A program made the translations under genes and the position numbers. DNA of 64,000 nucleotides from positions 28,184-92,183 of the IMG/VR virus record IMGVR_UViG_3300014205_000195; one strand, 5' to 3'. Below the pieces are notes generated by a model, which was given only the letters and a program-made list of their open reading frames with translations, had not been told where the DNA came from and did no database searches. How positions within the stretch are numbered: position 1 is the stretch's first letter; the number at the start of each line of letters is the position of its first letter. The DNA comes from a virus. Lineage: Duplodnaviria; Heunggongvirae; Uroviricota; Caudoviricetes. Shown here piece by piece: positions 1 to 64,000 of this stretch.

Positions 1-2868
1 GTCCACCAGCGAGTCAGTTATGTTGGACGTCGTGACCGGGGTCCCGCTTGTGCAGCTGAAGCCGCTTGGGCCGCCCTTCAGGTCGCCCGGCCCGGGGCCG
101 GTCCCGGCCACCGACTGCGTGTTCACCTGGTAGTACATCTCGCCGGCCTGCGGCGACGGCGCCGCGTCGTTCGGCGTGAACGTGACCTGGTACGGGCCTG
201 TCTGCGAGGTCACCGGCGACGGCGAGACGGAGACGGAGGTGGACGCGGTCGGCGGACTTGGGTCCGTCAGGACGGTGAACGCGCTTGACGTCGTCGTCAG
301 CGTCCCGTCTGAGAGCTCCACCCTGAGCTGCGGCGCCCCGCTGGCGACCCCGACGGCGTTCCACGCCACGGTCACCGTGGTCGGCGAGCCGACGGCCGCG
401 GCACCGGCCTGCACCTGCTGGCTGGACGCGTTTATGAGGCGGTAGGATAGCGACCCTGACTCCGCGTCGGTCGCGGTGAACGTCACGAAGAAGCTCTGGT
501 TCCTGGGGCCGGCGCGGGTGAACCCAGAGCCGTACGAGACGGACGGCTGCACGGAGAACCCAGGCGCCGTGGTCCTGGGGACGACGATCGCGACCTCCGC
601 CGAGTTGCCCGCGGTGTCGACCACTCGGACGTACCGCGTGGCGCCGTTCGTGAGGCTGGGATCGCTCACAGAGGCAGTCACCTGCGTGCCGGCCGTCACC
701 GTCCCCGACGACAGCGTGCCGGCGCCGCCCACACCGGTGGCTATCGTCCACGACAGCTCGTTGGCACCTGTGGACCCTGTGTCGGTGGGCGTGAACCTGA
801 CCTGGTACGACGTGCCGACGACGGGCGAGGACACCAGCGTCGGCGAGCCCGCCGACGGCGCGATAGAGTCCCGCCTGACAGGGAACGAGCTCGTCGCCGT
901 CGACGTCCCATCGCTGACCTGCACCGACCACCCGCCGTTCACGCCATCCGCCGACACTGACGAGTACGGTATCGATGCGCTCGTTTGCTGGGCGCCGGCA
1001 GTGAATGCCACCGGCCCGACTATCGTCGACCCGACCTGGTTCAGCACCCTGTACGACAGCTGGCCGCCGCCGGTCTGCTCTGCGTCTGTCGCCGTGAACC
1101 TCACCTGGAACCCGCTGCTGGGCCCTGTCGCCAGCAGCCCCGCCCCATAGAGGACGACGGGGGCCGAGGTGAACGTCGGTGCGGTGTTTGAGGCGATGAC
1201 CGCCGACCGCTCGGTTATCGCGCCGGCGGCGTTCCTGACCCTCACGTACCTGGTGGCGCCGGCGTAGCCTGGGTCGTTCACATTGGCCGTCACCTGCTGC
1301 CCGGACGTGGCAGTGCCAGACGCCAGCTGGTTGCCTGTGGCGCCAGGCCCCGTGAACACCCAGTAGGTCAGCTGGCCGGCGCCCGTGCTCCTGGCGTCGG
1401 TCGGCGTGAACACCACGTTGTACGCCGGGCCGACGACCGTGGCCGGTGACGTCGTCACGGCGGAGATGGCCGGGGCCTCGTCCTCGCGGTCAAGAGTGAA
1501 GTCCGCCGTGTTGAGAGAGCCGACCACCCCGTCGTTTATCTTCAGCCTCAGGCTGCTCACGCCGTTCGGGATGTTGCCGGCGTTGTACGCTATCGCGACG
1601 CCATGCGTCACGCCGCTCGTGAACGTCCCGGACGCGACCGTCTGGCTCTCCACCCCGGAGACGAGCGTCACCACGGAGTAGTTCAGCTGGTTGCCGCCTG
1701 TCTGCTCGGCGTCAGTCGCGCGCCACGACACGGTCCACAGCGGGTTGGACGGTCCGGTCTTCGTCAGGCCACCGCCGTACGAGACGGACGGCAGGCTGGT
1801 GTAAATAGGGTTGCTGTTCGGCGTGGTCCACCCGACGTACAGCTCGGGGCCGCCGGACGCGTCGCCCATGTAGTATGTGGCGCTCTCCGAGCCACCAGGC
1901 GCTAGCCCGAGCCGCTGGTTGGACGACGACACGACGACCTTCGTCGTCCCCGTCCTGTTCACCTGCGGCCCGACGCCGTTGTCGGCGAACTGGTACCTGG
2001 TGCCGGACGAGAACCCGCCGTTGAGGTTGTACGCGGCCATCAGCGGGAGCGCTGCGAGCTGCGCGCCGGACCTGAAGTCGGCGGCGGCCGGCGTAGAACC
2101 GGACCAGTCGAACCGCCTGACCTCCATCGTGAAGTCGCCGCCGCTGGTGTTGTCTGAGGCGGCCCTCACCGAGAACCCGTGCCCGGAGCCGTCCACCGTC
2201 CCGCCCGCCGCGCCTATGTTGGAGGTGTTGAACCCGTGGAACGTCTGGTAGCAGTAGACGTCGAAGCCGTCGTTGTTCTGGCCCACGGTGTCCGTGCCGT
2301 TGGTGTTCGGCTGGACCGACCTGACCGCCGGCGACGCGCCCGCAGCGACGGCCGCGTAGTTGCCGCCGGAGCACGACGTCGACTGTACCTGCGACAGGTA
2401 CGTGAGGTAGGCCCCGTTGTTGTAGACGGACCAGTCCTCGAACGGTGGGCGCCCGATGTTTATGCGTCCGTTCACGAGCTGCCTGGCGAACAGCCACGGC
2501 TGCAGGATGTACGTCGCCGACGGGCCGCTGGTCGCGCTGGTCGCGCCCGACATGGCCGCCAGGTCGGAGACGCTCGTGTGTATGTCGTTGATCTGGAGGA
2601 TGCCGCGGTCGTACGACCCGTTCGTGTTGGGGCCGCCCCACACGTAGTAGCGGAGACCTGACTCGGCCATCGCGATGGCGACTATCGTGTTCACGTCGGC
2701 GCCGGAGAAGCCGGCCTGCTCCGCCAGGTACTTGGCGTGGCATATGGAGGCGGTGTTTATGTTCGGGTCGCTGAGGTCGCCCCCGCCGCCGGCCGGGGCG
2801 TACGCGAACACCATGCCGTCCTGCACGCCGGACGACGCCGGGGATGACAGGTATGTCGAGATCACCAC
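1..2868 (-). CDS. Virion-associated lytic transglycosylase (SLT domain near N-terminus) with long tandem Ig/FN3-like repeat region; 3' end lies beyond window edge
   Basis: Hand translation of the minus frame (codon 3rd positions at coordinates congruent to 1 mod 3) gives ...DPNINTASICHAKYLAEQAGFSGADVNTIVAIAMAESGLRYYVWGG... (AxxESG / GILQIN SLT motifs), then repeats such as SFFVTFTATDAESGSLSYR and YQVRFTPTD. No stop in this frame from 2901 to position 1. The + frame-2 ORFs at 176..2884 are its high-GC3 antisense shadow (their only stops are TAG). Start is uncertain: GTG 2868 or ATG 2814. Confidence 0.6.
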   Translation of the reverse strand, partial: MVISTYLSSPASSGVQDGMVFAYAPAGGGGDLSDPNINTASICHAKYLAEQAGFSGADVNTIVAIAMAESGLRYYVWGGPNTNGSYDRGILQINDIHTSVSDLAAMSGATSATSGPSATYILQPWLFARQLVNGRINIGRPPFEDWSVYNNGAYLTYLSQVQSTSCSGGNYAAVAAGASPAVRSVQPNTNGTDTVGQNNDGFDVYCYQTFHGFNTSNIGAAGGTVDGSGHGFSVRAASDNTSGGDFTMEVRRFDWSGSTPAAADFRSGAQLAALPLMAAYNLNGGFSSGTRYQFADNGVGPQVNRTGTTKVVVSSSNQRLGLAPGGSESATYYMGDASGGPELYVGWTTPNSNPIYTSLPSVSYGGGLTKTGPSNPLWTVSWRATDAEQTGGNQLNYSVVTLVSGVESQTVASGTFTSGVTHGVAIAYNAGNIPNGVSSLRLKINDGVVGSLNTADFTLDREDEAPAISAVTTSPATVVGPAYNVVFTPTDARSTGAGQLTYWVFTGPGATGNQLASGTATSGQQVTANVNDPGYAGATRYVRVRNAAGAITERSAVIASNTAPTFTSAPVVLYGAGLLATGPSSGFQVRFTATDAEQTGGGQLSYRVLNQVGSTIVGPVAFTAGAQQTSASIPYSSVSADGVNGGWSVQVSDGTSTATSSFPVRRDSIAPSAGSPTLVSSPVVGTSYQVRFTPTDTGSTGANELSWTIATGVGGAGTLSSGTVTAGTQVTASVSDPSLTNGATRYVRVVDTAGNSAEVAIVVPRTTAPGFSVQPSVSYGSGFTRAGPRNQSFFVTFTATDAESGSLSYRLINASSQQVQAGAAAVGSPTTVTVAWNAVGVASGAPQLRVELSDGTLTTTSSAFTVLTDPSPPTASTSVSVSPSPVTSQTGPYQVTFTPNDAAPSPQAGEMYYQVNTQSVAGTGPGPGDLKGGPSGFSCTSGTPVTTSNITDSLVD

Positions 2869-3155
2869 CTGCAGACCGCCGTGACGGTCCTGACCACGGC
2901 CTCACGGAAGCCGGAGGCGTCGGCCATCAGCCCGTACCAGGTGAACGTCCTGGACGGCAGGTCGACGCGCCCCACGCCGTCCACGAGGACGCCGGCGACG
3001 CCGACTATGAGGTGGCCGTCGTCCCGCACAGTCGGCGGGCCCATGAGCTCCACGTGCACGCCGCCGACGCTGAACGACAGCGGCATGCCGACGCAGGCGG
3101 CGGCGGTCGCCCTCGCCATTGCCTCAGGGGACCTGGGCTCCGACTGGCTCGCCAC
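2862..3155 (-). CDS. hypothetical protein (97 aa)
   Basis: ORF track; non-Arg-rich composition; sits immediately upstream of the SLT gene. Confidence 0.35.
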   Translation of the reverse strand: MASQSEPRSPEAMARATAAACVGMPLSFSVGGVHVELMGPPTVRDDGHLIVGVAGVLVDGVGRVDLPSRTFTWYGLMADASGFREAVVRTVTAVCRW

Positions 3156-3171
3156 GCGTCACCCCCTCGGG

Positions 3172-3438
3172 TCAGTCCTCCCAGGACTTCTTCGAGTAAA
3201 TCCTGATGATCATCTCCGGCGGCCACGTGAGGATGATCGTCCCGTCGGCCTCGTTCTGGTACGGCACGTGCTCCCAGCCGCCCTGGAATGCGTCGTACCG
3301 GTAGAAGCCGCCATCGGCCTGCGGCACCCAGCGCTGGTCGGCCGGATACCCGTTCCTGTAGTAGACGTAGCCGAGGCCGTCGACCAGGCTGTAGCCGAAG
3401 TCGAGCAGCAGCTGCTCCGCCTTCTCCTGAAATTCCAA
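3172..3438 (-). CDS. hypothetical protein (88 aa), structural-module neighbour
   Basis: ORF track (TTG start directly after the upstream stop); protein-like composition (MEFQEKAEQLLLDFGYSLVDG...). Confidence 0.45.
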   Translation of the reverse strand: MEFQEKAEQLLLDFGYSLVDGLGYVYYRNGYPADQRWVPQADGGFYRYDAFQGGWEHVPYQNEADGTIILTWPPEMIIRIYSKKSWED

Positions 3439-3867
3439 TTACGCCTCCGAGACTACGAGCGCCCCCACGCCGACCGTGGCCGGCTGGTTCGACGTATCGA
3501 TCGTCTTGGCCGGGCTGATGGTACCCCAGTAGAGCACGTTGCCGGTGCCGGTGCCGGCGGAGTCGCAAACCGCGAACCCGTTGATGTTCGAGGAGCCGGC
3601 GGTGCAGTTGGCGAAGACGAGGGAGCTCGTGTTGGCGATCGTACCGGGCGACGACGACACCACGGGGGCGCCCATGTCGCTGGTCAGGATCTGCTTCCGG
3701 GCGTAGCCCGTGTACGTGGCCTCGACTATCGTGCCGCCGGTGCTGTTGGCGGCCGGCGCGGACGTGGTGAGCGCCAGGTACAGGTTGGCGGGCATCGTGT
3801 ACCCGGTGCCCTTGAAGACGTGCTTCAGCAGCGCGTCGATGAGATAGAGGGACTTGCCTCCGGCCAT
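3439..3867 (-). CDS. tail fibre / minor tail protein-like (142 aa)
   Basis: N-terminal ...LYLALTT... motif and Gly/Thr/Ser-rich body typical of phage tail fibre proteins; position next to other structural genes. Confidence 0.5.
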   Translation of the reverse strand: MAGGKSLYLIDALLKHVFKGTGYTMPANLYLALTTSAPAANSTGGTIVEATYTGYARKQILTSDMGAPVVSSSPGTIANTSSLVFANCTAGSSNINGFAVCDSAGTGTGNVLYWGTISPAKTIDTSNQPATVGVGALVVSEA

Positions 3868-4015
3868 TGTTGCTCCCCAGCCCTGTCGGGCCTAACTTGA
3901 GACGTTAGGACCATCATCCGATGGGGCGGCCGTGGCGGGAAACCCTGGGGTAACTGAAGGGGCGCGCCGAGCAAGCGGCGCGCCCCGATCGGGTCCCCGC
4001 GGCGTCGGGGCCTGC

Positions 4016-4774
4016 TTACGTGCTGAGGCCGAAGAGCTGCGTCGTGTACGTCGACTTCACCGGCGCCTGGGACGCGCTGAGCGCGAGCCTGAGCCAGACG
4101 CCGATGGCGTCGCCGGCGGCGAGGTTGCTGCCCGGGACGGACTTGTCGTTGTCGTCGAACGTGTCCGGGTCGAGCGTGTTGGCGGCGGACGGCGCCGTGA
4201 GCCTGTTGGCGGTCGTCGTCGTGTCGTTCACGGCGCTCGCGAGCAGGTGGGTGATGAGCCCGGTCGGGTCCGCCGACTGCTTCGCGATGGCGTTGATGAG
4301 CGAGAGCGTCCCGTGCGTGTTCTTCCAGAAGAACTTCATGTAGTAGTCCTTCGCCGAGGACAGGTCGGAGAACGCGTTGATGAACAGGCGGACGAACCCG
4401 CGCTCGCCCGGCGGTATCTGCGCGATCTGGATGGCGCCCGTCGTGCGCCTGACCGTCACGACGCCTAGCGCGGCGGACGCGAGCTCGGCCTTCAGGACGC
4501 GCTCGACCGTGCCGAGGGACGACAGCGTGATCGGCGTGGTCCCTGTGAGGGCCTTCGTCTCCGACGCGGTGATGCCGCTGGAGCGCCTGGCCGTGACCGT
4601 GATGTCCATCGCGTCCGCGGCGTTCGAGGAGACGACCTCAAGCGTGTCGGTGGACGCGATGTCGGTGAAGATGATCCTCCGCAGGGCGTCTATCGCGCCG
4701 CCGTTGGTGGACGTGTCGTCCTCCGGCATGTTCTGCGAGGCGTAAGCCACCAGGTCGGTTGTGAGGATTGCCAT
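4016..4774 (-). CDS. hypothetical virion structural protein (252 aa)
   Basis: ORF track; Ala/Thr-rich, protein-like; located in structural block. Confidence 0.55.
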   Translation of the reverse strand: MAILTTDLVAYASQNMPEDDTSTNGGAIDALRRIIFTDIASTDTLEVVSSNAADAMDITVTARRSSGITASETKALTGTTPITLSSLGTVERVLKAELASAALGVVTVRRTTGAIQIAQIPPGERGFVRLFINAFSDLSSAKDYYMKFFWKNTHGTLSLINAIAKQSADPTGLITHLLASAVNDTTTTANRLTAPSAANTLDPDTFDDNDKSVPGSNLAAGDAIGVWLRLALSASQAPVKSTYTTQLFGLST

Positions 4775-4842
4775 GCGAGAGGTCGCCCCTTAGATCGCGG
4801 ATACGTCTACGGTACACGGACGGCCTGGGCGCGGAAAACCCG

Positions 4843-5034
4843 TCACCGCCCCGCCAGGTACCTGTCCACGACGGCCATTATCTGATCGTGCGCGGACGAC
4901 GCCTTCCTGAGCATGGACATGTTGGGGTCACCGCTCGAATCGCTCGGTACCATCCTCATCAGGGCCGCGTCTATCTCGCTCACGAGCTCCTGCCGCGTCA
5001 TCACTCGGCCCTGGTCCCATATAGACCTGCTCAT
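4843..5034 (-). CDS. hypothetical small protein (63 aa)
   Basis: ORF track; stop overlaps start region of next gene. Confidence 0.35.
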   Translation of the reverse strand: MSRSIWDQGRVMTRQELVSEIDAALMRMVPSDSSGDPNMSMLRKASSAHDQIMAVVDRYLAGR

Positions 5035-7997
5035 GCCGGCCCCCCGCCCAGCGCGAAGTTGCGCGATTCGCCGGCCGAGACCAGCCTCACGCTGCCCATG
5101 GACACCGGCGTCGTCTCCACTGACGGCACGCCCCTCGCCTCCAGATCCATGCCTGGCTCGTCGTCCTCATACCGCAGCGTCATGTGCGGCGTGTACCCGT
5201 GCGTGTGATCCACCGGCACGCCGGCGGCCGTCAGGGCCCTCACCAGGTCCGCCCTGAACTCCGACAAGCCCGGGACGTCCATCAGCGCGACGATTGGGGC
5301 GCGTCCTGGGGCGTTGAACCGCCCGACGCCGCCCACCGTGCCGCTGAGCGGTCCCGCCGACGCGCATACGGCCTCCACCGCGCGGACGGCGGCCTCCATC
5401 AGCCCGGCGCCAGTCAGGTCCCGCTTAGCGTCGTCCGTGAGATACGCGATCGTGACGTGCAGCTCGTTCGGCGGCTCCCCGCCGTCCACCGCCAGCCTCG
5501 TCGCGAGCTCCCGGTCGGGGAACCACGCGATCATGGCGCCCGGGTCGGCGTCGGCCGATATCTCCCTGTCGTCGTATCTGCCCGGCAGGTTCTCCGGGCC
5601 GCCCTTGTCCTCGTCGTCGGGGCCCTGTATCGTCACGCCCTTGCTCTCGGTCGACCCGAGGAGGACCTCCGCCTGCCTGACGTCCTCGTACGTCCCGTCG
5701 GCGCCGGCGCGCTCGATTATCTCGTGCTCCGGCTCGTCGCCGAACTTGACGCACGCACCCAGCCTCAGACCGTCGACTATGGCCTCGGCGTCCTCGTGCA
5801 GCGCGTCCACCGCCGCGAGGATGATCGGGTCGAGCGCGTCGCGATCGCGGACGGCCCTCTCGAGCTCCGAGCGGACCATCTCCACGACGTCCGCCCCGAA
5901 GCCTGACTTGGACAGCTTCGAGCCGACGTCGATGCCCAGGTCGGCGGCTGCCGACAGGACGTCAGACGTCCACAGCGCAGCGTCTCGCTCGCGGAGCGGG
6001 CGCACGGTGGTCGCCTTCCTCAGCGCCAGACCGAGCTCGTTGAACAGGGCGCCGTCGCCGGCGGCTGACGCCGACCTCTGCAGCCCGGAGATGAGCTTGG
6101 TGGCGTTCACGTACCCGTGCTCGACGGGGAACCCCGTGCCGTCCACCCATATCAGCCAGTCGCCTCGGTCGGCCCTCGCCGGGCCGCCCATCCACGTCAG
6201 CGCCGGCGGAGGCGCACCCTTGTCGAGGGCGGCGAGCACGGCGAACGCCGGCATCCTCAGGCTCGGCTCCGCTATGTGGATGGCCTTGTCGACTACGTCA
6301 GTTATCGCGTTGAACAGGAACGGCGTCTGCGGCGTCGAGAGCTTCGGCGTCCTCACTGGCTCCGACAGGGCGGGCTCCTTCCTGTCGTCGCTGCCATCCA
6401 CTATCTCGTACGCCCTGCCGGCGAAAGCGTCCGCTGGCATGGACTTCTCCATGCGCTTCTCCGGCGTCGCGGGCTCGAGCTCGTCCTCCTCGCCGCCCTC
6501 CATGTCGCGGAGCTTGGTGTAGTACCTCGGGTCCTCCGCCAGGTGGTCGCGCACGATGTTCGCGATCGAGTCCATGTCGCCGCCCACCGTCTCGTAGTGC
6601 TCAGACGACTCGGCCTCAAGGCCCTCGTCGAACTCGTCGACGCCGTTCTCGAGTCGCGGCCCGCTGATGGCCTCCATGACTATGTCGAGCGTGGCGGCGA
6701 GCTCGTCCCTGACGCCGGGGTTGTCGCTCAGGTCGCTCGGGTCCCACCACGCGAGCGACTCCACCATGTCGCCCCCCGGGTCGTCTGGGTTGTCTGCGTG
6801 GTCGCGCGGTCCCGCTATCGGGACGTCTGCCTCAGACTCCACGGTGTACACGAACCCGGCGTAGACGCCGTCGGGGGTCACCCACCTACCGGTCAGCTTG
6901 CCCGGCGGCAGCGGACACCCAGTCTCCTCCGACCACTCCCGCCTGGCGGCCCACGGGAGGGACTCCGAATCGCCGTCCCTGTGGCCGCCCGGGAACTCCC
7001 ACTTGCCCGCGGCCGCGTCGTCCTCGTTGCCGATGAGCGCCCGCTGCAGCATGAGCACGCGGCCGCTGTCGGCGGCCCTCACGGCCAGCCCGGCGACCTG
7101 CGGGCCGTCTGCGACCTCCGCCGGCGCCGACGCGCGCCGACCGGCCGCGTCCCGCGCGTGCCCGCGCGGCCTGTGCGACTCGACGTCGCCACGGCCGCTG
7201 CGCCTATGGTGCGCCGTGGACCCGTGCTTGTCCTTGTGCTTGTCGAGGAACCCGGCCGGACCTGTAGCCGTCTGTCGCCACGTCTGTATGCCGCCTGGCG
7301 TCTTGGCCTGCCGCTTCGCGGCCTGCGACAGCGCCTTCATGGCCTGCCCAGGTGTCACCGGGCACACGCCGTCCAAGCAGAACGCCGACTGCGCGAACTC
7401 GCCTGCGACATCGAACGACTTCGAGATGATGGTGAACTTGGCGTCAGGGTTGACGGGCGTCTCACAGATTGTGATCTCGTACAGCACGACCTCGTCGATC
7501 ACCCAGAAGCAGGTGCCTCCCTGGCACTCGTGCCTCCTGGACTCGAACGGCGCGTCCGCGGAGATGGAGAAGCTGGCCATCTTTCCGGACATGATGTCCT
7601 CGATGACCTTGTCCACCACCGGCGGCCTGTACTTGTCGGTCCTGACCTTGACCACCGCGAACAGGCCTATGTCGTCGACCTTGGTCTCATACACCTGACC
7701 GGTGCGCGGGTCCTTCCAGCTGCGCAGCACCTCGCCAACCTGCACGTTGCTGTGCAGCAGATTGGCGTTGCGGTACTTCGGGTTGGCCATGAACCTCGGG
7801 AGGTCCCTCGCCAGCGCGCGCTTGGTGATGACGTGCTTCTCGCGGTCCACGACCTGCGGCGACGCGTAGCCGGCGACCACCACGTCCGGTATGTCGCCGT
7901 CTCCCTTGTGCAGCACGGTCAGCTGGCCGTAGCCGCTCAGCGGGTACTGCGGGACCGTGCCGGTGACTATCCTATCCCAGGCCCTCGAAGCTATCAT
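5031..7997 (-). CDS. Multidomain fusion: N-terminal HK97-type prohead protease-like domain, central Nudix hydrolase domain, C-terminal 2H phosphoesterase (LigT-like) domain
   Basis: N-terminus resembles the Caudovirus prohead protease family. Nudix box GKWEFPGGHRDGDSESLPWAARREWSEETG is present. The C-terminus has two H-x-T motifs (HVTIAYL and HMTLRY) of the 2H phosphoesterase fold. Confidence 0.75.
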   Translation of the reverse strand: MIASRAWDRIVTGTVPQYPLSGYGQLTVLHKGDGDIPDVVVAGYASPQVVDREKHVITKRALARDLPRFMANPKYRNANLLHSNVQVGEVLRSWKDPRTGQVYETKVDDIGLFAVVKVRTDKYRPPVVDKVIEDIMSGKMASFSISADAPFESRRHECQGGTCFWVIDEVVLYEITICETPVNPDAKFTIISKSFDVAGEFAQSAFCLDGVCPVTPGQAMKALSQAAKRQAKTPGGIQTWRQTATGPAGFLDKHKDKHGSTAHHRRSGRGDVESHRPRGHARDAAGRRASAPAEVADGPQVAGLAVRAADSGRVLMLQRALIGNEDDAAAGKWEFPGGHRDGDSESLPWAARREWSEETGCPLPPGKLTGRWVTPDGVYAGFVYTVESEADVPIAGPRDHADNPDDPGGDMVESLAWWDPSDLSDNPGVRDELAATLDIVMEAISGPRLENGVDEFDEGLEAESSEHYETVGGDMDSIANIVRDHLAEDPRYYTKLRDMEGGEEDELEPATPEKRMEKSMPADAFAGRAYEIVDGSDDRKEPALSEPVRTPKLSTPQTPFLFNAITDVVDKAIHIAEPSLRMPAFAVLAALDKGAPPPALTWMGGPARADRGDWLIWVDGTGFPVEHGYVNATKLISGLQRSASAAGDGALFNELGLALRKATTVRPLRERDAALWTSDVLSAAADLGIDVGSKLSKSGFGADVVEMVRSELERAVRDRDALDPIILAAVDALHEDAEAIVDGLRLGACVKFGDEPEHEIIERAGADGTYEDVRQAEVLLGSTESKGVTIQGPDDEDKGGPENLPGRYDDREISADADPGAMIAWFPDRELATRLAVDGGEPPNELHVTIAYLTDDAKRDLTGAGLMEAAVRAVEAVCASAGPLSGTVGGVGRFNAPGRAPIVALMDVPGLSEFRADLVRALTAAGVPVDHTHGYTPHMTLRYEDDEPGMDLEARGVPSVETTPVSMGSVRLVSAGESRNFALGGGPA

Positions 7998-8311
7998 CTC
8001 TGATCCGCATCGTAGCCGAGCCTGGAGCGCCGGGAAGCCTTCCGCCGCGACCCTGGGACGTCGGTGTGGGTGTCCATGGAAGTGAGCGGTCCCTGTGCTC
8101 CCTGGGACGCCGCGCCGCCGTCGCCGCCGAACTCCTTCGCGACCGCTGACGCGATCCTGATGGCGGCCTCGGCAGCACCGCCCGGCCTAACCCTGCCCCT
8201 GGCTATCGCGCGGCCCAGCTCCCGGTCCCTCGGGTTCCTGCTCCGCATGAGCTGCTTCGCCACCGCCCTCCTCGGGTTCGTCGACAACTGCCAGCCTCCC
8301 GGCGGCGGCAT
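7994..8311 (-). CDS. hypothetical basic protein (105 aa)
   Basis: ORF track; its stop overlaps the downstream start (ATGA-type overlap) suggesting translational coupling. Confidence 0.35.
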   Translation of the reverse strand: MPPPGGWQLSTNPRRAVAKQLMRSRNPRDRELGRAIARGRVRPGGAAEAAIRIASAVAKEFGGDGGAASQGAQGPLTSMDTHTDVPGSRRKASRRSRLGYDADQR

Positions 8312-8570
8312 CCTCCCTGAGGAGCTGCAGCCCGTATATGATGCGGTCCACGTCCTCCACCGAGAAGTTGGTGCCGCGGCCCGGCGCCATGACGCCGAGG
8401 TGGTTGGGGTAGTACTCGCGTATGTGGACGCGGTACCGCCCGCGCCACCAGACCGCCACCACCCGTAGCTGGGCCCTGAAGCCCCTCCGGTCGTGGAGGT
8501 CTATCGCGGTGTACACCCTGTCCCTCGGCTTGCTGGCCATCAGGCCGACCACCGTAGAGCACGCATCCAT
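8187..8570 (-). CDS. hypothetical protein (127 aa)
   Basis: ORF track; N-terminal half protein-like (…AVWWRGRYRVHIREYYPNHLGVMAPGRGTNFSVEDV…); overlaps previous ORF in another frame so one of the two may be shorter. Confidence 0.4.
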   Translation of the reverse strand: MDACSTVVGLMASKPRDRVYTAIDLHDRRGFRAQLRVVAVWWRGRYRVHIREYYPNHLGVMAPGRGTNFSVEDVDRIIYGLQLLREDAAAGRLAVVDEPEEGGGEAAHAEQEPEGPGAGPRDSQGQG

Positions 8571-8623
8571 ACAATCGTGCCAGTCGATGGCGGCAGCGGG
8601 AAACCTACGTGGCCTTCCATGTC

Positions 8624-8697
8624 TGGTTCCCCCGGAGGGATTCGAACCATCCCCGACGGATTCAAAGTCCGCAGCGCTACCACTACACCACGGGGGA
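8624..8697 (-). tRNA. tRNA-Gln(TTG)
   Basis: minus-strand cloverleaf; T-loop TTCGAAT; anticodon loop CTTTGAA; 7-bp acceptor TCCCCCG/CGGGGGA; CCA encoded; one T-stem mismatch. Confidence 0.7.
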
Positions 8698-8705
8698 GCT
8701 GCTGT

Positions 8706-8779
8706 TGGCTACGCCGCTAGGATTCGAACCTAGACTGCTGGGGTCAGAACCCAGTGTCCTACCGTTAGACGACGGCGTA
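8706..8779 (-). tRNA. tRNA-Gln(CTG)
   Basis: minus-strand cloverleaf; anticodon loop TTCTGAC; perfect acceptor TACGCCG/CGGCGTA; CCA encoded. Confidence 0.8.
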
Positions 8780-8788
8780 ACGACTCGC

Positions 8789-9058
8789 TCAGTTAGATTG
8801 TGCCACGAACTGATCGATGAGCGAAATGAACCACGGCGCGTCACCGCGCCCGCTGTAGGTCACACGCCCGGCGCTCGGGTCGTACACGGTGACGGCGAAC
8901 GGCTCCGCCAGATAGTCGTGCGTCTCGACGATGACCAGCTCACCCGTCGTCAGCCGCGTGCTCAGCCCCATCGTCCCAGGCCACCGGCCGCTCACGGTCG
9001 CGGCCATAGGCTTCCGGCCCGACACCCTCTCGAGGACGTGCGCCGCGAGGGCCTCCAT
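8789..9058 (-). CDS. hypothetical protein (about 89 aa; start trimmed to MEALAAH)
   Basis: ORF track 8789..9346 has an Arg-rich N-terminal extension judged spurious; internal Met start sits at the stop of the upstream gene. Confidence 0.35.
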   Translation of the reverse strand: MEALAAHVLERVSGRKPMAATVSGRWPGTMGLSTRLTTGELVIVETHDYLAEPFAVTVYDPSAGRVTYSGRGDAPWFISLIDQFVAQSN

Positions 9059-9534
9059 CAGTCCCACATCCCGGGCTGGAGGGCGGCGAGCTGGACGAGG
9101 AGCCACGCGGCGAACCGCGTCCCGTAGATCTCGTCCTCGTTGACCTTCCCGTCGTCCCGCATCTTGCGGTAGGAGATGGCGGAGTCCAGCAGGCGCTCCA
9201 GGGCCGGCAGCTCGTCGTGCTGGGCCATGAAGTTGTAGTTGTGCTTGCACGCCCAGACGTAGCCGGAGACGAACTGGATCACGAAGTCGAGGACGATATC
9301 GTCGGTCTCGTAGTTCTTGGAGGCGTCGATGGTGATCTTTCGCCACGGGTTGTCGCGGTAGTCCATCTGGCCGGCGAGCTTGCGGTCAGACCTGGCCATC
9401 AACTTCTTGAGGCGCTTGTCCTTCCGGGCCAGCTCGTCGAAGAAGGACGTCGCCGCGTCTGCGCTCCTCGTCCCACCGCTCGTCTGCTTCAGCTTGGACC
9501 CGCCCGAGCCGCCTGAGCTCTGCGCCTTGGCCAT
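9058..9534 (-). CDS. hypothetical protein (158 aa)
   Basis: ORF track; GGAGGG Shine-Dalgarno 6 nt upstream of the ATG at 9534; protein-like composition. Confidence 0.6.
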   Translation of the reverse strand: MAKAQSSGGSGGSKLKQTSGGTRSADAATSFFDELARKDKRLKKLMARSDRKLAGQMDYRDNPWRKITIDASKNYETDDIVLDFVIQFVSGYVWACKHNYNFMAQHDELPALERLLDSAISYRKMRDDGKVNEDEIYGTRFAAWLLVQLAALQPGMWD

Positions 9535-9622
9535 TCATCGCCCTCCTGAGGGTAACGTACCTGCGGTTCGCGTCGAGGGACGCCCTGACCTCATCGGCCG
9601 AGCCCCCGCGCGCCACGACACA

Positions 9623-9651
9623 AATATAACACTCTGGGGAGCAGTTGTGTA
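9623..9651 (-). promoter_or_regulatory. candidate sigma-70-type promoter (-35 TACACA, 17-nt spacer, -10 TATATT) for gene starting at 9534
   Basis: Read on minus strand in the 150-nt intergenic region upstream of the 9058..9534 gene. Confidence 0.3.
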
Positions 9652-9690
9652 CCCCCTGAGTAGCTTTTTTTACCAAACTGCCACCAGACC

Positions 9691-9765
9691 TGGGCCGGCT
9701 GGCGGGACTCGAACCCGCACGACGACGTTGGAAGCGTCGGATGCTTGCCGTTACATCACAACCGG
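9691..9765 (-). tRNA. tRNA-Gly(TCC)
   Basis: anticodon loop CTTCCAA; AC stem CGACG/CGTCG; T-loop TTCGAGT; CCA encoded. Confidence 0.75.
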
Positions 9766-9770
9766 GCTAC

Positions 9771-9845
9771 TGGGGCCCCCGGTGGGACTCGAACCCACAC
9801 CTCATGCTTGGGAAGCACGCGTCCTTGCCCTTGGACCACGAGGAC
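9771..9845 (-). tRNA. tRNA-Gly(CCC)
   Basis: anticodon loop TTCCCAA; D-stem GTCC/GGAC; acceptor with two G-U pairs; CCA encoded. Confidence 0.7.
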
Positions 9846-9854
9846 CTGCTCTGT

Positions 9855-9929
9855 TGGGGCCCGGACTGAGATTCGAACTCAGATCTCCGCGTTACGACGG
9901 CGGCGTTCTTGCCGTTGAACTATCCGGGC
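9855..9929 (-). tRNA. tRNA-Thr(CGT)
   Basis: anticodon loop GTCGTAA; acceptor GCCCGGA/TCCGGGC; T-loop TTCGAAT; CCA encoded; 31-39 mismatch. Confidence 0.65.
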
Positions 9930-10507
9930 AGGCTCATGGCGCCGACGCGGGCCATGTAGATCGCCACTATGGCGTCCACGGCCGAGTCGGTGCCCTGCAG
10001 GCGCATGTACGGGACGCCGTTGGCGTCCAAGACGTGTCTGATCCTCACGTCCAGGCCTGCGGCCTGCTCCTCCGTCTGCTCGCGCCCAGACGTGACGTAC
10101 GGCTTCCGCCGCTCGAGGACGAAGTTGAGGTTGCTGAACGAGTTGAACTCGTGCCACACGAGGTCCGTGAAGCACGCCGGGTAGTGCGAGCCGTACACCG
10201 CCGACAGCGGCAGCGGCGAGTCGGTGAGCACGACGTCCACGTGCCCGACCACGTCCGTCAACCGCTTGTGCTGCTTGGCGAACACGTAGATCTGGTTGGC
10301 CAGCAGCGAGTTCCGGCCCTCCCACACCACGTCCTTGGCGTACTCACGGACGAGCTCGCAGTTCACGCTAAGTGACTTCAGCCTGAAGAACACGCCGGCG
10401 GCTATGGTCGACTTGCCGACGCCAGGGCCACCGAAGAGATTTACTACATCGCCCATGTGTTCAGCCTTTCGTCTGGGGCCCCCGCCGGGAATCGAACCCG
10501 ACCCCAC
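9920..10507 (-). CDS. P-loop NTPase / putative nucleotide or nucleoside kinase (195 aa)
   Basis: Walker A GGPGVGKST at N-terminus; ORF track. Confidence 0.55.
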   Translation of the reverse strand: MGSGSIPGGGPRRKAEHMGDVVNLFGGPGVGKSTIAAGVFFRLKSLSVNCELVREYAKDVVWEGRNSLLANQIYVFAKQHKRLTDVVGHVDVVLTDSPLPLSAVYGSHYPACFTDLVWHEFNSFSNLNFVLERRKPYVTSGREQTEEQAAGLDVRIRHVLDANGVPYMRLQGTDSAVDAIVAIYMARVGAMSLPG

Positions 10508-10548
10508 GCCTTACCAAGGCGTCGCTCTGCCTACTAAGCTACGGGGGC
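10474..10548 (-). tRNA. tRNA-Thr(GGT)
   Basis: anticodon loop TTGGTAA; acceptor GCCCCCG/CGGGGGC; CCA encoded. Confidence 0.8.
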
Positions 10549-10555
10549 GCTTTTC

Positions 10556-10801
10556 CTAAAGCGGGATAAGCTCGAACTGGACCGGGACGACGGCCCTCTG
10601 CGTCAGCTGACCGACCGCCACATAGTACTCGCGGTACGGCCTGGTGGCAGACCACTTCGCCGTCATCGACAAGGCCTTCTCGATGACCTTGTCCCTGTTG
10701 CCGCCGACAAACGACGACAGCGCGCCGTCAGCACGCTGCGACTCTCCGTCACCCGTCATCACGACGGCGACCCACGTCTCCTGCTTCCTCTTGTTACCCA
10801 T
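10556..10801 (-). CDS. hypothetical protein (about 81 aa, start trimmed to MGNKRKQ)
   Basis: ORF track 10556..10867 overlaps tRNA-Thr(TGT) at its 5' end; internal Met taken as start. Confidence 0.4.
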   Translation of the reverse strand: MGNKRKQETWVAVVMTGDGESQRADGALSSFVGGNRDKVIEKALSMTAKWSATRPYREYYVAVGQLTQRAVVPVQFELIPL

Positions 10802-10834
10802 CGCTGTGTCCCTTCCCTTGAACGTTCTTCTCTG

Positions 10835-10909
10835 TGGAGCCCCCGACCGGAGTCGAACCGATGTCAACCGCTTACAAGGCGGCCGCTCTACCGGCTGAGC
10901 TACGGGGGC
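10835..10909 (-). tRNA. tRNA-Thr(TGT)
   Basis: anticodon loop CTTGTAA; acceptor GCCCCCG/CGGGGGC; T-loop TTCGACT; CCA encoded. Confidence 0.8.
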
Positions 10910-10910
10910 G

Positions 10911-11486
10911 CTACTTCGGCAACCCTGCGATCGCCATCACCGCCTTCATGACCCGGATCTGCTTCACGCAGTCCTCGTCAGCCACATGGCCCACCAGGCC
11001 GTCGCCGGCAGTCTTGTAGGCGAGCGTCGCCGCGTCCGACGCGGCCTGGTTCAGCCTGAACAGCGTCCCCAGGTCCCTGGCGCCCTTGCGTCCCCATGCC
11101 GGCGCTATGCCGACGTGCGTGTACAGGTCGGACAGGAGCCTCTGGTCGTAGTACATGTGGCTCCACATGGCCGTGCACTTGTTCTCGCGGTAGAAAGCGT
11201 TGGCGGCGCGCAGGGCGTCGCCCAGCGGCAGCTTCGGCTCGGCCAGCAGCACGGCCCCCTGGGCCTCCGCCGACTGCTGCGCCCACCACATCACAGTGTC
11301 TACCGATGGCTTGCCGGGCGTGGACTTCGGGTCCACGTTGATGAGCGTCCTGGCGATCGGCTCGAAGTCGACCGTATCGTAGGTCACCATGCCTATCTGG
11401 AGAAGGCACAGGTCGCTCAGGCCCTCGGTGTCCACCATGCACTCAATTGGCATAATATATGCCCGCCACCTTCTCGCAATGCTCAC
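10911..11486 (-). CDS. DnaQ-like DEDDh 3'-5' exonuclease (191 aa)
   Basis: VDTEGL (Exo I) ... H...D motifs; paralogous to 37186..37782 (shared TVMWW motif). Confidence 0.6.
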   Translation of the reverse strand: MSIARRWRAYIMPIECMVDTEGLSDLCLLQIGMVTYDTVDFEPIARTLINVDPKSTPGKPSVDTVMWWAQQSAEAQGAVLLAEPKLPLGDALRAANAFYRENKCTAMWSHMYYDQRLLSDLYTHVGIAPAWGRKGARDLGTLFRLNQAASDAATLAYKTAGDGLVGHVADEDCVKQIRVMKAVMAIAGLPK

Positions 11487-11871
11487 GCACAGCAGCTATC
11501 GCCTCGTCCAGCGTCATCGGCGGCCCGGCGTGGTACCGCATCCACGGGCTCAGCGGCGCGGACGTGTCCGGCATCGCGAGCGCAACCTTGACGTACCCCA
11601 GGTCGTACGCGTAGTGGACCTCCATGGCGGTGCCGACAGACGGCCCGTCGTGGTAGACCAGCATCGCCTCGCATATCGAGATGTTCTTCTTATCGTTGCG
11701 AACTATCCGCTCGTAGTCCACGTCCTCGCGGCCGCGGTAGTCCCTGTCCATGGGGTCCACCACGATGGCGACGTCCCGCAGCTCCCGCTTCGCAGTCTCC
11801 CGCCAGGCTGAGCACTCCTCATCGCTGCGGCCGAATATCGGGCCCGCCAGGTAAACCTTCGGTCTGCGCAT
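11443..11871 (-). CDS. nucleoside 2-deoxyribosyltransferase-like / Rcl-family nucleotide N-glycosidase (about 143 aa)
   Basis: PKVYLAGPIFG motif (YLAGPxF of the Nuc_deoxyrib_tr family); start set at ATG 11871 with an AGGGA SD 5 nt upstream, because the longer ORF-track N-terminus overlaps tRNA genes. Confidence 0.6.
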   Translation of the reverse strand: MRRPKVYLAGPIFGRSDEECSAWRETAKRELRDVAIVVDPMDRDYRGREDVDYERIVRNDKKNISICEAMLVYHDGPSVGTAMEVHYAYDLGYVKVALAMPDTSAPLSPWMRYHAGPPMTLDEAIAAVREHCEKVAGIYYAN

Positions 11872-11958
11872 CTGCGTCCCTGTAGTCTGGGTTGATGCCG
11901 TGGAGGGATAATCACACAGGGTGACAAAACGTGTTGCCATTACACCAGATGGGCCCGT

Positions 11959-12047
11959 TGGTGCCCACCGCAGGACTCGAACCTGCAACTTTCCTTTAGA
12001 AGAGGAAGAAGTAACCCTACGTTCGCCTCTCCGCGGCATCTCGTTCC
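11959..12047 (-). tRNA. tRNA-Arg(TCT)-like element with unpaired acceptor stem (possible pseudo-tRNA)
   Basis: T-arm GCAGG-TTCGAGT-CCTGC and anticodon arm TTCCT-CTTCTAA-AGGAA plus encoded CCA, but the 3' acceptor strand GGTGGGC has no complementary 5' strand. Confidence 0.4.
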
Positions 12048-12049
12048 TA

Positions 12050-12123
12050 TGGTACCGACACCGGGACTCGAACCCGGGCCAACGCATTATGAGCGCGTCG
12101 CTCTGCCTCTAAGCTATGTCGGG
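12050..12123 (-). tRNA. tRNA-Met/Ile2(CAT)
   Basis: anticodon loop CTCATAA; T-arm CCGGG-TTCGAGT-CCCGG; CCA encoded; C1:U72 mismatch at top of acceptor. Confidence 0.65.
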
Positions 12124-12126
12124 GTG

Positions 12127-12202
12127 TGGTGGGCCCGCAGGGATTCGAACCCTGAACCTACCGGTTATGAGCCGGGTGCTCTGACCGTTGAGCTACGGGC
12201 CC
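12127..12202 (-). tRNA. tRNA-Met(CAT)
   Basis: anticodon loop CTCATAA; perfect acceptor GGGCCCG/CGGGCCC; T-loop TTCGAAT; CCA encoded. Confidence 0.75.
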
Positions 12203-12203
12203 T

Positions 12204-12290
12204 CGGAACTGCGTGCCTGATTCGAACAGGCTACTCGGCAGACCGGGCGGTTTCGGTCGTTTCATCCCACTCTCCGTTGCCCCAACCACC
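12204..12290 (-). other. tRNA-like element (canonical T-arm GCCTG-TTCGAAT-CAGGC) with no recognisable acceptor pairing or anticodon arm
   Basis: T-arm read on minus strand at 12215..12231; no canonical cloverleaf could be folded by hand. Confidence 0.3.
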
Positions 12291-12344
12291 AGATCGGGCA
12301 ACAGCCAGACGCGCGTTCCCACCGCGCCGCCGCAGCTTCGTCAA

Positions 12345-13011
12345 TCACCAGTCGCCGGCCATCCAGTCGGACAGCCTCCACCGCCTGCCTGTGCGATGGT
12401 CGAGCGCCTGGTCATCCTTGCACCGGTAGGTGCGTACCTTGTCGCCCCTCTCGCCGCGGCCGATCTGCCCGCGGCGATCGCCGTTCACTGATGCCGCCGC
12501 CTCCGACTTGCCGGCATCCGTCAGCCTCGCTTCCAGCACCGACAGGGCGAGCTGCCTGTTATGGTACTGCGACCGCGTGGACTCTATCCGGACGCGCTCG
12601 CCGGTCGGCCTGTGCACCACCACGACGGCGGACTCCGTCTTGTTCCTATGCTGCCCTCCGGGGCCGTCGCCGCGCGTGACCGAGACGTCCACATCCCGCA
12701 TGTCCAGGCGTGCCTCGGCGCCATCCTGTGGCCGCAGGACGGCCACGGTGACCGTGGACGTGTGCACCTTGCCGTTCTTCTCGTTAGGCGGCACCCTCTG
12801 CCACCTGTGGCCGCCACCCTCGCCCAGGAAGTCCGAGGCGTCGTCGCCGCTCACCTCCAGTGCGATGAACCCTGGCCTCTCCTCTATCGGAGAGAGGTCA
12901 AAGACCCCTCCGGTCGCAGCGGCGGGCGTAGGCCCTCGCCATCTCCGCAACCAGTGCCTTGGCCTCGTCGCCGCCCTCGGCGGCCCGTATCTCGATGAGC
13001 AACGTATCCAT
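12345..13011 (-). CDS. PrfH/RF-H-like peptide chain release factor (GGQ domain, lacks RF domain 1 and the SPF motif); translation appears to need a +1 programmed frameshift at CUU UGA C (codon 38)
   Basis: ATG at 13011 (AGGA 9 nt upstream) opens MDTLLIEIRAAEGGDEAKALVAEMARAYARRCDRRGL, which aligns with the start of RF2 domain 2 and then hits TGA. The +1 frame continues DLSPIEERPGF...GDGPGGQHRNKTESAV...RTYRCKDDQALDHRTG to the stop at 12345. The shift site GGAGGGG-U-CUU-UGA-C matches the prfB autoregulatory frameshift motif. The ORF-track N-terminus (12899..13241) is Arg/Pro-rich and out of frame. Confidence 0.7.
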
Positions 13012-13029
13012 GTGCTAATCCTGTCGTGT

Positions 13030-13103
13030 TGGTCGGACCATCGGGAATCGAACCCGAGCCTGGGACTTATCAGATCCCCGTTTTGCCACTCAACTATGGT
13101 CCA
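13030..13103 (-). tRNA. tRNA-Ile(GAT)
   Basis: anticodon loop CTGATAA; AC stem GGGAT/GTCCC; T-loop TTCGATT; CCA encoded. Confidence 0.75.
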
Positions 13104-13111
13104 ACTGGATA

Positions 13112-13180
13112 TGTCGCCAGGCGGACTCGAACCGCCTCGACGGTCGCCCGTCTTTATCCTTGGCTGGCCAGGCCGACGAC
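13112..13180 (-). ncRNA. tRNA-like RNA module (acceptor stem + T-arm + small GCGA-tetraloop hairpin, no anticodon arm); Y-RNA-like candidate adjacent to rsr
   Basis: Acceptor GTCGTCG/TGGCGAC (two G-U pairs), T-arm GGCGG-TTCGAGT-CCGCC, internal hairpin GACGG-GCGA-CCGTC. Only 69 nt, no 7-nt anticodon loop with U33, and no encoded CCA. It lies in the 175-nt gap between tRNA-Ile and the rsr stop. Confidence 0.4.
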
Positions 13181-13279
13181 ACGTGGCGGAAGGAGGAGCA
13201 CTCGAAGCCCAGCCCGGAGACCGGACCGCTCCGTTTAGCAAACGGGCCCGGCGCGCCTGTCCGGTTCACCTTCCATCGG

Positions 13280-14794
13280 CTACGACCCAGCGAGCGCCGT
13301 CCCAGCGATGGCTTGGACGAGCGCGTCCTGGCCGCCGCCGCTCTCGACGATGCCCATGAGGTCGAAGATCTTCTCGCTGAAGCCGGCCAGCGCCACGACA
13401 CGCTTCTCCGGGAACATCAGCGTCCCGTAACCGGCGAGGTCGATGCTGTACAGCATCGGGTCGGCGCCGGTCGCCTTCTTGTACGCCTTGAACGCGCCCT
13501 TGGTGGGACGGCTGTCGCCGTACGAGTCCTCCGCCCAACCCTGCATGTCCGACAGGATGATGATCCTGTCGTACGCGGTCCCCGTCTTCGTGATGAGATT
13601 GAACGCCGCGTGGAAGTTGGTCCCGCCGTAGTTGAACCGCAGCGACTCAGCCGCCGCAAGCACCGAGGACCCGGTGCCGAGGCTGTGGTACGACGCGTCT
13701 GTGCCGAACAGCACGAGGTCAGCACCGGTGGCGCGGACCAGGGCGGCCGCGAACAGCGCGCCCTTTTGGGCGGCACTGGCTGCGTCCCTCCCCTTCGTCC
13801 ACGTCATCGACGACGAGACGTCGAGGATGACGAGCGTCTTTCCGGGGAGGTCCGGGATGTTCCCGAGCGCGATGTCCGCCGCCCGCTCCACCGCGCCGAT
13901 CGCCTTGGCGGTCCCAGGGACCGACTTCAGCGTGTCACGTGCGACGGCAAACCTGAACGGGAGCACGAGACTGCCACGGATCCGCCGCTCGTCCGTCAGC
14001 TGCTCGCAGGCGATGTCGACAGCGTCCGGGGCGTCCTTCACGATGTTCCGCAGGTTGCGGAGGAGCGCGAAGTAACCGAGCTTGTTGTCACGGAGCAGCT
14101 GCTCCCAGGCGGCGCCCTTCGTGGCGCCGGTGCCCTCGTCGGACTGCCCAGCCTGCGTGAGGGCGACCTCCCACGTCTCCGCCGGCTTCAGCGTGCCGCC
14201 CATGAGGGCGGACAGGGCCGGCGTCGGCCGCGGGTGCGTCAGGTTGACCAGGTCGAGCATGTTGATGTCGCGCCCGGTGCCGAGGTACTTGGCCAGCTGG
14301 TACTCGTCGAGGCCCTCGATGGCCCGCGCGAACCCCTTCCGCATGGCGGCCGGCTCGTTCTTGCCGATGTTAGCGCGGTAGTAGCCGAGGATCTCGAACA
14401 TGTCGTCCGGGCGCCGGACGATGCGTTCGAAGAACGTCTTCGTCCACTGGGCACCCTTGACGCGCGCGGCGAGCTCCGCCGCCACGACGTGTGAGATAGA
14501 ACGCATGCCGAACTCTCGGCGAGCGTACAGGGCCGCCTTGGCGGCGAACTCCGGGTCGACCATATCGAGGACCCGCTTGAGCTGCTCGCGGCCGGCCGCC
14601 TCCGAGCGGTAGAACTTGTCATCCATGAAAGACGTAAGGAGCATCGAGACCAGCTCGAGATTGTCGGATTCCTTGTAGGCCCGCCCTCCGGCGAGGTTGG
14701 CGACCTTCGGCTTGGCGATCTTTACCGCCGGTGCCGGTGCCTTCTCCTGGAGCTTGTTGTACTTCGCCATCTCTGTCTCTCCTAAGCGCTGCAT
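13280..14794 (-). CDS. rsr: Ro60/Rsr orthologue (TROVE domain + C-terminal vWA domain)
   Basis: 504 aa; TROVE-like N-terminal region; vWA MIDAS motif LVILDVSSSM; architecture identical to bacterial Rsr. Confidence 0.8.
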   Translation of the reverse strand: MQRLGETEMAKYNKLQEKAPAPAVKIAKPKVANLAGGRAYKESDNLELVSMLLTSFMDDKFYRSEAAGREQLKRVLDMVDPEFAAKAALYARREFGMRSISHVVAAELAARVKGAQWTKTFFERIVRRPDDMFEILGYYRANIGKNEPAAMRKGFARAIEGLDEYQLAKYLGTGRDINMLDLVNLTHPRPTPALSALMGGTLKPAETWEVALTQAGQSDEGTGATKGAAWEQLLRDNKLGYFALLRNLRNIVKDAPDAVDIACEQLTDERRIRGSLVLPFRFAVARDTLKSVPGTAKAIGAVERAADIALGNIPDLPGKTLVILDVSSSMTWTKGRDAASAAQKGALFAAALVRATGADLVLFGTDASYHSLGTGSSVLAAAESLRFNYGGTNFHAAFNLITKTGTAYDRIIILSDMQGWAEDSYGDSRPTKGAFKAYKKATGADPMLYSIDLAGYGTLMFPEKRVVALAGFSEKIFDLMGIVESGGGQDALVQAIAGTALAGS

Positions 14795-14868
14795 GGTCCC
14801 GAAGGGATAAGCGGTGGTGGGCGTTTCATTGACCAGCGTTCTGCCGTCTGAACTACACGCCGCCGAAG

Positions 14869-14933
14869 CAGGCGAGGTTGGACTCGAACCAACGACATCC
14901 GGTTTCGATAAGAAGTAGCCCTCTACCTCGCCT
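14869..14933 (-). ncRNA. 65-nt tRNA-like element (perfect 7-bp acceptor AGGCGAG/CTCGCCT, T-arm GTTGG-TTCGAGT-CCAAC, 4-bp D-like hairpin, no canonical anticodon arm, no CCA)
   Basis: Read on minus strand; located just upstream of rsr inside a 380-nt non-coding region. Confidence 0.4.
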
Positions 14934-15176
14934 CTCCAGGACTTGCTGCGCTCAAAATGGTGACCGGGGGATTGGTCTGTCTGGGAGTCAACTGAGCGGA
15001 TTTAGAGTCCGATGTACGAAGTAACCCAGACGGTCGCCTCCCGACCGACCCTTTGCTCTGTGGAAGTATCTGAGGCAGGGATAGTTCCAGACGGGGGCTG
15101 TTGGAGAACACACAAGTTCGAAGTACCCGTCACGGTCGCCTCTGCGTCCGACACTCACATGATACCGAGACCTACG

Positions 15177-15252
15177 TGGTTGGCCCGGGGGGATTCGAAC
15201 CCCCGACCTCCCGCATGTCGAGCGGGGGCTCTAGCCGCTGAGCTACGGGCCA
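15177..15252 (-). tRNA. tRNA-Val(GAC)
   Basis: anticodon loop TCGACAT (C at position 33); perfect acceptor TGGCCCG/CGGGCCA; T-arm GGGGG-TTCGAAT-CCCCC; CCA encoded. Confidence 0.75.
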
Positions 15253-15261
15253 ACTTTTTGC

Positions 15262-15336
15262 TGGTTCCCCCGGAGGGATTCGAACCCTCGTACCCGGTGC
15301 TTCAAGCCGGTGCTACGCCGTCTCAGCTACAGGGGA
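15262..15336 (-). tRNA. tRNA-Phe(GAA)
   Basis: anticodon loop TTGAAGC; D-stem GCTG/TAGC; T-loop TTCGAAT; CCA encoded; C31:A39 mismatch. Confidence 0.65.
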
Positions 15337-15342
15337 ACTTGG

Positions 15343-15650
15343 ACCGGCCGCCTGGCAGTTGGACGCCGTCTCAGGCTGGCCGGTTTCTATGCCACGGACG
15401 CGCAGGGCCTCCGCAAAGTAGCGATCGCTCGCCGAGCGATCGCGGTCGTCCACGACACTGACGTCGCACGCCAGCGGCGGCCACGACGTCGGTGGAACCT
15501 TCCCCGTGGCCCGCCACCTGAGGTACTCGACGACCCTACCGTGCGTAAACGCACCGGTGGCGAGGTCAGTATCGTACGTGGTGATGCCGTCGGACACGAA
15601 CACGCAGTGATCATCGCGCTGGAAAATCGTCAGTTTCACGACCGTCTCCG
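15343..15650 (-). CDS. possible small hypothetical protein between tRNA-Phe and tRNA-Leu
   Basis: Trimmed from ORF track 15313..15696, which overlaps tRNAs at both ends; weak. Confidence 0.2.
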
Positions 15651-15654
15651 ATTG

Positions 15655-15741
15655 TGGTGCTCCGGGAGGGACTCGAACCCTCACGACCGAGGTCACCCGC
15701 TCTTGATGCGGGCGCGTCTGCCACTATTCCGCCACCAGAGC
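15655..15741 (-). tRNA. tRNA-Leu(CAA) (class II, long variable arm)
   Basis: anticodon loop ATCAAGA; AC stem CCCGC/GCGGG; V-arm hairpin; acceptor GCTCTGG/CCGGAGC; CCA encoded. Confidence 0.75.
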
Positions 15742-15748
15742 GTTCGTA

Positions 15749-15824
15749 TGGTACTCCCGGGGGGATTCGAACCCCCATCTCCTCGGGTAAGAGCCGAGCA
15801 CTCTGGCCATTGAGCTACGGAAGC
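15749..15824 (-). tRNA. tRNA-Lys(CTT)
   Basis: anticodon loop CTCTTAC; AC stem CTCGG/CCGAG; T-arm GGGGG-TTCGAAT-CCCCC; CCA encoded. Confidence 0.75.
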
Positions 15825-15857
15825 ATGTTCCCGTCCCCGTGGGGTTGGGATCGTTCG

Positions 15858-16013
15858 TCAGGCCGCCAGGACCTGCTCCTGGGCGGCACGGATGCGACGC
15901 CACTCGCTGTGACGCCACTTCGTCTTCTCGGGGACGTGGGCGACCTTGTGCGTCTTGCACATCTTGCAGCCGGCCCTGGCGTTCCTCGCCCGGCCGCGCT
16001 TGTGGTTAGCCAT
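15858..16013 (-). CDS. small basic Cys-containing protein (about 51 aa, MANHKRGRARNARAGCKMCKTHK...)
   Basis: Trimmed from ORF track 15858..16178, whose N-terminus overlaps tRNA-Cys. Confidence 0.35.
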   Translation of the reverse strand: MANHKRGRARNARAGCKMCKTHKVAHVPEKTKWRHSEWRRIRAAQEQVLAA

Positions 16014-16036
16014 GCCGCCCACCCCCGTGGTTAGTC

Positions 16037-16112
16037 TGGAGTCCCGTGTCGGATTCGAACCGACGTCTGCAGGGTTGCAGCCTGCCGCCTGCTGCCTCTC
16101 GGCGAACGGGAC
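16037..16112 (-). tRNA. tRNA-Cys(GCA)
   Basis: anticodon loop CTGCAAC; AC stem GCAGG/CCTGC; discriminator U followed by encoded CCA (a Cys identity feature); perfect acceptor GTCCCGT/ACGGGAC. Confidence 0.8.
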
Positions 16113-16125
16113 GTCTCTTACCAGG

Positions 16126-16206
16126 TGCTCCGGGAGGGACTCGAACCCCCATGGCTCGCGGGGCCACACGCGTTGCATGATACATTTCCAATTCTGTCAC
16201 CGGAGT
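16126..16206 (-). other. class-II-sized tRNA-like element of uncertain identity (T-arm GGGGG-TTCGAGT-CCCTC, acceptor with A1:C72 mismatch, no clean anticodon arm)
   Basis: D-arm and variable-arm-like hairpins fold, but the anticodon loop lacks U33 and its stem is mostly G-U pairs. Confidence 0.3.
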
Positions 16207-16247
16207 ATGCTTACACTATACCACTCAACGGCGCCCGTGTAAACCCC

Positions 16248-16511
16248 TCAGAGGATCAAAATCTTCCTCTCCGTCGTCGCATGCACGAAGTAGGCCGTGC
16301 GCCGATCGAGACCGATGAGGTGCACGCTGCCCACCAGGCCGACCATGTCGTCGGCGTACGCGACGACACGCCCATCGTGCACCGCCAGCCACGAGCCATC
16401 GCCGTACCTGGAGACCAGCGAGTCCATCGTGTTCATCGACCAGAACGCGTTCACGCTGTGGCTGAATCTTTGGATGCCCCGTGCGGCCTCCTCGGCCTCC
16501 ACCTGATCCAT
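16248..16511 (-). CDS. hypothetical protein (87 aa)
   Basis: ORF track; protein-like composition. Confidence 0.45.
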   Translation of the reverse strand: MDQVEAEEAARGIQRFSHSVNAFWSMNTMDSLVSRYGDGSWLAVHDGRVVAYADDMVGLVGSVHLIGLDRRTAYFVHATTERKILIL

Positions 16512-16525
16512 GCCTGCCTCCTGAT

Positions 16526-16571
16526 AGCTGGGGGCGGGGTTCGAACCCGCGGCGACTTCTGTCTACCCCAG
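16526..16571 (-). other. 46-nt tRNA minihelix-like element: 7-bp acceptor-like stem GCTGGGG/CCCCAGC enclosing a canonical T-arm GCGGG-TTCGAAC-CCCGC, no D or anticodon arms
   Basis: Direct reading; resembles the 3' acceptor/T-arm portion of a tRNA. Confidence 0.35.
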
Positions 16572-16805
16572 CGTCACTGTCTCTCTGGGGAAGTCTTCCC
16601 TCCCCATGATGAGAACGAAGCACCGGCAGCACACGTAGGCCGTCAGCCCGTGCGCCGGCCGGCGCCGGTCGTCAAACATCCGCTCCTCGCCCACCTTGTG
16701 GGTCGCAGGCGCTCGACACATGGAACATCGCTCGCCGGCACACGCGGCGGACACCCAATGCTCGACACTCACGACATCCTCGGGATCATGCTGATCAGCT
16801 GCCAC
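16563..16805 (-). CDS. hypothetical Cys-rich small protein (80 aa)
   Basis: ORF track; CxxC pairs. Confidence 0.35.
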   Translation of the reverse strand: MAADQHDPEDVVSVEHWVSAACAGERCSMCRAPATHKVGEERMFDDRRRPAHGLTAYVCCRCFVLIMGREDFPRETVTLG

Positions 16806-17458
16806 CGGTGCTCGCGCCAGTTGAACGCCTGCGTCATGGCGCCGTCTGGCTCGACGAGCCCGCCCATCCTGTCACGCGGCGTCGCCACCTCGTCCAGCAT
16901 GACGTCGTTCAGCTCCAGCCGCTCCACTAGCTCATGCACCTTCATGCCCTGGCACGCAGAGTGCCCGAACCGGCTCTGCGCGATGGCGTTGATGCTGTTC
17001 CTAACGGCATCTTTCTGTCGCCAGAGGAAGTAGTTCTCCACCTCTGTAGGGTCCGGTATTGTCCAGACCCGCGAATCGAACGTCGCGAGCCGTCTCCACT
17101 CAGGCATGGCCGCGTTGAAGCACGCGGTCGCTATCGACGCCGACACGCTAGCGAGCTTCTGGACGTTGTTGTCGAACATGGCCTCCGTCTCTACCGTCTC
17201 GAAGTCGGTCATCAGAAGGCTCACCTCGTCGCTCTGCACGTACGCAAACCTCGCGTTCTGCATCGTGGTGACGAGCCCTGAGGCGACCGCGTCCATCGCG
17301 TTCGTTATCATCCGGTCGAACGGCTTCTCGAACGGGCGACACAGCGTGTGGAACGCGCGTCCGTCCACCCTGATGAGCGTGTACGTGCGGCGCGGCAGCA
17401 TGTACCGGGTCCTGTCCTCGTACTGCCTCTTCATCCGATCGCCTAGCTCGTCGCGCAT
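16769..17458 (-). CDS. Thg1-like protein (tRNA-His guanylyltransferase family, 3'-5' nucleotidyltransferase used in tRNA 5'-end repair)
   Basis: YTLIRVDGRAFHTLCRPFEKPFD...AYVQSDEVSL matches the Thg1/TLP signature (RIDGRxFHKF...KPND...SDE); start trimmed to the internal Met because the ORF-track N-terminus overlaps tRNA-Arg. Confidence 0.7.
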   Translation of the reverse strand: MRDELGDRMKRQYEDRTRYMLPRRTYTLIRVDGRAFHTLCRPFEKPFDRMITNAMDAVASGLVTTMQNARFAYVQSDEVSLLMTDFETVETEAMFDNNVQKLASVSASIATACFNAAMPEWRRLATFDSRVWTIPDPTEVENYFLWRQKDAVRNSINAIAQSRFGHSACQGMKVHELVERLELNDVMLDEVATPRDRMGGLVEPDGAMTQAFNWREHRWQLISMIPRMS

Positions 17459-17481
17459 CACACCAGCCTCGCTGTGGTCTT

Positions 17482-17556
17482 TGGTACCCTCGGCAGGACT
17501 CGAACCCACATCCTGACGTTCGAAGCGTCGCATCCTATCCGTTGGACGACGAGGGC
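17482..17556 (-). tRNA. tRNA-Arg(TCG)
   Basis: anticodon loop CTTCGAA; T-loop TTCGAGT; CCA encoded; G1:U72 wobble. Confidence 0.7.
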
Positions 17557-17710
17557 ATTGTACCGGGCTACTTCAGACCCCGGCCCGGCAGGCACGTCTC
17601 GCAGCGTCCTGCTCTGCTGCACCGTCGGACCGCTCGCCACCCACCCCGGCTACCCACTCGCGCGATGTGGTTCACGGGCCTAAGCCTCGTCCGTCCGACA
17701 GTCTCTAGTT

Positions 17711-17787
17711 TGGCGCCCCCGGCAGGACTCGAACCCGCGGCCTTGGAGGTAGAAGCTCCCTGCTCTATCCGACTGAGCTACGGAGGC
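17711..17787 (-). tRNA. tRNA-Arg(TCT)
   Basis: anticodon loop CTTCTAC; D-arm GCTC-AGTCGGATA-GAGC; T-loop TTCGAGT; CCA encoded. Confidence 0.75.
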
Positions 17788-17995
17788 GCTCGATGGTCGC
17801 AGTCTCCTTGGACTGCCTGTACCCTGGCCTCGCCAGGACTATGTTCTGGGCGGCGTGCACGGCGGCCACGAACTCGGCAGAGTCCGATGGGTGCTCATCT
17901 GGGAGGAGCCAGAACGCCTTCGCGGCGGCCCCAAGCAGCTCCAGGACGCGCAGCTCGACGTCTGTGATCAGGAACCCGCTCAGGTCGTCAGTCAC
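17765..17995 (-). CDS. hypothetical small protein (GTG start, about 76 aa)
   Basis: Trimmed from ORF track 17765..18094; weak. Confidence 0.25.
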   Translation of the reverse strand: MTDDLSGFLITDVELRVLELLGAAAKAFWLLPDEHPSDSAEFVAAVHAAQNIVLARPGYRQSKETATIERLRSSVG

Positions 17996-18194
17996 GGAGG
18001 CGGTACTCCTTCTCTGCGTTCCACTCGAGGGCCTCCACGATGAGGCGCGCCTCGAGCGGGTCATAGCCGCCGGCGACCAGCGCTGAGTGGACAACCTCCC
18101 TCGTCTCTATCGAGCTTCGACCCAGCCAGCTCATCCAGAGCCCCCTCGTCTCTGCGTTCAACGCCCTGTCCGGGTTCACGTCGTACCACCCCAT
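17988..18194 (-). CDS. hypothetical protein (68 aa)
   Basis: ORF track; protein-like. Confidence 0.4.
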   Translation of the reverse strand: MGWYDVNPDRALNAETRGLWMSWLGRSSIETREVVHSALVAGGYDPLEARLIVEALEWNAEKEYRLRD

Positions 18195-18212
18195 CGCATG
18201 CCCTCCGTCTCG

Positions 18213-18288
18213 TGGTAGGCCGGGCGGGACTCGAACCCGCGACCTCGTCCTTCGCAGGGACGCGCTCTATCCGCTGAGCCACCGGCCT
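18213..18288 (-). tRNA. tRNA-Arg(GCG)
   Basis: anticodon loop CTGCGAA; AC stem CGTCC/GGACG; perfect acceptor AGGCCGG/CCGGCCT; CCA encoded. Confidence 0.75.
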
Positions 18289-18294
18289 GTGTCG

Positions 18295-19185
18295 CTACTC
18301 CGGCTCCTGCTCCCCCCGTCCGGGTACGTACCTCGTCTTGCCATACCCGCCGGCCCTGATCCTGTCGTACTTGAAGTACTCGCACAGCCAGTGCTCTATC
18401 GAGCTCAGGTGGAGGCGCTGGAGGCCTGGCGCGGCGACCGACTGGAAATCGAGCTCCAGCCTGTGGTACGCCTCGTCCTGGACGTCCCTGAGCCGCCGCA
18501 TGGCGCCCATGGCCTCGGTCGGCTTGAGCTTGTACCCGAAGACGACCTCGAGCCCGCCGAGCGCGCCAGGGCCGGCGTGCGCCCACTCGTCCACGCCGAC
18601 GGTGACGACTGGGTCCGGGCCGTACGTGAGGTCCTGCACCATCTGGTACCCGAGGAAGCTGCCGACGCCGTCCACGCAGGTCATCCACTCATAGGCGCCC
18701 TCCAGCGAGGGCGCGGCCTTGAGCTTCACCGCCAACGCCTCGGACATCCACGCGACCGTCGGGATCGCCTCCGTCACCGCCTTGAACGACGGCGCCATGT
18801 GGGCGGACGTGAACACCGGCTTCTTGGACTTCTTCCGTTCGGCCATCCTGGCCACCACGTCCCGCGGCTCCAGGTCGGCCATGCTCACGAAGCCGCCGAG
18901 CACGTCCCGCCACGAGTCCACGTTGTTCAGCTCGCGGTAGAACCACACGTTCCACACGATGTCCGCGTCGGACAGCCCCGCCGCCCTCGCCTCTGTGATT
19001 CTGTCTATCAGGAACACGGTCCCTGCGTCCAACTCCCTGAACACGTTCGTGAACTTCCACGAGGAGAAGACCGGGTCGTCCGTCCACGGGGCGGACGCTC
19101 CTGAGTCCCTCACGTGCCATATGCGCTGGCGCTCGTGCGCGGTCCTGAAGAAGTCCTCTAGGGCAGCAGTCCAGTCGAGCCGCAA
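18295..19185 (-). CDS. hypothetical protein (296 aa), conserved-looking, function unknown
   Basis: ORF track; globular composition (…FTNVFRELDAGTVFLIDRI…); no family recognised with confidence. Confidence 0.6.
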   Translation of the reverse strand: MRLDWTAALEDFFRTAHERQRIWHVRDSGASAPWTDDPVFSSWKFTNVFRELDAGTVFLIDRITEARAAGLSDADIVWNVWFYRELNNVDSWRDVLGGFVSMADLEPRDVVARMAERKKSKKPVFTSAHMAPSFKAVTEAIPTVAWMSEALAVKLKAAPSLEGAYEWMTCVDGVGSFLGYQMVQDLTYGPDPVVTVGVDEWAHAGPGALGGLEVVFGYKLKPTEAMGAMRRLRDVQDEAYHRLELDFQSVAAPGLQRLHLSSIEHWLCEYFKYDRIRAGGYGKTRYVPGRGEQEPE

Positions 19186-19398
19186 GCCATCTCCCGGCCG
19201 GAGGTCACCGGCATCGGCTACAGCTTACCAGGAAGTCGTGGCCGTAGTACGAGGCCCTGTCGATGTCCACGTCGTCGCGGTGACGGCCCAGCACGTGGCA
19301 CAGCACAAATGATATTATGGCATTCATATCACGATTATACCGGCGCCGGCACTGCGACCGGACCCGCGCACCAACGGCGCTCCCTATGGCATCGATAG

Positions 19399-19487
19399 TG
19401 GAGGAGGGCGGCGGACTCGAACCCCCACGCCGGCTCTCGCCGACCTCACCGCTTTCGAGGCGGCGTACCTCTCCTTTGGGGCCCTCC
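19399..19487 (-). tRNA. tRNA-Ser(CGA) (class II)
   Basis: anticodon loop CTCGAAA; perfect acceptor GGAGGGC/GCCCTCC; long variable arm; CCA encoded. Confidence 0.75.
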
Positions 19488-19489
19488 AC

Positions 19490-19702
19490 TCATGTGACGA
19501 CGACGAATATGACCGCCATGCAGCAGGCGACAGCCAGGGCGTACGTACCGACGTAACCGATCAGCAGCGCGGCGACCCAGTGGCTGCCGATCGACAGGGT
19601 GCTCTCCCTCTGCCGGGCGACGTCGATGAGCAGCGACCTGATGTTGGCCACGCATAGCGCGATAACGACGACGCTTATAATGACAGCCAGCCAACCGACC
19701 AT
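19490..19702 (-). CDS. small two-TM membrane protein (70 aa), holin-like topology
   Basis: Two hydrophobic segments (LAVIISVVVIALCV / VAALLIGYVGTYALAVACCMAVIFVVV). Confidence 0.45.
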   Translation of the reverse strand: MVGWLAVIISVVVIALCVANIRSLLIDVARQRESTLSIGSHWVAALLIGYVGTYALAVACCMAVIFVVVT

Positions 19703-19940
19703 TCCAGCCTCCGGCGACGGCGGCCCGATAGATCGATTGGTCGCAGCGAGGGGGACCCGAGAGGTCGAGCTCGCTAACCGCGGTTATCGCCGATGGCCGC
19801 TGGGGTCCCACGCCAAAGCGCCATCCCCAGGTTTTGGATACGGAAAGCCATCGACGCTTCCCCGTGCCCAATCCAGGCACGCTGGTCGGGCCCCCGTCGC
19901 TGTGTTAGATAATACCGCGAACCGAGCTCGCGCTCAGCAG

Positions 19941-20288
19941 CTACTTCCCGATGAACTTCCACGGCTTACGGGTCTCATGGCACCGGCCGTCGAACCCGTC
20001 GACCCTCGCGGCCCATCTCAGGTCGGACGCTTCACGGCGCATCCACTGGAGCGGGTTGGACTCCTCATGGCAGGTCCGCCAATGGTCCCAGACGTAATCG
20101 TTCCAGTCCCACACCTGCGACACGTCCCGGAGAGTCGGCGGCGGCCTTGACTCTATGTCGCCCGCCAACCACGAGCGAACGGCCGCCCTGAGCGTCCTGT
20201 TGGCGAGCGTCTTCCAGTAACGCGCAACACGCGGCCTGCCGGCCCCCTTTCTGACCGGCGAGCTCCTGTACGAACGAGACATGATCAC
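19941..20288 (-). CDS. hypothetical protein (115 aa)
   Basis: ORF track; Trp-rich, protein-like. Confidence 0.45.
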   Translation of the reverse strand: MIMSRSYRSSPVRKGAGRPRVARYWKTLANRTLRAAVRSWLAGDIESRPPPTLRDVSQVWDWNDYVWDHWRTCHEESNPLQWMRREASDLRWAARVDGFDGRCHETRKPWKFIGK

Positions 20289-20328
20289 CTCCCTAGAGGA
20301 ATCTCATGCCTACACCTCCCAGTTTATC

Positions 20329-20417
20329 TGGCGGAAGGACAGGGAATCGAACCCTGGACCCGGTCTCCCGGGCAGCCGCTTTCAAGGCGGTGTCCTCGTC
20401 CGTGCCGGACGCCTTCC
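20329..20417 (-). tRNA. tRNA-Ser(TGA) (class II)
   Basis: anticodon loop CTTGAAA; discriminator G; long variable arm; CCA encoded. Confidence 0.7.
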
Positions 20418-20433
20418 GTACGACTCTATCATC

Positions 20434-20528
20434 TGGCGGACAGGGAGGGATTCGAACCCTCGGACCGCCCGTAATGGGCGACCACCCGCTTTCCAAGCGG
20501 GCCCGTTCGGCCTCTCCGGCACCTGTCC
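20434..20528 (-). tRNA. tRNA-Ser(GGA) (class II)
   Basis: anticodon loop TTGGAAA; AC stem CCCGC/GCGGG; perfect acceptor GGACAGG/CCTGTCC; CCA encoded. Confidence 0.75.
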
Positions 20529-20732
20529 GTTCCGCTGGAAGTGGGACGCCAGCCGGGTGGATTCCAACCACCTGGCAACATTACGTTCTCCGGTTTCCAC
20601 CCCGCAGCCTAACGCGGGGGAACCTTCCTGCGAGCGAGGGTGTCACGCACCACGCCGCGGCCGACGGAGCCCACACGCGATCGGTACCACGGGTCTACCC
20701 GTAGCCCTAGTCGCCGTCCCCAGCCTGGATCT

Positions 20733-20807
20733 TGGTGGACCGGCCGGGACTCGAACCCGGAACTCCTCGGTGCGAGCGAGGTGTTTTCCCATTAGCACTA
20801 CAGGCCC
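20733..20807 (-). tRNA. tRNA-Ala(CGC)
   Basis: anticodon loop CTCGCAC; G3:U70 wobble (Ala identity element) present; CCA encoded. Confidence 0.75.
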
Positions 20808-20819
20808 ATGCTGTTGCGT

Positions 20820-20894
20820 TGGTGGACCGGCCGGGACTCGAACCCGGAACTCCTCCATGCCATGGAGGCGTTTTCCCGTTGCTACTACAGGCCC
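20820..20894 (-). tRNA. tRNA-Ala(GGC)
   Basis: anticodon loop ATGGCAT; AC stem CCTCC/GGAGG; G3:U70; same 3' half as the neighbouring Ala tRNA; CCA encoded. Confidence 0.75.
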
Positions 20895-20905
20895 ACGCTG
20901 CTAGA

Positions 20906-21697
20906 TCAGTCGATGTCGGGCATGAGCCCGCGCGACTCGAGGTACTTGGCTGTCCGCTCGGCCTCGTCGACGGAGATGCCGGCCGCCGCGGCCACGAGGC
21001 TCGCATCGGTGGAACCGATGCTCGCGGAGGTGGCGACGTAGGACCTGGCGCTGTTGACGAGGCCCGCCGTGCTCGCCATGGTCATGTGCACGGAGTGCGA
21101 CGCCTGGTGGATGTCATCGACCGACATCGTCGTGTACTCGCCCTCGCAGGCCGTCGCCAGGTCCTTGAACCCAGCAACGTCGGAACCGATCGATATCACG
21201 CTCAGGCGCAACGATCCCTCGTTTATCGAGCGGGCGACGCCGCCGAGCGTTAGGCCGCACGGGCATCCCTGCGGGAACCCGTCGCCCCACTGACCCGCCA
21301 TCCCGTGCGGCGGCGCGTCGCCGACCAGCCACAGGCGCCGGTCCGCCTTCCTGCGCCACTTGAGGGAGACCGCCGCGTCCAGCCCGTCGAACACGGCCTC
21401 CGGCGCGTCGCCGCCGCCGCTCGCGAACATGCGACCGAGGGCCATCTTGAAGCCCTGCGTGTCCTTCCAGTCGGTGACATGCGTGACGAAGGACGAGTCC
21501 TGCGGCGGGTGATCGCGGTACGCAACGAGCGCGACCCTCAGATCGAGGCCGGCGTCCGTCGCCACCTCGTCGAGGATCCGCTTGATCTCGCGGCGAGCCT
21601 CATCGATGAACGGGCTCATGCTGCCCGTGCTGTCCACCACGAACGCAAGGTCTACCTTGCCGATGTCGTCTGTCACGTGTTTCCCGTCCTTGCCCAT
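20906..21697 (-). CDS. von Willebrand factor A (vWA) domain protein (about 263 aa)
   Basis: MIDAS motif DLAFVVDSTGSM near N-terminus; start trimmed to MGKDGKH (ATG 21697) since the ORF-track N-terminus overlaps tRNAs. Confidence 0.7.
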   Translation of the reverse strand: MGKDGKHVTDDIGKVDLAFVVDSTGSMSPFIDEARREIKRILDEVATDAGLDLRVALVAYRDHPPQDSSFVTHVTDWKDTQGFKMALGRMFASGGGDAPEAVFDGLDAAVSLKWRRKADRRLWLVGDAPPHGMAGQWGDGFPQGCPCGLTLGGVARSINEGSLRLSVISIGSDVAGFKDLATACEGEYTTMSVDDIHQASHSVHMTMASTAGLVNSARSYVATSASIGSTDASLVAAAAGISVDEAERTAKYLESRGLMPDID

Positions 21698-21721
21698 TGT
21701 GTCTACGCAAGCATACCGGGA

Positions 21722-21800
21722 TGCGCCCGCCCCGGAGTCGAACCGGTCCTTCCTCCGCAATGGAGGACGTGCTGCCGCAACACCTCTGCGAACTCTGGCC
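21722..21800 (-). other. tRNA-like element with T-arm (CCGG-TTCGACT-CCGG) but no clean acceptor pairing
   Basis: minus-strand reading; a CCTCC/GGAGG hairpin is present but no canonical anticodon loop. Confidence 0.25.
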
Positions 21801-21900
21801 GTGCAGCGCTGCCGCGCCGAGACGGGGGCCGTCGCCCGTCCAAGCCGGCGGGTGATCGGCCCGCCGGACCGGCGCCCGCGGAGCGCCGGCTTACATGCTA

Positions 21901-21977
21901 TGGTCCCCAGTACGGGATTCGAACCCGTGTTCTCTTGATTGACAATCAAGTATGTTGGGCCTCTACACCAACTGGAG
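21901..21977 (-). tRNA. tRNA-Asp(GTC)
   Basis: anticodon loop TTGTCAA; AC stem CTTGA/TCAAG; T-arm ACGGG-TTCGAAT-CCCGT; CCA encoded. Confidence 0.7.
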
Positions 21978-21981
21978 GTCT

Positions 21982-22066
21982 TGGTACCGGGGGAGGGAGT
22001 CGAACCCTCACGCTCGTGGAGCATCGCATTCTGAGTACGACGTGGCTGCCGTTACACCACCCCGGT
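21982..22066 (-). tRNA. tRNA-Leu(CAG) (class II)
   Basis: anticodon loop CTCAGAA; perfect acceptor ACCGGGG/CCCCGGT; variable-arm hairpin; CCA encoded. Confidence 0.75.
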
Positions 22067-22102
22067 GAGCGAGCGGCTGGACTGCCAGCCGCATCAATGC
22101 CT

Positions 22103-22187
22103 TGGTACCGTCGGCAGGGATCGAACCTGCTAGCGCGAACGCACCGGGTTTACAGTCCGGCTCCCAGTCCATTAGAGAATCAACGGC
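22103..22187 (-). tRNA. tRNA-Tyr(GTA) (class II)
   Basis: anticodon loop CTGTAAA; T-arm GCAGG-TTCGATC-CCTGC; variable arm GCGTTCGCGC; CCA encoded. Confidence 0.7.
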
Positions 22188-22231
22188 ATGGTGCCGGGCT
22201 ATTCAATGCGGTGCCCGGCGGAACGCTCCTT

Positions 22232-22307
22232 TGGCTGGTCGGGAGGGATTCGAACCCCCACCTTAGCGGGTAACAACCGCCCATCATACCTATTAGACCA
22301 CCGACCA
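22232..22307 (-). tRNA. tRNA-Asn(GTT)
   Basis: anticodon loop TTGTTAC; perfect acceptor TGGTCGG/CCGACCA; discriminator G; CCA encoded. Confidence 0.75.
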
Positions 22308-22310
22308 ATC

Positions 22311-22397
22311 TGGTACGGACGGGGGGAGTCGAACCCCCACCCCCTCTCGAGGACCGGACTCTCATTCCGGCGCGTCTGCCATTCCAGCCACGTCCGT
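22311..22397 (-). tRNA. tRNA-Leu(GAG) (class II)
   Basis: anticodon loop ATGAGAG; AC stem CCGGA/TCCGG; perfect acceptor ACGGACG/CGTCCGT; CCA encoded. Confidence 0.75.
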
Positions 22398-22778
22398 GCT
22401 TACCCTGCTCCTGAGCTTGAACTCGGCGAGCAGGATCTCCATCTCTCGTCGACCGACCAGCTCCTCGCCGGGACGGGTCAGCCCGAGCTCGAACAGGCGA
22501 CACGGCTTGTTGTCCCAACGGACGCACACGCCGCGGCCCCACCTGGCGTGCTTCATGTCGCACACCAGGCAACGATAATGCCCGTGGTGGCCGCAGTCGT
22601 CGCCAACCACCTTGACCGCTGCGTCGGTGTGGTGGACGAACCGCCCCATGCCGAGGTGCTCGGTCCAGCACACCTTGACGCCCAGCCTCGATGCACGACG
22701 CATCTTCCTTATCGTCGGGAGCGCCGCGACGGCGACCGCTACCGACGCCAGACAGACCACCATGATCGCCGTCAGCAT
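22362..22778 (-). CDS. hypothetical membrane/secreted protein (138 aa)
   Basis: ORF track; hydrophobic N-terminus; its 3' end overlaps tRNA-Leu(GAG) by about 35 nt so the true stop may differ. Confidence 0.4.
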   Translation of the reverse strand: MLTAIMVVCLASVAVAVAALPTIRKMRRASRLGVKVCWTEHLGMGRFVHHTDAAVKVVGDDCGHHGHYRCLVCDMKHARWGRGVCVRWDNKPCRLFELGLTRPGEELVGRREMEILLAEFKLRSRVSTDVAGMADAPE

Positions 22779-22779
22779 C

Positions 22780-22856
22780 TGGTACCCCCCGGGGGATTCG
22801 AACCCCCATCTCCACGGGTAAAAGCCGCGCGCTCTAGTCCGTTGAGCTAGGGAGGC
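22780..22856 (-). tRNA. tRNA-Lys(TTT)
   Basis: anticodon loop CTTTTAC; D-arm GCTC-AACGGACTA-GAGC; T-loop TTCGAAT; CCA encoded. Confidence 0.75.
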
Positions 22857-23043
22857 CCTTCTTGGCGGCCCAGGCCTCCTCGACCACGCGGTCGACGAGC
22901 TCCCTGGTTATCCTCGGGTTCTCGATGTGAAGGTTGCCCCAGACAAACGACTTGGCCTGCTCCTTCTTCATCTCGTCCGTCATCACGAACCCGCTGGCGC
23001 GGATGCGGTCCAGCATGGCCACTATGTCGTCGTTGCTTGGCAT
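22834..23043 (-). CDS. hypothetical small protein (about 69 aa, MPSNDDIVAMLDRIRASGF...)
   Basis: Trimmed from ORF track 22834..23181; start set at ATG 23043. Confidence 0.4.
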   Translation of the reverse strand: MPSNDDIVAMLDRIRASGFVMTDEMKKEQAKSFVWGNLHIENPRITRELVDRVVEEAWAAKKGLPSSTD

Positions 23044-23061
23044 CCGCCGCCTTTCTTTCTT

Positions 23062-23135
23062 TGGAGCAACCGGAGGGAGTTGAACCCTCGACCCGACCTT
23101 GGCAAGGTCGTGCGTTACCGCTACGCCACGGCTGC
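23062..23135 (-). tRNA. tRNA-Gly(GCC)
   Basis: CGACC-TTGCCAA-GGTCG anticodon arm (classic Gly-GCC arm); T-loop TTCAACT; discriminator U; CCA encoded. Confidence 0.8.
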
Positions 23136-23236
23136 GAGGTGGACCGCCATGGACGGTCCCGTTGGGCGCGTCGCCTACCATCCAACGCCCTTCAGGGGAG
23201 CCACATCGACCACTCCCCCAACCCGAAACGCCTTCT

Positions 23237-23314
23237 TGGTCTGGGTGGCAGGATTTGAACCCGCGACATCTCGGATCCGAACCGAGTACTCTGGCCAGGC
23301 TGAGCTACACCCAG
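23237..23314 (-). tRNA. tRNA-Pro(CGG)
   Basis: anticodon loop TTCGGAT; AC stem CTCGG/CCGAG; perfect acceptor CTGGGTG/CACCCAG; T-loop TTCAAAT; CCA encoded. Confidence 0.75.
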
Positions 23315-23319
23315 ACGAT

Positions 23320-23394
23320 TGGTCGGAACGACGGGATTCGAACCCGCGTCCTCCCGGTCCCAAACCGGGCGCGCGACCGCTGCGCTACATTCCG
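23320..23394 (-). tRNA. tRNA-Pro(TGG)
   Basis: anticodon loop TTTGGGA; AC stem CCCGG/CCGGG; T-loop TTCGAAT; CCA encoded. Confidence 0.75.
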
Positions 23395-23405
23395 ACTGAC
23401 TTGAT

Positions 23406-23483
23406 TGGTAACGGGGTCGAGAGTCGAACTCGATGATCTTCGGCTTATGAGGCCGACGAGACTTCCCTTTCTCCATCCCCGCA
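23406..23483 (-). tRNA. tRNA-Met(CAT)-like (third CAU tRNA; 1:72 mismatch)
   Basis: anticodon arm TCGGC-CTCATAA-GCCGA; T-arm TCGAG-TTCGACT-CTCGA; CCA encoded; the top acceptor pair is unpaired. Confidence 0.55.
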
Positions 23484-23587
23484 CCGCGGTGATCGCCGGT
23501 CGGATTCCCACCGACCGTCCGGGCCTGTGTTTCCCGGCGGTGGAGCGTGCGGCTTTACCCGCATGCCCTGTCGCCAGCGCACGTACC

Positions 23588-23603
23588 ACGCGTCGCGACG
23601 CGT
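23588..23603. repeat. perfect 16-bp palindrome ACGCGTCGCGACGCGT
   Basis: Sequence reads the same on both strands. Confidence 0.8.
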
Positions 23604-23620
23604 CGCGGCGATCGGCTCTT

Positions 23621-23697
23621 TGGTCTGGAAGGCGGGATTTGAACCCACGGCCCCTAGCCCCCCGAGCTAGTGCTCTACCAGGCTGAGCTACATCCAG
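23621..23697 (-). tRNA. tRNA-Pro(GGG)
   Basis: anticodon loop TCGGGGG (C33); AC stem CTAGC/GCTAG; T-loop TTCAAAT; CCA encoded; one acceptor mismatch. Confidence 0.65.
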
Positions 23698-23815
23698 ACG
23701 GGATTAGTAGTGGCGCGACCGACCACTCTCTCCCGGACCTTTCGTTGGCTTACCATGCGAGCACTCAAGGTGCCGATGGTCGGTCGCTTGCCAACATGAT
23801 ACCGGGGGACTGCTT

Positions 23816-23890
23816 TGGGGTGACCGGAGGGGCTCGAACCCTCGCCAGCTGAGTCACAATCAACCGTGCTGCCCTTACACCACGGTCACC
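23816..23890 (-). tRNA. tRNA-His(GTG)
   Basis: anticodon loop TTGTGAC; encoded extra 5' G(-1) opposite discriminator C (His hallmark); T-loop TTCGAGC; CCA encoded. Confidence 0.8.
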
Positions 23891-24050
23891 ATCCAGTGCC
23901 GGGCCTGACCCATCAGCCCAACCGCCCCGGCCTCCGCAGGTGATACCTACGCCAGGGTTCCCACCAACCGCCTCGTGAGGGCGGCGCCTTCGTCGGGACG
24001 GCGCGCTCTACCGCGGTGCGAACGCGGGAGCGCTGGCCGTCCTTCGTATA

Positions 24051-24125
24051 TGGTACCACGACCGGGAATCGAACCCGGGCCTCCGCCTTGAGAGGGCGGT
24101 GTCCTGGCCGCTAGACAATCGTGGC
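24051..24125 (-). tRNA. tRNA-Glu(CTC)
   Basis: anticodon loop CTCTCAA; AC stem CCGCC/GGCGG; T-arm CCGGG-TTCGATT-CCCGG; CCA encoded. Confidence 0.75.
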
Positions 24126-24128
24126 ACT

Positions 24129-24204
24129 TGGTAGCCCGTGCCGGATTCGAACCGGCGCCGTCCCGCTTGAAAGGCGGGCGTCCTGTCCGGTAGACGAACG
24201 GGCC
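24129..24204 (-). tRNA. tRNA-Glu(TTC)
   Basis: anticodon loop CTTTCAA; AC stem CCCGC/GCGGG; T-arm GCCGG-TTCGAAT-CCGGC; CCA encoded. Confidence 0.75.
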
Positions 24205-24361
24205 ACTTGTTCACTGCGGGCCGGGCTCGACACCGGCTTCCTTGTTTTCCCCGTTATAAGCGGGACATTCGGTATCCACCAACGGGCTAGCACGCGTTGG
24301 CGAAGGGGGAACCGCCTATCCAGCACCCCGCGTGTCCTTCCACGCTGCCGCAGTTCATTCT

Positions 24362-24437
24362 TGGTACCCCCGGCAGGACTCGAACCTGCGACCATCTCGT
24401 TAGGACCGAGCGACTCTATCCTCTGAGCTACGGAGGC
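24362..24437 (-). tRNA. tRNA-Arg(CCT)
   Basis: anticodon loop GTCCTAA; T-arm GCAGG-TTCGAGT-CCTGC; CCA encoded; one AC-stem mismatch. Confidence 0.65.
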
Positions 24438-24600
24438 ACTTCTTCATAAGGCCGGGCGACGAACTAAGCCGCCGCCCGGCCGAAGGCATACTATAAGGTT
24501 TCCCGCTTGGACTGGCCGCGACGCATCCTGTTGCGCCGCGACTCCTTGGTCGGATCGCATTACGCGGATATCGACCGGCGAACCGATCGACGTGTGTGTC

Positions 24601-24676
24601 TGGTACTCCAGGGGGGATTCGAACCCGCGACCTCCCAGATGTGAGCTGGGTGCTCTAGCCACTGAGCTACTGGAGT
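24601..24676 (-). tRNA. tRNA-Val(CAC)
   Basis: anticodon loop CTCACAT; AC stem CCCAG/CTGGG; perfect acceptor ACTCCAG/CTGGAGT; CCA encoded. Confidence 0.75.
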
Positions 24677-24838
24677 GCCTGGTCGTTAGACCCGCCTCCA
24701 GCGCTGCATGGGGGCGGGCTAGCCGGTCCTCGATGGCGTCCGACCTGCGGACTGTCCAAATACCGGCTCATACGATGGTAGGCGCGGGTCTGTGCGCTTA
24801 TTGCCTTGCATACTGCCTCTGCCTCCCATTGTGTTCTC

Positions 24839-24913
24839 TGGCACGGCCTGTAGGATTCGAACCCACATCGTCCGGGTTGGAGCCGGATGTCCTATCCGTT
24901 GAACGAAGTCCGC
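24839..24913 (-). tRNA. tRNA-Trp(CCA)
   Basis: anticodon loop CTCCAAC; AC stem TCCGG/CCGGA; T-loop TTCGAAT; CCA encoded; one acceptor mismatch. Confidence 0.65.
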
Positions 24914-24972
24914 GCGTCCCGTGCCCGCATTCCGTATAGGATTGCACTCACGATGTACCTATATTACCGGGT

Positions 24973-24995
24973 CGGTGCCCGCTTGTAAACCCCCC
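24973..24995 (+). terminator. intrinsic-terminator-like hairpin CCCCCCTCAGGGG followed by ATTTTTT
   Basis: GC stem plus T-run on the plus strand, immediately downstream of the tRNA island and next to the stop of the phosphatase gene; may act bidirectionally. Confidence 0.35.
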
Positions 24996-25436
24996 TCAGG
25001 GGATTTTTTCGACGTACCCCGCGAACGTCCTGTTGAACAGGCAGTCCGGGCTCCGGCGCGCCCTGATGTACTCTACCAGCTCCGGCCCGCGCATCGGCGT
25101 CAGCCGAGCGAGGACCAGGGCGGTCACCAGGGATGAGCGGTTCAGCCCCGCTGCGCAGTGTACCAGGACGCGCGTCCCCGCCCTCACGGCAGCCGCCGTC
25201 CGGTCAGCCACGGCCGCGAGGGCCGCCTCGTCCGGGAGGACGTGGTCGTCGTCGAACTCCCACCTGACCTCAGTGAACGGCTGCAGGTCGCTGGGCACGT
25301 GCCTAATGGGGTCGTCGCCGCAGAGGTTCACGACGTAGCGTATCCCTCTGCGCCACACCTCCATCTCGTCGAACGGCGTGTCGAGCGAGCCGGACTGCCA
25401 CAGCTTGCCGGGGATGATCTCCGACAACATCACCAC
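24996..25436 (-). CDS. dual-specificity / tyrosine protein phosphatase
   Basis: Active-site signature VHCAAGLNRSS (HCxxGxxRS). Confidence 0.8.
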   Translation of the reverse strand: MVMLSEIIPGKLWQSGSLDTPFDEMEVWRRGIRYVVNLCGDDPIRHVPSDLQPFTEVRWEFDDDHVLPDEAALAAVADRTAAAVRAGTRVLVHCAAGLNRSSLVTALVLARLTPMRGPELVEYIRARRSPDCLFNRTFAGYVEKIP

Positions 25437-26647
25437 GCCGACTGCGAGTGGTCGATGCCGTCCTGCCTGCGGTCAGCCAGGAGGTCGACGTCGTCGTCGG
25501 GCACGCCTGCCCCTCCGAGGGGACGCGGCGTCGGGCCGCCGTCGTCGAACGGGAGCGGGCCGCCCAGGTCCGGCGCCTGCTTCCTGTCGCGATGGTAGTG
25601 GTGGCCGGTGCCGCCGCGGGCGTCGCGGTGCTTCTCCTCTGGTGCGCCCCAGCCGTCCTCGGCCGGCGCCCTCTGGTCGCGGAGCTTGCTGCGGAGCCGC
25701 ACGGGGTCGCCCTCGTACTTGACGGGATACTCCTGCCGCTCGCTCTTGGGCCTGAGACTCTGCCGCCTCGGGAACTGCTTCACGGCGGACCCGGCGTCCT
25801 CCTGGTGGTGATGCGCGGTCGAGCCGAACGAGTCTCTGTGCTTCTCCTCCATCGACTTCGCGATGGCCGACGAGGCGGCTATGACGTCGTCGACGTCACC
25901 CTCGCCGTAGGCGAGCGCGAGGCGGCTCGCCGTATCGATGGCCTTCGCCAGGAGCGGCCTGTGGTCGGAGAGGGCGCTCTTCGGCTTCACCGCGGCGCCG
26001 GCATCCTCCGGGTCGAGGAGCTCGTCCGGGGCCTCTATGCCGGGGTCGAGCGCGTCCTTCGGCTTCTCGACGACGGCCGTGTCCCCGTCCCGCGACACGA
26101 CGAAGTCCGCCTGCGACAGCGCTCTGATGATCCGTCTCGACAGCTTCTTGACGCCCGCCTCGTCGACCGCCTCGGCGTCGACGTGGTACGAGCTCCCGTC
26201 GTCGGTGACCACGTACCCGTCCGGCTGCGTCGGCGACGCCGGCGGTATGTCGGCCGCGGCGAGCGCCTCGCGGATCCTCGCCAGCGTGCTCTCACGCACG
26301 TCGTCTACGGCAGCGGTCTGGGCGGTGTCCGGCATCTCGTCCTGCGCCAGCCCTGGGTCGCCGGCCGACGGGTCGTCAGCCTGTCCGTCCCCAAGCCCGC
26401 GCGCCGCGACGTCGTCAGACACGGGCGGCCTGGTGCGGCCGTCCGCCACGTAGAAGCGCCCGCCACGCGGGCCCTCCTGAACGAATATGCCGGCCGGCGG
26501 CTTCTCGTTCTGCCTGAGGTATATGCGCTTGGCCGGCAGCTCCATCCGCCTGTCGGAGTCGGACTCCTTGACGGCGAACGGGTCGGCCGTCCTCATGGTC
26601 GTCCGTCTGCGCGCCGCCCTGCTCTGGTGCTTGCTATCCGGCATCAT
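25430..26647 (-). CDS. hypothetical acidic protein (405 aa) with RGGxFY and KHRD...G(S/T)(A/G)HH repeat motifs
   Basis: ORF track; motifs GPRGGRFYVADGR, EEKHRDSFGSTAHHHQ and EEKHRDARGGTGHHYH. Confidence 0.55.
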   Translation of the reverse strand: MMPDSKHQSRAARRRTTMRTADPFAVKESDSDRRMELPAKRIYLRQNEKPPAGIFVQEGPRGGRFYVADGRTRPPVSDDVAARGLGDGQADDPSAGDPGLAQDEMPDTAQTAAVDDVRESTLARIREALAAADIPPASPTQPDGYVVTDDGSSYHVDAEAVDEAGVKKLSRRIIRALSQADFVVSRDGDTAVVEKPKDALDPGIEAPDELLDPEDAGAAVKPKSALSDHRPLLAKAIDTASRLALAYGEGDVDDVIAASSAIAKSMEEKHRDSFGSTAHHHQEDAGSAVKQFPRRQSLRPKSERQEYPVKYEGDPVRLRSKLRDQRAPAEDGWGAPEEKHRDARGGTGHHYHRDRKQAPDLGGPLPFDDGGPTPRPLGGAGVPDDDVDLLADRRQDGIDHSQSAW

Positions 26648-26885
26648 CGCCTCCCGTGTCTATCATGCTGGCCCGTCGCCTCCACCGCGACCCCGCGCGG
26701 CATCCCGCTCACCCTGGCCACGACGTAGCCGTTGGTGAGCGCCACGGCCATGTCCGCCAGGCTCCGGCCTCGCCTCTTCCCGGCCACCAGCCTCGCCCAT
26801 TGGGGGTCGCCGGCGTACCGGCCGTCATCGTACACCGAACACGCCAGCTTAGGCTGCCCGTCCGTCATCTCATATATGTCCAACT

Positions 26886-27869
26886 TCACCGGAGGCCGCC
26901 GTGCAGCGACGCGAGGACGTCCAGCCTCGCGTCTATTATTGACGCCTTCTCTGACTCGCTCAGCTTCACCTTCCCGACGCCATCGGAGCCGTGCGTGTTC
27001 ACCACGCGGGCGAGCACCGGCGCGAGCTGGTGGCGCTTCGCGAGCACCTCGCCGCAGGCGGCCAACACGTTCCGACGGATGACGTCGTTCCCACGGTAGT
27101 CGTCCGCCTCGACGCTCTCCGGGCTGCCTATCCCGAGCTGCTGCTCGAGCCCCGGCCAGGAGTTTCCCTTCAGGAGCTCCCACACGGACTCCTCGTCCGT
27201 CGGGTCGTCCCACCGTCCGGCGTTGTCTATCGCCCACAGCCTGTCGTTCTCTGGGTCCACGATGAAGTTCGCGCCGTGCCTGTCCCAGTTGCCCAGCATC
27301 AGATCCATGACGACCATGCGGCTGTAGTCCCTGACCATCGCCTCGCTGATCTCGCCGTCGTACATCTGGGCCAGTCTCGCCTTGCCGCCGAACCCGGCGT
27401 CGTCCACCCACCGCAGCGCCATGCCGTCGAACCGTTTCTCCTCCGTCAGCTGGTAGACGCCGGGATGGAGCCCCCACCCCATGATCTCGTCCAGCTGTTG
27501 CCACTGCAGCTCGCCAGCCCTGTCCACCTTGCTGGCCTTGATGAGCATCCTGCTGTCGGATAGGCCGGGGACAGGATCGAACGTCCCAGGCTTAGCGTAC
27601 GCGGTGGCGCACTTCCCGCGGTTCAGCGTGCCCTGCTGATCGGCGCACGTCCACGTGTCGTCAACCTTGACGATGTGACCGAAACCCATCCGACCGCCGC
27701 GAGCCAACGAACGGCCGGAGGCGGCTGGCTGCTGCTCTGCCGGCCTGCCTGCCGAGTCGGCGTCGTAGTAGAGCCCACCGCGCTCGCCCTGACGGACGGT
27801 CGCGCCAGGCGGCGCCGAGCCGGGCCTCCCGGTGACGTAGACTCGTCCCTTCTCGTAGATCTGGGTCAC
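26886..27869 (-). CDS. PI3/PI4-kinase-like atypical protein kinase (327 aa) with N-terminal RGGLYYDAD motif
   Basis: Catalytic-loop-like LGNWDRHGANFIV and metal-binding-like LWAIDNAG (DRHxxN / IDxG). Confidence 0.6.
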   Translation of the reverse strand: MTQIYEKGRVYVTGRPGSAPPGATVRQGERGGLYYDADSAGRPAEQQPAASGRSLARGGRMGFGHIVKVDDTWTCADQQGTLNRGKCATAYAKPGTFDPVPGLSDSRMLIKASKVDRAGELQWQQLDEIMGWGLHPGVYQLTEEKRFDGMALRWVDDAGFGGKARLAQMYDGEISEAMVRDYSRMVVMDLMLGNWDRHGANFIVDPENDRLWAIDNAGRWDDPTDEESVWELLKGNSWPGLEQQLGIGSPESVEADDYRGNDVIRRNVLAACGEVLAKRHQLAPVLARVVNTHGSDGVGKVKLSESEKASIIDARLDVLASLHGGLR

Positions 27870-28072
27870 CGTCGCCGCTGCCTCTCCGCCTCGAAATCTA
27901 TCACATCATGCGCCCGACGGTGGCGGTTCTCAAACCTACCTATCGTCCAACCAGCGAAGGCGCACGCGACGAACCCTGCCGCGAAGGCGGTTCGTGACCC
28001 CAACGGAGCGGCCAGGATGAAGCCGACCACGAGGGTCGCAGTCCCGATGACCGGCGCCAGCTTGTTGCCCAT
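27866..28072 (-). CDS. small membrane protein (68 aa)
   Basis: Two hydrophobic segments; TATAAT 6 nt upstream of the ATG suggests a leaderless transcript. Confidence 0.45.
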   Translation of the reverse strand: MGNKLAPVIGTATLVVGFILAAPLGSRTAFAAGFVACAFAGWTIGRFENRHRRAHDVIDFEAERQRRR

Positions 28073-28075
28073 GCT

Positions 28076-28100
28076 GTAATTATAACGTATCTAACGCCGC
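28076..28100 (-). promoter_or_regulatory. candidate leaderless promoter: -10 TATAAT ending 6 nt before ATG 28072, preceded by GTTAGATA motif
   Basis: minus-strand reading GGCGTTAGATACGTTATAATTACAGC-ATG. Confidence 0.3.
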
Positions 28101-28273
28101 TCGCGAGCCCGCCTGGCGACGGCGCCCACGACGTCCTCGTTCACGCCGCCGTTCCCGACCCTCACTCCGACGGACAGCCTGACGAACCATAGCCCGAACA
28201 CGACGGCGCCGGGCATGGTGACCATGCCGAGCACCCTCCCGGCGAAATCCGGCCTGAAGAGCCTACGCCTCAC
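28091..28273 (-). CDS. small hydrophobic protein (60 aa)
   Basis: ORF track; one TM-like segment. Confidence 0.3.
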   Translation of the reverse strand: MRRRLFRPDFAGRVLGMVTMPGAVVFGLWFVRLSVGVRVGNGGVNEDVVGAVARRARERR

Positions 28274-28285
28274 GTCCCCCTCCGA

Positions 28286-28714
28286 TCAGGCGACGAGCGC
28301 CGCCGCCACGGCCACCGCGATGCCGACGTGGAGCGCCTGGTCGATCTTGTAACTGATGAGACCGCCTATCCGGCAGACGTCGATGGCGAAGTGGGTGACA
28401 CCGATCGCCGCACCGGCCAGCAGCGGGTCGTAGGAGCCGGCGCCCATGAGGCTGGCCGCGATGGCTGCGCACCCGCCGTGCATGAAGGCGTGGGCCGTCA
28501 GCAGCCACCCGGCATCGAACGGTCCGAACCCCCACGTCAGCACCTTGGGGCGCTTCGGCCACACGGCCGTCATGCCATCCGACAGTTCGGCGTCATTGAG
28601 CCTCACGTACGCCTTGAGCTTGCCCTTCGTGTTCGACATGTAATCGCCCTGGAGCGGGTAGTCGGCCAGGAAGTGGGCGAACACCATGGCCAGCGCGCAA
28701 CTGATAATGTGCAA
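28286..28714 (-). CDS. integral membrane protein (142 aa)
   Basis: Several hydrophobic helices; FLADYPLQGDY motif. Confidence 0.5.
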   Translation of the reverse strand: MHIISCALAMVFAHFLADYPLQGDYMSNTKGKLKAYVRLNDAELSDGMTAVWPKRPKVLTWGFGPFDAGWLLTAHAFMHGGCAAIAASLMGAGSYDPLLAGAAIGVTHFAIDVCRIGGLISYKIDQALHVGIAVAVAAALVA

Positions 28715-28717
28715 GGA

Positions 28718-30127
28718 TCACCCCTGGAGGTAGATCGGGTAGACGGACTCTACCTTGTGCTTCTCTGACACGACGTACACGGTCTGCACCGGCCGGGACG
28801 ACCTCCCGTACGCCTTAGTGTACCAGAGCGACCCGCCGTCTGCCGTCCCGTTCTGGATGACGACGACGCCGCTGACGTCCATCATGAGGAACGAGTGCCG
28901 GTGCGCCGTCAGGAAGACGTCAGGCCTGCAGCCGAAGATGTCCGACAGGACCCAGCTCGGGAGGAGCTGCTCTAGCTTCGCGACCGGCCCGTTCCACTGG
29001 TCGCCGTGGATGGCCACGTTCCTGTGCCCGAGCACGTCGAACCTCGCCCACCACTCGTCCTCGATCTCCCACCGCACGTTCGGCTGGAGCGCAGCCTTGT
29101 CCTTGGCCCACTCTGCCACGAGCGTATCGAAGTTGTCCTCAGGGTCGCTGAAGTCGTTCTTCCCGTTCGGCCGGCCGTGGTTGCCGGGGACGGACACGAC
29201 GACGACCTCAGGGGCCACCTCCGCCATCTTCAGGGCGAGGGTCGCCTCCAGGTGGGCCGCCAGCTGTATCTGACGGATGAGCCTGTGCGTGTTGCCGGAC
29301 CTGTCGAGGCCGGTGACGTTCTGGCCTCCGTAGATGAAGCAGCCCTCTATCATGTCGCCGTCGTAGACCACCCATATGCGCTCAACCGGGTGCCCAGACG
29401 CCCGCAGGTGCTCGACTATGGCGGTGACCGCCTCGATTATCCTGGGGAACCTGTGCTCCACGAACTCGCGGACGCCTATACCGTTCTCCAGCTTCCCTAT
29501 CTGCCAGTCTGAGCAGAACAGGACTACCTCGCGCGGCTTCCCGCCGCGGCCGCCGGCGCCGTCAGGCTCGCGCACCCTCGGTATGCGCACGGACGGGTTC
29601 GCCTTGCTGATGGACGCCAGCTCGTACTTGAGGAAATCGCGGAGCGACGTCAGCTGCTGGACCCGCCGCTGGAGTGTGTTCTTCTGCCCGAACGCGCGTG
29701 CGACCATCTCCGGCCCTGACGCGTTGGGCCACATGGAGCCCTCCTCGCGAAGGATCTCCTCCTTGGTCCACAGGTCCTCTGACCGCCTGCAGTCAGCGTG
29801 ATGGTACCAGTGATTGTCGTTCACCGGGGTGAACCGTTCGATGCAGAACTTGTTCATGCACCGCCGCTTCACCGGCGGTACGGAGTCCTCCAGGTCGTCC
29901 AGTGCCTCGTACGAGGAGACTACGTCCAGCTCAGCCGTCCGCCTCACGTGTATGCCGTAATTCCTCCGCAGCAGGTCGTACACGCACTGCTGAGAAGCCA
30001 CGACGCCGAACTCGTCGGCGACCGCCTTGGACAGCGCCGCCGCCGACTTCGTCCCGCCTGCCGCCGACACCAGGAACTCCCTGATGTCAGACTTCAGGTC
30101 CTGGTCACAATCGCGGTATGGTGTCAC
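28718..30127 (-). CDS. calcineurin-like metallophosphoesterase with N-terminal Cys/His zinc-finger-like region (469 aa)
   Basis: Metallophosphatase motifs (…DWQIGK…, VYDGDMIEG, …PGNHGRP…). Confidence 0.7.
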   Translation of the reverse strand: MTPYRDCDQDLKSDIREFLVSAAGGTKSAAALSKAVADEFGVVASQQCVYDLLRRNYGIHVRRTAELDVVSSYEALDDLEDSVPPVKRRCMNKFCIERFTPVNDNHWYHHADCRRSEDLWTKEEILREEGSMWPNASGPEMVARAFGQKNTLQRRVQQLTSLRDFLKYELASISKANPSVRIPRVREPDGAGGRGGKPREVVLFCSDWQIGKLENGIGVREFVEHRFPRIIEAVTAIVEHLRASGHPVERIWVVYDGDMIEGCFIYGGQNVTGLDRSGNTHRLIRQIQLAAHLEATLALKMAEVAPEVVVVSVPGNHGRPNGKNDFSDPEDNFDTLVAEWAKDKAALQPNVRWEIEDEWWARFDVLGHRNVAIHGDQWNGPVAKLEQLLPSWVLSDIFGCRPDVFLTAHRHSFLMMDVSGVVVIQNGTADGGSLWYTKAYGRSSRPVQTVYVVSEKHKVESVYPIYLQG

Positions 30128-30132
30128 CGCGG

Positions 30133-30420
30133 CTACGCCAGCTTCGACGTAAGGTCTATGACCTCCTGGACGGCCTTCGAGAGCGTCTTCGTGCCGAGGG
30201 ACTTCCTGGCCGCGCTCTCGACGTCGGAGACGCTCATCCCGCCGTCGCCAGATTCCGTGCGGGAGTTGGGTCCTCCCGTCACCTTGTCGCCTGAGTCCAG
30301 CACGCCGTCTGTGTCGGTCTTGGCGTCCTCTATCGGGTCGTCCGTCGGCTCTATCGCCTTCTGAGCGACGCTCGAGAAGGTCATGGCGCTTGACAGCTGC
30401 CTGGTCATATTCGGCTTCAC
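30133..30420 (-). CDS. hypothetical protein (95 aa)
   Basis: ORF track. Confidence 0.4.
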   Translation of the reverse strand: MKPNMTRQLSSAMTFSSVAQKAIEPTDDPIEDAKTDTDGVLDSGDKVTGGPNSRTESGDGGMSVSDVESAARKSLGTKTLSKAVQEVIDLTSKLA

Positions 30421-30478
30421 CTCGACGCTTATTGTCTCCCCGTCCAGCCGACGGCGAAACCTGGCCGAGCCGCCGTCG

Positions 30479-30919
30479 CTATGCCACGTCGCCAGCCTGG
30501 CCGCTGTTGAACGTCTTCAGCGACTCCCGCATCTCCGGCCCGCACTCTGTGTCTGCGTCCGCCGTCGGCGTCTCATCGTGCATCGCCTTCCATGCCCTGA
30601 ACGACTTCATCAGGATGTTCTTCCCTATAGGAAGGCCGGACGTGTCCTTGGCCGCCTGGGGGACGACGTAGTCCACGAGCATGAGGAAGTGCGCCGTCAT
30701 CGGCAGCGCCACGTCCGAGAACCCGTCATCGGCGCAGTTCACGATGGCCTCGGCGATGAGCCTATTGAACTCCAGGCTGGTGGCCGGATGCTGCCACCGA
30801 CTCTGGTCCTGGCTCTCGTGACGCACGACGCCCTGGAGGAGCCACAGCTCGTCCAGCGTGAAGATGACGGGGACAACCTTGCCGGCCACCATGGGAGCCT
30901 CCACCGGTCCAATTACCAT
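30479..30919 (-). CDS. hypothetical protein (146 aa)
   Basis: ORF track; protein-like. Confidence 0.45.
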   Translation of the reverse strand: MVIGPVEAPMVAGKVVPVIFTLDELWLLQGVVRHESQDQSRWQHPATSLEFNRLIAEAIVNCADDGFSDVALPMTAHFLMLVDYVVPQAAKDTSGLPIGKNILMKSFRAWKAMHDETPTADADTECGPEMRESLKTFNSGQAGDVA

Positions 30920-30983
30920 TGTGGGGGCTTCTGCGTGGTTGCAGGGCCCCCATGCTGCGGTGAATGTACCGGCTACAGTCCGA

Positions 30984-33176
30984 TCAGCCGCACTTTGAGT
31001 ACGTGCAGTTCGGGCATATGGCGCACCCCTCGGCCCGCCTCAGGCTGGACCCGCACGACGGGCACACGTCGCCGTTCCTGGCGAACTCCCTGACGTTATC
31101 GTACTGGACCGACGCCGCGGTGCTGCCGCCGAAGTGCTGGTTGGCCTTCCGACCGACGTAATCGACGAGGCTCGTGGCGAACGGTATCTGCCGGTTGCCA
31201 GTCGGCCCGGCCGGCTCGAACGATATCCCGGTCCACTTGTCGGCGAGGTCGAAAATCGGGCAGCCCCACTGGAGGGCGAACGACGTGACCATGCTGAAGG
31301 CGTCGGCCAACCCGTTCACCGTCGAGCCCTGCTTGCTGATGTTCAGGAACATCTCGCCTGGCGTCCCATCATCATACAGGCCGAACGTGAGGTAGCCCTC
31401 GACCCCGTCGATGTTGAACTTGTGCGTAAACGCCTGCCTGTCGTCGGGCAGCCTGCGCCTCGACTGCCTCGGCTGGTCGACCACGACCTGCTCGATGACC
31501 TCATCGTCGGCCTGCGAGGCCGCCGTGTAGAGCGCCTGCTCGCTGCGACTACCGTCCCGGTACACGGAAAGCGACTTGAGGTTGTGCTTGTAGGCCAGCC
31601 TGTAGAGGCGGTCCACGTCGTCCCGCGTCGCACTGTTCGGCAGATTCGCCGTCTTCGAGATGCTCGAGTCGTTCGACGCCTGAGCGGCGGCCTGCATGAG
31701 GACGTGCTCCTCCGGCGTCACGTCCATGGACGTGACGAGGTGGGCCGGCCTGGTCTCGACGGCGTCGTACTCGTCAGACCAGTCGGACTTGACCCAGTAC
31801 TCGCCGATCCTGTCCTTGCGAAAGTACTTGAAGTCGAAGTACGGCTCTATGCCGGAGTTGACACCGGCCATCAAGGCGATGGTCCCTGTCGGCGCCTGGG
31901 TCAGCAGGTAGCAGTTGCGGATGCCGTGCTGCCGTATGGCCGCCCGGACGTCTGACGGCAGCCTCTTGATGAACGGGCGCTTCAGGTACTCGTCGGCGAC
32001 GTACTCGGGGAACGGCCCACGCTCAGCGGCGAGCGCGGCGCTCGCCCTGTAGGCGGAGTCACGGAGCGACCGGCACACACGCTCGGTGAACTCGATGGCC
32101 TCAGGCGACCCGTAGCGCAGCCTCATGTCGAGGAGGGCGTCCGCCAGTCCCATGACGCCTATGCCCATGCGGCGGATGCGCCTCTGGCTGTCGCGGCACT
32201 CCTCCAGCGGGTAGCTCGACAGGTCGATGACGTTGTCCTGGAACCTAACGGCGACCGGCACCCACCTCTCGAACTCGTCGAAGTCGAAGTGGGCCGCGCC
32301 GTCGCCGTCCCTGCGGACGAACGCCCTGAGGTTGAAGCTGCCGAGCAGGCAGGCGCCGTACGGGCCGAGCGGCTGCTCGCCGCACGGGTTGGTCGAGATG
32401 AGCTCCTCGAAGTAGCCGGAGTTGGCCTCCTTGTTGGCCCTCTCCATGAAGTAGATGCCAGGCTCCGCCGACCTCCACGCCGCGTCGATGATCTCGTCCC
32501 ATATCTGCCGCGCCTTCACGGTCCTGTACACGCGGCCGCCCCACTTCAGGTCCCAGTCGCCGTTCACCTCGACGGCGGCCATGAACGCGTCGCTGATGCA
32601 CACGCTCATGTTGCATCCCTCGAGCCGGCCCGGCTTCTCCTTCGCGTGGATGAACTCGAAGATGTCCGGGTGGTCGTCGTTCATCATGATCATCGCGGCG
32701 CCGCGGCGGCTGCCGCCCTGTATCACGATGTCGTGCGACACGTACGCGAACAGCTGCGCCCACGTCACCGGACCGGAGCTCGTGCCGTTCACGCCGTGGA
32801 CGCGGTCGCCGGACGGCCTGAGCGACGATATGTTCACGCCGACGCCGCCGCCCTTCGACTGTATCTCGACCCACTCCATCAGCGACTTGCCGACTATGCC
32901 GGCACGGCTGTCCTCCGGACACGGTATGACGTAGCAGTTCTGGGCGGTCTCGCCTGAGTCGGTGCCGATGGCCCGCATGATCCTACCGCCGGGTACGAAC
33001 TTGAACCCCTCCAGGAGCCCGAAGTACTCCTGGACCCTCGCCGGGTCGTCGCCGTCCAGCGTCGCGACCGCCTTGGCAAGCCTCATCCACGCCTGGTGCG
33101 GGTACTGCTCGCCGTCGTGTGAGTACCGGTCCCTGAACGTGACGAGCGAAATCTCCGAATAGTCTGCCTCGGCCAC
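30984..33176 (-). CDS. nrdJ: class II (adenosylcobalamin-dependent) ribonucleotide reductase
   Basis: 730 aa; signature TNPCGEQPLGPYGACLLGSFNL and the overall motif set of NrdJ. Confidence 0.9.
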   Translation of the reverse strand: MAEADYSEISLVTFRDRYSHDGEQYPHQAWMRLAKAVATLDGDDPARVQEYFGLLEGFKFVPGGRIMRAIGTDSGETAQNCYVIPCPEDSRAGIVGKSLMEWVEIQSKGGGVGVNISSLRPSGDRVHGVNGTSSGPVTWAQLFAYVSHDIVIQGGSRRGAAMIMMNDDHPDIFEFIHAKEKPGRLEGCNMSVCISDAFMAAVEVNGDWDLKWGGRVYRTVKARQIWDEIIDAAWRSAEPGIYFMERANKEANSGYFEELISTNPCGEQPLGPYGACLLGSFNLRAFVRRDGDGAAHFDFDEFERWVPVAVRFQDNVIDLSSYPLEECRDSQRRIRRMGIGVMGLADALLDMRLRYGSPEAIEFTERVCRSLRDSAYRASAALAAERGPFPEYVADEYLKRPFIKRLPSDVRAAIRQHGIRNCYLLTQAPTGTIALMAGVNSGIEPYFDFKYFRKDRIGEYWVKSDWSDEYDAVETRPAHLVTSMDVTPEEHVLMQAAAQASNDSSISKTANLPNSATRDDVDRLYRLAYKHNLKSLSVYRDGSRSEQALYTAASQADDEVIEQVVVDQPRQSRRRLPDDRQAFTHKFNIDGVEGYLTFGLYDDGTPGEMFLNISKQGSTVNGLADAFSMVTSFALQWGCPIFDLADKWTGISFEPAGPTGNRQIPFATSLVDYVGRKANQHFGGSTAASVQYDNVREFARNGDVCPSCGSSLRRAEGCAICPNCTYSKCG

Positions 33177-33260
33177 CTGGCCCCCTTTTCACTATGCAAA
33201 AGATGGGTATGGGCCAGACAGACGGTCTGGCCCGATGGAGAAAATCGCTGTGGCTGCGCG

Positions 33261-34511
33261 CTACAAGTAGCGCGGATCGTGCTTCGGGCCGTACTTGGGG
33301 CGCCCGAGCACGTCGCGTTCCGGACCCCGCTCGTCATCGAGCTCCTGCTCCCTGTCCTTCACCCGCTGATCGCCCGCCGCTATCATGAGGTTCCAGGCCT
33401 TGTTGCCCTCCGGCGAGAGACCGCCACCCGGGACGTCCTCCCGGTCGCCGTGACCGAACATCGCCTGGAAGGCGGGGTAGAACATGTCCACCATGTCGTC
33501 CTCTGAGAAGTCGTCGGCCCCGCCGTGCTCGCTCTCCCACACGCCGTTCGCCCACACGTCAGCCATCTCGTTTATAGCGGGATGCTTCTTGGCCCAGCGG
33601 TTCGCGGTCCAGCCGTTCATGCTGTTTTTTCCGTCGTCCGGCTCCGGCGCCTCGAGGTCGCCGTCCCACCCCTGCCGCTGCCTGCCCTGCGTGCCGTACC
33701 CGGTCTCCGATGGGCCGTCGTCGTAGAAGAGGCCGCCACGCGGGCCCTGCCTCAGCTCCGCGCCCTCCGGGGCGTCGCCGCGGCCGTGCACGTACACCTT
33801 GTCCTTCTCGAGGCCGCCCTTGCCGACCCCCTCGCCGAACGTGGGATCGGTCATCGAGCCGTCGGTGCCGTAGTCGTACGGGTCGTCGTCCGGGTAGTTC
33901 GGCTCGCCGTGGCCCTTCGATATGTCCCCGGTGGCCATGATGGCGGCGTCCACCGCCTTGGACAGCGTCCCCGCCGGCCGTCGTGACGGACGGTGCTTCT
34001 GCCCGATGGCGAACCCGTCGCCGTCGCGGTCCCACTCGCCCATGCTCCCGAGGACGCGCCTGGCCTCGCCCTCTCTGGCAGCGTTTATCTCGGACAGGCG
34101 GCCACGTATGTCCCTGACCCTGCCGAGCTCAGCCGGCGTGCACTCGCCGCGTCGCGCCTTGTCGTAGAGGTCCTTGTACTCGTCGACGAGCTTGTCCTCC
34201 TCGCCGTGAAGCGGGTCTGCGCTGCCCTTACGGTGGCGCATGGCCACCGGGTGCTCGTCCGGGTGCCCGAAGTGCCGGTGCGTCAACGCGTGGCCGGCCT
34301 CCACCACCTCGATCGGGTCCTGCGTGTACGTGGCCTCGATGTCCGGCCTCGGCGCCGGGCCCTGGCCGCCCATGGCGCCGGCCATGTGCTTCACGACGAC
34401 GGAGTCGCCCACGCGTATGTACCTCTTGGTCACGTCACAGCTCCTGCGGGTCAACGGGCACGAGCCCCAAGCGTCCAGGCGCCGGCGGGTCTGCCCTGAG
34501 CGCCCACTCAA
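33261..34511 (-). CDS. hypothetical protein (416 aa) with RGGLFYDD motif (paralogous motif family)
   Basis: ORF track; GPRGGLFYDDGPSETGYG; Asp/Gly-rich. Confidence 0.55.
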   Translation of the reverse strand: MSGRSGQTRRRLDAWGSCPLTRRSCDVTKRYIRVGDSVVVKHMAGAMGGQGPAPRPDIEATYTQDPIEVVEAGHALTHRHFGHPDEHPVAMRHRKGSADPLHGEEDKLVDEYKDLYDKARRGECTPAELGRVRDIRGRLSEINAAREGEARRVLGSMGEWDRDGDGFAIGQKHRPSRRPAGTLSKAVDAAIMATGDISKGHGEPNYPDDDPYDYGTDGSMTDPTFGEGVGKGGLEKDKVYVHGRGDAPEGAELRQGPRGGLFYDDGPSETGYGTQGRQRQGWDGDLEAPEPDDGKNSMNGWTANRWAKKHPAINEMADVWANGVWESEHGGADDFSEDDMVDMFYPAFQAMFGHGDREDVPGGGLSPEGNKAWNLMIAAGDQRVKDREQELDDERGPERDVLGRPKYGPKHDPRYL

Positions 34512-34676
34512 CCCGGCGCTCTGATATTGGCCTCACACGAGCGACCGGCCGGGTCGCCAGCATGAGGAACTGAAACCACCGCACGCGCACGGTGCACTTG
34601 CCGCACTTCTCGTAGCCGGTGAGCTTGGTCACCGGCCAGAAGACGACTGTGAGTGCGGCGTCGATGGCGTTTACGA

Positions 34677-35159
34677 TCACTTCTCGCCCTTGCACCCGCA
34701 GCCACCGGCCTTCACGCCGGACGGGCCGAACACCTCCGCCATGAACCTGGCGGCGGCGTGGTCGATGCTGGCGCCCTTGTGGACGCGCGGTATGGCGTAG
34801 ATGCCGCCGGTGCTGGACTTGGCGATCTTGTCGTCGTCGCCGAACATGGCGCCAGTGACAGCGTACCAGTTGCCATCCGGCTTGGTCCAGAGCTCAGCGT
34901 AACCGGCCGGGTTGTCGACGGAGACGACGTGGTTGAACCCGCCGGACACGGCCTTCGTCAGCTTCGGCCATCTAGACGCCCTGACCACCTCCACCGCCCG
35001 CTTGAGGTCAGTCTTGGCGAGCCGCGCCGCAGCCGCATCGTACTGGATGGCGCGCGCCACGGCCTGCGCGGCCTCCCTCAACGGGAACCCGGCCGGCATG
35101 AGCCCCGGCTCCGCCTTCAGGACACCCATGCACTCGTCTATCATCCTAGGACCCTCCAC
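34677..35159 (-). CDS. hypothetical protein (160 aa)
   Basis: ORF track. Confidence 0.45.
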   Translation of the reverse strand: MEGPRMIDECMGVLKAEPGLMPAGFPLREAAQAVARAIQYDAAAARLAKTDLKRAVEVVRASRWPKLTKAVSGGFNHVVSVDNPAGYAELWTKPDGNWYAVTGAMFGDDDKIAKSSTGGIYAIPRVHKGASIDHAAARFMAEVFGPSGVKAGGCGCKGEK

Positions 35160-35203
35160 CTAACCGTAGGATCTTACGGCCGGACGCTCTCGCCTAAGAA
35201 CCC

Positions 35204-35755
35204 CTACTTGGCCCTGGACCTGGATCGGCTGGACTTCGCTTCCTCGGTGGCGACCGGCTCTGACGCGGCTGCGGGCCCGTCGCCGTCGGTTATGCCCGCC
35301 TGGCCCTCGCCGATGGACTCGAGGGCGATGTCCAGCCCCAGCGGCACGACGACGAGCTCGCTCTCGTCAACGGCACCGTCGACGAACGCCTCATCATCAG
35401 ATGAGGAGGCCGATTCTGCCTCAACGGCGTATTCGCCGTCCTCGTCCTGCCAGCCGTACGGCCTGCCTATGGGATCTGCGAACCTGTGGGCAAGCGTGCG
35501 CTCGAGCACCTCCGACTCGTCCAGCCGCCTGAGACCGTCGAAGCCGTTGCCCTCGACAGCGAACACGTCGCCTGTCGGATCAGTCACGGTGGCGAGCGAC
35601 CCCACCCGGATCTCCGTCCCACCCTCAGCGATGAGCGCGTTGCCGTACGCTCCGCCGCGGTCGCCGATCACGCGGCAGTCCATGAACCCACCGCCCACGA
35701 GACCGAGCCTGTACAGCCCAGGCATGGGCACAAAACCATCACTCGTCATCATCAA
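35204..35755 (-). CDS. hypothetical acidic protein (183 aa)
   Basis: ORF track. Confidence 0.45.
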   Translation of the reverse strand: MMMTSDGFVPMPGLYRLGLVGGGFMDCRVIGDRGGAYGNALIAEGGTEIRVGSLATVTDPTGDVFAVEGNGFDGLRRLDESEVLERTLAHRFADPIGRPYGWQDEDGEYAVEAESASSSDDEAFVDGAVDESELVVVPLGLDIALESIGEGQAGITDGDGPAAASEPVATEEAKSSRSRSRAK

Positions 35756-35969
35756 ACTCCTCTATGGGGTCGGTCAGCAGACCGCCCTGGTAAATCGGCG
35801 ACCGAGCCTCGCCTGCCGCGACGCTAGCGGTCATCATAGCAAATTGCAACGCTATGCACGCATCCTTATACATGCCAGACCTGGTGGCCCTCCTAGACAC
35901 GCGCATGAGCTGCTTGAACACCCGGTCGAGCCGGTCGGCCTCGACGGCCGCGCGCTCGTCGTCGGTCAC
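35739..35969 (-). CDS. hypothetical protein (76 aa)
   Basis: ORF track. Confidence 0.35.
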   Translation of the reverse strand: MTDDERAAVEADRLDRVFKQLMRVSRRATRSGMYKDACIALQFAMMTASVAAGEARSPIYQGGLLTDPIEEFDDDE

Positions 35970-36316
35970 GCCACCACCTCGTCCACCGCGGCACGCTCCC
36001 TCATGGCGGCGCGCCAGGCGAGCGCTGACATCGTCCTGAACAGGATCTTGTTCACCCTGCGTATGGAGTCGTCCAGCGACCTGTTGCGCATGCTGTCGTT
36101 GGCTATCGCCTGGTATACGGCCGACAGGTTAGCCTTCATCACGCGTGCTACGTCTGGGTCTGACTCCAGCCACGACAGCAGTCCCGGCTCATCGCCGTAC
36201 ATCATCACGGACGTGGCCTCGTCTATCCAATCGTCCGCCATAGCTATCTCACGCGCCGCGTCACCGGTCACTCGCCCCCGCAGCAGTCGAGTAAACACCC
36301 GAGCATTGACAGCCAT
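35966..36316 (-). CDS. hypothetical protein (116 aa)
   Basis: ORF track; preceded by the conserved TGTTAGATAATACCG motif. Confidence 0.4.
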   Translation of the reverse strand: MAVNARVFTRLLRGRVTGDAAREIAMADDWIDEATSVMMYGDEPGLLSWLESDPDVARVMKANLSAVYQAIANDSMRNRSLDDSIRRVNKILFRTMSALAWRAAMRERAAVDEVVA

Positions 36317-36352
36317 CTGACGACACGTTCCCCCTCTGTTAGATAATACCGG

Positions 36353-36616
36353 TCACCTGCTCCTGACCCTCCTCCTCACGGGCCTCCGCTCGAGCTCCAG
36401 TCTCTTGTCCTCCAGGGAGGCCCTATCGGCCTCCAAGGCGGCCGTGGCCTCGCGCATGCGATCGACGTCCAGCGTCATCACATGCAGCAGGCTACGGATG
36501 TCGTCGGACGGCTGCCTGGTGATGGCTGCTCGTCCCCTCTGCTCTGTGTTGTCGGTCATAGGGTCTGCCGCGTCCAGCAGCAATATGCCGCGGAGCCACG
36601 AGAAAATGGCGTTCAC
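36353..36616 (-). CDS. hypothetical protein (87 aa)
   Basis: ORF track. Confidence 0.35.
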   Translation of the reverse strand: MNAIFSWLRGILLLDAADPMTDNTEQRGRAAITRQPSDDIRSLLHVMTLDVDRMREATAALEADRASLEDKRLELERRPVRRRVRSR

Positions 36617-36876
36617 TGGTCACCCCCGTGCGCCCTCTTGACCTCATCGACTAGCGCTGAGGCCGTCTTCTGAAAGTCCGCCATCGCCTGCGTGACCTCG
36701 TGCATGACGTTTATTGTCTCCCGTAGGTCGGCGCGATTCTGTATCTGGAGGTCCCGCCCATCGCGGTACAACTTGCCTATGGCGGTGGCGCACGCCGTGA
36801 AGCCGACGCCGATAGCTGTCATGATCAGGACAGCCAGATCGCCGTCAACATCGGCAAGCATAAAGACAGGCTTCAC
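36613..36876 (-). CDS. hypothetical small protein, possibly membrane (87 aa)
   Basis: ORF track; hydrophobic stretch. Confidence 0.35.
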   Translation of the reverse strand: MKPVFMLADVDGDLAVLIMTAIGVGFTACATAIGKLYRDGRDLQIQNRADLRETINVMHEVTQAMADFQKTASALVDEVKRAHGGDQ

Positions 36877-36973
36877 CGCGTCCCTCCCCCTGCAACGATG
36901 CGTCGCGCCACGCTCGCGACCTACCGTACTCGGCGGAGCCGCCGGGTGAAGCCCATGGTGGTTTACCTGTCGG

Positions 36974-37255
36974 TCAGGCGCCTATACGGTCAGCCTGCAG
37001 CGGGCCCAGCTTGACCAGCGTCATCTCAAACACGTCGCCCGGCAGCGGGCTCTCGTCCGCCCGGCAGACGAAGACCACTGTCGAGTCGCCCCTGGCAGTC
37101 ACCTGCACGAGCTGCTCAGACTGGGCCACGGTGCCCTGCGTCGGGACCACCAGCGCGACGTTGCTGACCTGGACCTTCGTCTTGATCATATCTCCACCGT
37201 CTCCAGCGACGCCGGATCCACCGGAACGGCCATCGCCCTCATCGCGGCGTGGCAC
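36974..37255 (-). CDS. hypothetical protein (93 aa)
   Basis: ORF track. Confidence 0.35.
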   Translation of the reverse strand: MPRRDEGDGRSGGSGVAGDGGDMIKTKVQVSNVALVVPTQGTVAQSEQLVQVTARGDSTVVFVCRADESPLPGDVFEMTLVKLGPLQADRIGA

Positions 37256-37782
37256 TTCTGCAGGTGCTCCGCCTGTGTTATGGCATCGAACAGCGCGGTG
37301 TGTCCATCCGCACGGTCGTCCGCCCGCGGCAGTTTCATGCCGACGCGCCTGAACACCGTCCTGGTGTCATTCACGTCCCAGAACTTCCACGGCGCCTTGA
37401 GCCCGAGCCGCTCGTAGCACTCCGAGATCAACGGCACGTCGAACGTGGCACCGTGCGACCACACGCAGCTGCCGTACCGAGTCACGCTCGAGTACCACTC
37501 GGTGAATGCGGTCAGCACGTCCGTCACCGGCACCGGCGGCGGGTCCATCAAGCTCTGCCTGGCCACATCCGGTCTGGACAGCCACCACATCACCGTGTCG
37601 CCGCTCACCCTGAGCCCTAGGTCTATGCAGCTCTGCAGGTCAACGTTCCTATGGAACACCTTCTTGCCGTCCTTCGGTACCGATGACCCGTCAGGGTCGA
37701 ACGCCACGGCACCTATGGACACGAACGCCGCGTCCCCCCGGGTCGACATGGTCTCCAAGTCGACCATCACATCCACAACCAT
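37186..37782 (-). CDS. DnaQ-like DEDDh 3'-5' exonuclease (198 aa)
   Basis: VDLETMS (Exo I), HGATFD (Exo II), H...D (Exo III); paralogue of 10911..11486. Confidence 0.65.
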   Translation of the reverse strand: MVVDVMVDLETMSTRGDAAFVSIGAVAFDPDGSSVPKDGKKVFHRNVDLQSCIDLGLRVSGDTVMWWLSRPDVARQSLMDPPPVPVTDVLTAFTEWYSSVTRYGSCVWSHGATFDVPLISECYERLGLKAPWKFWDVNDTRTVFRRVGMKLPRADDRADGHTALFDAITQAEHLQKCHAAMRAMAVPVDPASLETVEI

Positions 37783-37785
37783 CGT

Positions 37786-38262
37786 TCAGATCAGCCCTTC
37801 CCTGGCGGAGTCCGCTATCCATAGCGCGTCCGCTTCGTCGTGCTTGATCGTACCGAGCTCCGGCCACCTCGCCACCGCCGCCTCCACCATCGCGTCCTTC
37901 TGCGCGTTGCCCTTACCGGTGGCATGCTTCTTGTACGTCCCCGGTCTCACGCCGCCGTATGCTATCCCGAGCTCGTCGAGGCACGACTCCAACCGGCCGA
38001 CGAGCTTGTAGTACATGGCCACGGCGGACACCGACCCGTATGGGTGCACCAGGTCGTAGGCCACCAGCACCTCGTGCGGCTGCCACGGAGCCACCAGCTC
38101 GCGCAGCAGGCGCTCCAGTCGTATCGCCCTCATGCCGGGCCCGTCAGTCTTCGCCCGGTCTAGCATCCATGTGCCTGAGGCCACCAGCCCGCCGTGCTGG
38201 TCCAGCACCCCCCAGCCGCAGTTGGTCCCTGGATCTATGCCCACGTACCTTAGTATTGTCAC
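37786..38262 (-). CDS. ruvC: RuvC-like Holliday junction resolvase
   Basis: N-terminal VGIDPGTNCGWGVLD (RuvC catalytic Asp motif); 158 aa. Confidence 0.7.
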   Translation of the reverse strand: MTILRYVGIDPGTNCGWGVLDQHGGLVASGTWMLDRAKTDGPGMRAIRLERLLRELVAPWQPHEVLVAYDLVHPYGSVSAVAMYYKLVGRLESCLDELGIAYGGVRPGTYKKHATGKGNAQKDAMVEAAVARWPELGTIKHDEADALWIADSAREGLI

Positions 38263-38277
38263 GTAGACATTGTATCG

Positions 38278-38868
38278 TTATGCGTGCCGTCCCAACAGCC
38301 TCATGTACCGGGTCAGCGCGACTATGGACTTGGCGTCTGCCACGCGGCCACCGTCTATGGCCGCCCACACCTCGTCCAGCCCGAGCCAGTGCATCGAGAC
38401 GCCCTCGCCGTGATCCTGCGGCAACGGGTCGCGCGTCAGCCCGGCGCAGTGGAAGATGGTTATCCGTTCGTTGCTGTACCCGGGCGACATGAGCAACGGC
38501 CGCCCCAGCCTGGTCAGCATGGACGGTCTCAGCCCGCACTCTTCGCGCAGCTCGCGCGCCGCCGCTTCGAAGTCCGTCTCACCGTCGTCCACGCGGCCGG
38601 CCGGCACCTCGTATGTCAGGTTCTCCACCGCGTGCCTGTACTGCGACACCAGCGCCACGCGGCCGTCGTCTGTCGCCACCATGGCGACCGTCCGTGGACG
38701 CTCGACCACCGAGCGCACCTGCTCGACGCCATCCACGATCACCACGTCGTCCCTCACCGGGACGAACCCGGTGAGAAGGTACTTGCTGCTCACGGGAGTG
38801 ACTGCGATGCGCCTGCTCCAGTTCATGGTCACAGCGCCGCCGCGAGGCGGACCTCGCCGAAGCTCCAC
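38278..38868 (-). CDS. Nudix hydrolase, ADP-ribose pyrophosphatase-like
   Basis: Nudix box GRVDDGETDFEAAARELREECG; 196 aa. Confidence 0.75.
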   Translation of the reverse strand: MELRRGPPRGGAVTMNWSRRIAVTPVSSKYLLTGFVPVRDDVVIVDGVEQVRSVVERPRTVAMVATDDGRVALVSQYRHAVENLTYEVPAGRVDDGETDFEAAARELREECGLRPSMLTRLGRPLLMSPGYSNERITIFHCAGLTRDPLPQDHGEGVSMHWLGLDEVWAAIDGGRVADAKSIVALTRYMRLLGRHA

Positions 38869-40259
38869 TCGCGAAGCAGCTCGCCGTCACGGAACACCTC
38901 CACGAGGTGGTTGCCCAAGGCGTCCGCCTTCGACTCGCTGACCGTCTTGAACGCGTTGCCGCTGGCGATCAGCCCCAGCCTGCCCTCCTTGGAGTTCTTG
39001 GACGGCATGCCGATGGGATGCTTGGAGACGCCCCGTCGCTCGCCGTTCACCGTGATCTCCGAGCACTTGATGGCGAACTGGATGGTGTCGCGGTTCACGT
39101 CGCGCAGCAGACCGCCGCCGGACCCGAACGCGATGTTGTCGAGCGACCATCGCGCATCGGCCACGGCCTGCATGATCCCGACGATGGACCGCCTGTTGAT
39201 GCCGTCGCCCTGGATCACCCTGATCTGCGGCGGCAGGACCCTGTACCCGGCGCCGTTCACGGTGAACCCGAACGCATCGCCCAGGATGCCAAGGACCTCG
39301 ACCACCACCTTCGCCGGCTCTCCGCTGTCAGGCCTCACGACCACGGTCCCGTTCCTCGAACGGACCGCATCCTTGAGCGAACCGCCCCACAGGTCGCGGC
39401 AGGCGTCGTAGATGTTGTAGCTGTCGCTGACGACCGCCACCATGCCTGTCGGGAACTGCTGCAACATGTTCCTGAAGGCGTCGCCCTCGTAAGCGCGGCC
39501 CCAGCTCGTGATGGTCGAGTGCTCCGCCGCGGGGATGCTGTGTCCAGGGTTGTCGGCCCCGTAGTAGGCGATGGCCAGCTCCATGCCGAGGTAGTTGTCG
39601 CTGCCGCTGAAGTTCACCAGGTGGGCGGCGCCGCCGAGGGCGGCCTCCTCCGGGCACGACACTCCGCGCGCGCCGAAGTCGTGGAGCCTGTAATCGGAGT
39701 ATGGGTCCGCGCCGGTCATCCTGGCGAACCTCACGATGTCAGCCTTCTGGGAACGCGACTGGCTGGCCACCGAGGTTGGGTACCAGACGTTGCTCAGGAG
39801 GGTCTCGATGTAGTTGGTCACCCACGGCATGGTCGGGTCGGTGTTCACGACGGAGAACAGCACGTTGCTCGGACCGATGACGGTGCCCTCCGGAACGGCC
39901 TTGATGCTCACCGGCCACCGGCCACCGTGCTTGCTCACTATCCGCTCCAGCCCGGCGCGGTTGTACACGAGCCCGTTCCCGCCGTGGACGGCGGCGACGC
40001 GGTCAGCCATGTACTCGACATCGTCGCTCGTCACCTGCTGGCCGACCAGGTACTCCTTCAGGAAGTACTGCAAACCGAAGAACACGATCGGGAAGTCAGA
40101 CCCGCGGGACTCGGCGTACGAGTACACCTCCTCGGTGTTCGGCGGGTAGCCGAGCCAGTGCCCTGACTTGTAGCTGTCCGTCCGCGCGATCCCACCGCCC
40201 CTGATCAAGCTGAGTGCCATGCCCGCGCCTCCTGCGCCAGTTTCGGAGACGGGCCGCAT
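38829..40259 (-). CDS. nadV: nicotinamide phosphoribosyltransferase (NAMPT/NadV)
   Basis: 476 aa; type II phosphoribosyltransferase architecture and motif set typical of NadV. Confidence 0.8.
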   Translation of the reverse strand: MRPVSETGAGGAGMALSLIRGGGIARTDSYKSGHWLGYPPNTEEVYSYAESRGSDFPIVFFGLQYFLKEYLVGQQVTSDDVEYMADRVAAVHGGNGLVYNRAGLERIVSKHGGRWPVSIKAVPEGTVIGPSNVLFSVVNTDPTMPWVTNYIETLLSNVWYPTSVASQSRSQKADIVRFARMTGADPYSDYRLHDFGARGVSCPEEAALGGAAHLVNFSGSDNYLGMELAIAYYGADNPGHSIPAAEHSTITSWGRAYEGDAFRNMLQQFPTGMVAVVSDSYNIYDACRDLWGGSLKDAVRSRNGTVVVRPDSGEPAKVVVEVLGILGDAFGFTVNGAGYRVLPPQIRVIQGDGINRRSIVGIMQAVADARWSLDNIAFGSGGGLLRDVNRDTIQFAIKCSEITVNGERRGVSKHPIGMPSKNSKEGRLGLIASGNAFKTVSESKADALGNHLVEVFRDGELLREWSFGEVRLAAAL

Positions 40260-40299
40260 CTCTGCGGCCCGTCAGGTACATGCTACCGGGCCGACGGCC

Positions 40300-41286
40300 C
40301 TACTTCGCCGGCGTCAGGAACGACGACGGGTCGAGGATGAAGCCCTGCCCAGACGGGACGAGGGCGATGGTGACGTTGTCAGCGAGCTTCTCGATGGCGC
40401 GGTTCTGGAGGATCTGTGGGGTGAGCGACGAGTCCACGATGCGGTTCGCGTCGGCCTCGCCCTGCGCCTCGATGACCTGCGCCTCTGCCCGGCCGTTCGC
40501 CTGGGCGACCAGCTGCTGCGCTTCGAACTCGCGCTGCTTCACCACTTCCTGGGCGCGGAGCGCTTCCTGGGTCGCGACCTGCTTCTGCTCGATGCTGTCG
40601 TTGAAGGCCGCCGAGTAGGAGATGTTGTCGATCTGGAGCGAGTTCACGGCGATCGAGTACGGGGCGAGCTCCTCGCCGAGCCGGCGCGTGACGACCTCGC
40701 GGATCTCGTCGCGCTTCTGCGTGACCTCGATCGCGTTGTACTGGACGGTCTCGTCCTTGAAGTACTGGTTGACACGGCTGAGGACGAGGATGTTGAAGTA
40801 GTCCGGCCCGACGTTGCGGAACAGGTCCTGCACGCGATTCGCGCTGATGGAGTAGTTGAGTGTGACCGTGAAGTTGACGTCCTGCGTCTCCGACGACGCG
40901 GCCGCGATGTTCTCGAACTTGAACGCCTGGATCTGGACGTTGGCGTTCTTGACGTTCTGCCATGGCGCGGTCAGGTTGAGGCCCTCATCGCGCTGGCCGA
41001 CGATCGATCCGAACTGGTACACGACCCCGACGTGGCCGGCAGGGACCGCATGGACGGAGCTGATGACGGTCATCAGCAGCCAGACGCCGGCCATGAAGCC
41101 GGCGACGCCGGCGAGGATCCGCCCAACGATGAGCGAGTCCTTGCTGGGCTGCCTGGTGCCGTAGCGGGACTCTGAGGAGGCGGCCGCAGCCAGCGCCTTG
41201 TGGTACGCGCCGAGAAATCGGCGCCTGATCTCCAGGCTGCCAACGCCGACGATGCCCAGGAGAATTGTCATCACTAACCAGAACAT
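40300..41286 (-). CDS. SPFH/band-7 (prohibitin/HflK-like) membrane protein
   Basis: N-terminal TM helix followed by SPFH domain and coiled-coil-like Ala/Gln/Glu-rich C-terminus. Confidence 0.75.
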   Translation of the reverse strand: MFWLVMTILLGIVGVGSLEIRRRFLGAYHKALAAAASSESRYGTRQPSKDSLIVGRILAGVAGFMAGVWLLMTVISSVHAVPAGHVGVVYQFGSIVGQRDEGLNLTAPWQNVKNANVQIQAFKFENIAAASSETQDVNFTVTLNYSISANRVQDLFRNVGPDYFNILVLSRVNQYFKDETVQYNAIEVTQKRDEIREVVTRRLGEELAPYSIAVNSLQIDNISYSAAFNDSIEQKQVATQEALRAQEVVKQREFEAQQLVAQANGRAEAQVIEAQGEADANRIVDSSLTPQILQNRAIEKLADNVTIALVPSGQGFILDPSSFLTPAK

Positions 41287-41338
41287 GGGACTCCTTTTGC
41301 CTCTGTGCTTTGAGTACTGTTTGAATGATACCTGGAAG

Positions 41339-41848
41339 CTAGGCCTCGACCGACCTCAGGCTCACCAGCAGGTCAACGACCGCCCGGTCGGCGATCTGTT
41401 CCATGATGTCGAGGCGATCGCCGTGGAAGAGGTACTCGTTGCACCTGACCTCGCGGAACGAATGGGCGATCGCGATGAAGCTCAGCCCCGCAGGCTTGGT
41501 CGACCTGGCGCCCGGGCGCTTGTACGAGAGGCTGCTCTCCGCGAGGCACACGTCGACCTTCGACCGGTCCCTCGCCCACATGGCCATCAGGCGCGTGGTG
41601 TCTGCGCTCACGGCGCCCATCTGGACGATGGCCTCCTCGCTGATGCCGGTGTGCTCGACCTTCGAGCGGTTGGAGTAGGCGACAACGCCGCCGTCGAACC
41701 AGGCTGACGCGCCGTTCACCGACACCAGCCGGCTGCTGATGAGGCCGCCGGCCGCCGTCTCAACGACGCAGATCTTCAGACCCCTGTCGGTCAGGATCCG
41801 ACCGATCTCCTGCAGACTCGTGTTGATGCTGACGGTATGAGCGTTCAA
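41339..41848 (-). CDS. CinA C-terminal-domain / PncC-like NMN amidohydrolase
   Basis: 169 aa; VVETAAGGLISSRL matches the ESCTGG signature of CinA/PncC. Confidence 0.65.
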   Translation of the reverse strand: MNAHTVSINTSLQEIGRILTDRGLKICVVETAAGGLISSRLVSVNGASAWFDGGVVAYSNRSKVEHTGISEEAIVQMGAVSADTTRLMAMWARDRSKVDVCLAESSLSYKRPGARSTKPAGLSFIAIAHSFREVRCNEYLFHGDRLDIMEQIADRAVVDLLVSLRSVEA

Positions 41849-41973
41849 TTCGTTCCATCCATTCGCGATCGCGACGCTTGCCCTTTACGTATGCTATAGG
41901 CCACAGGATGACCAGCGCGACCGCGAGGCCGAGCTGGATACCTGCGACGACGTGCTGGACGACGTCCATAGAG

Positions 41974-42879
41974 CTAGAAGTCCCCGTCCGCCACCTGCAG
42001 GCAGGTGAGCCCGAGCGATCTCCAGAGCTGGACGACCTGGTTCCGGTCGTCCAGGACGAACCGGATGTTGTACTTGCCGCGGATGTGGGCGTCGAAGATC
42101 TCGGCCTTCACGACCGCGTCCTTCCGGCTGTCGCCCGTCCTCCGCATGTGGAGCGTGTAGTCCTTGATGGCAGCCGGCCCCTCGATGAACTCGACGGTCT
42201 GGTCGCGGTAGAGGCTCTCGCGCCCGGAGACGAAGATGATGTCGGTATCCCCTGAGAACCGCTTCAGCATGTGCCTCACTGGCCTGTTGGGGACGTCCAG
42301 GTGCGCGGTCGACGCGTTGTACGGGCTCCTGTGGTTGAGCTCGCAGGCGCACCCGTGCTCCTTGCAGAACAGGGCCAGCGTCCCGTCGAGGTCGCAGATG
42401 ATCGCCCACCGAAGGCCGGGCGTGTGCGCGTACTGCTCGAGCCTCCACGGCTCGCCGTAGTAGCGCCGAGCCATGTCTCTGATGACGGCCTCGCCGACCG
42501 GCCTGGCCCGCCGCGAGTCCCGCTCGATGGCGTCCTCAACGTCGACGTCCATCGTCTTGATCTCGACGCGGACGCCGAATACGTTGGCCAGCTCGTACAG
42601 GCGGCGCAGGTGCCGGTCCTCGAGGTTCGTGTCGTCCACGATGACCGAGCGGCCGGCCACGAGCGCCTCCGTGATCAGCCGGTCGCGCTCCGGCTCGACC
42701 TCGGACTTCTCGCGGTGCTTGTTCCAGCGGCCACTGTCCGGGCCGAGGCCGAGCCGCTCGCGGATATCGTCCTTGTTCACGCGGGTCCAGACGTCCGGGT
42801 CGCTGGCCTCGATGGCCCTGGCGAGGGTCGACTTGCCGGAGGCCGGCAGCCCGCGCATGATGGTCATGGTCTGCCTCAA
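41974..42879 (-). CDS. pnk: polynucleotide 5'-kinase / 3'-phosphatase (T4 Pnk-like: P-loop kinase + HAD phosphatase)
   Basis: Walker A GLPASGKST; C-terminal HAD motif I ICDLDGTL. Confidence 0.8.
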   Translation of the reverse strand: MRQTMTIMRGLPASGKSTLARAIEASDPDVWTRVNKDDIRERLGLGPDSGRWNKHREKSEVEPERDRLITEALVAGRSVIVDDTNLEDRHLRRLYELANVFGVRVEIKTMDVDVEDAIERDSRRARPVGEAVIRDMARRYYGEPWRLEQYAHTPGLRWAIICDLDGTLALFCKEHGCACELNHRSPYNASTAHLDVPNRPVRHMLKRFSGDTDIIFVSGRESLYRDQTVEFIEGPAAIKDYTLHMRRTGDSRKDAVVKAEIFDAHIRGKYNIRFVLDDRNQVVQLWRSLGLTCLQVADGDF

Positions 42880-43682
42880 AACAGGTTCCTCCTCACCTCG
42901 ATGATGAAATCGTTGACGGGCTCGACCTCGGTCGCCTTGCGGTCCGCCTCGCGGTACGTCCTGTCGAGCCGACGGGCGTAGTCGTCGGTGATCCTGATGA
43001 TCTCGTGCGGCTGCAGCGGGACGTCAAACGTCTCCGAGCTCAGCCCGGCCTTCCACGCCCTGAGCACGCTCTCGATGTCCGAGCCGACCACGCTCATGCT
43101 GAACGAGCCCGTGCGGATGAGCTCCTCGGCAATGTAGAGCGTGCGGAGCCACGCGACCGCGTACTTGTTGTAGCGCCCGTCCTTGTTGTCAAGCATCTTC
43201 GTGCGCTGATTGAACCCGTAGCCGCGGAAGGCGCTGTAGACGCCCTCGGTGCTCCAGACGTGCTCGAACAGGCCAAGCAGGCGCAACGTGTAGCCGGTGG
43301 CCGTCCACGAGTCGTCGTTCGACGAGACCGGCGACTTGAACGCCTCCAGGACGGACGGGTTTGACTTGCACGCCAGGAACAGGAAGTGCCCGAGCTCCCA
43401 CGACGTGTCGTCGACGGCCCCCTCGATCCACTGGCTGTTCCCGACCCTCGGCCGCTGCCCGTTCTCGGGGAGGACGAAGAAGTCCCTGGTGCGGGCGGCG
43501 TAGACGCCGCGGTAGTCGATGTCTGACGCCGGAGTCGCCAGCCCGTGGGCGTGGCTCCCGACGATGGTCTTGAGCAGAATCACTGTCCATCCTCCAACCC
43601 GTGGTAGTGCATGCCGTCCCACTCGTCCAGCCTCACGATCGGCTCGCCGTACTGGACTGGCGCAGGACGGCAGTCCTGCCAC
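42876..43682 (-). CDS. Pol-beta-superfamily nucleotidyltransferase
   Basis: GSHAHGLATPASDIDYRGVY (hG[GS]...D[IV]D motif); 268 aa. Confidence 0.6.
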   Translation of the reverse strand: MAGLPSCASPVRRADREAGRVGRHALPRVGGWTVILLKTIVGSHAHGLATPASDIDYRGVYAARTRDFFVLPENGQRPRVGNSQWIEGAVDDTSWELGHFLFLACKSNPSVLEAFKSPVSSNDDSWTATGYTLRLLGLFEHVWSTEGVYSAFRGYGFNQRTKMLDNKDGRYNKYAVAWLRTLYIAEELIRTGSFSMSVVGSDIESVLRAWKAGLSSETFDVPLQPHEIIRITDDYARRLDRTYREADRKATEVEPVNDFIIEVRRNLF

Positions 43683-44737
43683 ACCTTCTCGGTGCTCTTA
43701 CCGTCAAGCAGCAGCATGACGAGGCCCGGGTGCTTCGTTGCCTTGGCCTGCTCGGCTATCCAGCGGCGATCGTCGCCGCCCGGCCGCCTGGCCAGGATGT
43801 CCCTAAGGTCGACGGCCGCGGCCGCCAGCCTCTCGTCGTACCAGCCACGTATGGTGGCCTCCGTCGTCTCGACCCAGTCGACGAACCAGGCAGGCGCCTC
43901 GTGCCGGATGGAGTCGGCGTAGCCGTCGACGCCGCCGCGCATCGCGCGCCATATGGTCGCCGCGTTCGTGTCGAACACGTGCTTGTTCGCGATCAGGTAG
44001 TCGTCGAACTTCACCTTCAGCTTCAGGCCTGAGCCGGTGTACCTGATGACGAAGCCCTCCCTGTTCGGCTCCTGGAGGAGCTTCAGGTGGAGCGGGTTCT
44101 CGTCCGAGCCGGCGATGCCGAAGAACTCGGGGAGGTGCGGCCACTGGTCGTCGCGCGGCGGGAACTCCTGGCCGGTCGCCTTGTCGACGGTGCCGAGCAG
44201 GACTAGCCTCTCCTCGTCGTAGCGCACGACGGACGGGTTCTCCGGGTACACGATCTCGAAGACGTAGGTGACGTCCCTGTCGATGGACGGCCACAGGCCG
44301 GCGTACTGCGAGCGCAGGAGCCGGTTGGCGACCGCCGACTGCTTCGTGCGGAAGCTGCGCCGCGTGGCGACGTACGGCTCGTCGTCCATCCAGTACATCA
44401 CGCCGAGCGAGCCGTCGACCTTCTCCCACACCTCGTACGGGCCGGTCGGCAGCGGGCCCATGTGCTCCTCGTAATCGAAGAACTTCCCGAATGGGCGGGC
44501 CACGACGTTGCCGACGCCGTCCGTCACCAGGCCGCGGCACATGAGCGTCACGCGGTCCCACTGCCTGGAGTTGACGGCCAGGCTGGAGTAGCACCACGAG
44601 CTTAGGTCGGTCCGCGGATGCCGGCCGCGGTCGAGCAGGCCCCTGGAATGGTAGTCCTCGAGCTCGGCGATGTCGACGCGGGGCACGGCGCGATGGAGGG
44701 CCATCCCGGTCTCTTCCTTGGTTCTCATCTTGGCCAT
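43580..44737 (-). CDS. ATP-dependent RNA ligase (Rnl-family)
   Basis: Nucleotidyltransferase motif I EKVDGS (KxDG); 385 aa; adjacent to pnk. Confidence 0.7.
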   Translation of the reverse strand: MAKMRTKEETGMALHRAVPRVDIAELEDYHSRGLLDRGRHPRTDLSSWCYSSLAVNSRQWDRVTLMCRGLVTDGVGNVVARPFGKFFDYEEHMGPLPTGPYEVWEKVDGSLGVMYWMDDEPYVATRRSFRTKQSAVANRLLRSQYAGLWPSIDRDVTYVFEIVYPENPSVVRYDEERLVLLGTVDKATGQEFPPRDDQWPHLPEFFGIAGSDENPLHLKLLQEPNREGFVIRYTGSGLKLKVKFDDYLIANKHVFDTNAATIWRAMRGGVDGYADSIRHEAPAWFVDWVETTEATIRGWYDERLAAAAVDLRDILARRPGGDDRRWIAEQAKATKHPGLVMLLLDGKSTEKVWQDCRPAPVQYGEPIVRLDEWDGMHYHGLEDGQ

Positions 44738-44778
44738 GACCTGCCCTCCAGCCGCGGCGCTATCGTCGCGTGTTGTTA

Positions 44779-45228
44779 CTATACCTCTTCTTTATCGAAA
44801 CGTACACGGCCGTCGGTCGCCCACTCGACGTACCGCCTGAGCTCCTTGTCGGCCACGTCCTCCACCAGATCGCCGGAGACGAACATCCTGTAGCTATCGG
44901 AGGCGTACCTCCCGACGCCGGGCAGCGACCTGACGTCCCCTGACCCGTCCCACGAGCAAAGCGCGGCAGACATCTTCACGATGAGCGCGGCCCTCCGGTT
45001 CTGGAGGCCGAGCGTCCGTATGAAGTCCGCCATCTCGTCCACGTCGGCGCTCGCCGCGGCGCTCGCCGTCGGCCACCTGACGAAGAAGTCCCATATGATG
45101 GGCCTGACCTGCTTGATGCTCGTCTGGTTCAGCATCATGCACGCCACCAGCAACCGCCACGGGTTGCCCCTCAGCTCCTCCTGGATGAGGCAGTACGGGG
45201 AGACGTCCAGCGGCGTGAGCACTGGCAC
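44779..45228 (-). CDS. HhH-GPD DNA glycosylase resembling the MBD4 / Mig-type mismatch (T/U/5hmU:G) glycosylase domain
   Basis: PWRLLVACMMLNQTSIKQ...IRTLGLQNRRAALIVKMS...LPGVGRYASDSYRMF parallels the MBD4 glycosylase core (PWKLLIATIFLNRTS...LGLYDLRAKTIVKFS...LHGIGKYGNDSYRIF). Confidence 0.6.
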   Translation of the reverse strand: MPVLTPLDVSPYCLIQEELRGNPWRLLVACMMLNQTSIKQVRPIIWDFFVRWPTASAAASADVDEMADFIRTLGLQNRRAALIVKMSAALCSWDGSGDVRSLPGVGRYASDSYRMFVSGDLVEDVADKELRRYVEWATDGRVRFDKEEV

Positions 45229-45231
45229 ATG

Positions 45232-45507
45232 CTACCGGAAGACGCCGAGGACCTCCCAGTCCAGGAGCGACACGCGCTCGACCCCGTCCACCCGCGTGCG
45301 ATGCCCGGCGCCGTACGGCGGGAAAAGCACACGGGCCCCCTTCACTATGCCGTCGGCGCGGCACGTCGGCCCGACGGACTCCACCACGCCGGTGGTCCTG
45401 AACGCGCTCGGTCTGGCGGGGACCACCAGCCCGTGGGCGCCGGTGACGACCTCTCCGGGCTGGTCCACCAGCACGGTCACGTAATTGTTCAGCGCTTCCC
45501 AGGTCAT
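45232..45507 (-). CDS. GroES (Cpn10)-like co-chaperonin
   Basis: 91 aa; VTVLVDQPGE...GLVVP...GVVESVGP...GARVLFPPYG pattern matches the Cpn10 fold. Confidence 0.5.
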   Translation of the reverse strand: MTWEALNNYVTVLVDQPGEVVTGAHGLVVPARPSAFRTTGVVESVGPTCRADGIVKGARVLFPPYGAGHRTRVDGVERVSLLDWEVLGVFR

Positions 45508-45511
45508 CGCA

Positions 45512-45724
45512 CTACCCCCACGAGTCCCAGACTCGCTCAGTCTGCAGCTTTGTCGCCCCGCAACGCTTGCACGTCGACGGCCGTCCGATGCAGTTCGGGT
45601 GCCTGCTGAGCACGTCGCGGCTGAGCCGTTGCGCCGGCACGTCCGTGAGGACCCAGTGATGCACGCACTCTACGACAGCCGCCTCGTCAGCGACCGGCCC
45701 ATTATCCTGGGCAACGATCTCCAT
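45512..45724 (-). CDS. hypothetical protein (70 aa)
   Basis: ORF track. Confidence 0.3.
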   Translation of the reverse strand: MEIVAQDNGPVADEAAVVECVHHWVLTDVPAQRLSRDVLSRHPNCIGRPSTCKRCGATKLQTERVWDSWG

Positions 45725-46074
45725 GTCTCCTCCACGGCCCGGGCCATGTAACCGCTGCCCCGACCTGTATAGCCTGACCGTTGGTACGGCATCGTGGTTC
45801 TCCGGCCGACCATGACCGTCGGCCTCGGCGCGCTGTACCTATGCACACGTGGCGCGCCTGGACGCCTGGTCCTAGCGCCATTCGCCTCCACCGCCGCCGC
45901 GTACGGCGCGCTGAACCCGACCACGAACCCCCTCGGGAGCTTCCTCATGTACGAGCTCGCCCTGAGGTTCCCGCTGCCCAACGGCGCGTTCATCCGTGCC
46001 TGCTGTAGCAGGTAGGCCCCGACTTCCTGCAGCGCGCGCACCATTGCGTCTGCCAGTCGCTCGCCGTCGGTCAT
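45670..46074 (-). CDS. hypothetical protein (134 aa)
   Basis: ORF track. Confidence 0.4.
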   Translation of the reverse strand: MTDGERLADAMVRALQEVGAYLLQQARMNAPLGSGNLRASSYMRKLPRGFVVGFSAPYAAAVEANGARTRRPGAPRVHRYSAPRPTVMVGRRTTMPYQRSGYTGRGSGYMARAVEETWRSLPRIMGRSLTRRLS

Positions 46075-46076
46075 GG

Positions 46077-46694
46077 TTAGATGCCCCGCACGTACTTCAA
46101 ATCATGCCGCCACCGGCCCACGTCCGTCAACGCGTCGTGGATGGCTGCCATGTCCTCCGTGATCTGCACAAACCGGCTGAGCGCCTGCATGATGCCCTCT
46201 ATCACAGTGGGCGTGTAGTCAGGGTCGTCCACCAGGAGCGCCCTGTACGCCGGGCGGAGCGCCTGTCGGAGGGTTATCCTCTCCGCGCCGACGGTGTTGT
46301 CTATGGCGGCCACGCGACCGTCCGCGGTCACCAGCCAGTTGTTGGAGTGCCTGTCGCTGTTGCCGACAACGTAGTCCATGACGACCATGTTGGCGATGTC
46401 CAGGATCGCCCGTTCAGACGACCTGACCGCCATGTATAGGTCCGGGCCGAGCTCGTCGGCGGTCCTGCCATCGACGAACATCTGGGCGGATCTGTGCTCG
46501 TCGTACTGGACGGTCAGCGGGACTATCCCGTCGAACACGGCTGCCGCGACCGCGTACGCCGCCACCTCGTCGTGCCCGTCCCGAAGAACCCACCTGTTGC
46601 CGAGCACGTCCGTCGCTATCCTGATGCCCGACAGCCCAGGCCTCACCTCCCCGGCGTTCGGCTCCCTGACTGACACGAACCACCCGTTATCCAC
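46077..46694 (-). CDS. PI3/PI4-kinase-like atypical protein kinase (205 aa), paralogue of 26886..27869
   Basis: VGNSDRHSNNWLV ... AAIDN motifs. Confidence 0.55.
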   Translation of the reverse strand: MDNGWFVSVREPNAGEVRPGLSGIRIATDVLGNRWVLRDGHDEVAAYAVAAAVFDGIVPLTVQYDEHRSAQMFVDGRTADELGPDLYMAVRSSERAILDIANMVVMDYVVGNSDRHSNNWLVTADGRVAAIDNTVGAERITLRQALRPAYRALLVDDPDYTPTVIEGIMQALSRFVQITEDMAAIHDALTDVGRWRHDLKYVRGI

Positions 46695-48708
46695 GGTACT
46701 TCCCGCGGCTCGGCGTCCTCCCGGCTGGGATGACGGCCTTCACGATCGGCGATGCCGGCGGGGCTGGCGTTTGACCCGGCGGCGGCTGTATGGAACCGTC
46801 GTTCCCAACCACCCCAACCACCTGGTTCTGAGCTGACGCGGCCGGCTGTCCAGCGGTCGGCGCCCCGGCCGCTGGCGCACCAGCCGCGGCCGCCGGGGCG
46901 GCGCCTCCAGCGCCGAACGGGCTGGCGCCCTGCATCTGCGCCTTCTGCTGGTCCTCCATGGACAGGACACGCCCGTTGAACGTGAACTCCTCGTCCTCTG
47001 AGTTGTACTCCACGCCGAACCCCATGCCGGCCATCGTCTGCGCAACGGCCGCCTTGGTCTGCAGTATCTGGAGCTCCACGAGCTCGTTCGACTCCTCGGG
47101 CGTCTTTATCCTGAGGTACCAGTCCTCGATACCAAGCGCCTTCTGCAGCTTCGGGAAGACGTCCGTGTGGTAGTTCCGCTGGGCGCCCTCCACGACGCGG
47201 CTCATGACCGTCAGCTGCTGGCTCTCGCTGTTCAGCCCGCCGATGCCCTCCGTGGACTGCATCCATATCTGCGACACGCCGTACATGCCGGCTATGCGCT
47301 CGCGGATCTCGTCCCTGACCGGGAGGTAGTCGAGCTCGTCGAGCGAGTAGGCGAAGCGGACGAACTCCATCTTCCCCATGCCAGTCTTGGACGATATCGC
47401 TATCCACGGAACGAAGTGCGGGTCCTGGGCCATCTTGGCCTCGACCTCCAGCTTCGCCGCGTTGAAGGACGGCACGTCGTCGGTGGTGACCGTCACGACG
47501 CCCTGCGGGACCTTCCTCTCGTAGAAGTAGTCGTACAGGTACCGGTCCATGCCTATGAGGGTCATGGCCTTCTCGTAGATGCTCAGGACCGGCGGGTACC
47601 CGTACGTCTCCGTCGGGCTGTACCGCGACCAGTGGATGACCTCATCGTCGAGCAGGTACATCGTCTGGGGGCGGCCGGCGCCGTACATCATCGTCTGCTG
47701 CTCGATGTACTTGTAGTAGACCGGGTACGTCCTGATGCCGCACTTCGGGCACACGCCGCGCCACTCGACGTCCCAGTCCTCGCCGCCGGGCACGTCGAGT
47801 ATGTCCTCGCGATGGAACACGCACACGTGGTGCGCCAGGCCGGGGACGCCTCGGTCGTCCATGTCCATCTCGACGAGCGTCGGGTCCAGCCTGAATATCT
47901 GGACGACGAGGGCGTCTGGCTTCAGGTCCGTGATGAGCGGGTCCTGGCGCGCCTCCTCCATCTCGTAGTCGGCCATCTCGTACACCTTCCTGAGGAAGAT
48001 GAACCCGTCGTCGACCGTGTTTATGTCGTCCTCGCACGCCCGCAGCAACGACTCGAACGACTGGCCGAAGTAGTTGCACCTGTCCAGCAGGTTATCGAAC
48101 TCCTTTAGCTCAGAGGCATCAGGGCGCCTCATCCTGTGACCGAGGGCGCGCGCCTCCGGGTCCTCGGGGACCTTCGGTATCTCCGGGTCCCAGCCCTCGA
48201 CCTCGCAGAAGCACACGAACTTCAGCTTCTTGGCCTGCTTCTCCGTGTACTCCTCTTCGCAGTGGTCGCACTTGAACTCGAAGGCCGGCTCCCACTCCAG
48301 GCCGCGCCTGAACACCTCGTTGCGGAGGTGGACGGTGGCCGTCCTGACGTCGGCGCTGTTCTGGACTATCTGGTAGAGGTCCAGCAGCCTGCGCCGCTCT
48401 GCGGCGAACTGCCTCCTGCCCTTCACGCCGTAGTCGTTTATGCCTATGGCGTCGTTCACCGTCCTGGCGCGGTTCAGGGTCGAGGCCAGGCCGCCGAACG
48501 CACGCCTGTCCTCTGACTTGTCCATGAAGTCCTGTACCGTCTGCGCGTGGAGCGCCAGCTCGCCGCCCTGCGACTTCATGGTGCTCAGGAAGGAGTCGAA
48601 CTCGGCGCGCTGCTTCGTCACGGAGCGCGCCGGCCTCAGGGCGTCGGAGTTGGTGCCCGTCGCCACCGCCGGATCGCGTCGCCTGAGAACGAAGTCAGCG
48701 ATTCCCAT
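46687..48708 (-). CDS. portal-like protein (673 aa) with low-complexity Ala/Gly/Pro-rich C-terminus
   Basis: Size, Cys4 cluster, and position just downstream (in transcription order) of the terminase large subunit. Confidence 0.5.
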   Translation of the reverse strand: MGIADFVLRRRDPAVATGTNSDALRPARSVTKQRAEFDSFLSTMKSQGGELALHAQTVQDFMDKSEDRRAFGGLASTLNRARTVNDAIGINDYGVKGRRQFAAERRRLLDLYQIVQNSADVRTATVHLRNEVFRRGLEWEPAFEFKCDHCEEEYTEKQAKKLKFVCFCEVEGWDPEIPKVPEDPEARALGHRMRRPDASELKEFDNLLDRCNYFGQSFESLLRACEDDINTVDDGFIFLRKVYEMADYEMEEARQDPLITDLKPDALVVQIFRLDPTLVEMDMDDRGVPGLAHHVCVFHREDILDVPGGEDWDVEWRGVCPKCGIRTYPVYYKYIEQQTMMYGAGRPQTMYLLDDEVIHWSRYSPTETYGYPPVLSIYEKAMTLIGMDRYLYDYFYERKVPQGVVTVTTDDVPSFNAAKLEVEAKMAQDPHFVPWIAISSKTGMGKMEFVRFAYSLDELDYLPVRDEIRERIAGMYGVSQIWMQSTEGIGGLNSESQQLTVMSRVVEGAQRNYHTDVFPKLQKALGIEDWYLRIKTPEESNELVELQILQTKAAVAQTMAGMGFGVEYNSEDEEFTFNGRVLSMEDQQKAQMQGASPFGAGGAAPAAAAGAPAAGAPTAGQPAASAQNQVVGVVGNDGSIQPPPGQTPAPPASPIVKAVIPAGRTPSRGKYRG

Positions 48709-48709
48709 G

Positions 48710-49057
48710 CTAGTCCTCTACCCTCGCGAGCACGTGCTCAGTTCTCATGATAAGGCACCGGACCACGCCGTCCGCCGCCCCCTCGTCCAGCATCGCCCAC
48801 CTTCCGCCCTCCCACTGGGCGAACATCACCCTGTCGTTCACGGCGACGCCGGCAGCGACGGCCAACGGGCCGGCCTTCAGCACGAGGCCGATCGTGGTGT
48901 TGGACGCCGGGGGGATGATGATCGACGCGTGCAGCCGCTCCAGCTCCTCCGCGATGACGACGTAGTCGAGCGTCGGCTCGAAGTCCTCCAGGCTGCGCTC
49001 CACCCTCGTGTACCCGGCCAGCTTTCCCAACGGGTTAGGCCTCTTAGTTGTCAGCAC
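48710..49057 (-). CDS. hypothetical protein (115 aa), possibly Cpn10-fold
   Basis: ORF track. Confidence 0.35.
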   Translation of the reverse strand: MLTTKRPNPLGKLAGYTRVERSLEDFEPTLDYVVIAEELERLHASIIIPPASNTTIGLVLKAGPLAVAAGVAVNDRVMFAQWEGGRWAMLDEGAADGVVRCLIMRTEHVLARVED

Positions 49058-49301
49058 GGCCCCTCCTCCTTCTCCTGTGTATGGCGTCAGCCAACGGCCC
49101 GTCCGACGTCAGCAGCCTCGGGTCTGGGCCCTCCGGCAGCACGAATCGGCGCCGGTACTCCCTCAGCTCCTCCAGCTCCATGTCGACCGCCGCCTGGCTC
49201 CACCCGCGCGTCAACAGCGCCTCCGCGAACTCCTCCTCGTCGAGGAGGGCGATCGTGGCCTGGACCTTCGTTGTCGACTCGAACTGGAACGGGCCTATCA
49301 C
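49044..49301 (-). CDS. hypothetical protein (85 aa)
   Basis: ORF track. Confidence 0.35.
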   Translation of the reverse strand: MIGPFQFESTTKVQATIALLDEEEFAEALLTRGWSQAAVDMELEELREYRRRFVLPEGPDPRLLTSDGPLADAIHRRRRRGRADN

Positions 49302-49516
49302 GCCTCGCCCGTCTCGTACTTGTCGTACCAGTAGGCCGACAGCTCCTCGAGCTGCGCGAGGCCGGCCACGATCTGCTCGTCGGTCAGGCCCTGCTGCCTC
49401 GCCCAGTCCTCGAACGGCGCGCGGTAGCCGGCGTACTTCTCCGCCTTCTCCAGCGCGTGCGTCCTCACCTGCACGCCGTGGTCATGGTCTCGGTTGGTGT
49501 TTATGTAGACGGCCAC
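49298..49516 (-). CDS. hypothetical protein (72 aa)
   Basis: ORF track. Confidence 0.35.
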   Translation of the reverse strand: MAVYINTNRDHDHGVQVRTHALEKAEKYAGYRAPFEDWARQQGLTDEQIVAGLAQLEELSAYWYDKYETGEA

Positions 49517-49567
49517 TTGCCCCTGCCTTCCTGCTTTATCCTATCGACTGGCTGCCCGTTGGTGGGC

Positions 49568-51088
49568 CTACGTGTTCCTTCCGGCTATCAGGGCGTCGCG
49601 TCTGCGCTGGCCGAACATGCCCTGCGCGTCGCCGAGTATCGCCATCACCGGCCCGTCGTCCGCCGCCCTGATCATCAGGGCTATCGACCAGAACGCATCG
49701 CCGTGGCCGTCCTTCGTCTGTATGGACTTCAGCAGCCTGTCGACGGCGACTATCTGCGACGTCTGCCTCCTGTCTTCCAGGAGGACGATGCCGGGCTCGT
49801 CGCCGTCGGCGTAGAACCTGGCCTCCATGGCGAGTGCCATCTGGGCCTTTGACCGCTGCGTGAACGTGACGCCGATGGCCCTTTTCGGCATGTTCCGGTC
49901 GTCCATCTCGGACCGTGTTGAGTCGTAGTAGAAACGCTTGATGTTGAAGTGCTCGATGAGCCTGCGCACGTGCTTGGCCTGCGCGCGGTAGTCCATCCCG
50001 TCCAGGAACTCCTGGTACACCTGCACCAGGTCGCCCGTCGGCATCAGCGCGGCGATGCTCACGTGCGTGGGGTGCACGTTCTTGCCGACGTCCATGCCGC
50101 CGTACATGCCCAGCGTGCCGGTCTGGTTGAACGGCTCCGACAGCTTCGCCGCGCGAAGGAGCGGGTCGCAGTTGGTCTCGACGACGGCCTGAGGTATGAA
50201 GCTGTTGACGGCGAGCACGGGCACGAGCATGTACTCGACCTCGTACGCCGTGTCGTGGACCCTGCGCCGCGTCCTCTTCAGACGCTCCATGTCGAACTTC
50301 TCCGGCCATAGCGTCCTGCCGTCGCCCAGCTCGGCCGGGAACTTGGCCCAGACGTACTCCGGGTTGTTCCTCAGCTTATAGAGCGTGTCCTCGTACGACT
50401 GCGGCGTGCCTATGACGACGAGGGAGTCGCCCTCGTCAGGCAGCGACTCCAGCGACTGTCTGAATATGGTGTCTATGCGCCTGATCTGCGTCGGCTCCAG
50501 CGCGTTTGCGAAGTCGGACAGGATGTCGTCGCATATGAGGAACTTGGGATGCAGTCCGCGAACGGCCGACATTATGCCGTACGGGTCTATCTGCCCCCGC
50601 CACTCTCTGTCCGTGCCGAACGATATCTTGAAGTCCACCACGGACTCCGCCCGCGGCTTGTTGTCCACCCAGAAGCGACAGTACGGGTTGTTCACTATCG
50701 CCTCCTTTATCTTGATGACGTGCTCCTGCGCGAGCGTGTCCTTGTAGGACATCACTATGCCGTCGACGTTCTGGTTGGCCCTGAACAGCTTCCAGAAGGA
50801 GAACGCGTGGTTGATTATGGTCGACTTCAGGTGCGCCCGCGGCGCCAGTATGCAGACGCGCGGGTTCTCCTCGACTATCTTGGCCCAGACGAAATGAGCC
50901 TTGCCGAGCGAGAACTCGTGGTACTGCTTGTCCGCCATCCTGAACTTCTTGCCATCGAAGCTTCGCGGGTACACGTACGCCAGGAAGAACTGGAACGACG
51001 CCTGGGCGGCCGTTATGACCGCCATGTCCTTCTTGGAGAACGGCGTCGGCGCCGGGCCCTGCCCGCCGCTAGTAGTCGTCTTCCTCAT
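49568..51088 (-). CDS. terL: terminase large subunit
   Basis: 506 aa; ATPase Walker A-like ILAPRAHLKST and Walker B FLICDDI; C-terminal RNase-H-like nuclease region (GMDVGKN...). Confidence 0.8.
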   Translation of the reverse strand: MRKTTTSGGQGPAPTPFSKKDMAVITAAQASFQFFLAYVYPRSFDGKKFRMADKQYHEFSLGKAHFVWAKIVEENPRVCILAPRAHLKSTIINHAFSFWKLFRANQNVDGIVMSYKDTLAQEHVIKIKEAIVNNPYCRFWVDNKPRAESVVDFKISFGTDREWRGQIDPYGIMSAVRGLHPKFLICDDILSDFANALEPTQIRRIDTIFRQSLESLPDEGDSLVVIGTPQSYEDTLYKLRNNPEYVWAKFPAELGDGRTLWPEKFDMERLKRTRRRVHDTAYEVEYMLVPVLAVNSFIPQAVVETNCDPLLRAAKLSEPFNQTGTLGMYGGMDVGKNVHPTHVSIAALMPTGDLVQVYQEFLDGMDYRAQAKHVRRLIEHFNIKRFYYDSTRSEMDDRNMPKRAIGVTFTQRSKAQMALAMEARFYADGDEPGIVLLEDRRQTSQIVAVDRLLKSIQTKDGHGDAFWSIALMIRAADDGPVMAILGDAQGMFGQRRRDALIAGRNT

Positions 51089-51645
51089 CTTCGTCCGTCA
51101 CTCTGCCCTCTCCCGGGAGGCGAACGTTCTCGGCGCCGTACTCGTCCACTATGTCCCCCACCGGCGGGCGCAGGCGGTTGAACTCCGTCACGACCTCCAC
51201 CAGGTAGGACTGCGCGTCCTGCTGGTCGTCGTCGCCGTCGGCCTGGTCGTCGCGCTGACCGCCGTGCTCGAGCAGCGCCGTGTTCATCTTCACGGCCAGC
51301 TCGCTGCACTGACGCGCCCAGTTGAACGCGCGGCCGGACCACTCCCAGTGCTTGCTCTCCAGCAGGGCGCGACGACCCTCGGTCAGGTCCGGGTCGTCGA
51401 GCTCCTCGTCCACCATGCCGAGGCGGTTCAGGGCCTCGCTCGTCAGGTCCTTCATGATCTCGAACGAGTTGAAGTCACGCGCGACCGTCTCGTACCTGCG
51501 CCTGAGGAACCTGGACGTGACGGTCGGGAGGTGCAGGTCCGCCGGCGCGTGACGCAGCCCGTTGCCTATCGACCGGTACGTCAGCTCCTGATACCCCGCC
51601 TCGTGCGCTGCCTCCGTGATCCTGACGAGCGAGTGCTGGCCCTGT
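51069..51645 (-). CDS. hypothetical acidic protein (possible small terminase subunit)
   Basis: Trimmed from ORF track 51069..51908 (Arg-rich N-terminal extension removed); position immediately upstream of terL. Confidence 0.3.
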
Positions 51646-51720
51646 CTCATAGAGACGGCCTGCGTCCAGAACGGGTGTCCCGGGCCGAACCTCTGCACAG
51701 GCGCTCGCTGGTCCACCTCT

Positions 51721-52293
51721 CTACCTCGGCACGTAGCCCAGCTGGGCCGCCTTCGTGACAAGGAATGAGACGACGTCCATCGGCGAGAACCGGCCCCGCC
51801 GCTTGGACGGGCTCGCGACAAAGCTGAGGAGCCAATAGGCACCGTACGCGTACGCCATGAGGGACCGCCAGCTGGTCGCCTCGCCATTCGTGAAGATGTC
51901 GACCTCATGCGCGTGCATCGCCTCGGCGAAGTCCTCGTCTATCGTCGGGAGCGAGCCACTGTTGATGATCCTCTGCGCGACTGCGGTGCAGGACTCCTTG
52001 ATGGGGTCCAGCTGGCCTGGCTCGAGCATCGACGACACCATCACGACGCCCCTGACGAAGTCGGTGAAAGACACGTCCTCCTCTACGGGAGGTATCTCGA
52101 ACATGAGGCTGATCGTGTCCGGGTCGCCGGGCTCGAACGTCTCTGGATCGGCGATCTTCTTGACCGGCCTCAGCACCTTCGTCCCGTCGACGTACCTGGA
52201 GAACCTGGGCCGGAGCCGCTCCATGCCCATCGCCGCGTACTCCGACACTATGCTCGCATCCTGCGCCGTGATTGCTGGTCCGACTGCTCTCAC
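51721..52293 (-). CDS. hypothetical protein (190 aa)
   Basis: ORF track. Confidence 0.45.
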   Translation of the reverse strand: MRAVGPAITAQDASIVSEYAAMGMERLRPRFSRYVDGTKVLRPVKKIADPETFEPGDPDTISLMFEIPPVEEDVSFTDFVRGVVMVSSMLEPGQLDPIKESCTAVAQRIINSGSLPTIDEDFAEAMHAHEVDIFTNGEATSWRSLMAYAYGAYWLLSFVASPSKRRGRFSPMDVVSFLVTKAAQLGYVPR

Positions 52294-52772
52294 TGTATGA
52301 ACCCCGTCACCCTGTTGAAGATACTGGCGATGTTTCCAGCGAAGCCCTCCTCGCTGTCGCCGTCGAACGCGTCCCGCCTGATGTCGGCCACGCCGGTCGA
52401 CGCGGTCACGGTTATCCCGTTGCCGAGCGCGGCCTGCTCGGGCGGCGACCAGCCGTCCGTCGACCCGTCTGCGATCACCGGCTGGTCGTCATCGTCGCCC
52501 CTGAACCGGGCGAGGTCATCGTTGGCCGGCGCCCGCTGGGCCGTGGCTACGGCCACGGCGCCGACAGCGACCGTCGGGACAGATATGCCGTACTTCTCGC
52601 GGAGCAGCGACCCTAGCCCGTTCAGCAGGTCAGCGGTGCCGCTGAGCTCACCGCGCGCCCTCTCGAACGCAACCTTCAGCCTGTGCCACTCAGACACCAT
52701 CTCGCCGGGGTCCTGGCCGTCAACTACCTCAACCGTTTCATTGTCCATCGGTGATGCCTCCACCCTCTCCAT
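52290..52772 (-). CDS. hypothetical protein (160 aa)
   Basis: ORF track. Confidence 0.45.
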   Translation of the reverse strand: MERVEASPMDNETVEVVDGQDPGEMVSEWHRLKVAFERARGELSGTADLLNGLGSLLREKYGISVPTVAVGAVAVATAQRAPANDDLARFRGDDDDQPVIADGSTDGWSPPEQAALGNGITVTASTGVADIRRDAFDGDSEEGFAGNIASIFNRVTGFIQ

Positions 52773-53130
52773 TATGTCGCAACTGGACCGGCTGTCCGTC
52801 TAGCAGCTTCTTTCGTTGCGCGCGTATGTCAAGCAGCCTCTTGTCTGGGGCCTGTGGCTCGAACGTATCCGGGTCGACGGTGCTTATCTCAGCCCTGTCG
52901 TTGTACTTGGACCCAAGGCAGGGGCACGACGCGCACACCAGGTCGTCCCATCGGGAGCACTTGCCCGCGCAGCCGCGCTTGAACAGTGGGCACGCGTCGC
53001 AGTCGTCTATACATACGATGGAGTCCACGAAATCGACCGGACGCGTGAGCGTGAACGCCCCCCGCACCCAGTCGGCCGCGTTGGTTCGCTTCCCGTTGTC
53101 CGGCTGCTTGTCCTGCCTCTGCCGCGTCAT
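52738..53130 (-). CDS. Cys-rich zinc-binding protein (130 aa)
   Basis: CIDDCDACPLFKRGCAGKCSRWDDLVCASCPC. Confidence 0.4.
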   Translation of the reverse strand: MTRQRQDKQPDNGKRTNAADWVRGAFTLTRPVDFVDSIVCIDDCDACPLFKRGCAGKCSRWDDLVCASCPCLGSKYNDRAEISTVDPDTFEPQAPDKRLLDIRAQRKKLLDGQPVQLRHNGEGGGITDGQ

Positions 53131-53133
53131 GCG

Positions 53134-53658
53134 TCACCGCATGACGTGCGCCTCGGCCTCCCTTCGGGACTGCTCCCGCGACAGACGAACGAGCTGCTCT
53201 TTGTAGATGTTGGCCTGAGTCTCGAGTAGCTTGACACGGTGTCGGCGCGCCAGAAGCGCCTGGTACATCTTCTTCACGTCCTCATCGTTGGAGAGGGCCA
53301 GCGCCCTGAGGACCTCCTTCACTGTCCTTCCGTCACCCGCACGCCTGGAGGCCTCCTCGTCCATGGCGATCCCCAGCTTCACGCTGAACACCTCCTCCAA
53401 CGCCCCCAACTCAGACTCCTCGCGGCCCAGTAGTTGCAGTGTGTATGTGTAGAATGCCGTCAACTGCAGCGACAGCGTGCCCAACGTATTCGACTTTATC
53501 ACGGATACGTCGGAAGGGTAACTGTACTGTCGCCCGAGACCCTCCGGCTTCTCCATCTGCGGCAGCTGCAGGCCCGTCATCCACCGGTCGGCCGCCTTGA
53601 ACATCTCGCCCAGCGTCCACTTCTGGGCGCCGTCGTCATCAGAACTCGACGAGCTCAT
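53134..53658 (-). CDS. hypothetical protein (174 aa)
   Basis: ORF track. Confidence 0.45.
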   Translation of the reverse strand: MSSSSSDDDGAQKWTLGEMFKAADRWMTGLQLPQMEKPEGLGRQYSYPSDVSVIKSNTLGTLSLQLTAFYTYTLQLLGREESELGALEEVFSVKLGIAMDEEASRRAGDGRTVKEVLRALALSNDEDVKKMYQALLARRHRVKLLETQANIYKEQLVRLSREQSRREAEAHVMR

Positions 53659-54535
53659 CCACGTCCCCCAATTCGTCCTCGGCCACGTAGACCTCGCGGC
53701 CCTCGTTGTCCGCCGTGAACACGGTCTCGTCCCACTTGGTCATCAGCGCCTCGCTGACGGCCTTAGGCCCCACGCCCAGGCCGTCCTGGAGGTTGTAGCA
53801 CGCCTGCTCACGGTAGCACTTCCGGCACGTGATCGACCCGCGCTTGAACGGTGGGTCTATCAGCTGGCCAGCCAGCGTCGCCTCGCGAGCGGCCAGGCTG
53901 TTTGTGAAGGCCATCGTCATCAGCTTCTCGTTCGGCCTGAACCAGCGTATGCAGTAGTCCTGGTCGTTGGTGTTCTCGAACAGGAAGAAGACGTCGTCTG
54001 ACAGCTCTGGGTACAGCCGCCTGAACTCCACGAGGTACTGCGTCAGCTGGAAGACGTATGACGATTCAGCCTTGTACATCACGCTCGCCATGGCCAGGTA
54101 GTCGCGCTCCTGCGCCGGGACGCGCCTGAACCGACCGTCGTTCATCGTCTTTATCTCGCCAAGATGCGTCTTCCCGGTGACGGGGTTCCTGACCATGACG
54201 TCGTACTCGCCGGACCAGTAGCCCGGGATCTTCAGGCGCTCGCCGCCCTTGACGAGGACGCCGGCCTTGTCCAACTCGGCGGTCCACCTGGCGTGCGCCG
54301 CCGTCCCGTTGTCCATGCGCCTGCGGTTCTTCGGCTTTATCTCCGTGTGGTGGCCGAGCATGGACAGCTGTATGTCGCGGATGCACGGGCTGCCTGCCCC
54401 AGACGGGTGGATCTCTGGGTTGGGGGCGGTCCACCGCTCCGGCTCGCCAGACGGCGCGCGGTCTATGGCGGTCCCAAGCCAGTCACCCGTGTCCAGCTGC
54501 TTCAGCCTCCTGGCGAGCAGCCCGCCGTCAGCCAA
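53639..54535 (-). CDS. PD-(D/E)XK-family nuclease-like protein (298 aa)
   Basis: ...GEYDVMV...HLGEIKT... pattern consistent with a D..(D/E)xK nuclease core. Confidence 0.45.
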   Translation of the reverse strand: MADGGLLARRLKQLDTGDWLGTAIDRAPSGEPERWTAPNPEIHPSGAGSPCIRDIQLSMLGHHTEIKPKNRRRMDNGTAAHARWTAELDKAGVLVKGGERLKIPGYWSGEYDVMVRNPVTGKTHLGEIKTMNDGRFRRVPAQERDYLAMASVMYKAESSYVFQLTQYLVEFRRLYPELSDDVFFLFENTNDQDYCIRWFRPNEKLMTMAFTNSLAAREATLAGQLIDPPFKRGSITCRKCYREQACYNLQDGLGVGPKAVSEALMTKWDETVFTADNEGREVYVAEDELGDVDELVEF

Positions 54536-55379
54536 CGTCGGCCGCCAGCTTCTTCACCCAGGCAGCCATCGGCTCGCCGTCCCACGGGGCCAACACGTCC
54601 CCCCAGCGACCGGAGCTGGCCGCATCCACCGAGCATACGGCGCTGAACTGCGATGCCATCATGCGCATGATTGGGCCTTCGTCCCTGGCAAGGTGCGAGG
54701 CAGCGACGTTCGCGAGCGTCTTGCCCTTGACCGGCGTCGGGCGCAGATCGAAGTGCCGCTCGTACACGTGCGCGTTGCCGGCCAGGTGCGAGTACGGGCC
54801 GAGCTCGACACCGAGCGCGTCTGCCACGCACATCTGCACTGCAACGAAGCATGGGACGTCGTTTGTCAGGCCCCACACCAGGTCCCACGACCTCATGTTC
54901 ACCGTCATCTCAAGCCGGCCGTGCCTGACCATGAACTGCCACGACACTGTGCACGGGACCTCGCGCTCGCTGCGCTGCTGCACCTTCAGGAGGTCGTTCT
55001 CGCGGCCCACGTGCACGATCGCGCGCCTCGAGTCTGGGTCGTCCGTCAGCTCCCTGACCACGTCCAGCAGCTGCGAGCTCACGCGCGGCCCGTACGCGCC
55101 GTGAGGCGTCATGAGATCGGCAGCCTGCTGCGATATCCGGGCGAGCACCCCGCCGTCGTACGTGCCACCTATCATCTGGGCGGCCTCCATCCACATGAGG
55201 GCGCGACTGATGCCTGGCCTCGTGACGAGGCACGCCTCTGGCCTCGTGAGCCTGAGCAGGAGCGGCCGCACCTCCATGACCTCCATGCCGCGCGGCCTAG
55301 ACAGCTCGCCGTCGTCCAGCACGTCCAGGAGCAGGTCCGGGTACGTGAACCCCAAGTCGTCGGTCTCGTGCACGAGCAT
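54528..55379 (-). CDS. thymidylate synthase / dNMP hydroxymethylase-family protein (divergent)
   Basis: 283 aa; ThyA-fold signatures including the nucleophile Cys in VPCTVSWQF (ThyA reads PCHxxFQF; here His is replaced by Thr). Confidence 0.65.
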   Translation of the reverse strand: MLVHETDDLGFTYPDLLLDVLDDGELSRPRGMEVMEVRPLLLRLTRPEACLVTRPGISRALMWMEAAQMIGGTYDGGVLARISQQAADLMTPHGAYGPRVSSQLLDVVRELTDDPDSRRAIVHVGRENDLLKVQQRSEREVPCTVSWQFMVRHGRLEMTVNMRSWDLVWGLTNDVPCFVAVQMCVADALGVELGPYSHLAGNAHVYERHFDLRPTPVKGKTLANVAASHLARDEGPIMRMMASQFSAVCSVDAASSGRWGDVLAPWDGEPMAAWVKKLAADVG

Positions 55380-55381
55380 CG

Positions 55382-56320
55382 CTAAACCACCGTGAACCCG
55401 CGCTCCTCGAGCGTCGGGAACTTTGTTATATTGGACGGCACCTCCGGCTCCGTCACGCGCCCGCTGGCGCCGTCGATGAGCCGCCCGTACTCGACGACGT
55501 CCTTGTAGCGCTCAGCCGACCACAGCGTGGCCGACGGGACGCTCCGGTACTCGGTGACACCGGCCGCCTCGCAGGCAGCCTCGCCAGCGTCGCCGAACGC
55601 CACGAACTCGGTCGACATCCAAAAGTCGCTGCCGTCGAACCCGTCCAGCGACTCGACGACGCACACCTGGTTCAGCGGTATGCCGGCCCCGACCATCGCC
55701 CTGAACAGGTACCTGTTGGGCGCGTCGCCGACGAGACAGAGCCTCGGGCTGTAGCCGTTGCCGAACCACGAGCCCAGCGGCATCGGCGACGACTCGAAGA
55801 ACCCGACGATGCCCTCTATCTCGGCGATCGCCGACTCGAGCGCACCTGGCACGGTAAAGTCGTACGAGATCCACGGGAGCGCCGTGATGCTGCCGACGTA
55901 CGCCTCGTACAGCTGCCTGACCTGCGCCTGCATGGCAGGCGCCTCGTACACCGCCGCATCCTCGTCTATCGGGCCTGCGGCTACGTTCGCGTCGCTGGCG
56001 GATGCCGGCGGGTTAGCCCATACGAGCAGCGAGTTGTAGCCCATCAGGGTCCCCTCTATCTGCCAGTGCTCGTACGGCGTCAGGTCATCCATGCCGCGGA
56101 AGATGGTCCCGTACACGAAGCTGCCGATGTGCAGCCTGTCCAGGACGGCATGCCCGTACGGGTGCCGGCGCACAGCGTCTAGGTAGAACGCGAGCGGCTC
56201 GTACGTCGGCGGGCCGGCGTGCTCTATGCCCCAGCCGCGCTCCACGAGCGCGTTCGCCAGCGTCGTCTTCCCCGTGCCGTCTGCGCCCTCTATCAAAACG
56301 AACGGACGTCTGGTCATGCC
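55382..56320 (-). CDS. thymidylate-kinase-like dNMP kinase fused to a C-terminal domain of unknown function
   Basis: P-loop LIEGADGTGKTT (Tmk signature); start trimmed to MTRRPFV (ATG 56320) giving a 4-nt overlap with the upstream deaminase gene. Confidence 0.65.
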   Translation of the reverse strand, partial: GMTRRPFVLIEGADGTGKTTLANALVERGWGIEHAGPPTYEPLAFYLDAVRRHPYGHAVLDRLHIGSFVYGTIFRGMDDLTPYEHWQIEGTLMGYNSLLVWANPPASASDANVAAGPIDEDAAVYEAPAMQAQVRQLYEAYVGSITALPWISYDFTVPGALESAIAEIEGIVGFFESSPMPLGSWFGNGYSPRLCLVGDAPNRYLFRAMVGAGIPLNQVCVVESLDGFDGSDFWMSTEFVAFGDAGEAACEAAGVTEYRSVPSATLWSAERYKDVVEYGRLIDGASGRVTEPEVPSNITKFPTLEERGFTVV

Positions 56321-56757
56321 TGCCCCCTCTTGCCGCCGGTCAGGTCCGGCGCACCACTGTGGTCCTCGTAGTCCTCGAGCCACCGCCACTCGTCTATGCC
56401 GGCGGCCCTCAGCAGCTTCTGGCACTCGTAGCACGGCTTCACGAGCGTGAACAGCACCGCGCCGGCCGTCGGGTGCCCATGGGCCGCCGCCTGGGCGACG
56501 GCGTTGGCCTCTGCGTGGACCGTCCGCTTGCAGTGGCCGTCCACGATGAAGCACCCGACGTCAGTGCAGTGCGGCTCGCCAGGGGGCGAGCCGTTGAAGG
56601 CTGTCGCCACGATGTAGGGCTTGCCGCCGGCCCCTGTGCGCGTCAGAACTGCGCCGACGCGCCTCCGCGGGCACGTGCTCTGCTCCGCCCACACCCTGGC
56701 CGTCTGCCAGATCGACTCGTCCTTGGACGGCCTAGTACCCGGTGTTCTGTCTGTCAA
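56314..56757 (-). CDS. dCMP deaminase (cytidine/deoxycytidylate deaminase family)
   Basis: HAEANAV ... PCYECQKLL zinc-binding motifs (HAE / PCxxC). Confidence 0.8.
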   Translation of the reverse strand: MTDRTPGTRPSKDESIWQTARVWAEQSTCPRRRVGAVLTRTGAGGKPYIVATAFNGSPPGEPHCTDVGCFIVDGHCKRTVHAEANAVAQAAAHGHPTAGAVLFTLVKPCYECQKLLRAAGIDEWRWLEDYEDHSGAPDLTGGKRGQA

Positions 56758-57166
56758 TGTTCACCGCCGCCTTCTCGAAGTAGAGCTCCACCATCCGCCT
56801 CGGGTCCACGCCCGCCCTCAGGTAAAGGTTCAGCAGCAGCACGAGCACGTCCGTGATCTCGAGCCTTGCCTCGGCCCACTCCTCCGCCGTCGGCTCGCGG
56901 CCCCAGTCCCGCTTGTGCATCTTCCACGGCAGGCATCGCAGCACCTCGTGGGCCTCGTCCAGCAACATGAGGATGTTCTCCTTCATGAACACGACGTCTC
57001 CGCTGACGGGCTTGCCGTTCACCGTCTGGTCCCAGTTGCCGCGTAGCCTGTCCTGCAGCTCCGCCTGCGTTGCCATCATCCTGCCGATGATCGCGACGTC
57101 CTCGGCGCTCACTCCATCCATCCCGACACCCACCTCACACGCCTGACCTCGACGTCCTCGCCACAC
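56732..57166 (-). CDS. MazG-like all-alpha nucleoside triphosphate pyrophosphohydrolase
   Basis: 144 aa, helical; EAHEVLRCLPWKMHKRDW...EEWAEARLEITDVLVLL resembles the MazG/dUTPase-like NTP-PPase fold. Confidence 0.5.
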   Translation of the reverse strand: MWRGRRGQACEVGVGMDGVSAEDVAIIGRMMATQAELQDRLRGNWDQTVNGKPVSGDVVFMKENILMLLDEAHEVLRCLPWKMHKRDWGREPTAEEWAEARLEITDVLVLLLNLYLRAGVDPRRMVELYFEKAAVNIDRQNTGY

Positions 57167-57501
57167 TCGTCCACGAACGCCGTTATCCTGTCCTTCAGAT
57201 TACCGAGATTAGATGCGGTCACCTCGTCGTCCCTGACGCGCAGCACTGCCACGCCGGCGACGCTCAGCAGGAGTGCGTCCCTCTCCGTATCCTTCCTGGA
57301 CTTTGCCGTGCTGCCGTGGTGCCAGTCGCGCCCGTCGTACTCGACCGCTGCGTGCACCTCCTCGAGGTAACAGTCGACCGTGTACGGACCGACCTCGTAC
57401 TCATCCTCCACGGCCAGCCCGAGCGACCTCAACAGCGACGACAACCGCTGGTGACCGGCCGTCAGCGACGTCGACTGGCCCGGCCTCCCGCTACGAAGCA
57501 A
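57109..57501 (-). CDS. Vsr/DUF559-like endonuclease-fold protein
   Basis: VDCYLEEVHAAVEYDGRDWH core. Confidence 0.4.
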   Translation of the reverse strand: MLRSGRPGQSTSLTAGHQRLSSLLRSLGLAVEDEYEVGPYTVDCYLEEVHAAVEYDGRDWHHGSTAKSRKDTERDALLLSVAGVAVLRVRDDEVTASNLGNLKDRITAFVDECGEDVEVRRVRWVSGWME

Positions 57502-57961
57502 AGTTGTCCCGGACGTACCTCAGCCACGCCCCGTCGGCCCTCTCCCGGTTCTCCTCGCGCACCTGCATCAACAACATGCCGAGCCTGTTCAGCCCGACGC
57601 CGTCCACCACGCCCCAATACCTGTCTCCCCAGCGGTTGTCCTCCAGGAGGATTGAGTCGCCGGTGTCGTCCAGCATGAGCACCAGGTTGGAGTACACAAA
57701 CTTCTGCCTGAGGAGGTCCAGCATGACGTCGTCCTTGACGTCCTCCCAGTCCGGCCTCAGATCTGCCAGGCGGCCCAGCGCCTTAGCGTCGGCCGCCTTG
57801 TACGAGTTCATCACAGCCACCCTGTAGTCTGGATCGAGCGACTTGGACGCCTGGTACGCGTGCTCCACTGACCTGAACGGGAGCGAGAACGCGACCACCT
57901 CCACCGGCCAGAAGTTGGACAGGAACCGGTGCCGACCCTGGAACCCCATCACGACGTCCAC
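57491..57961 (-). CDS. NADAR (YbiA-like) domain protein
   Basis: FLSNFWP ... EHAYQASK motifs characteristic of the NADAR/DUF1768 family. Confidence 0.7.
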   Translation of the reverse strand: MDVVMGFQGRHRFLSNFWPVEVVAFSLPFRSVEHAYQASKSLDPDYRVAVMNSYKAADAKALGRLADLRPDWEDVKDDVMLDLLRQKFVYSNLVLMLDDTGDSILLEDNRWGDRYWGVVDGVGLNRLGMLLMQVREENRERADGAWLRYVRDNFAS

Positions 57962-57962
57962 G

Positions 57963-59015
57963 TCAGACTTCCAGCTGCTCTATGGCATCGATCGACGCCT
58001 CCAGGATGGACTTCAGCTCGGCGTCTGACCTGACCGCCTCTATGAGGTTCGAGCGTCCGTAGAACTCGCGCTCCACCACCTGGCCGTCGTCGTCGACGCC
58101 GATCTTTATCCAGTACTTGGCGCCCTTCTGACGAATGACCTCCGTCTCGAGCCCCACCTCGACAATGCCGGCCACCTCGTCGATGTCACCGGTGAAGTAG
58201 AACGGGACCTGGGCCTCCTGCCACGGTGCGCCCTGCTTGTTCTTCTGGACGCTGATCTTGAGCATGTACCCGATGCGACGGGTGCCGTCGAGGATCCACT
58301 CGCCCCGCCTGACGCGGACTATCTGCCAGGCCACGAACTCCTGGGCCTTGCCGCCTGGTATCGTCTCTGGCGACCCGTACGACACGCCCGGCTTCTCGCG
58401 GATCTGGTTGATGCAGAGGACGAGCGTGCCCTTGTTCTCGTTCTCTATCATCGTCAGCCCGCGGCCGACCAGCTTGGCCACCGTGCCGACGAACTGCTTC
58501 TCGAACATCTCCTCGATGTCCACGTCTATCTCAGCCGTGGCCCTGAGCGCGGCCAGCGAGTCGATGACCACAACGCCGACCTTGCGCCGCACGAGCGCGA
58601 CCGCTGCGTCGAACGCCTTCTCGCCGCTCGGCGGCCTGATGACGATCACGTCCGCCGCCTTGATGCCGAGCTGCTCGGCCCACTCCGGCGTCCACGTCTT
58701 CTCGACGTCTATGAACGCGACCGACTGCCCCAGGAGCTGGGCGGCCCTCATCGTCAGCATGGCGAGCACGGTTTTGCCGGCCGAGAACTGGCCGATGATC
58801 AGCGTCACCCGGTCGTACGCGAACCCGCCGCTGAGCGCCTTGTCCAGCGTCGCGATGCCGAGCGGTAGCTTCTTGAGCTTAAGCTTCTCGTCGTCCCCGA
58901 ACAGGAGGTCCATGCCGAGCTCTTTGGCGAGCTCCGTCCTGGCCTGGGCGAGCTCGGTCATCGTCATCAGCCCGTCGTCGTCGGCCTGCTCCGTCTTGCG
59001 CCTACTTGCCGCCAC
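57963..59015 (-). CDS. RecA/UvsX-family recombinase
   Basis: Walker A GQFSAGKT; Walker B VVIDS; RecA-like core of 350 aa. Confidence 0.75.
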   Translation of the reverse strand: MAASRRKTEQADDDGLMTMTELAQARTELAKELGMDLLFGDDEKLKLKKLPLGIATLDKALSGGFAYDRVTLIIGQFSAGKTVLAMLTMRAAQLLGQSVAFIDVEKTWTPEWAEQLGIKAADVIVIRPPSGEKAFDAAVALVRRKVGVVVIDSLAALRATAEIDVDIEEMFEKQFVGTVAKLVGRGLTMIENENKGTLVLCINQIREKPGVSYGSPETIPGGKAQEFVAWQIVRVRRGEWILDGTRRIGYMLKISVQKNKQGAPWQEAQVPFYFTGDIDEVAGIVEVGLETEVIRQKGAKYWIKIGVDDDGQVVEREFYGRSNLIEAVRSDAELKSILEASIDAIEQLEV

Positions 59016-59421
59016 CCTTCACCTCCGCCGATATGACGTCGACGCGCTCGCCGAGCTCCTTCAGCCGGCTCACGACGCGCTTCAGGTTCTCCCTGGCGAC
59101 GTTCAGGTTCCTCATCCCAGTCTCGACCGCCTCCAGCCTCTCCCTGAACCCTGGCAGCCCTGTCTCCGGTGCTAGTATGTTGCTGATGACGTTTATCATC
59201 TCGCCGTCCACGAGCCCGAAGGCGCGCGTCGCCGTCTTCAGGGCGACGGACACCTGCTCGTCGACGTCGCCGTACGGGTCGATGTTGTTGATCGTCACCC
59301 TCGGGCGCACGTTGCCGTAGTCGGTGACCGGGAGCGTCATGCCGAGCTCCACGGTCACCGACAGGCGCGGGTCGCTAGCGTCGTCCGCCGCCTGGCGGCG
59401 GGCGTCCGGCTGCCCGCCCAC
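59002..59421 (-). CDS. hypothetical protein (139 aa)
   Basis: ORF track. Confidence 0.4.
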   Translation of the reverse strand: MGGQPDARRQAADDASDPRLSVTVELGMTLPVTDYGNVRPRVTINNIDPYGDVDEQVSVALKTATRAFGLVDGEMINVISNILAPETGLPGFRERLEAVETGMRNLNVARENLKRVVSRLKELGERVDVISAEVKGGGK

Positions 59422-59424
59422 CGG

Positions 59425-60249
59425 CTAGACCTCGAACGGCAGGTCCGTGCCGTCCTCGTCGTTGAAGTAGTCTAGGACTTCCGGCTGCGCGGCCGATGAC
59501 GCGGGCTGGCCCCAACCGCCGGTCTCCACCGGGAGGCCGTTCCCGGAGGCCACCGTCGGCGCCTTGGGCGCGCCGAACTCGGCGATGATGGTCTCCTCGA
59601 GGCTGGGGGCGGTCCGCCTGGCCTGGATGACGGCGTCCGGCACCGTGGGCGTGGCGTCCGGGGTCAGCGTCTCCATCTTGTTGGCGCGCTCCCCCATCGC
59701 CTTGTAGCGCCATCCCCGGTCGAGGATAGTGGTCGGCGGCGGCGTGTCGCTGATGGGGTCGCCCGTGAGGTAGTCCGTCAGCTGACCTGTCAGCTTGTCC
59801 CTCATGATGAGGAGCTGGTAGCCCTTGACCTCCTCCTTGTAGAAGGTCCCGGTCGCGCCGGTCACGGCGATGGGCTGCCAGCTCTTGCCCTCGGGCCTCG
59901 TCGGGTGGACGATGATGTCCACCCAGACGATGGCCACGTAGCGCGGCCACGGGCCGCGCTCGCCGTCCACGCAGTACGCGCACGTCTTGGGGTCGTCGGA
60001 TAGCGTCTTGCGGGCGCAGAGGACATCGGCGTTGTACGCCTCGCCGTTCTTCTTCTTCCGCTCCACCATGTGCACCAGGGGGACGGCGATGTCCTCGTGG
60101 TCCTGGATGAACCAGAACTTTGCCGTGTCACCGTTCTTCAGCCACAGCTTGAACATCCTGTTGCCGCTGCCCCTGCCGCCGATCTGCTCCTGCTGGTCAC
60201 GCAGGAACTTCAGTCCAGTACCAAATCCACCCGACATCCACACATCCAC
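59425..60249 (-). CDS. putative ssDNA-binding protein (gp32-like?) with acidic C-terminal tip DLPFEV
   Basis: Cys/His cluster (H...C...CxxC) and acidic tail; weak. Confidence 0.35.
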   Translation of the reverse strand: MDVWMSGGFGTGLKFLRDQQEQIGGRGSGNRMFKLWLKNGDTAKFWFIQDHEDIAVPLVHMVERKKKNGEAYNADVLCARKTLSDDPKTCAYCVDGERGPWPRYVAIVWVDIIVHPTRPEGKSWQPIAVTGATGTFYKEEVKGYQLLIMRDKLTGQLTDYLTGDPISDTPPPTTILDRGWRYKAMGERANKMETLTPDATPTVPDAVIQARRTAPSLEETIIAEFGAPKAPTVASGNGLPVETGGWGQPASSAAQPEVLDYFNDEDGTDLPFEV

Positions 60250-60288
60250 CGATAAGTGATCACCACTCCCTGGCGATCACCGACCAGG

Positions 60289-60900
60289 TCACTGTAGTGT
60301 CTCTTGGAATATACCGGAACCGGCGACGTGCTCGCGGATCAGCCGCTGCAGCTTCACGGGCAGCTGGGTGGGCTTGACCTTGCCGTTCTGGCTGACGACC
60401 GGGATGTCGAGGACGACGCGGTACAGGGCGGCGCGGGCCTCGGCGCGGTGGGCCGCCGGGAGGCGGTCCACGATGCGGTCGACCAGGTCCGTCGCCTCGC
60501 CGTCGTACTCGTCGCTCGCCGTCGGCTGCCAGAAGTCGCCGGCCTCCGCGAGCTTGTCGACTGAGCCGATCTGGTTGCCGTAGACGGACTTCCACCGCCC
60601 GCCGCCGCACGAGGCGCACTTCTTGTCGCCCGGTGCCCGATGGAGCCGGCCCGGCGCGCCGCAGCCCTCGCACTCGAGGGAGACGACAACGTGCCTCTGG
60701 CGACGACCGTAGTAGTCGAGGTTGCCGAGGCAGTTTGAGATGGCGTGGATCACATAGTTGATGAAGCTGGAGGGCTTGCCGTTGTGGCCGACCTTCGTCG
60801 GATCGTAGTTCTGCTGGCACCGCCAGATGCGCAGCAGCAGCTCCTGCATCTTGTCGTCGTGCTCGAAGCCTGGAACGTGCGAGCGGAAGACGCTACGGGT
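60289..60900 (-). CDS. sigma-factor-like transcription regulator with embedded Cys4 zinc ribbon
   Basis: ELLLRIWRCQQNYDP...SFINYVIHAISN resembles sigma region 2; CEGC...CASC; the ORF-track N-terminus overlaps the primase gene, so the start is trimmed. Confidence 0.45.
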   Translation of the reverse strand, partial: TRSVFRSHVPGFEHDDKMQELLLRIWRCQQNYDPTKVGHNGKPSSFINYVIHAISNCLGNLDYYGRRQRHVVVSLECEGCGAPGRLHRAPGDKKCASCGGGRWKSVYGNQIGSVDKLAEAGDFWQPTASDEYDGEATDLVDRIVDRLPAAHRAEARAALYRVVLDIPVVSQNGKVKPTQLPVKLQRLIREHVAGSGIFQETLQ

Positions 60901-62026
60901 GAGGAGCGGCTTCAGCAGGCCGAACAGCTCCTCCGGGGCGATCGACTTCAGCTCCTCCACGGTCATGCCGGTCACTGTCGTCCGGGCCGGCGCCTGATCC
61001 TCTACTATTGGGTCGGTCATCGTGCTCTCCGTTCTCTGTGGTGGTATGCCCAGTTCTGCCGTGCAAGGTTGGCACGGTCGAAGACAGGTCATTATACCAC
61101 AGAACAGCTACGGAAGCGAGCACGTTTTCGACCTCATCGCCATCGCATTCCTGGATGTCCTTCCGTCCAGGCGGGAGGCTAATCCCCATGACGTTCAGCC
61201 TGGACAGTATCCCCCTCGCCTCGTCCGTGATGAGCCTGCCGGCAGTGTCCTGATCGAACCCGAGCACGACTGTCCAGAACCGCCTCTTTATTATGTCGGC
61301 CTGCTCGGCTGACATGGACGCGCCGAGCAGCGCGACCGCTGGGTAGCCGAACTGCTCCAGCCACATGCAGTCCAACGGGCCCTCTGTGACGATCACCGTC
61401 CGGCTGTTCGGGTCCACCTTGTCCAGACCGAACAGGTGCCCGGACTTGCCGAGGCCGCGACTGTTCATGTACTTGGGTCCCGGGCCCAGGTTGCGCCTGA
61501 CGAGGCCGATGAGCTTGCCGTCTGCCTTGAACGGGATGACCGCGCACCTCATCTGCGGGTCGTAGCCGACCTCCCACCGGCGCAGCGTCTCCATCGAGAA
61601 CCCGCGGTCCACCATGTACTTGGGGACGCGGCTGCGCTCGTAGAACAGCGGCTCCGGCGGGCGCTCCCTGACCGGCCTGTCACGCCGGCGCTTCAGCATG
61701 TCCACTATGGTACGGCTATCCGCGGGTATCTTCAGCCGCAGCCGCCTGCGGGCCGATTGGTCGGACTCGCCGGTGACCTTCGCCACCAGGAACGCGAGGT
61801 CCGGGCTGGACCCGCAGCCGGCGCGGCAGCGCCACGCGCCGTCGTTCACGTGGACGGTGAACGACGGGCTCTGCTCGTCGTGGAGCGGGCAGCACGCGTT
61901 GTGCCATCCCTCGCTGTCGCCGTCCGTCAGATCTATCCCGAGCTCGTCCAGCGTCGCGAGCACCACCTCGCGCCCGTAGCTCGGGTACTCGTCTGGGTTA
62001 CGCCTGCGCTGTCGTCTCCGGATCAA
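60893..62026 (-). CDS. dnaG: DnaG-type DNA primase (CHC2 zinc finger + TOPRIM)
   Basis: CCPLHDEQSPSFTV...CRAGCG zinc-binding domain; TOPRIM VIVTEGPLDCMW ... GFDQDTAG. Confidence 0.8.
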   Translation of the reverse strand: MIRRRQRRRNPDEYPSYGREVVLATLDELGIDLTDGDSEGWHNACCPLHDEQSPSFTVHVNDGAWRCRAGCGSSPDLAFLVAKVTGESDQSARRRLRLKIPADSRTIVDMLKRRRDRPVRERPPEPLFYERSRVPKYMVDRGFSMETLRRWEVGYDPQMRCAVIPFKADGKLIGLVRRNLGPGPKYMNSRGLGKSGHLFGLDKVDPNSRTVIVTEGPLDCMWLEQFGYPAVALLGASMSAEQADIIKRRFWTVVLGFDQDTAGRLITDEARGILSRLNVMGISLPPGRKDIQECDGDEVENVLASVAVLWYNDLSSTVPTLHGRTGHTTTENGEHDDRPNSRGSGAGPDDSDRHDRGGAEVDRPGGAVRPAEAAPHP

Positions 62027-62566
62027 TCTCGTTCCCCCAGGACGAAAAGCCGTCTATCCCGCGCCTGGCGAACAGATCTATCCTGGGCCCCGGGGATGCG
62101 GTCCTCACCATGTCGTAGAACTGCCCGGGCTTCTCCGAGTGCCTCGTCCTCGGGGCATAGAATACCGTGGGGAGGCTCCTGGACGCCGTGGGGAGCCGGC
62201 CGCGGACGCCGAACGCCACGTGCTCCGTCACGTTCCTGAAGTAGTGGCCCATGCCGATGTGCGGGTTCCCGGCCTTGTTCACCTTCACCCACGTCAGCAA
62301 CGTCTTGTAGGTGAACCCCCACTCGCCTATCAGCCTGACTGCCTCGGCCACGAAGCCGTTCGTGGCCCAGACGTAGACGTGCGCGTCCGGGGCGGCCATG
62401 TCGCCTATCGGCATGGCCGCTATCTCGTCCAGCGTCATCAGGGAGTAGTGCTTCGCGGCCCCCCTCCCGCCGCCGGGGAGCCGGTCGTCGTACGGCCACG
62501 GTGGGTCCATCACTATCGTCGAGAACGGTCCCGGCGGTAGCCCGGTCGCGAGCGTCACCTCAGGTC
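61998..62566 (-). CDS. N6-adenine DNA methyltransferase (DPPW motif)
   Basis: IVMDPPWPY catalytic motif; start trimmed (GTG near 62566) because the upstream 115 codons of the ORF-track entry are Arg/Gly-rich and overlap the dnaB gene. Confidence 0.65.
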
Positions 62567-63847
62567 CCAGTCGACGATGCCGGTCCCCTCGTCGATGTTC
62601 GGCACGAGGTCGCCGATGTCGCCTGAGTCCACGTCGAACCGCAGGTACTGCTTGTCTGTTATCTTCTCGCCGTCCCTGTTCTTGGGCATCTTCCACACCC
62701 TCTGCATCGGGTCTGACTTCTTCGTGCCGAGGCTTATCACCTTGTTGGCCGCCTCCATGAACGCCATGCCGTACGCCGAGTCCTCGAGCCCTGCAGGGTC
62801 GTCGGCCGCCGCCACGGCGTCCCGCTTCACCTGAGTGCCGCCGATGACCACCAGCCCGTCGTGCTGCGCCGCCCCCTTGATGGCCTTCGAGGCGGCCTGC
62901 ATGTTCTCCCACGACTTGCCGCCGCCGTCTATGAGGTGCACGCCGTCTATCGCCACGACGTCCGGCCTGTGCTCGCGTATCTGCTGGAGTATCTCCGTGA
63001 TGGAGAACGCCCCCATGTCGCCGGCATCGCGGGTTATCCAGTCCGCGCGGCCGTCAGCGGCGATGGCCTGCTGGTACGCCTCGTACTGCTCGAAGTCGAT
63101 GTTGGTGCCGTTCCTGAGGCCGAGGTTGGAGAACCTGAACCCCATGAACCTGGCCATCATCGGGTCCAGCCTGTCCTCGATGTCGGTTATCGTCGACTCC
63201 GGCGTGAGGAACAGGACCTTTGACCTGTCGTAGAAGTACGTGTATGCGCACGTCCACAGGAGCAGCGTTGACTTGCCTACGTTCAGCGGCCCCTGTATGG
63301 CGACGACGTCGCCCTGGCGCCAGTTCAGCCCCCTCGAGTCGAGGAGCTTCAGCCCCGTCCTGAGACCGATGAGCTCGCCCCGCGACCGCTGCTCCGCCCG
63401 CTGCCTGAGCAGCTCCAGGCGCCGGCCCCTGTTGTCGTCGAAGTACGTCGTGTGGGCGGTCGAGTTGCGGCCTATCTCCGACAGGTCGCCGACCAGCAGC
63501 TCTATGGCCTTCTGCGGGTTCTGCTTGAACAGCTCCGCCCTGTCGCCGATGGCGGAGATGGCGAGCCTCTCGACGGTGCGCCTGAGCAGCTCCTCCATGT
63601 ACGTCTCGGCGTCCGCCACGTCCGTCCTGAGCGCGACGCCGGTCACGGCGCCGACGTCGGCGGGCGTCGGCTGGTCGCCGACCCGCGCGCGTTCCAGCAT
63701 GTACTCCCACGCCCTGGCGTGGTCGTCCACCTGCCAGGACTCGTCGCGGATGCCGGCCGCGGCGGCCTTCAGCACGAGGTCCGACGTCCTGAGAGACGAG
63801 AGGACCAGGAGCTCGACCTCCTCGGGGGACGCGTCGCCTATGGTCAA
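62555..63847 (-). CDS. dnaB: DnaB-family replicative helicase
   Basis: 430 aa; Walker A GPLNVGKST and the DnaB C-terminal RecA-like domain motifs. Confidence 0.85.
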   Translation of the reverse strand: MTIGDASPEEVELLVLSSLRTSDLVLKAAAAGIRDESWQVDDHARAWEYMLERARVGDQPTPADVGAVTGVALRTDVADAETYMEELLRRTVERLAISAIGDRAELFKQNPQKAIELLVGDLSEIGRNSTAHTTYFDDNRGRRLELLRQRAEQRSRGELIGLRTGLKLLDSRGLNWRQGDVVAIQGPLNVGKSTLLLWTCAYTYFYDRSKVLFLTPESTITDIEDRLDPMMARFMGFRFSNLGLRNGTNIDFEQYEAYQQAIAADGRADWITRDAGDMGAFSITEILQQIREHRPDVVAIDGVHLIDGGGKSWENMQAASKAIKGAAQHDGLVVIGGTQVKRDAVAAADDPAGLEDSAYGMAFMEAANKVISLGTKKSDPMQRVWKMPKNRDGEKITDKQYLRFDVDSGDIGDLVPNIDEGTGIVDWDLR

Positions 63848-64000
63848 ATCGTTATCTCCTCAATCGCGTGTGCGTCGGCGACCTGCGCGCCCATCAGCTT
63901 CTCCAGCATGGACCGGGCGACGGCCACCCTGTCATGCTCTCCGGCCCCGTCGGCGTCCGCCCACAGGCCCAGCCAGTACTCGGCGGACGAGCTCACCTTC
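63844..64000 (-). CDS. partial ORF (3' end of upstream minus-strand gene, start beyond window)
   Basis: Open minus-strand frame continuing to the window edge with high GC3. Confidence 0.3.
   Translation of the reverse strand, partial: KVSSSAEYWLGLWADADGAGEHDRVAVARSMLEKLMGAQVADAHAIEEITI

Follow-up and report, generated by a model that had tools for sequence, protein, structure and literature searches.

An adjoining RNA ligase, RlaP and Pnkp gene set in an uncultured phage, predicted to act in heal-fill-seal RNA repair

Three adjoining open reading frames on the minus strand of an uncultured phage (41974..44737; GC3 0.88-0.96) encode, in 5′ to 3′ order, an Rnl1-type RNA ligase, a nucleotidyltransferase of the RlaP family and a T4-like polynucleotide kinase-phosphatase (Pnkp). 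All coordinates refer to the window, the whole 64,000-nucleotide stretch of viral DNA that was analysed. The three genes retain intact catalytic residues, form an operon and are conserved as a block in relatives. We consider it probable, at roughly three chances in four, that the operon encodes a heal-fill-seal pathway of RNA repair, acting chiefly on tRNAs whose anticodon loop has been cleaved by abortive-infection nucleases of the host. The phage represents a high-GC lineage, seen on a 107-kb contig, that matches no GenBank phage at the nucleotide level; most of its relatives are Streptomyces and Arthrobacter phages.

The operon and its three enzymes

A sequence-only reading of the window had described the three genes as a T4-like Pnkp, a Pol-beta-type nucleotidyltransferase and an Rnl-family ligase, and Pfam and PHROGs agree with that description.

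43580..44737, minus strand: Rnl1-family ATP-dependent RNA ligase (385 aa, first gene; PF09511, PHROG 562, T4 Rnl1 fold match)
42876..43583, minus strand: RlaP nucleotidyltransferase (235 aa, second gene; PF10127)
41974..42879, minus strand: T4-type bifunctional polynucleotide 5′-kinase/3′-phosphatase, Pnkp (third gene; PF13671 and PF25109)

The genes constitute a translationally coupled operon. Stop and start codons overlap at both junctions (GTGA for ligase/RlaP, TTGA for RlaP/Pnkp), a Shine-Dalgarno motif lies upstream of each of the two overlap starts, and the ligase ATG at 44737 has GGAGG 7 nt upstream. Pnkp is 301 aa long from its TTG start, or 297 from an ATG. The longest nucleotidyltransferase frame runs to 43682 and would overlap the ligase by 103 nt. 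We rejected that start for a GTG at 43583 that shares bases with the stop codon of the ligase and is preceded by GGAGG, and the same 235-aa product was called by two independent metagenome gene callers. The profile searches that had been proposed for the kinase, Rnl and Thg1 families placed Pnkp, the ligase and the Thg1-like protein described below in those families, and the Pfam matches of these three proteins and RlaP are all above gathering scores. The corresponding searches for RtcB (PF01139) among the window ORFs scanned, and for the CCA-adding family with the nucleotidyltransferase gene, returned no match.

The ligase matched PF09511 (RNA_lig_T4_1; 52.7 bits, cut-off 28.3) and, over its full length, the RNA ligase family PHROG 562 (1.3e-45). 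The label of PHROG 562 reads ‘RNA ligase and tail fiber protein attachment catalyst’. T4 Rnl1 was the sole match in a sequence search of the PDB (2c5u, 1.4e-7). In the AF2 model (pLDDT 89.7), residues 245-355 form a helical C-terminal domain; an all-helical domain at this position was taken as the fold criterion specific to Rnl1. Foldseek ranked T4 Rnl1 top (2c5u, E 3.4e-17, 377 columns), followed by the ligase domain of fungal Trl1, then Rnl3, Rnl5 and Rnl2, with DNA ligases last and matching only in part (E values of at least 5e-4). The sequence-only reading had named an ATP-dependent DNA ligase as the identity that would overturn it; that identity is rejected, as sequence and fold group the protein with T4 Rnl1 and fungal tRNA ligase. 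The global TM score of the model against 2c5u is only 0.50, most likely reflecting domain orientation. Motifs I (K106VDGS), III (FE161IV), IV (E227G228FV) and V (K239LK241VK243) align with those of T4 Rnl1, whose active-site lysine, K99, is backed by the title of PDB entry 5tt6 (‘K99M’), and R68, K85, K106, D108, G109, E161, E227, G228, K241 and K243 are invariant in 32 homologues. Against the NCBIfam T4 RnlA equivalog, TIGR02308, the ligase scored 41.9 bits. Because this is far below the cut-off of 242.25, we rate the protein by sequence as a divergent Rnl1 relative, with tRNA specificity and identity of function with T4 RnlA both putative.

Pnkp matched PF13671 (82 bits), PF25109 (147 bits, across the full profile, 3-143 of 143) and the polynucleotide kinase family PHROG 505 (5.7e-80). 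Its best full-length PDB alignment was to Pnkp1 (4xrp, 2.4e-39), and T4 Pnkp also aligned over its full length (1ltq, 1.8e-35). The kinase domain has the P-loop G10LPASGKS17, D37, R40 and R123/R124, which line up with K15, S16, D35, R38 and R126 of T4 Pnkp. The phosphatase motifs D163-L-D165-G-T, SGRE218, RKD252 and DDR277 are likewise present; Asp165 is the nucleophile of the T4 phosphatase, and an Asp165 intermediate is described for it (PMC3592404). Kinase and phosphatase activities on RNA ends are predicted for this protein.

The role of the nucleotidyltransferase had been left open between a CCA-adding enzyme, a minimal nucleotidyltransferase and something else, but its sole Pfam match, PF10127 (79 bits, cut-off 23), assigns it to the named family RlaP. 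It also matched a PHROGs nucleotidyltransferase (4.6e-19), and PF10127 was detected in all 87 of its homologues; it is 37-56% identical to other metagenomic proteins only (a phage clade). The residues invariant across 25 homologues (alignment A1) are G9, S10, D21, D23 and D58, corresponding to the Pol-beta signature of hG[GS], DxD and a third Asp, and the RlaP family is defined by hG[GS] and three strictly conserved catalytic Asp residues (PMC12776372). The AF2 model (pLDDT 93) comprises a beta/alpha nucleotidyltransferase core (residues 1-83) and a helical part (97-233) that ends in a helix at 220-233. As a comparison with the described architecture, not of superposed coordinates, this layout fits that published for RlaP, an N-terminal nucleotidyltransferase and a C-terminal helical domain whose terminal helix packs back. 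We rejected a CCA-adding enzyme, there being no match to the PolyA_pol head (PF01743) and CCA being encoded in all 39 of the phage's tRNAs, and also a minimal nucleotidyltransferase, the protein being a clear PF10127 member.

RlaP was predicted as a family by Burroughs & Aravind 2016, and that prediction and the phage distribution of the family are covered in PMC7824862. Family members were predicted to work alongside RNA ligases, and the association of ligase, RlaP and Pnkp is regarded as a signature of RNA repair cassettes (PMC7824862, PMC12776372). PfRlaP and PaRlaP, from Pseudomonas rtcB-rlaP-rtcA operons, have since been characterised (Carruthers, Fatma & Huang, bioRxiv December 2025; PMC12776372). 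According to that study, both use RNA acceptors only and not DNA, need a 3′-OH and add 1-2 NMP, prefer, in vitro, the 3′ end left by an anticodon break (that of the 5′ half in a mimic of cleaved tRNA) to the 3′ end of the acceptor, and partly rescue aminoacylation of a tRNA missing one nucleotide. The authors proposed that RlaP counters RloC-type nucleases, noted that non-templated addition leaves most filled products with a wrong base, and judged the product suited to 5′-phosphate ligases, raising a 3′-end incompatibility for RtcB (PMC12776372). The phage protein shares with the Pseudomonas enzymes a PF10127 score, the three invariant Asp residues, an RNA ligase neighbour and, as far as the model goes, a similar domain layout. 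Addition of 1-2 NMP to RNA 3′-OH ends is its predicted activity. Its partners differ, however, being a 5′-phosphate Rnl1-type ligase and Pnkp rather than RtcB and RtcA, and because the partner ligase is of the 5′-phosphate type the incompatibility raised for RtcB is removed in the phage.

Conservation of the block and likeness to known systems

The operon lies between two further minus-strand genes.

44779..45228, minus strand: HhH-GPD glycosylase-like gene (PF00730, 3.6e-9; upstream neighbour of the ligase)
37186..37782, minus strand: Rv2179c-like 3′-5′ exoribonuclease (PF16473, 4.3e-39; in relatives a conserved downstream neighbour of the operon)

A weaker match to the PF16473 family lies at 10911..11486. 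There is also a RuvC-like gene near the operon, and a 5-hmdU DNA kinase encoded in the window points to modified DNA. Three divergent uncultured relatives (L011-L013; ligase identity 41-44%) preserve the order HhH-GPD, Rnl1, RlaP, Pnkp, each with the HhH-GPD gene immediately upstream of the ligase. The ligase-RlaP-Pnkp arrangement is conserved in these and in L019, L024 and L052, while the exoribonuclease occupies the same relative position in L011, L012 and L052. More broadly, 22 of 41 IMG/VR loci bearing a relative of RlaP have Pnkp and/or a ligase within 6 kb, 12 of them both. The other 19 loci have neither within that distance, which means that the link between RlaP and repair cassettes is not a strict one. 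In GenBank phages, RlaP has similar neighbours.

Among the closest known systems is the T4 pathway of Pnkp (PseT) and Rnl1 (gp63), which reverses PrrC cleavage of tRNA-Lys by the same heal-and-seal chemistry. Pnkp has the same two-domain architecture as its T4 counterpart, aligns with it end to end and carries all the catalytic motifs; the ligase belongs to the T4 Rnl1 family, shares its motifs I, III, IV and V and its helical C-terminal domain, and finds its best match there in both sequence and fold, although only about 22% of residues are identical to those of T4 Rnl1. In the phage studied here RlaP is placed between the ligase and Pnkp and translationally coupled to both, whereas the T4 homologue, NrdC.11, is presumably encoded at a locus separate from the T4 repair genes. 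The bacterial Pnkp1-Rnl-Hen1 and Pnkp/Hen1 systems offer a second parallel, in which kinase, phosphatase and ligase cooperate likewise and from which the top PDB match of Pnkp comes. The phage ligase is of the Rnl1 type, and the scanned ORFs of the window yielded no Hen1 methyltransferase.

Large RNA-repair arsenals of jumbo phages have been catalogued (Iyer, Anantharaman, Krishnan, Burroughs & Aravind 2021; PMC7824862). They contain the same parts: many tRNAs, ATP-grasp RNA ligases, polynucleotide kinase, phosphoesterases, RlaP and Thg1, as well as a Ro/TROVE protein, a 2H phosphoesterase and NAD+ salvage genes. What distinguishes the present case is that the three core genes make up one coupled operon, in an uncultured high-GC lineage on a 107-kb contig. 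The sequence-only reading had seen a heavier investment than the classic T4 pair, which was overstated given that T4 has its own RlaP homologue in NrdC.11 (PMC12776372) and that the jumbo phage arsenals are on record (PMC7824862). This type of toolkit is already described in phages, and the operon is a clean new example of it, not a new kind of system.

The tRNA island and related genes in the window

Several other genes of RNA metabolism lie in the window, most of them within a large tRNA island.

8624..24913, minus strand: tRNA island, 39 tRNA genes (ARAGORN) with interspersed protein genes
16769..17458, minus strand: Thg1-like protein (TLP) of the bacterial type (229 aa, inside the tRNA island; PF04446)
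13280..14794, minus strand: Ro60/TROVE-like RNA-binding protein with a vWA domain (in the tRNA island; PF05731 TROVE, vWA_Ro60)
12345..12950, minus strand: truncated class-I release-factor-like protein with a GGQ motif (start TTG 12950 or GTG 12854; PF00472)
5151..5465, minus strand: 2H phosphoesterase (LigT/CPDase-like) domain at the C-terminus of a 988-aa ORF, 5031..7997 (PF13563, 1.3e-11, residues 845-949)

The tRNA count, given earlier as about 40, is borne out by ARAGORN, and 37 of the 39 reach the gathering score of the Rfam tRNA model. Together the tRNAs cover all 20 amino acids, every one encodes its CCA, and almost all acceptor stems are fully paired. For tRNA-His (23816..23889), G-1 is encoded at 23890 opposite C73.

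The Thg1-like gene does lie inside the island, as had been claimed (PF04446, 99.7 bits, cut-off 29.2; PHROG 4717 tRNA-His guanylyltransferase, 6.5e-67), and its subtype is that of bacterial TLPs. Its best PDB match is the Bacillus thuringiensis TLP (4kgk, 2e-43, residues 3-181), with other Thg1 and archaeal TLP structures matching at 7e-13 to 1.7e-5. Residues R30, D32, K45, D77 and E78 correspond to R28, D30, K43, D75 and E76 of BtTLP, so that metal carboxylates, activation Lys and triphosphate-binding Arg residues are conserved. A longer ORF, to 17533, would overlap tRNA-Arg (17482..17556). Homologues occur in 164 GenBank phage records. On this homology the protein is a bacterial-type TLP, a predicted templated 5′-end repair enzyme, differing from bacterial TLPs in being phage-encoded and in its setting among 39 tRNA genes. 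A eukaryotic-type Thg1 (non-templated G-1, A73 tRNA-His) was rejected, 4kgk being closest and the tRNA-His encoding G-1 with C73. The TLP gene is 24.5 kb from the operon, and the two are linked by theme only.

The Ro60 gene called in the sequence-only reading has a TROVE domain (PF05731, 67 bits against a cut-off of 23) and a probable vWA domain just short of its cut-off (vWA_Ro60, 25.8 bits against 27.7), with a weak match to the Rsr equivalog model. A YrlA-like RNA candidate at 14815..14922 fell well short of its gathering score (28.7 of 69 bits) and had a fold z-score of +0.63. A supposed PrfH-like gene proved to be release-factor-like with a GGQ motif, but not PrfH: TIGR03072 scored 73.3 bits against a cut-off of 166.65, and the ORF is instead a truncated RF1-like protein, matching the NCBIfam RF1 C-terminal half better (1.5e-48) and Pfam RF-1 (PF00472, 1.7e-23) with the tail of PCRF. 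PrfH is the partner of RtcB2, and the window ORFs scanned contain no RtcB to pair with it. In the 2H phosphoesterase domain both HxT motifs are present (H847-V-T and H938-M-T), and the domain may supply an extra end-healing activity.

The proposed repair pathway and its alternatives

In the pathway that we favour, the C-terminal DxDGT phosphatase of Pnkp would strip a 2′,3′-cyclic or 3′-phosphate to leave a 3′-OH, and its N-terminal P-loop kinase would phosphorylate the 5′-OH. RlaP would then perform the fill step, requiring a 3′-OH and leaving one, and the Rnl1-type ligase, adenylylated on Lys106, would join the 3′-OH to the 5′-phosphate. Separately, the TLP would restore 5′ nucleotides lost from tRNA acceptor stems with the 3′ strand as template, and the 39 phage tRNAs would serve as a replacement supply. 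We infer the substrates, the reaction order and the counter-defence purpose. The chemistry is self-consistent because the partner is a 5′-phosphate ligase and RlaP both needs and leaves a 3′-OH. Weighing against this reading are the low score of the ligase against the T4 RnlA equivalog, the untemplated addition by RlaP, the viral RlaP loci that have neither ligase nor Pnkp nearby, and the distance between the TLP gene and the operon. An extension of this scheme, which we regard as unlikely, would make an iterative trim-fill-seal machine of the larger block of HhH-GPD, Rnl1, RlaP, Pnkp, one or two genes and the Rv2179c-like exoribonuclease. In each cycle the exoribonuclease would trim 3′ nucleotides that are ragged or were added in error, after which RlaP would fill in again and Rnl1 would seal only products restoring a normal anticodon loop; if true, this would amount to effective proofreading for a non-templated polymerase facing base-excising RloC-type nucleases.

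The same enzymes might instead maintain the phage's own RNA, in maturation or quality control of its 39 tRNAs rather than in counter-defence, with RlaP or the TLP tidying 3′ or 5′ ends and the ligase and Pnkp mending processing accidents. The TLP's location inside the island fits this suggestion, as do the standing of bacterial TLPs as 5′-end quality-control enzymes (PMC3701042) and the description of Ro60, encoded in the same island, as part of an RNA-repair ribonucleoprotein platform (PMC7824862). We nevertheless hold it improbable: the operon is outside the island, CCA is encoded throughout, RlaP favours an anticodon break over an acceptor 3′ end in vitro (PMC12776372), the nearly complete pairing of the acceptor stems leaves no need for 5′ editing, and tRNA-His encodes its own G-1.

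Action of the cassette on DNA ends, such as 3′-phosphate breaks arising in replication of a hypermodified genome, or another non-repair role, such as tail-fibre attachment in the manner of T4 gp63, is very unlikely. T4 Pnkp also acts on DNA ends, and the HhH-GPD gene upstream in L011-L013, the nearby RuvC-like gene, the 5-hmdU DNA kinase and the tail fiber wording of PHROG 562 point in this direction. Against them stand the kinship of the ligase, in sequence and fold, to T4 Rnl1 and to fungal tRNA ligase rather than to DNA ligases, the failure of RlaP to use DNA acceptors (PMC12776372) and the repair-cassette signature of the three-gene association. It is more doubtful still that the nucleotidyltransferase is another enzyme of the KNTase fold, whether CCA-adding, an adenylyltransferase of the aminoglycoside type or an oligodeoxyadenylate synthase like HalB, which would hold the Hailong channel of the host shut. 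The oligo-dA produced by HalB inhibits the HalA effector (PMC13434031). Among solved structures, the nearest folds are indeed KNTase/ANT(4′) (E 1e-4) and Hailong HalB (TM 0.42-0.50), a likeness at superfamily level only, and the HalB active-site mutant D21A/D23A affects the same positions as D21 and D23 of RlaP. Yet identity to HalB and ANT is 10-16% with TM at most 0.5, neither was recovered with the RlaP query by single-sequence or profile search, RlaP is the sole Pfam match and well above threshold, with no PolyA_pol/CCA family match, and the gene is coupled between ligase and Pnkp in several lineages.

RlaP has only recently been characterised, and from RtcB operons only, where its 3′-OH product mismatches the partner ligase (PMC12776372). 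Heal-fill-seal repair by the compact, conserved Rnl1-RlaP-Pnkp operon would be chemically compatible at every step, making the operon a convenient natural system for reconstituting the pathway and for setting RlaP against nucleotide-excising nucleases. With this phage, an uncultured high-GC lineage far from any sequenced phage joins those that combine a large RNA-repair arsenal with a full tRNA set.

The ligase, RlaP and Pnkp genes

Three consecutive minus-strand ORFs with a third-position G+C of 0.88–0.96 occupy positions 41974..44737, bearing out the sequence-only reading, which had placed an RNA ligase, a Pol-beta-type nucleotidyltransferase and a T4-like polynucleotide kinase-phosphatase (Pnkp) side by side in this region.

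43580..44737, minus strand: Rnl1-family RNA ligase, operon gene 1
42876..43583, minus strand: RlaP nucleotidyltransferase
41974..42879, minus strand: full-length T4-type Pnkp, operon gene 3

RlaP starts at a GTG (43583) that is preceded by GGAGG and overlaps the ligase stop as GTGA, and two gene callers also predicted the 235-aa product from this start. Pnkp begins at a TTG behind GGAGGA that overlaps the RlaP stop as TTGA, with an ATG 12 nt downstream as the alternative. From these overlaps and the motifs ahead of them, the three genes form a translationally coupled operon. Scanning its surroundings for promoters and terminators yielded no signal beyond shuffled expectation.

The ligase scores 52.7 bits against Pfam RNA_lig_T4_1, where the cut-off is 28.3, and matches PHROG 562 over its full length (1.3e-45), and T4 Rnl1 entries were the sole matches in a PDB sequence search. 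Its active site is intact: motifs I (K106-V-D-G-S), III (F-E161-I-V), IV (E227-G228-F-V) and V (K241/K243), together with R68 and K85, are invariant across 32 homologues. In the AlphaFold model (pLDDT 89.7) the C-terminal domain is helical. The fold search placed T4 Rnl1 first (E 3.4e-17, 377 columns) and the fungal Trl1 ligase domain next; DNA ligases appeared among the fold matches as weak, partial hits only. We rejected a DNA ligase identity for this ORF, which would have been at odds with the RNA ligase claim, because PDB sequence matches and fold both point to T4 Rnl1 as the closest relative. The protein scores far under the NCBIfam T4 RnlA equivalog cut-off, which marks it as a divergent member of the Rnl1 family. 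Pnkp can be aligned over its whole length with both T4 Pnkp (1.8e-35) and the Pnkp1 of Capnocytophaga (2.4e-39), and all of its motifs are there (P-loop, D37/R40, DxDGT, SGRE and DDR).

The nucleotidyltransferase, whose role had been left open, now has a family with a literature: its single Pfam match, at 79 bits (cut-off 23), is PF10127, RlaP. Across 25 homologues, residues G9, S10, D21, D23 and D58 do not vary, and the model (pLDDT 93) comprises an NTase core and a helical domain. Single-sequence and profile searches of a PDB copy that apparently lacked PfRlaP gave nothing useful. We rejected the readings of this protein as a CCA-adding enzyme or a minimal NTase, since RlaP is its sole Pfam match, its fold has two domains and CCA is encoded in all of the phage tRNAs (39/39).

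As related in PMC7824862 and PMC12776372, Burroughs and Aravind (2016) coined the name RlaP from linkage to RNA ligase genes. Among jumbo phages, RlaP is the commonest end-restoring NTase, it is distributed in parallel with RNA ligases, and it is predicted to put back nucleotides removed by RloC-type nucleases (Iyer et al., 2021; PMC7824862). Two RlaPs from Pseudomonas were characterised in a preprint of December 2025; they act on RNA only, require a 3′-OH, add one or two NMPs and prefer Mn2+ (PMC12776372). These enzymes favour the 5′ half of a cleaved-tRNA mimic and partly rescue aminoacylation of a tRNA missing one anticodon-loop nucleotide; the RlaP product fits 5′-phosphate ligases, not RtcB, and T4 NrdC.11 is assigned to the same family (PMC12776372).

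Conservation and gene neighbourhood

The order HhH-GPD, Rnl1, RlaP, Pnkp is common to the closest ligase homologues (41–44% identity), on contigs of 165 kb, 26 kb and 7 kb. In IMG/VR, the single RlaP protein retrieved one weak locus and an RlaP alignment used as query retrieved 41, of which 22 carry Pnkp and/or ligase within 6 kb of the RlaP relative and 12 carry both. The exact order Rnl1, RlaP, Pnkp recurs in three of these loci (L019, L024 and L052); other RlaP relatives stand alone or adjoin a Fic gene or a lone phosphatase. The neighbours are similar in GenBank phages: MW202692.1 groups nucleotidyltransferase, ligase and polynucleotide kinase, Gordonia phage SpeedDemon pairs the nucleotidyltransferase with an RNA ligase, Streptomyces phage GiJojo pairs it with a kinase, and in Arthrobacter phage Bauer the pair is ligase and kinase. 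An extended cassette lies on an unrelated 97-kb viral contig (L009, logan:SRR21686418_357694, 1727..6202), in the order Rnl2-like ligase, RlaP, two small ORFs, Rnl1, Pnkp. The two ligase types, RlaP and Pnkp also occur within a few kb at loci L024 and L044, and are more spread out at L027.

Two further stretches of the window are listed here.

38278..41848, minus strand: NAD+ salvage/turnover block (NUDIX, NAMPT, SPFH/Band-7 membrane protein, CinA/PncC NMN deamidase)
5031..7997, minus strand: 988-aa fusion ORF (weak Peptidase_S78 N-terminus, NUDIX, DUF5661, C-terminal 2H phosphoesterase)

The NAD+ block, whose NAMPT scores 518.6 bits against NCBIfam PRK09198 (cut-off 405), is flanked by Pnkp on one side and by RuvC-like and exoribonuclease genes on the other, and is absent from the corresponding position in two relatives (L011 and L012). 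An AAA_28 (NadR-kinase-like) ORF lies at 9920..10507. The Rv2179c-like 3′-5′ exoribonuclease family is represented by two window ORFs, 37186..37782 and 10911..11486, both on the minus strand; the 165-kb and 7-kb relatives both carry a counterpart of the former downstream of the repair genes, one or two genes beyond the cassette. The domain combination of the 988-aa ORF is unusual as a fusion. Its 2H domain retains both HxT motifs (H847 and H938). The fused enzymes might be carried inside the capsid; alternatively, the 2H domain might lend cyclic-phosphodiesterase activity to RNA repair.

The window has a G+C of 66%, holds nearly all of its genes on the minus strand and falls within the 107,438-bp metagenomic contig ena:ERZ27247358:k141_1647009, which is also present in the Logan assembly of SRR6484325. 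That this is a large tailed phage is shown by its RecA, primase, DnaB-like helicase and ribonucleotide reductase genes, together with a portal-like gene and a prohead-protease-like domain. No GenBank phage matched the region at the DNA level by megablast, and the nearest ligases among those phages, chiefly from Streptomyces and Arthrobacter phages, are 30–35% identical. The phage is thus new at the DNA level, which bears nothing on function, and belongs to a previously unsampled lineage of high-GC phages. Short, significant matches to the PI3/PI4-kinase catalytic loop region were seen in two minus-strand ORFs, 46077..46694 (4.4e-10) and 26886..27869 (5.8e-6); the former adjoins the portal-like gene, a position at which the related loci L011 and L013 have an ORF of equal length (205 aa).

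The tRNA island and its protein genes

Three genes within the tRNA island had been put forward as part of the same investment against host anticodon nucleases or ribotoxins.

16769..17458, minus strand: Thg1-like protein (TLP)
13280..14794: Ro60-like protein, TROVE plus vWA
12345..12950, minus strand: truncated release-factor-like protein (GGQ RF-1 domain and PCRF tail; N-terminal domains missing)

The Thg1-like gene is upheld by matches to Pfam Thg1 (99.7 bits) and PHROG 4717 (6.5e-67). Its closest solved relative is the Bacillus thuringiensis TLP (2e-43), eukaryotic Thg1 and archaeal TLP structures being far more distant, and D30, D75, E76, K43 and R28 of the Bacillus enzyme correspond to D32, D77, E78, K45 and R30 here. 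In GenBank, 164 phage records contain homologues, for which the usual annotation is tRNA-His guanylyltransferase. G-1 is already encoded opposite C73 in the phage tRNA-His gene, and the acceptor stems of the 39 tRNAs are almost all fully paired, with no mismatch at positions 2 or 3 in any of the 39 and a 1:72 mismatch only in two Met tRNAs, two of the three with a CAU anticodon (C1xU72 at 12050..12123 and U1xU72 at 23406..23483). Non-templated G-1 addition and 5′ editing are therefore both unneeded, and we rejected the first because the gene itself supplies G-1 and the second as a required function. This accords with the role of bacterial TLPs, templated 5′-end repair (PMC3701042). In the island, which spans 8624..24913 on the minus strand, a G1:U72 wobble tops the acceptor stem in 9 of the 39 tRNAs, and several tRNAs start with U, A or C, not G.

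The Ro60-like gene is real, with its vWA match just below the cut-off (25.8 against 27.7 bits). Immediately upstream of its start, 14815..14922 (minus strand) gives a full-length, sub-threshold match to Rfam YrlA, a Y RNA-like family (28.7 bits where the gathering score is 69, with an E-value of 2.9e-4 in 401 nt), with T-arm-like and D-arm-like modules and CCA at the end. Its minimum free energy is no better than that of shuffles (z +0.63), so thermodynamic support is absent; this candidate RNA could be a Ro60 partner, on weak evidence. Just downstream of Ro60, with two tRNA-Met genes on one side and a tRNA-Ile on the other, the ORF that had been called PrfH-like does carry a GGQ RF-1 domain, but it fails the PrfH model (73 bits vs 167) and is a far better match to the C-terminal half of RF1; scanning ORFs of the window turned up no RtcB. 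The most fitting description is a truncated class-I release-factor-like protein, which may be a ribosome-rescue peptidyl-tRNA hydrolase.

Also among the tRNA genes are a nucleoside 2-deoxyribosyltransferase-like gene (11443..12087, minus strand), a dual-specificity phosphatase-like gene (24996..25436, minus strand) and a 5-hmdU DNA kinase (18295..19185, minus strand; 8.1e-54); the kinase suggests that the phage DNA contains hypermodified thymidine.

A proposed repair pathway

We propose, at a probability of roughly 75%, that the operon encodes a heal-fill-seal pathway for mending RNAs, tRNAs above all, that host ribotoxins have broken. Pnkp would heal both RNA ends, RlaP would fill where a nucleotide was excised and Rnl1 would seal, with 5′-end repair by the TLP and the phage's own 39 tRNAs acting as parallel lines of defence. 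Such a pathway is chemically coherent, since the partner of RlaP is a 5′-phosphate ligase and the Pnkp phosphatase would give RlaP its 3′-OH. The analysis itself shows family membership, intact active sites, the operon structure and its conservation, whereas what the enzymes act on and their purpose in counter-defence we infer from RlaP biochemistry and the T4 paradigm.

The same enzymes might instead serve the housekeeping of the phage's own tRNAs, which we consider unlikely, and a role in DNA ends or assembly seems somewhat less likely again. Some other KNTase-fold activity, such as a HalB-like oligo-dA synthase (anti-Hailong), draws on KNTase and Hailong HalB being the closest solved folds to RlaP, but with a TM of at most 0.5, 10–16% identity and no sequence-level signal; because the fold search gave superfamily-level relatives only, we regard this idea as very improbable.

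The sequence-only reading saw here a heavier investment against anticodon nucleases or ribotoxins than the T4 pair of kinase and ligase. The observation was confirmed and the interpretation is largely right, but it was overstated. Every component of the toolkit falls in a family already described. Earlier publications have linked RlaP to ligase and kinase-phosphatase, and have also reported the wider arsenal of tRNAs, Thg1 and Ro that large phages carry. The main value of the locus is that it offers a clean, chemically coherent Rnl1-RlaP-Pnkp operon in which to test the proposed function of RlaP.

What the first reader, a model, noticed from the sequence alone, without database searches (positions are those of the whole stretch)
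54528..57166. dNMP-metabolism cluster (TS/hydroxymethylase-like, Tmk-like kinase with extra domain, dCMP deaminase, MazG-like) suggests a modified thymine or cytosine in the phage DNA
This gene set is characteristic of phages that replace a canonical base: the deaminase makes dUMP, a ThyA homologue may be a hydroxymethylase (its PCH active-site motif reads PCT), a dedicated dNMP kinase handles the product, and a pyrophosphohydrolase excludes the canonical dNTP. The window also holds an MBD4-like T/U/5hmU:G glycosylase (44779..45228), an Rcl/NDT-like N-glycosidase (11443..11871) and an N6-adenine methyltransferase (61998..62566). Whether the TS-like enzyme is a true ThyA or a 5-hydroxymethylase cannot be decided from sequence alone.
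Basis: partly seen in the sequence, partly recalled or inferred. Interest (0 to 1): 0.7.

Follow-up and report, generated by a model that had tools for sequence, protein, structure and literature searches.

The report
Phage operon for making 5-hydroxymethylcytosine DNA
An uncultivated high-GC phage carries a tight four-gene operon that most likely works like the phage T4 pathway replacing cytosine with 5-hydroxymethylcytosine in its DNA; this is a known strategy, here with an unusual kinase fused to a decayed uracil-DNA-glycosylase-like domain.

Summary
The four genes are real, on the minus strand, overlapping or 2 nt apart. Their order is conserved in related metagenomic phages.

- **Thymidylate-synthase (TS) homologue:** it is not ThyA. 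At E. coli ThyA positions 143/146/147/169/177 it reads E/C/T/D/D. That is the pattern of T4 gp42 dCMP hydroxymethylase. It differs from ThyA (L/C/H/D/N), dUMP hydroxymethylases (N177), 5-hydroxy-dCMP synthases (N169) and the XP12 dCMP methylase (N143, P147).
- **"MazG-like" gene:** a homologue of T4 gp56 dCTPase/dUTPase (hhalign 98%).
- **Deaminase:** an intact dCMP deaminase.
- **Kinase:** a YorR/Tmk-like nucleotide kinase fused to a UDG-fold domain. The fusion family has over 1,500 clusters and almost always sits directly upstream of a D177-type TS. In this window the UDG pocket motifs are lost.

Best reading: a T-even-type pre-replicative 5hm-dCTP pathway, so the modified base is cytosine, not thymine.

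An M6 gp55-like PF18723 gene at 18295-19185 and an MBD4-like glycosylase may belong to the same biology. They leave open further modification after replication.

Its dUMP route is not supported. This is a known kind of system with a new variant. Nothing here is chemically proven.

The parts
56732..57121 (-). gp56-like all-alpha NTP pyrophosphohydrolase (predicted dCTPase/dUTPase), 129 aa
   Evidence: Profile of 4 orthologues against T4 gp56: hhalign probability 98.2%, E 3.2e-14 over 120 columns, including the C-terminal K..N..RQ..GY end. Best PDB match is the C. jejuni dimeric dUTPase 1w2y, E 6e-4. Pfam dUTPase_2 E 1.8e-5. Acidic residues E56, E59, E88 and D91 are invariant among the orthologues.
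56314..56757 (-). dCMP deaminase, 147 aa
   Evidence: Pfam PF00383 E 3.7e-15; PHROG 174 E 1.5e-31; NCBIfam ComEB-type 97.6 bits. The zinc motifs HAE and PCYEC are present in the translation.
55802..56317 (-). N-terminal nucleotide-kinase domain (about residues 1-172) of the 311-aa fusion protein; predicted 5hm-dCMP kinase
55382..55801 (-). C-terminal UDG-fold domain of the same protein, degenerate in this phage
54528..55379 (-). Thymidylate-synthase homologue, predicted dCMP hydroxymethylase (5hm-dCMP synthase), 283 aa
   Evidence: Signature E143/C146/T147/D169/D177 in E. coli ThyA numbering, against T4 gp42 D/C/T/D/D, ThyA L/C/H/D/N, dUMP hydroxymethylases D/C/N/D/N, 5-hydroxy-dCMP synthase E/C/T/N/D and XP12 N/C/P/D/D. 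Best PDB matches are cytosine-specific enzymes: 9iqu and MilA 5b6d. It scores 57 bits against NCBIfam ThyA cut-offs of 108-576.
57109..57501 (-). DUF559/MTES_1575 (Vsr-like restriction-endonuclease fold) protein, a conserved upstream neighbour of the gp56-like gene; role inferred only
   Evidence: Pfam MTES_1575 E 6.9e-7 and DUF559 E 4.2e-6. It is adjacent to the gp56-like gene in L003, L009 and L011 as well.
53639..54535 (-). Cas4-like PD-(D/E)XK exonuclease; its start overlaps the TS stop by 8 nt, and it is the conserved downstream neighbour
   Evidence: PHROG 1990 E 3.1e-11 and PHROG 1706 E 7.9e-11. A gene in the same position occurs in L003, L009 and L011.
18295..19185 (-). PF18723 (HMUDK_hel, 'aGPT-Pplase clade 1', M6 gp55-like) protein; possible partner acting on 5-hydroxymethylpyrimidine DNA after replication
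   Evidence: Pfam E 8.1e-54, full length. BLASTP against M6 gp55 E 8e-23, with the shared H..LCE..KY.R Cys-Glu motif. Homologues lie within 10 kb of kinase-UDG plus D177 TS modules in L024, L035, L046 and L087, and directly upstream in L087.
44779..45228 (-). MBD4 glycosylase-domain homologue (T/U/5hmU opposite G); candidate repair of deaminated C5-modified cytosine
   Evidence: PDB phmmer E 5e-23 to human and mouse MBD4 glycosylase domains across residues 10-140. The catalytic Asp is aligned (…GRYASDSYR… against …GKYGNDSYR…).
11443..11871 (-). Nucleoside 2-deoxyribosyltransferase/Rcl (DNPH1)-like N-glycosidase; link to the pathway is speculative
   Evidence: Pfam PF05014 E 5.7e-8. PDB 7m5h E 8e-4, with the catalytic Glu position aligned.

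Best explanation
The operon is a T-even-type pre-replicative pathway that loads the phage's dNTP pool with 5-hydroxymethyl-dCTP, so that the phage family-A DNA polymerase builds 5-hydroxymethylcytosine into the genome in place of cytosine.

Proposed steps:
1. The gp56-like pyrophosphohydrolase hydrolyses dCTP (and dUTP) to the monophosphate. This keeps canonical C out of DNA and supplies dCMP.
2. The TS homologue attacks C6 of dCMP with Cys143 (ThyA C146). It takes the methylene from 5,10-methylene-tetrahydrofolate. Because the active site is open and acidic (E at position 143, T at 147, Q in place of W80), water adds to the intermediate instead of hydride. The product is 5hm-dCMP.
3. The adjacent, translationally coupled YorR/Tmk-like kinase phosphorylates 5hm-dCMP. 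Host NDP kinase completes the triphosphate.
4. The dCMP deaminase diverts part of the dCMP to dUMP for dTMP synthesis by a TS that was not found in the window (presumably the host's).

What is shown: homology of each enzyme, the diagnostic residues, the operon structure and the conservation of the module. What is inferred: substrate, product, the kinase's substrate and the extent of replacement.

The kinase's C-terminal UDG-fold domain has lost the conserved pocket motifs in this phage and is probably structural or regulatory here. The MBD4-like glycosylase and the Vsr-fold endonuclease would fit repair of 5hmU:G mismatches arising from deaminated 5hmC. The PF18723 protein may act further on the 5hmC DNA.
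For: - **TS signature.** E/C/T/D/D matches T4 gp42 and differs from every other characterised class I could align. The meaning of positions 143, 169 and 177 is taken from PMC13326640. The meaning of 147 and 177 is taken from PMC8670742.
- **Family conservation.** D177, D169 and C146 occur in 74/74 members, T147 in 73/74, and an acidic residue at 143 in 63/74.
- **Nearest solved relatives.** These are cytosine-specific enzymes (9iqu, MilA). ThyA equivalog models are failed by a wide margin.
- **gp56 homology.** hhalign 98.2%.
- **Kinase-TS coupling.** In 80 IMG/VR loci found through the kinase, a TS homologue follows it directly in almost all of the 67 loci that hold one. The TS reads D/E-C-T-D-D in 67 of 71 TS homologues, counted over those loci plus L003, L009-L011 and the window.
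- **Synteny.** The operon order is conserved in L003, L009 and L011.
- **Published association.** Co-occurrence of TS, a MazG-type pyrophosphohydrolase and dCMP deaminase is linked to cytosine-modified contigs (PMC8670742).
- **Absent genes.** No DHFR, ThyA/ThyX, 5-HMUDK or Pplase2 was found among the window ORFs scanned.
Against: - There is no chemistry. The call rests on a handful of diagnostic residues. The 143 rule is correlative, and only one dCMP methylase (XP12) was available for contrast.
- The NJ tree groups the window family with the T4 gp42 clade in only 35 of 100 bootstraps.
- The window also carries a PF18723 gene. That family has so far been described only in thymidine-hypermodifying phages.
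- Relatives (L009, L010, L020-L022) carry a C5 DNA-methyltransferase homologue beside the module. That would be pointless if cytosine were fully replaced.
- No glycosyltransferase or other known 5hmC-decorating enzyme was found.
- About 43 kb of the 107-kb contig lies outside the window and was mostly not examined.
- A Tmk-like kinase would be at least as well suited to 5hm-dUMP as to 5hm-dCMP.
Confidence: 0.65

Rival explanations
1. The TS homologue is a dCMP methyltransferase, and the phage DNA carries 5-methylcytosine made before replication, as in Xanthomonas phage XP12.
For: Asp177 only says that the substrate is dCMP. E. coli ThyA N177D makes 5m-dCMP (literature cited in PMC8670742). The MBD4-like and Vsr-fold proteins would fit T:G repair after 5mC deamination equally well. 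Eleven of 74 family members lack an acidic residue at position 143.
Against: The window enzyme has E143 and T147, like T4 gp42. XP12 has N143 and P147. XP12 has a DHFR next to its TS and deaminase, as reductive methylation requires. No DHFR was found among the scanned window ORFs. W80, which shields the intermediate in ThyA, is Gln here.
Confidence: 0.08
2. The end product is a thymine replacement (5hmU or a hypermodified thymine). Either the TS homologue uses dUMP made by the deaminase, or the adjacent deaminase converts 5hm-dCMP to 5hm-dUMP, which the Tmk-like kinase then phosphorylates.
For: The deaminase and a Tmk-like kinase are in the same operon. The window encodes a full-length PF18723/M6 gp55-like protein, and that family is known from 5hmU-based systems. 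dCMP deaminases of T-even phages and of mammals can deaminate 5hm-dCMP (my own knowledge, not tested here).
Against: All four dUMP hydroxymethylases aligned (M6, Ab18, Goe26, LuckyBarnes) have N177 and N147. The window enzyme and its whole family have D177 and T147. The pyrophosphohydrolase is a gp56 (dCTPase) homologue. No dTTPase/dTMPase, 5-HMUDK or Pplase2 was found. An Rcl/DNPH1-like N-glycosidase and an MBD4-like glycosylase suggest removal of 5hmU rather than use of it. PF18723 homologues also sit next to D177-type modules elsewhere.
Confidence: 0.08
3. Ordinary nucleotide salvage: a divergent but true thymidylate synthase with dTMP kinase, dCMP deaminase and dUTPase boosts dTTP supply, and the DNA is canonical.
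For: Every one of the four families also occurs in plain dTTP-synthesis modules, and sources annotate relatives as thymidylate synthase or kinase.
Against: N177D, H147T, L143E and W80Q. The ThyA C-terminal segment is replaced by a family-specific tail. It scores 57 bits against ThyA equivalog cut-offs of 108 bits or more. Extra dTTP synthesis is an odd investment for a genome of 66% G+C.
Confidence: 0.03
4. 5hmC is only an intermediate. After replication it is converted to a new hypermodified cytosine by the PF18723 protein. In that case the kinase-UDG fusion may act on 5hmC in DNA, with a glycosylase fold flipping the base and a P-loop kinase phosphorylating it, by analogy with 5-HMUDK plus aGPT-Pplase.
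For: PF18723 is present and keeps the Cys-Glu motif. It is adjacent to kinase-UDG plus D177 TS in L087, and within 10 kb in three more loci. Relatives L010 and L020-L022 place a 5-HMUDK homologue and a C5-methyltransferase homologue directly upstream of the module. Known 5-HMUDKs are likewise paired or fused with a glycosylase-like domain (PMC5889632). The UDG pocket motifs are strongly conserved across the fusion family.
Against: In this window the UDG pocket motifs are lost. The kinase shares only the P-loop with 5-HMUDK. A dNMP kinase for 5hm-dCMP is required anyway, and no other candidate was seen. M6 gp55 was dispensable for hypermodification in vitro (PMC8989533). The PF18723 gene lies 36 kb from the operon, among tRNA genes.
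Confidence: 0.12

Closest known systems
Phage T4 hydroxymethylcytosine pathway (gp56 dCTPase/dUTPase, gp42 dCMP hydroxymethylase, gp1 dNMP kinase, cd dCMP deaminase)
   Same: The same four activities are predicted. There is direct homology to gp56 (hhalign 98%) and to gp42 (same superfamily and the same D/E-C-T-D-D active-site signature). The dCMP deaminase is of the same family.
   Different: The kinase is not a gp1 homologue. It is a YorR/Tmk-like kinase with a UDG-fold domain. The genes form one operon instead of being scattered. No glucosyltransferase, phage TS or DHFR was found in the window. The host is unknown and the genome has 66% G+C. TS identity to gp42 is only about 22%.
Cytosine-modification clusters of RB69, DLP3 and RL38JI (5-hydroxy-dCMP synthase, YorR/Tmk-like nucleotide kinase, dCTPase; PMC13326640)
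   Same: A TS homologue with D177 and an acidic residue at 143, a YorR/Tmk-like 'nucleotide kinase' nearby, and a dCTP pyrophosphatase. The best PDB sequence match of the window TS (9iqu) has this class's N169/D177 pattern.
   Different: The window enzyme keeps D169, the folate-type residue. It therefore lacks the D169N change that marks the flavin-dependent hydroxylases. No glycosyltransferases are present.
MilA, CMP 5-hydroxymethylase of Streptomyces rimofaciens (PDB 5b6d)
   Same: Second-best solved relative (E 4e-15). The Asp at the position of ThyA N177 is aligned directly. The source paper reports Asp at both the 143 and 177 positions of MilA.
   Different: MilA acts on the ribonucleotide, in antibiotic biosynthesis. 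The window gene sits in a phage replication and dNTP operon with a dCTPase homologue, so dCMP is the expected substrate. This is inferred, not tested.
Thymidine-hypermodification systems (dUMP hydroxymethylase, 5-HMUDK, aGPT-Pplase; phages M6, ViI, SP10, PhiW-14)
   Same: A TS-family hydroxymethylase plus dCMP deaminase, and an M6 gp55-type PF18723 protein in the genome.
   Different: The TS is D177, not N177. There is no 5-HMUDK homologue, no clade 2 Pplase (amino-acid:DNA transferase), and no PLP or radical-SAM enzyme in the window.
Uracil-DNA glycosylase superfamily, families 4 and 5, and UdgX
   Different: The domain is fused to a nucleotide kinase. No Fe-S cysteines are evident. In the window protein the Phe-containing segment is deleted, and the Asn, His-Pro and Arg-Phe positions are replaced.

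Membership tests
Canonical thymidylate synthase ThyA (EC 2.1.1.45) | Asn at position 177 (uracil recognition), His147, and a bulky hydrophobic residue at 143 that shields the methylene intermediate | tested here: not met
   The window protein has D177, T147 and E143; W80 is Gln.
Canonical thymidylate synthase ThyA (EC 2.1.1.45) | Score above the curated cut-off of an NCBIfam ThyA equivalog model | tested here: not met
   Best score 56.8 bits against cut-offs of 108-576 bits.
TS superfamily (PF00303) | Catalytic Cys146, phosphate-binding R21/R126/R127/R166/S167, and E58, Y94, H207, Y209 | tested here: met
   All are conserved in the window protein and in 71-74 of 74 family members. Pfam score 63.3 bits, above the 24.3-bit cut-off.
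dCMP hydroxymethylase (T4 gp42 type, EC 2.1.2.8) | Asp at position 177 (cytosine recognition) | tested here: met
   D177 in the window protein, in 74/74 family members and in all 71 kinase-linked TS homologues.
dCMP hydroxymethylase (T4 gp42 type, EC 2.1.2.8) | Acidic residue at position 143 and Asp retained at 169 (folate-dependent, water-accessible site) | tested here: met
   E143 and D169. T4 gp42 has D143 and D169. The rule is taken from PMC13326640.
dCMP hydroxymethylase (T4 gp42 type, EC 2.1.2.8) | Phylogenetic grouping with characterised dCMP hydroxymethylases | tested here: inconclusive
   The NJ tree places the family beside the T4 gp42 clade, with only 35/100 bootstrap support.
dCMP hydroxymethylase (T4 gp42 type, EC 2.1.2.8) | Formation of 5hm-dCMP from dCMP and methylene-THF | not testable with these tools
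   This needs an enzyme assay, or LC-MS of DNA from expressing cells.
5-hydroxy-dCMP synthase (RB69 gp48 type) | Asn replacing Asp169 | tested here: not met
   D169 in the window protein and in 74/74 family members. The Mosigvirus homologue has N169, and the PDB chain 9iqu also has Asn at that position in its printed alignment.
dUMP hydroxymethylase (SPO1/M6/SP10 type) | Asn177 (and Asn147 in the examples aligned) | tested here: not met
   M6, Ab18, Goe26 and LuckyBarnes read D/C/N/D/N. The window protein reads E/C/T/D/D.
dCMP methyltransferase (XP12 type) | D177 with a non-acidic residue at 143 and Pro147; a DHFR gene alongside | tested here: not met
   XP12 has N143 and P147, with a DHFR adjacent. 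The window protein has E143 and T147, and no DHFR was found. Only one reference sequence was available, so this test is weak.
T4 gp56-type dimeric d(C/U)TPase (all-alpha NTP pyrophosphohydrolase) | Sequence and profile homology to gp56 and to dimeric dUTPases, with the metal-binding acidic residues | tested here: met
   hhalign probability 98.2%, E 3.2e-14. 1w2y E 6e-4. E56, E59, E88 and D91 are invariant among orthologues. Preference for dCTP was not tested.
dCMP deaminase (cytidine/deoxycytidylate deaminase fold) | H-A-E and P-C-x-x-C zinc motifs; Pfam PF00383 above its cut-off | tested here: met
   56.1 bits against a 25-bit cut-off. Both motifs are readable in the translation.
Thymidylate kinase (PF02223 / TIGR00041) | Score above the curated cut-off; the NMP-binding helix pair that reads thymine | tested here: not met
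5-hmdU DNA kinase (5-HMUDK, M6 gp54 type) | Homology beyond the P-loop | tested here: not met
   hhalign aligns only 23 P-loop columns. An HMM of the 5-HMUDK-like proteins of relatives finds nothing in the window at E up to 10.
Uracil-DNA glycosylase superfamily | UDG alpha/beta fold | tested here: met
Uracil-DNA glycosylase superfamily | Motif B His-Pro, and the pocket Phe and Asn | tested here: not met
   The window protein has Ser-Ala in place of His-Pro, the Phe segment is deleted, and Asn is replaced by Glu. These positions are conserved in 135-151 of 154 relatives.
PF18723 HMUDK_hel / aGPT-Pplase clade 1 (M6 gp55 type) | Full-length Pfam match above the cut-off; conserved Cys-Glu | tested here: met
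   183.3 bits against a 25-bit cut-off, covering profile positions 2-275 of 281. The LCE motif aligns with M6 gp55. The biochemical function of this clade is unknown.
MBD4-type HhH-GPD mismatch glycosylase | Homology to the MBD4 glycosylase domain with the catalytic Asp | tested here: met
   E 5e-23 over 131 residues, with the Asp aligned. Substrate was not tested.

The most novel reading that the evidence does not exclude
The phage does not stop at 5hmC. The M6 gp55-like PF18723 protein, possibly with the kinase-UDG fusion, would convert 5hmC in DNA into a cytosine hypermodification not yet described. This would be a cytosine counterpart of the 5-HMUDK/aGPT-Pplase thymidine-hypermodification chemistry.

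Relatives that place a 5-HMUDK homologue and a C5-methyltransferase homologue directly upstream of the same kinase-UDG/TS pair (L010, L020-L022) would be further versions of such a pathway.
Probability: 0.15. Interest if true: 0.75.

Novelty: new variant of a known kind. Interest (0 to 1): 0.45.

Why it matters
If correct, this extends the T-even style of complete cytosine replacement to a distinct lineage of large (about 100-170 kb), high-GC, tRNA-rich environmental phages. Such DNA would resist many restriction enzymes and would behave oddly in sequencing and cloning.

Two by-products may be more useful than the phage itself.

1. The nucleotide kinase fused to a UDG-fold domain is a very large uncharacterised family: 1,521 clusters at 50% identity with E up to 1e-30. 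It is almost always directly coupled to a dCMP-hydroxymethylase-type TS. What the glycosylase fold does there is unknown and easy to test.
2. PF18723, 5-HMUDK-like and C5-methyltransferase-like genes sit beside D177-type TS modules in several phages. This hints that post-replicative hypermodification of 5hmC through a phosphorylated intermediate may exist, a chemistry so far shown only for thymidine.

Tried and rejected
- **Close cultured relatives.** Megablast of the region against 50,697 phage records found nothing. tblastn of the kinase found nothing. There is no close cultured relative.
- **Portal protein.** It only matches haloarchaeal tailed viruses at about 26% identity. I considered an archaeal virus and rejected it. 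RecA, DnaB, DnaG and the RF-1-like domain are of bacterial type, and the proteome is not strongly acidic.
- **Phylogeny.** An NJ tree with bootstrap of TS homologues did not resolve the deep branching. I therefore relied on diagnostic residues.
- **Kinase as a DNA kinase.** I tested whether the kinase is a 5-HMUDK. Only the P-loop aligns.
- **Other modification genes.** I looked for a 5-HMUDK-like gene, Pplase2, T4 beta-glucosyltransferase and a C5-methyltransferase in the window with custom HMMs. None was found.
- **PF18723 structure.** phmmer of the PF18723 protein against PDB sequences found no match.
- **PF18723 relatives.** A single-sequence search of IMG/VR with the PF18723 protein returned only one locus, of M6 type.
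- **Upstream contig end.** The DnaB look-up failed, so that end was not examined beyond the DNA polymerase.
- **Remaining ORFs.** Pfam scans of them found no glycosyltransferase, DHFR, ThyA/ThyX or carbamoyltransferase. Some short ORFs were not scanned.
- **Correction.** I first read Bacillus phage Goe26 as SPO1-like. Its kinase-Pplase fusion gene next to thyA shows it is SP10-like.

Full report
**What is in the sequence**

The window has about 66% G+C throughout, and every convincing gene is on the minus strand. It is part of a 107,438-bp metagenomic contig (ENA ERZ27247358 k141_1647009; also in SRR6484325). It has no close relative among 50,697 deposited phage genomes.

At 54528-57166 there are four tightly packed genes:

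| Gene | Coordinates | Size |
|---|---|---|
| All-alpha NTP pyrophosphohydrolase | 56732-57121 | 129 aa |
| dCMP deaminase | 56314-56757 | 147 aa |
| P-loop kinase with a C-terminal extra domain | 55382-56317 | 311 aa |
| Thymidylate-synthase (TS) homologue | 54528-55379 | 283 aa |

- The kinase starts at the ATG at 56317, not at the GTG that gives the 390-aa ORF.
- Junctions are a 26-nt overlap, an ATGA overlap, a 2-nt gap and an 8-nt overlap into a Cas4-like exonuclease gene.
- Upstream lie RecA, a NADAR protein and a DUF559/MTES_1575 endonuclease-fold protein.
- The same gene order recurs in related contigs of 56-172 kb (L003, L009, L011).

**The TS homologue is not ThyA and carries the dCMP-hydroxymethylase signature**

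- Pfam sees only the central third of the TS domain.
- Every NCBIfam ThyA equivalog is missed by a wide margin: 57 bits against cut-offs of 108 bits or more.
- Its best matches among solved structures are cytosine-specific enzymes. These are a 234-aa 'thymidylate synthase' (9iqu/9iqc) and MilA CMP hydroxymethylase. Ordinary ThyA chains score lower.

Two papers give residue rules in E. coli ThyA numbering.
- N177 reads uracil, and Asp there switches the enzyme to dCMP.
- A bulky hydrophobic L143 excludes water, while D or E at 143 goes with hydroxymethylation.
- D169N marks the newly described flavin-dependent 5-hydroxy-dCMP synthases (PMC13326640).
- Positions 177 and 147 best separate TS homologues on cytosine-modified contigs from those on unmodified contigs (PMC8670742).

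I aligned the window protein with references taken from annotated phage records. Positions 143/146/147/169/177 read as follows:

| Protein | 143 | 146 | 147 | 169 | 177 |
|---|---|---|---|---|---|
| Window | E | C | T | D | D |
| T4 gp42 (5hmC) | D | C | T | D | D |
| E. coli ThyA | L | C | H | D | N |
| M6, Ab18, SP10-like Goe26, LuckyBarnes (5hmU route) | D | C | N | D | N |
| RB69-like Mosigvirus (5-hydroxy-C) | E | C | T | N | D |
| XP12 (5mC) | N | C | P | D | D |

- Among 74 homologues of the window protein, D177, D169 and C146 are invariant. T147 occurs in 73, and position 143 is acidic in 63.
- The phosphate-binding arginines and E58, Y94, H207 and Y209 are kept.
- W80 is replaced by Gln in this family. 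From memory, weakening that Trp in ThyA exposes the methylene intermediate to solvent. I did not check this.
- An NJ tree puts the window family (100/100 monophyletic) beside the clade holding T4 gp42, but with only 35/100 support. Phylogeny alone decides nothing.

**The other three enzymes match the T4 scheme**

- *Pyrophosphohydrolase.* A profile of the enzyme and three orthologues aligns with T4 gp56 dCTPase/dUTPase. Probability is 98.2% (E 3e-14) over 120 columns, up to the shared C-terminal motif. The best solved relative is the dimeric dUTPase of C. jejuni.
- *Deaminase.* It has the HAE and PCxxC zinc motifs and strong dCMP-deaminase family matches.
- It fails the Tmk family cut-offs. 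It shares only the P-loop with the 5-hmdU DNA kinase of M6.
- The same YorR/Tmk-like 'nucleotide kinase' is listed next to the TS homologues in the cytosine-modification clusters of DLP3, RB69 and RL38JI (PMC13326640).

**The extra domain is a UDG fold, widespread in the family but decayed here**

- Four of 32 homologues reach the Pfam UDG model.
- An exhaustive profile search finds 1,521 cluster representatives (50% identity) at E up to 1e-30. The best 150 all match full length, at 282-362 aa.
- BFVD holds a few unannotated two-domain matches, including Bacillus phage G gp315.
- In 154 representatives, UDG-type pocket positions are strongly conserved: G-[D/E] in 143, a Phe in 135, an Asn in 144, His-Pro in 146 and 151, and Arg-Phe in 146 and 140.
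- The window protein keeps only G-D. The Phe segment is deleted, and the other positions are replaced.
- Whatever the pocket does in most members, it is probably not done in this phage.

**The kinase-TS pair is a conserved module tied to D177 enzymes**

- Scanning IMG/VR with the kinase alignment gave 80 loci. I scanned them, together with L003, L009-L011 and the window, with HMMs built here.
- In almost all of the 67 IMG/VR loci that hold a TS homologue, it follows the kinase directly.
- Its signature is D/E-C-T-D-D in 67 of the 71 TS homologues, counted over those loci plus L003, L009-L011 and the window.
- In 52 of the 85 loci scanned the kinase ORF carries the UDG-like domain.
- A dCMP deaminase lies within 10 kb in most loci.
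- Two loci also hold a T4 beta-glucosyltransferase homologue.

This coupling is the strongest argument that the kinase handles the product of the TS homologue. That remains an inference.

**Best explanation**

The operon is a T-even-type pre-replicative route to 5hm-dCTP.
1. dCTP is hydrolysed to dCMP by the gp56 homologue.
2. dCMP is hydroxymethylated.
3. 5hm-dCMP is phosphorylated by the adjacent kinase, and host NDP kinase finishes the triphosphate.
4. The deaminase feeds dUMP to a TS that was not found in the window.

I put this at about 0.65.

**Rivals**

- 5mC by an XP12-like methylase (0.08). Against it: E143 and T147, and no DHFR.
- A 5hmU end product through dUMP, or through deamination of 5hm-dCMP (0.08). 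Against it: D177 throughout, and a dCTPase-type pyrophosphohydrolase.
- Plain dTTP salvage (0.03).
- 5hmC as an intermediate to a further modification (0.12).

**Other genes that bear on the question**

- *MBD4-like glycosylase.* The HhH-GPD protein at 44779-45228 is an MBD4 glycosylase-domain homologue with the catalytic Asp (E 5e-23).
- With the Vsr-fold DUF559 protein inside the cluster, it would suit repair of G-mispaired T or 5hmU arising from deaminated C5-modified cytosine. That fits 5hmC or 5mC better than a thymine replacement. This is inference.
- *NDT/Rcl-like protein.* It lies at 11443-11871 and keeps the catalytic Glu position. Human DNPH1 of this family destroys 5hm-dUMP (my own knowledge). 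A sanitising role here is speculation.
- *PF18723.* Unexpectedly, 18295-19185 encodes a full-length PF18723 protein (HMUDK_hel, E 8e-54). It is homologous to M6 gp55 (E 8e-23) and shares its Cys-Glu motif.
- This glycosylase-like family has been described as restricted to thymidine-hypermodifying phages (PMC5889632). M6 gp55 was dispensable in vitro (PMC8989533). Every cultured example I checked pairs it with an N177 enzyme.
- Yet PF18723 homologues lie within 10 kb of kinase-UDG plus D177 TS modules in four IMG/VR loci. In L087 the gene is directly upstream (Pfam E 1e-43).
- *Relatives.* L010 and L020-L022 place a 5-HMUDK homologue and a C5 DNA-methyltransferase homologue directly upstream of the module. 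Neither is present in the window.

These contexts leave room for post-replicative chemistry on 5hmC, which is the most novel reading (probability about 0.15).

**Limits**

- Nothing was measured chemically.
- The position-143 rule is correlative, and only one dCMP methylase was available for contrast.
- About 43 kb of the contig lies outside the window. Only 6.5 kb of tail genes and the DNA polymerase end were seen.
- Some short ORFs were not scanned.

**Verdict**

A modified pyrimidine is likely, but it is cytosine-derived, and the deaminase-to-hydroxymethylase chain is not supported.
- The system is a known kind: the T4/RB69-type pre-replicative cytosine modification, whose gene set is already associated with modified contigs.
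- The variant features are the UDG-fold kinase fusion and the link to PF18723.
- Interest is moderate, at 0.45.

Noticed in passing
window 8624-24913: There are 39 tRNA genes on the minus strand covering all 20 amino acids, with three Met-CAT genes. They are interspersed with small ORFs. Many long ORF calls in this stretch are artefacts of reading through tRNA genes.
   Followed up: partly
window 18295-19185: A full-length PF18723 (HMUDK_hel / aGPT-Pplase clade 1, M6 gp55-like) gene sits alone among tRNA genes. No 5-HMUDK or clade 2 Pplase is present in the window. The family was previously tied to thymidine-hypermodifying phages, but it also occurs beside D177-type TS modules.
   Followed up: yes
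L010 3-3989; L020 8070-11909; L021 2442-6236; L022 8309-11762: In related metagenomic phages the order is 5-HMUDK homologue (about 200 aa, E 1e-9 to 1e-18 against M6 gp54), then a C5 DNA-methyltransferase homologue, then the kinase-UDG fusion, then a D177 TS. In L009 the methyltransferase carries an intein with LAGLIDADG, but no 5-HMUDK homologue was found there. This is a candidate, undescribed post-replicative pathway acting on 5hmC.
   Followed up: partly
window 41974-44737, 16769-17533, 13280-14794, 37186-37782, 10911-11486: There is a large RNA repair and processing set. It comprises T4-type RNA ligase, RlaP, polynucleotide kinase-phosphatase, Thg1 tRNA-His guanylyltransferase, a Ro60/TROVE-vWA protein and two Rv2179c-like 3'-5' exoribonucleases.
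   Followed up: no
window 38278-40259, 41339-41848, 57491-57949, 9920-10507: NAD-related genes are present: NAMPT, a NUDIX protein, CinA, a NADAR domain protein and an AAA_28 (NadR-kinase-like) P-loop protein. They look like NAD reconstitution or anti-defence functions.
   Followed up: no
window about 12345-13011: There is a short ORF pair with peptide-chain-release-factor domains (PCRF and RF-1) next to tRNA-Ile, in a phage with a near-complete tRNA set.
   Followed up: no
window 46077-46694, 26886-27869, 24996-25436: Two proteins have a PI3/PI4-kinase-like catalytic motif, and there is also a dual-specificity phosphatase. The first kinase-like gene is conserved right after the portal gene in relatives.
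   Followed up: no
window 5031-7997: A 988-aa protein combines a prohead-protease-like segment, a NUDIX domain, DUF5661 and a 2H (2'-5' RNA ligase/LigT) phosphoesterase domain.
   Followed up: no
window 46687-48708: The portal protein's only relatives among cultured viruses are haloarchaeal tailed viruses (HVTV-1, HCTV-1/5, about 26% identity) and a Methanomassiliicoccales virus. The replication genes, in contrast, are of bacterial type.
   Followed up: partly
window about 61998-62558: An MT-A70 family N6-adenine methyltransferase (DPPW motif) is wedged between DnaB and the primase. It is conserved at that place in L003 and L011.
   Followed up: no
L007 4031-7084 (Gordonia phage Phendrix): The closest cultured TS homologue (33% identity) is Phendrix gp180. 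It also has the D/C/T/D/D signature, with a 'thymidylate kinase' and a dCMP deaminase nearby. Godonkaviruses may therefore also make a C5-modified cytosine.
   Followed up: partly
L003 14449-20912: In the 165-kb relative, the genes in the positions of window 49568-51088 (506 aa) and of the window's portal gene carry intein and LAGLIDADG insertions that are absent from the window.
   Followed up: no
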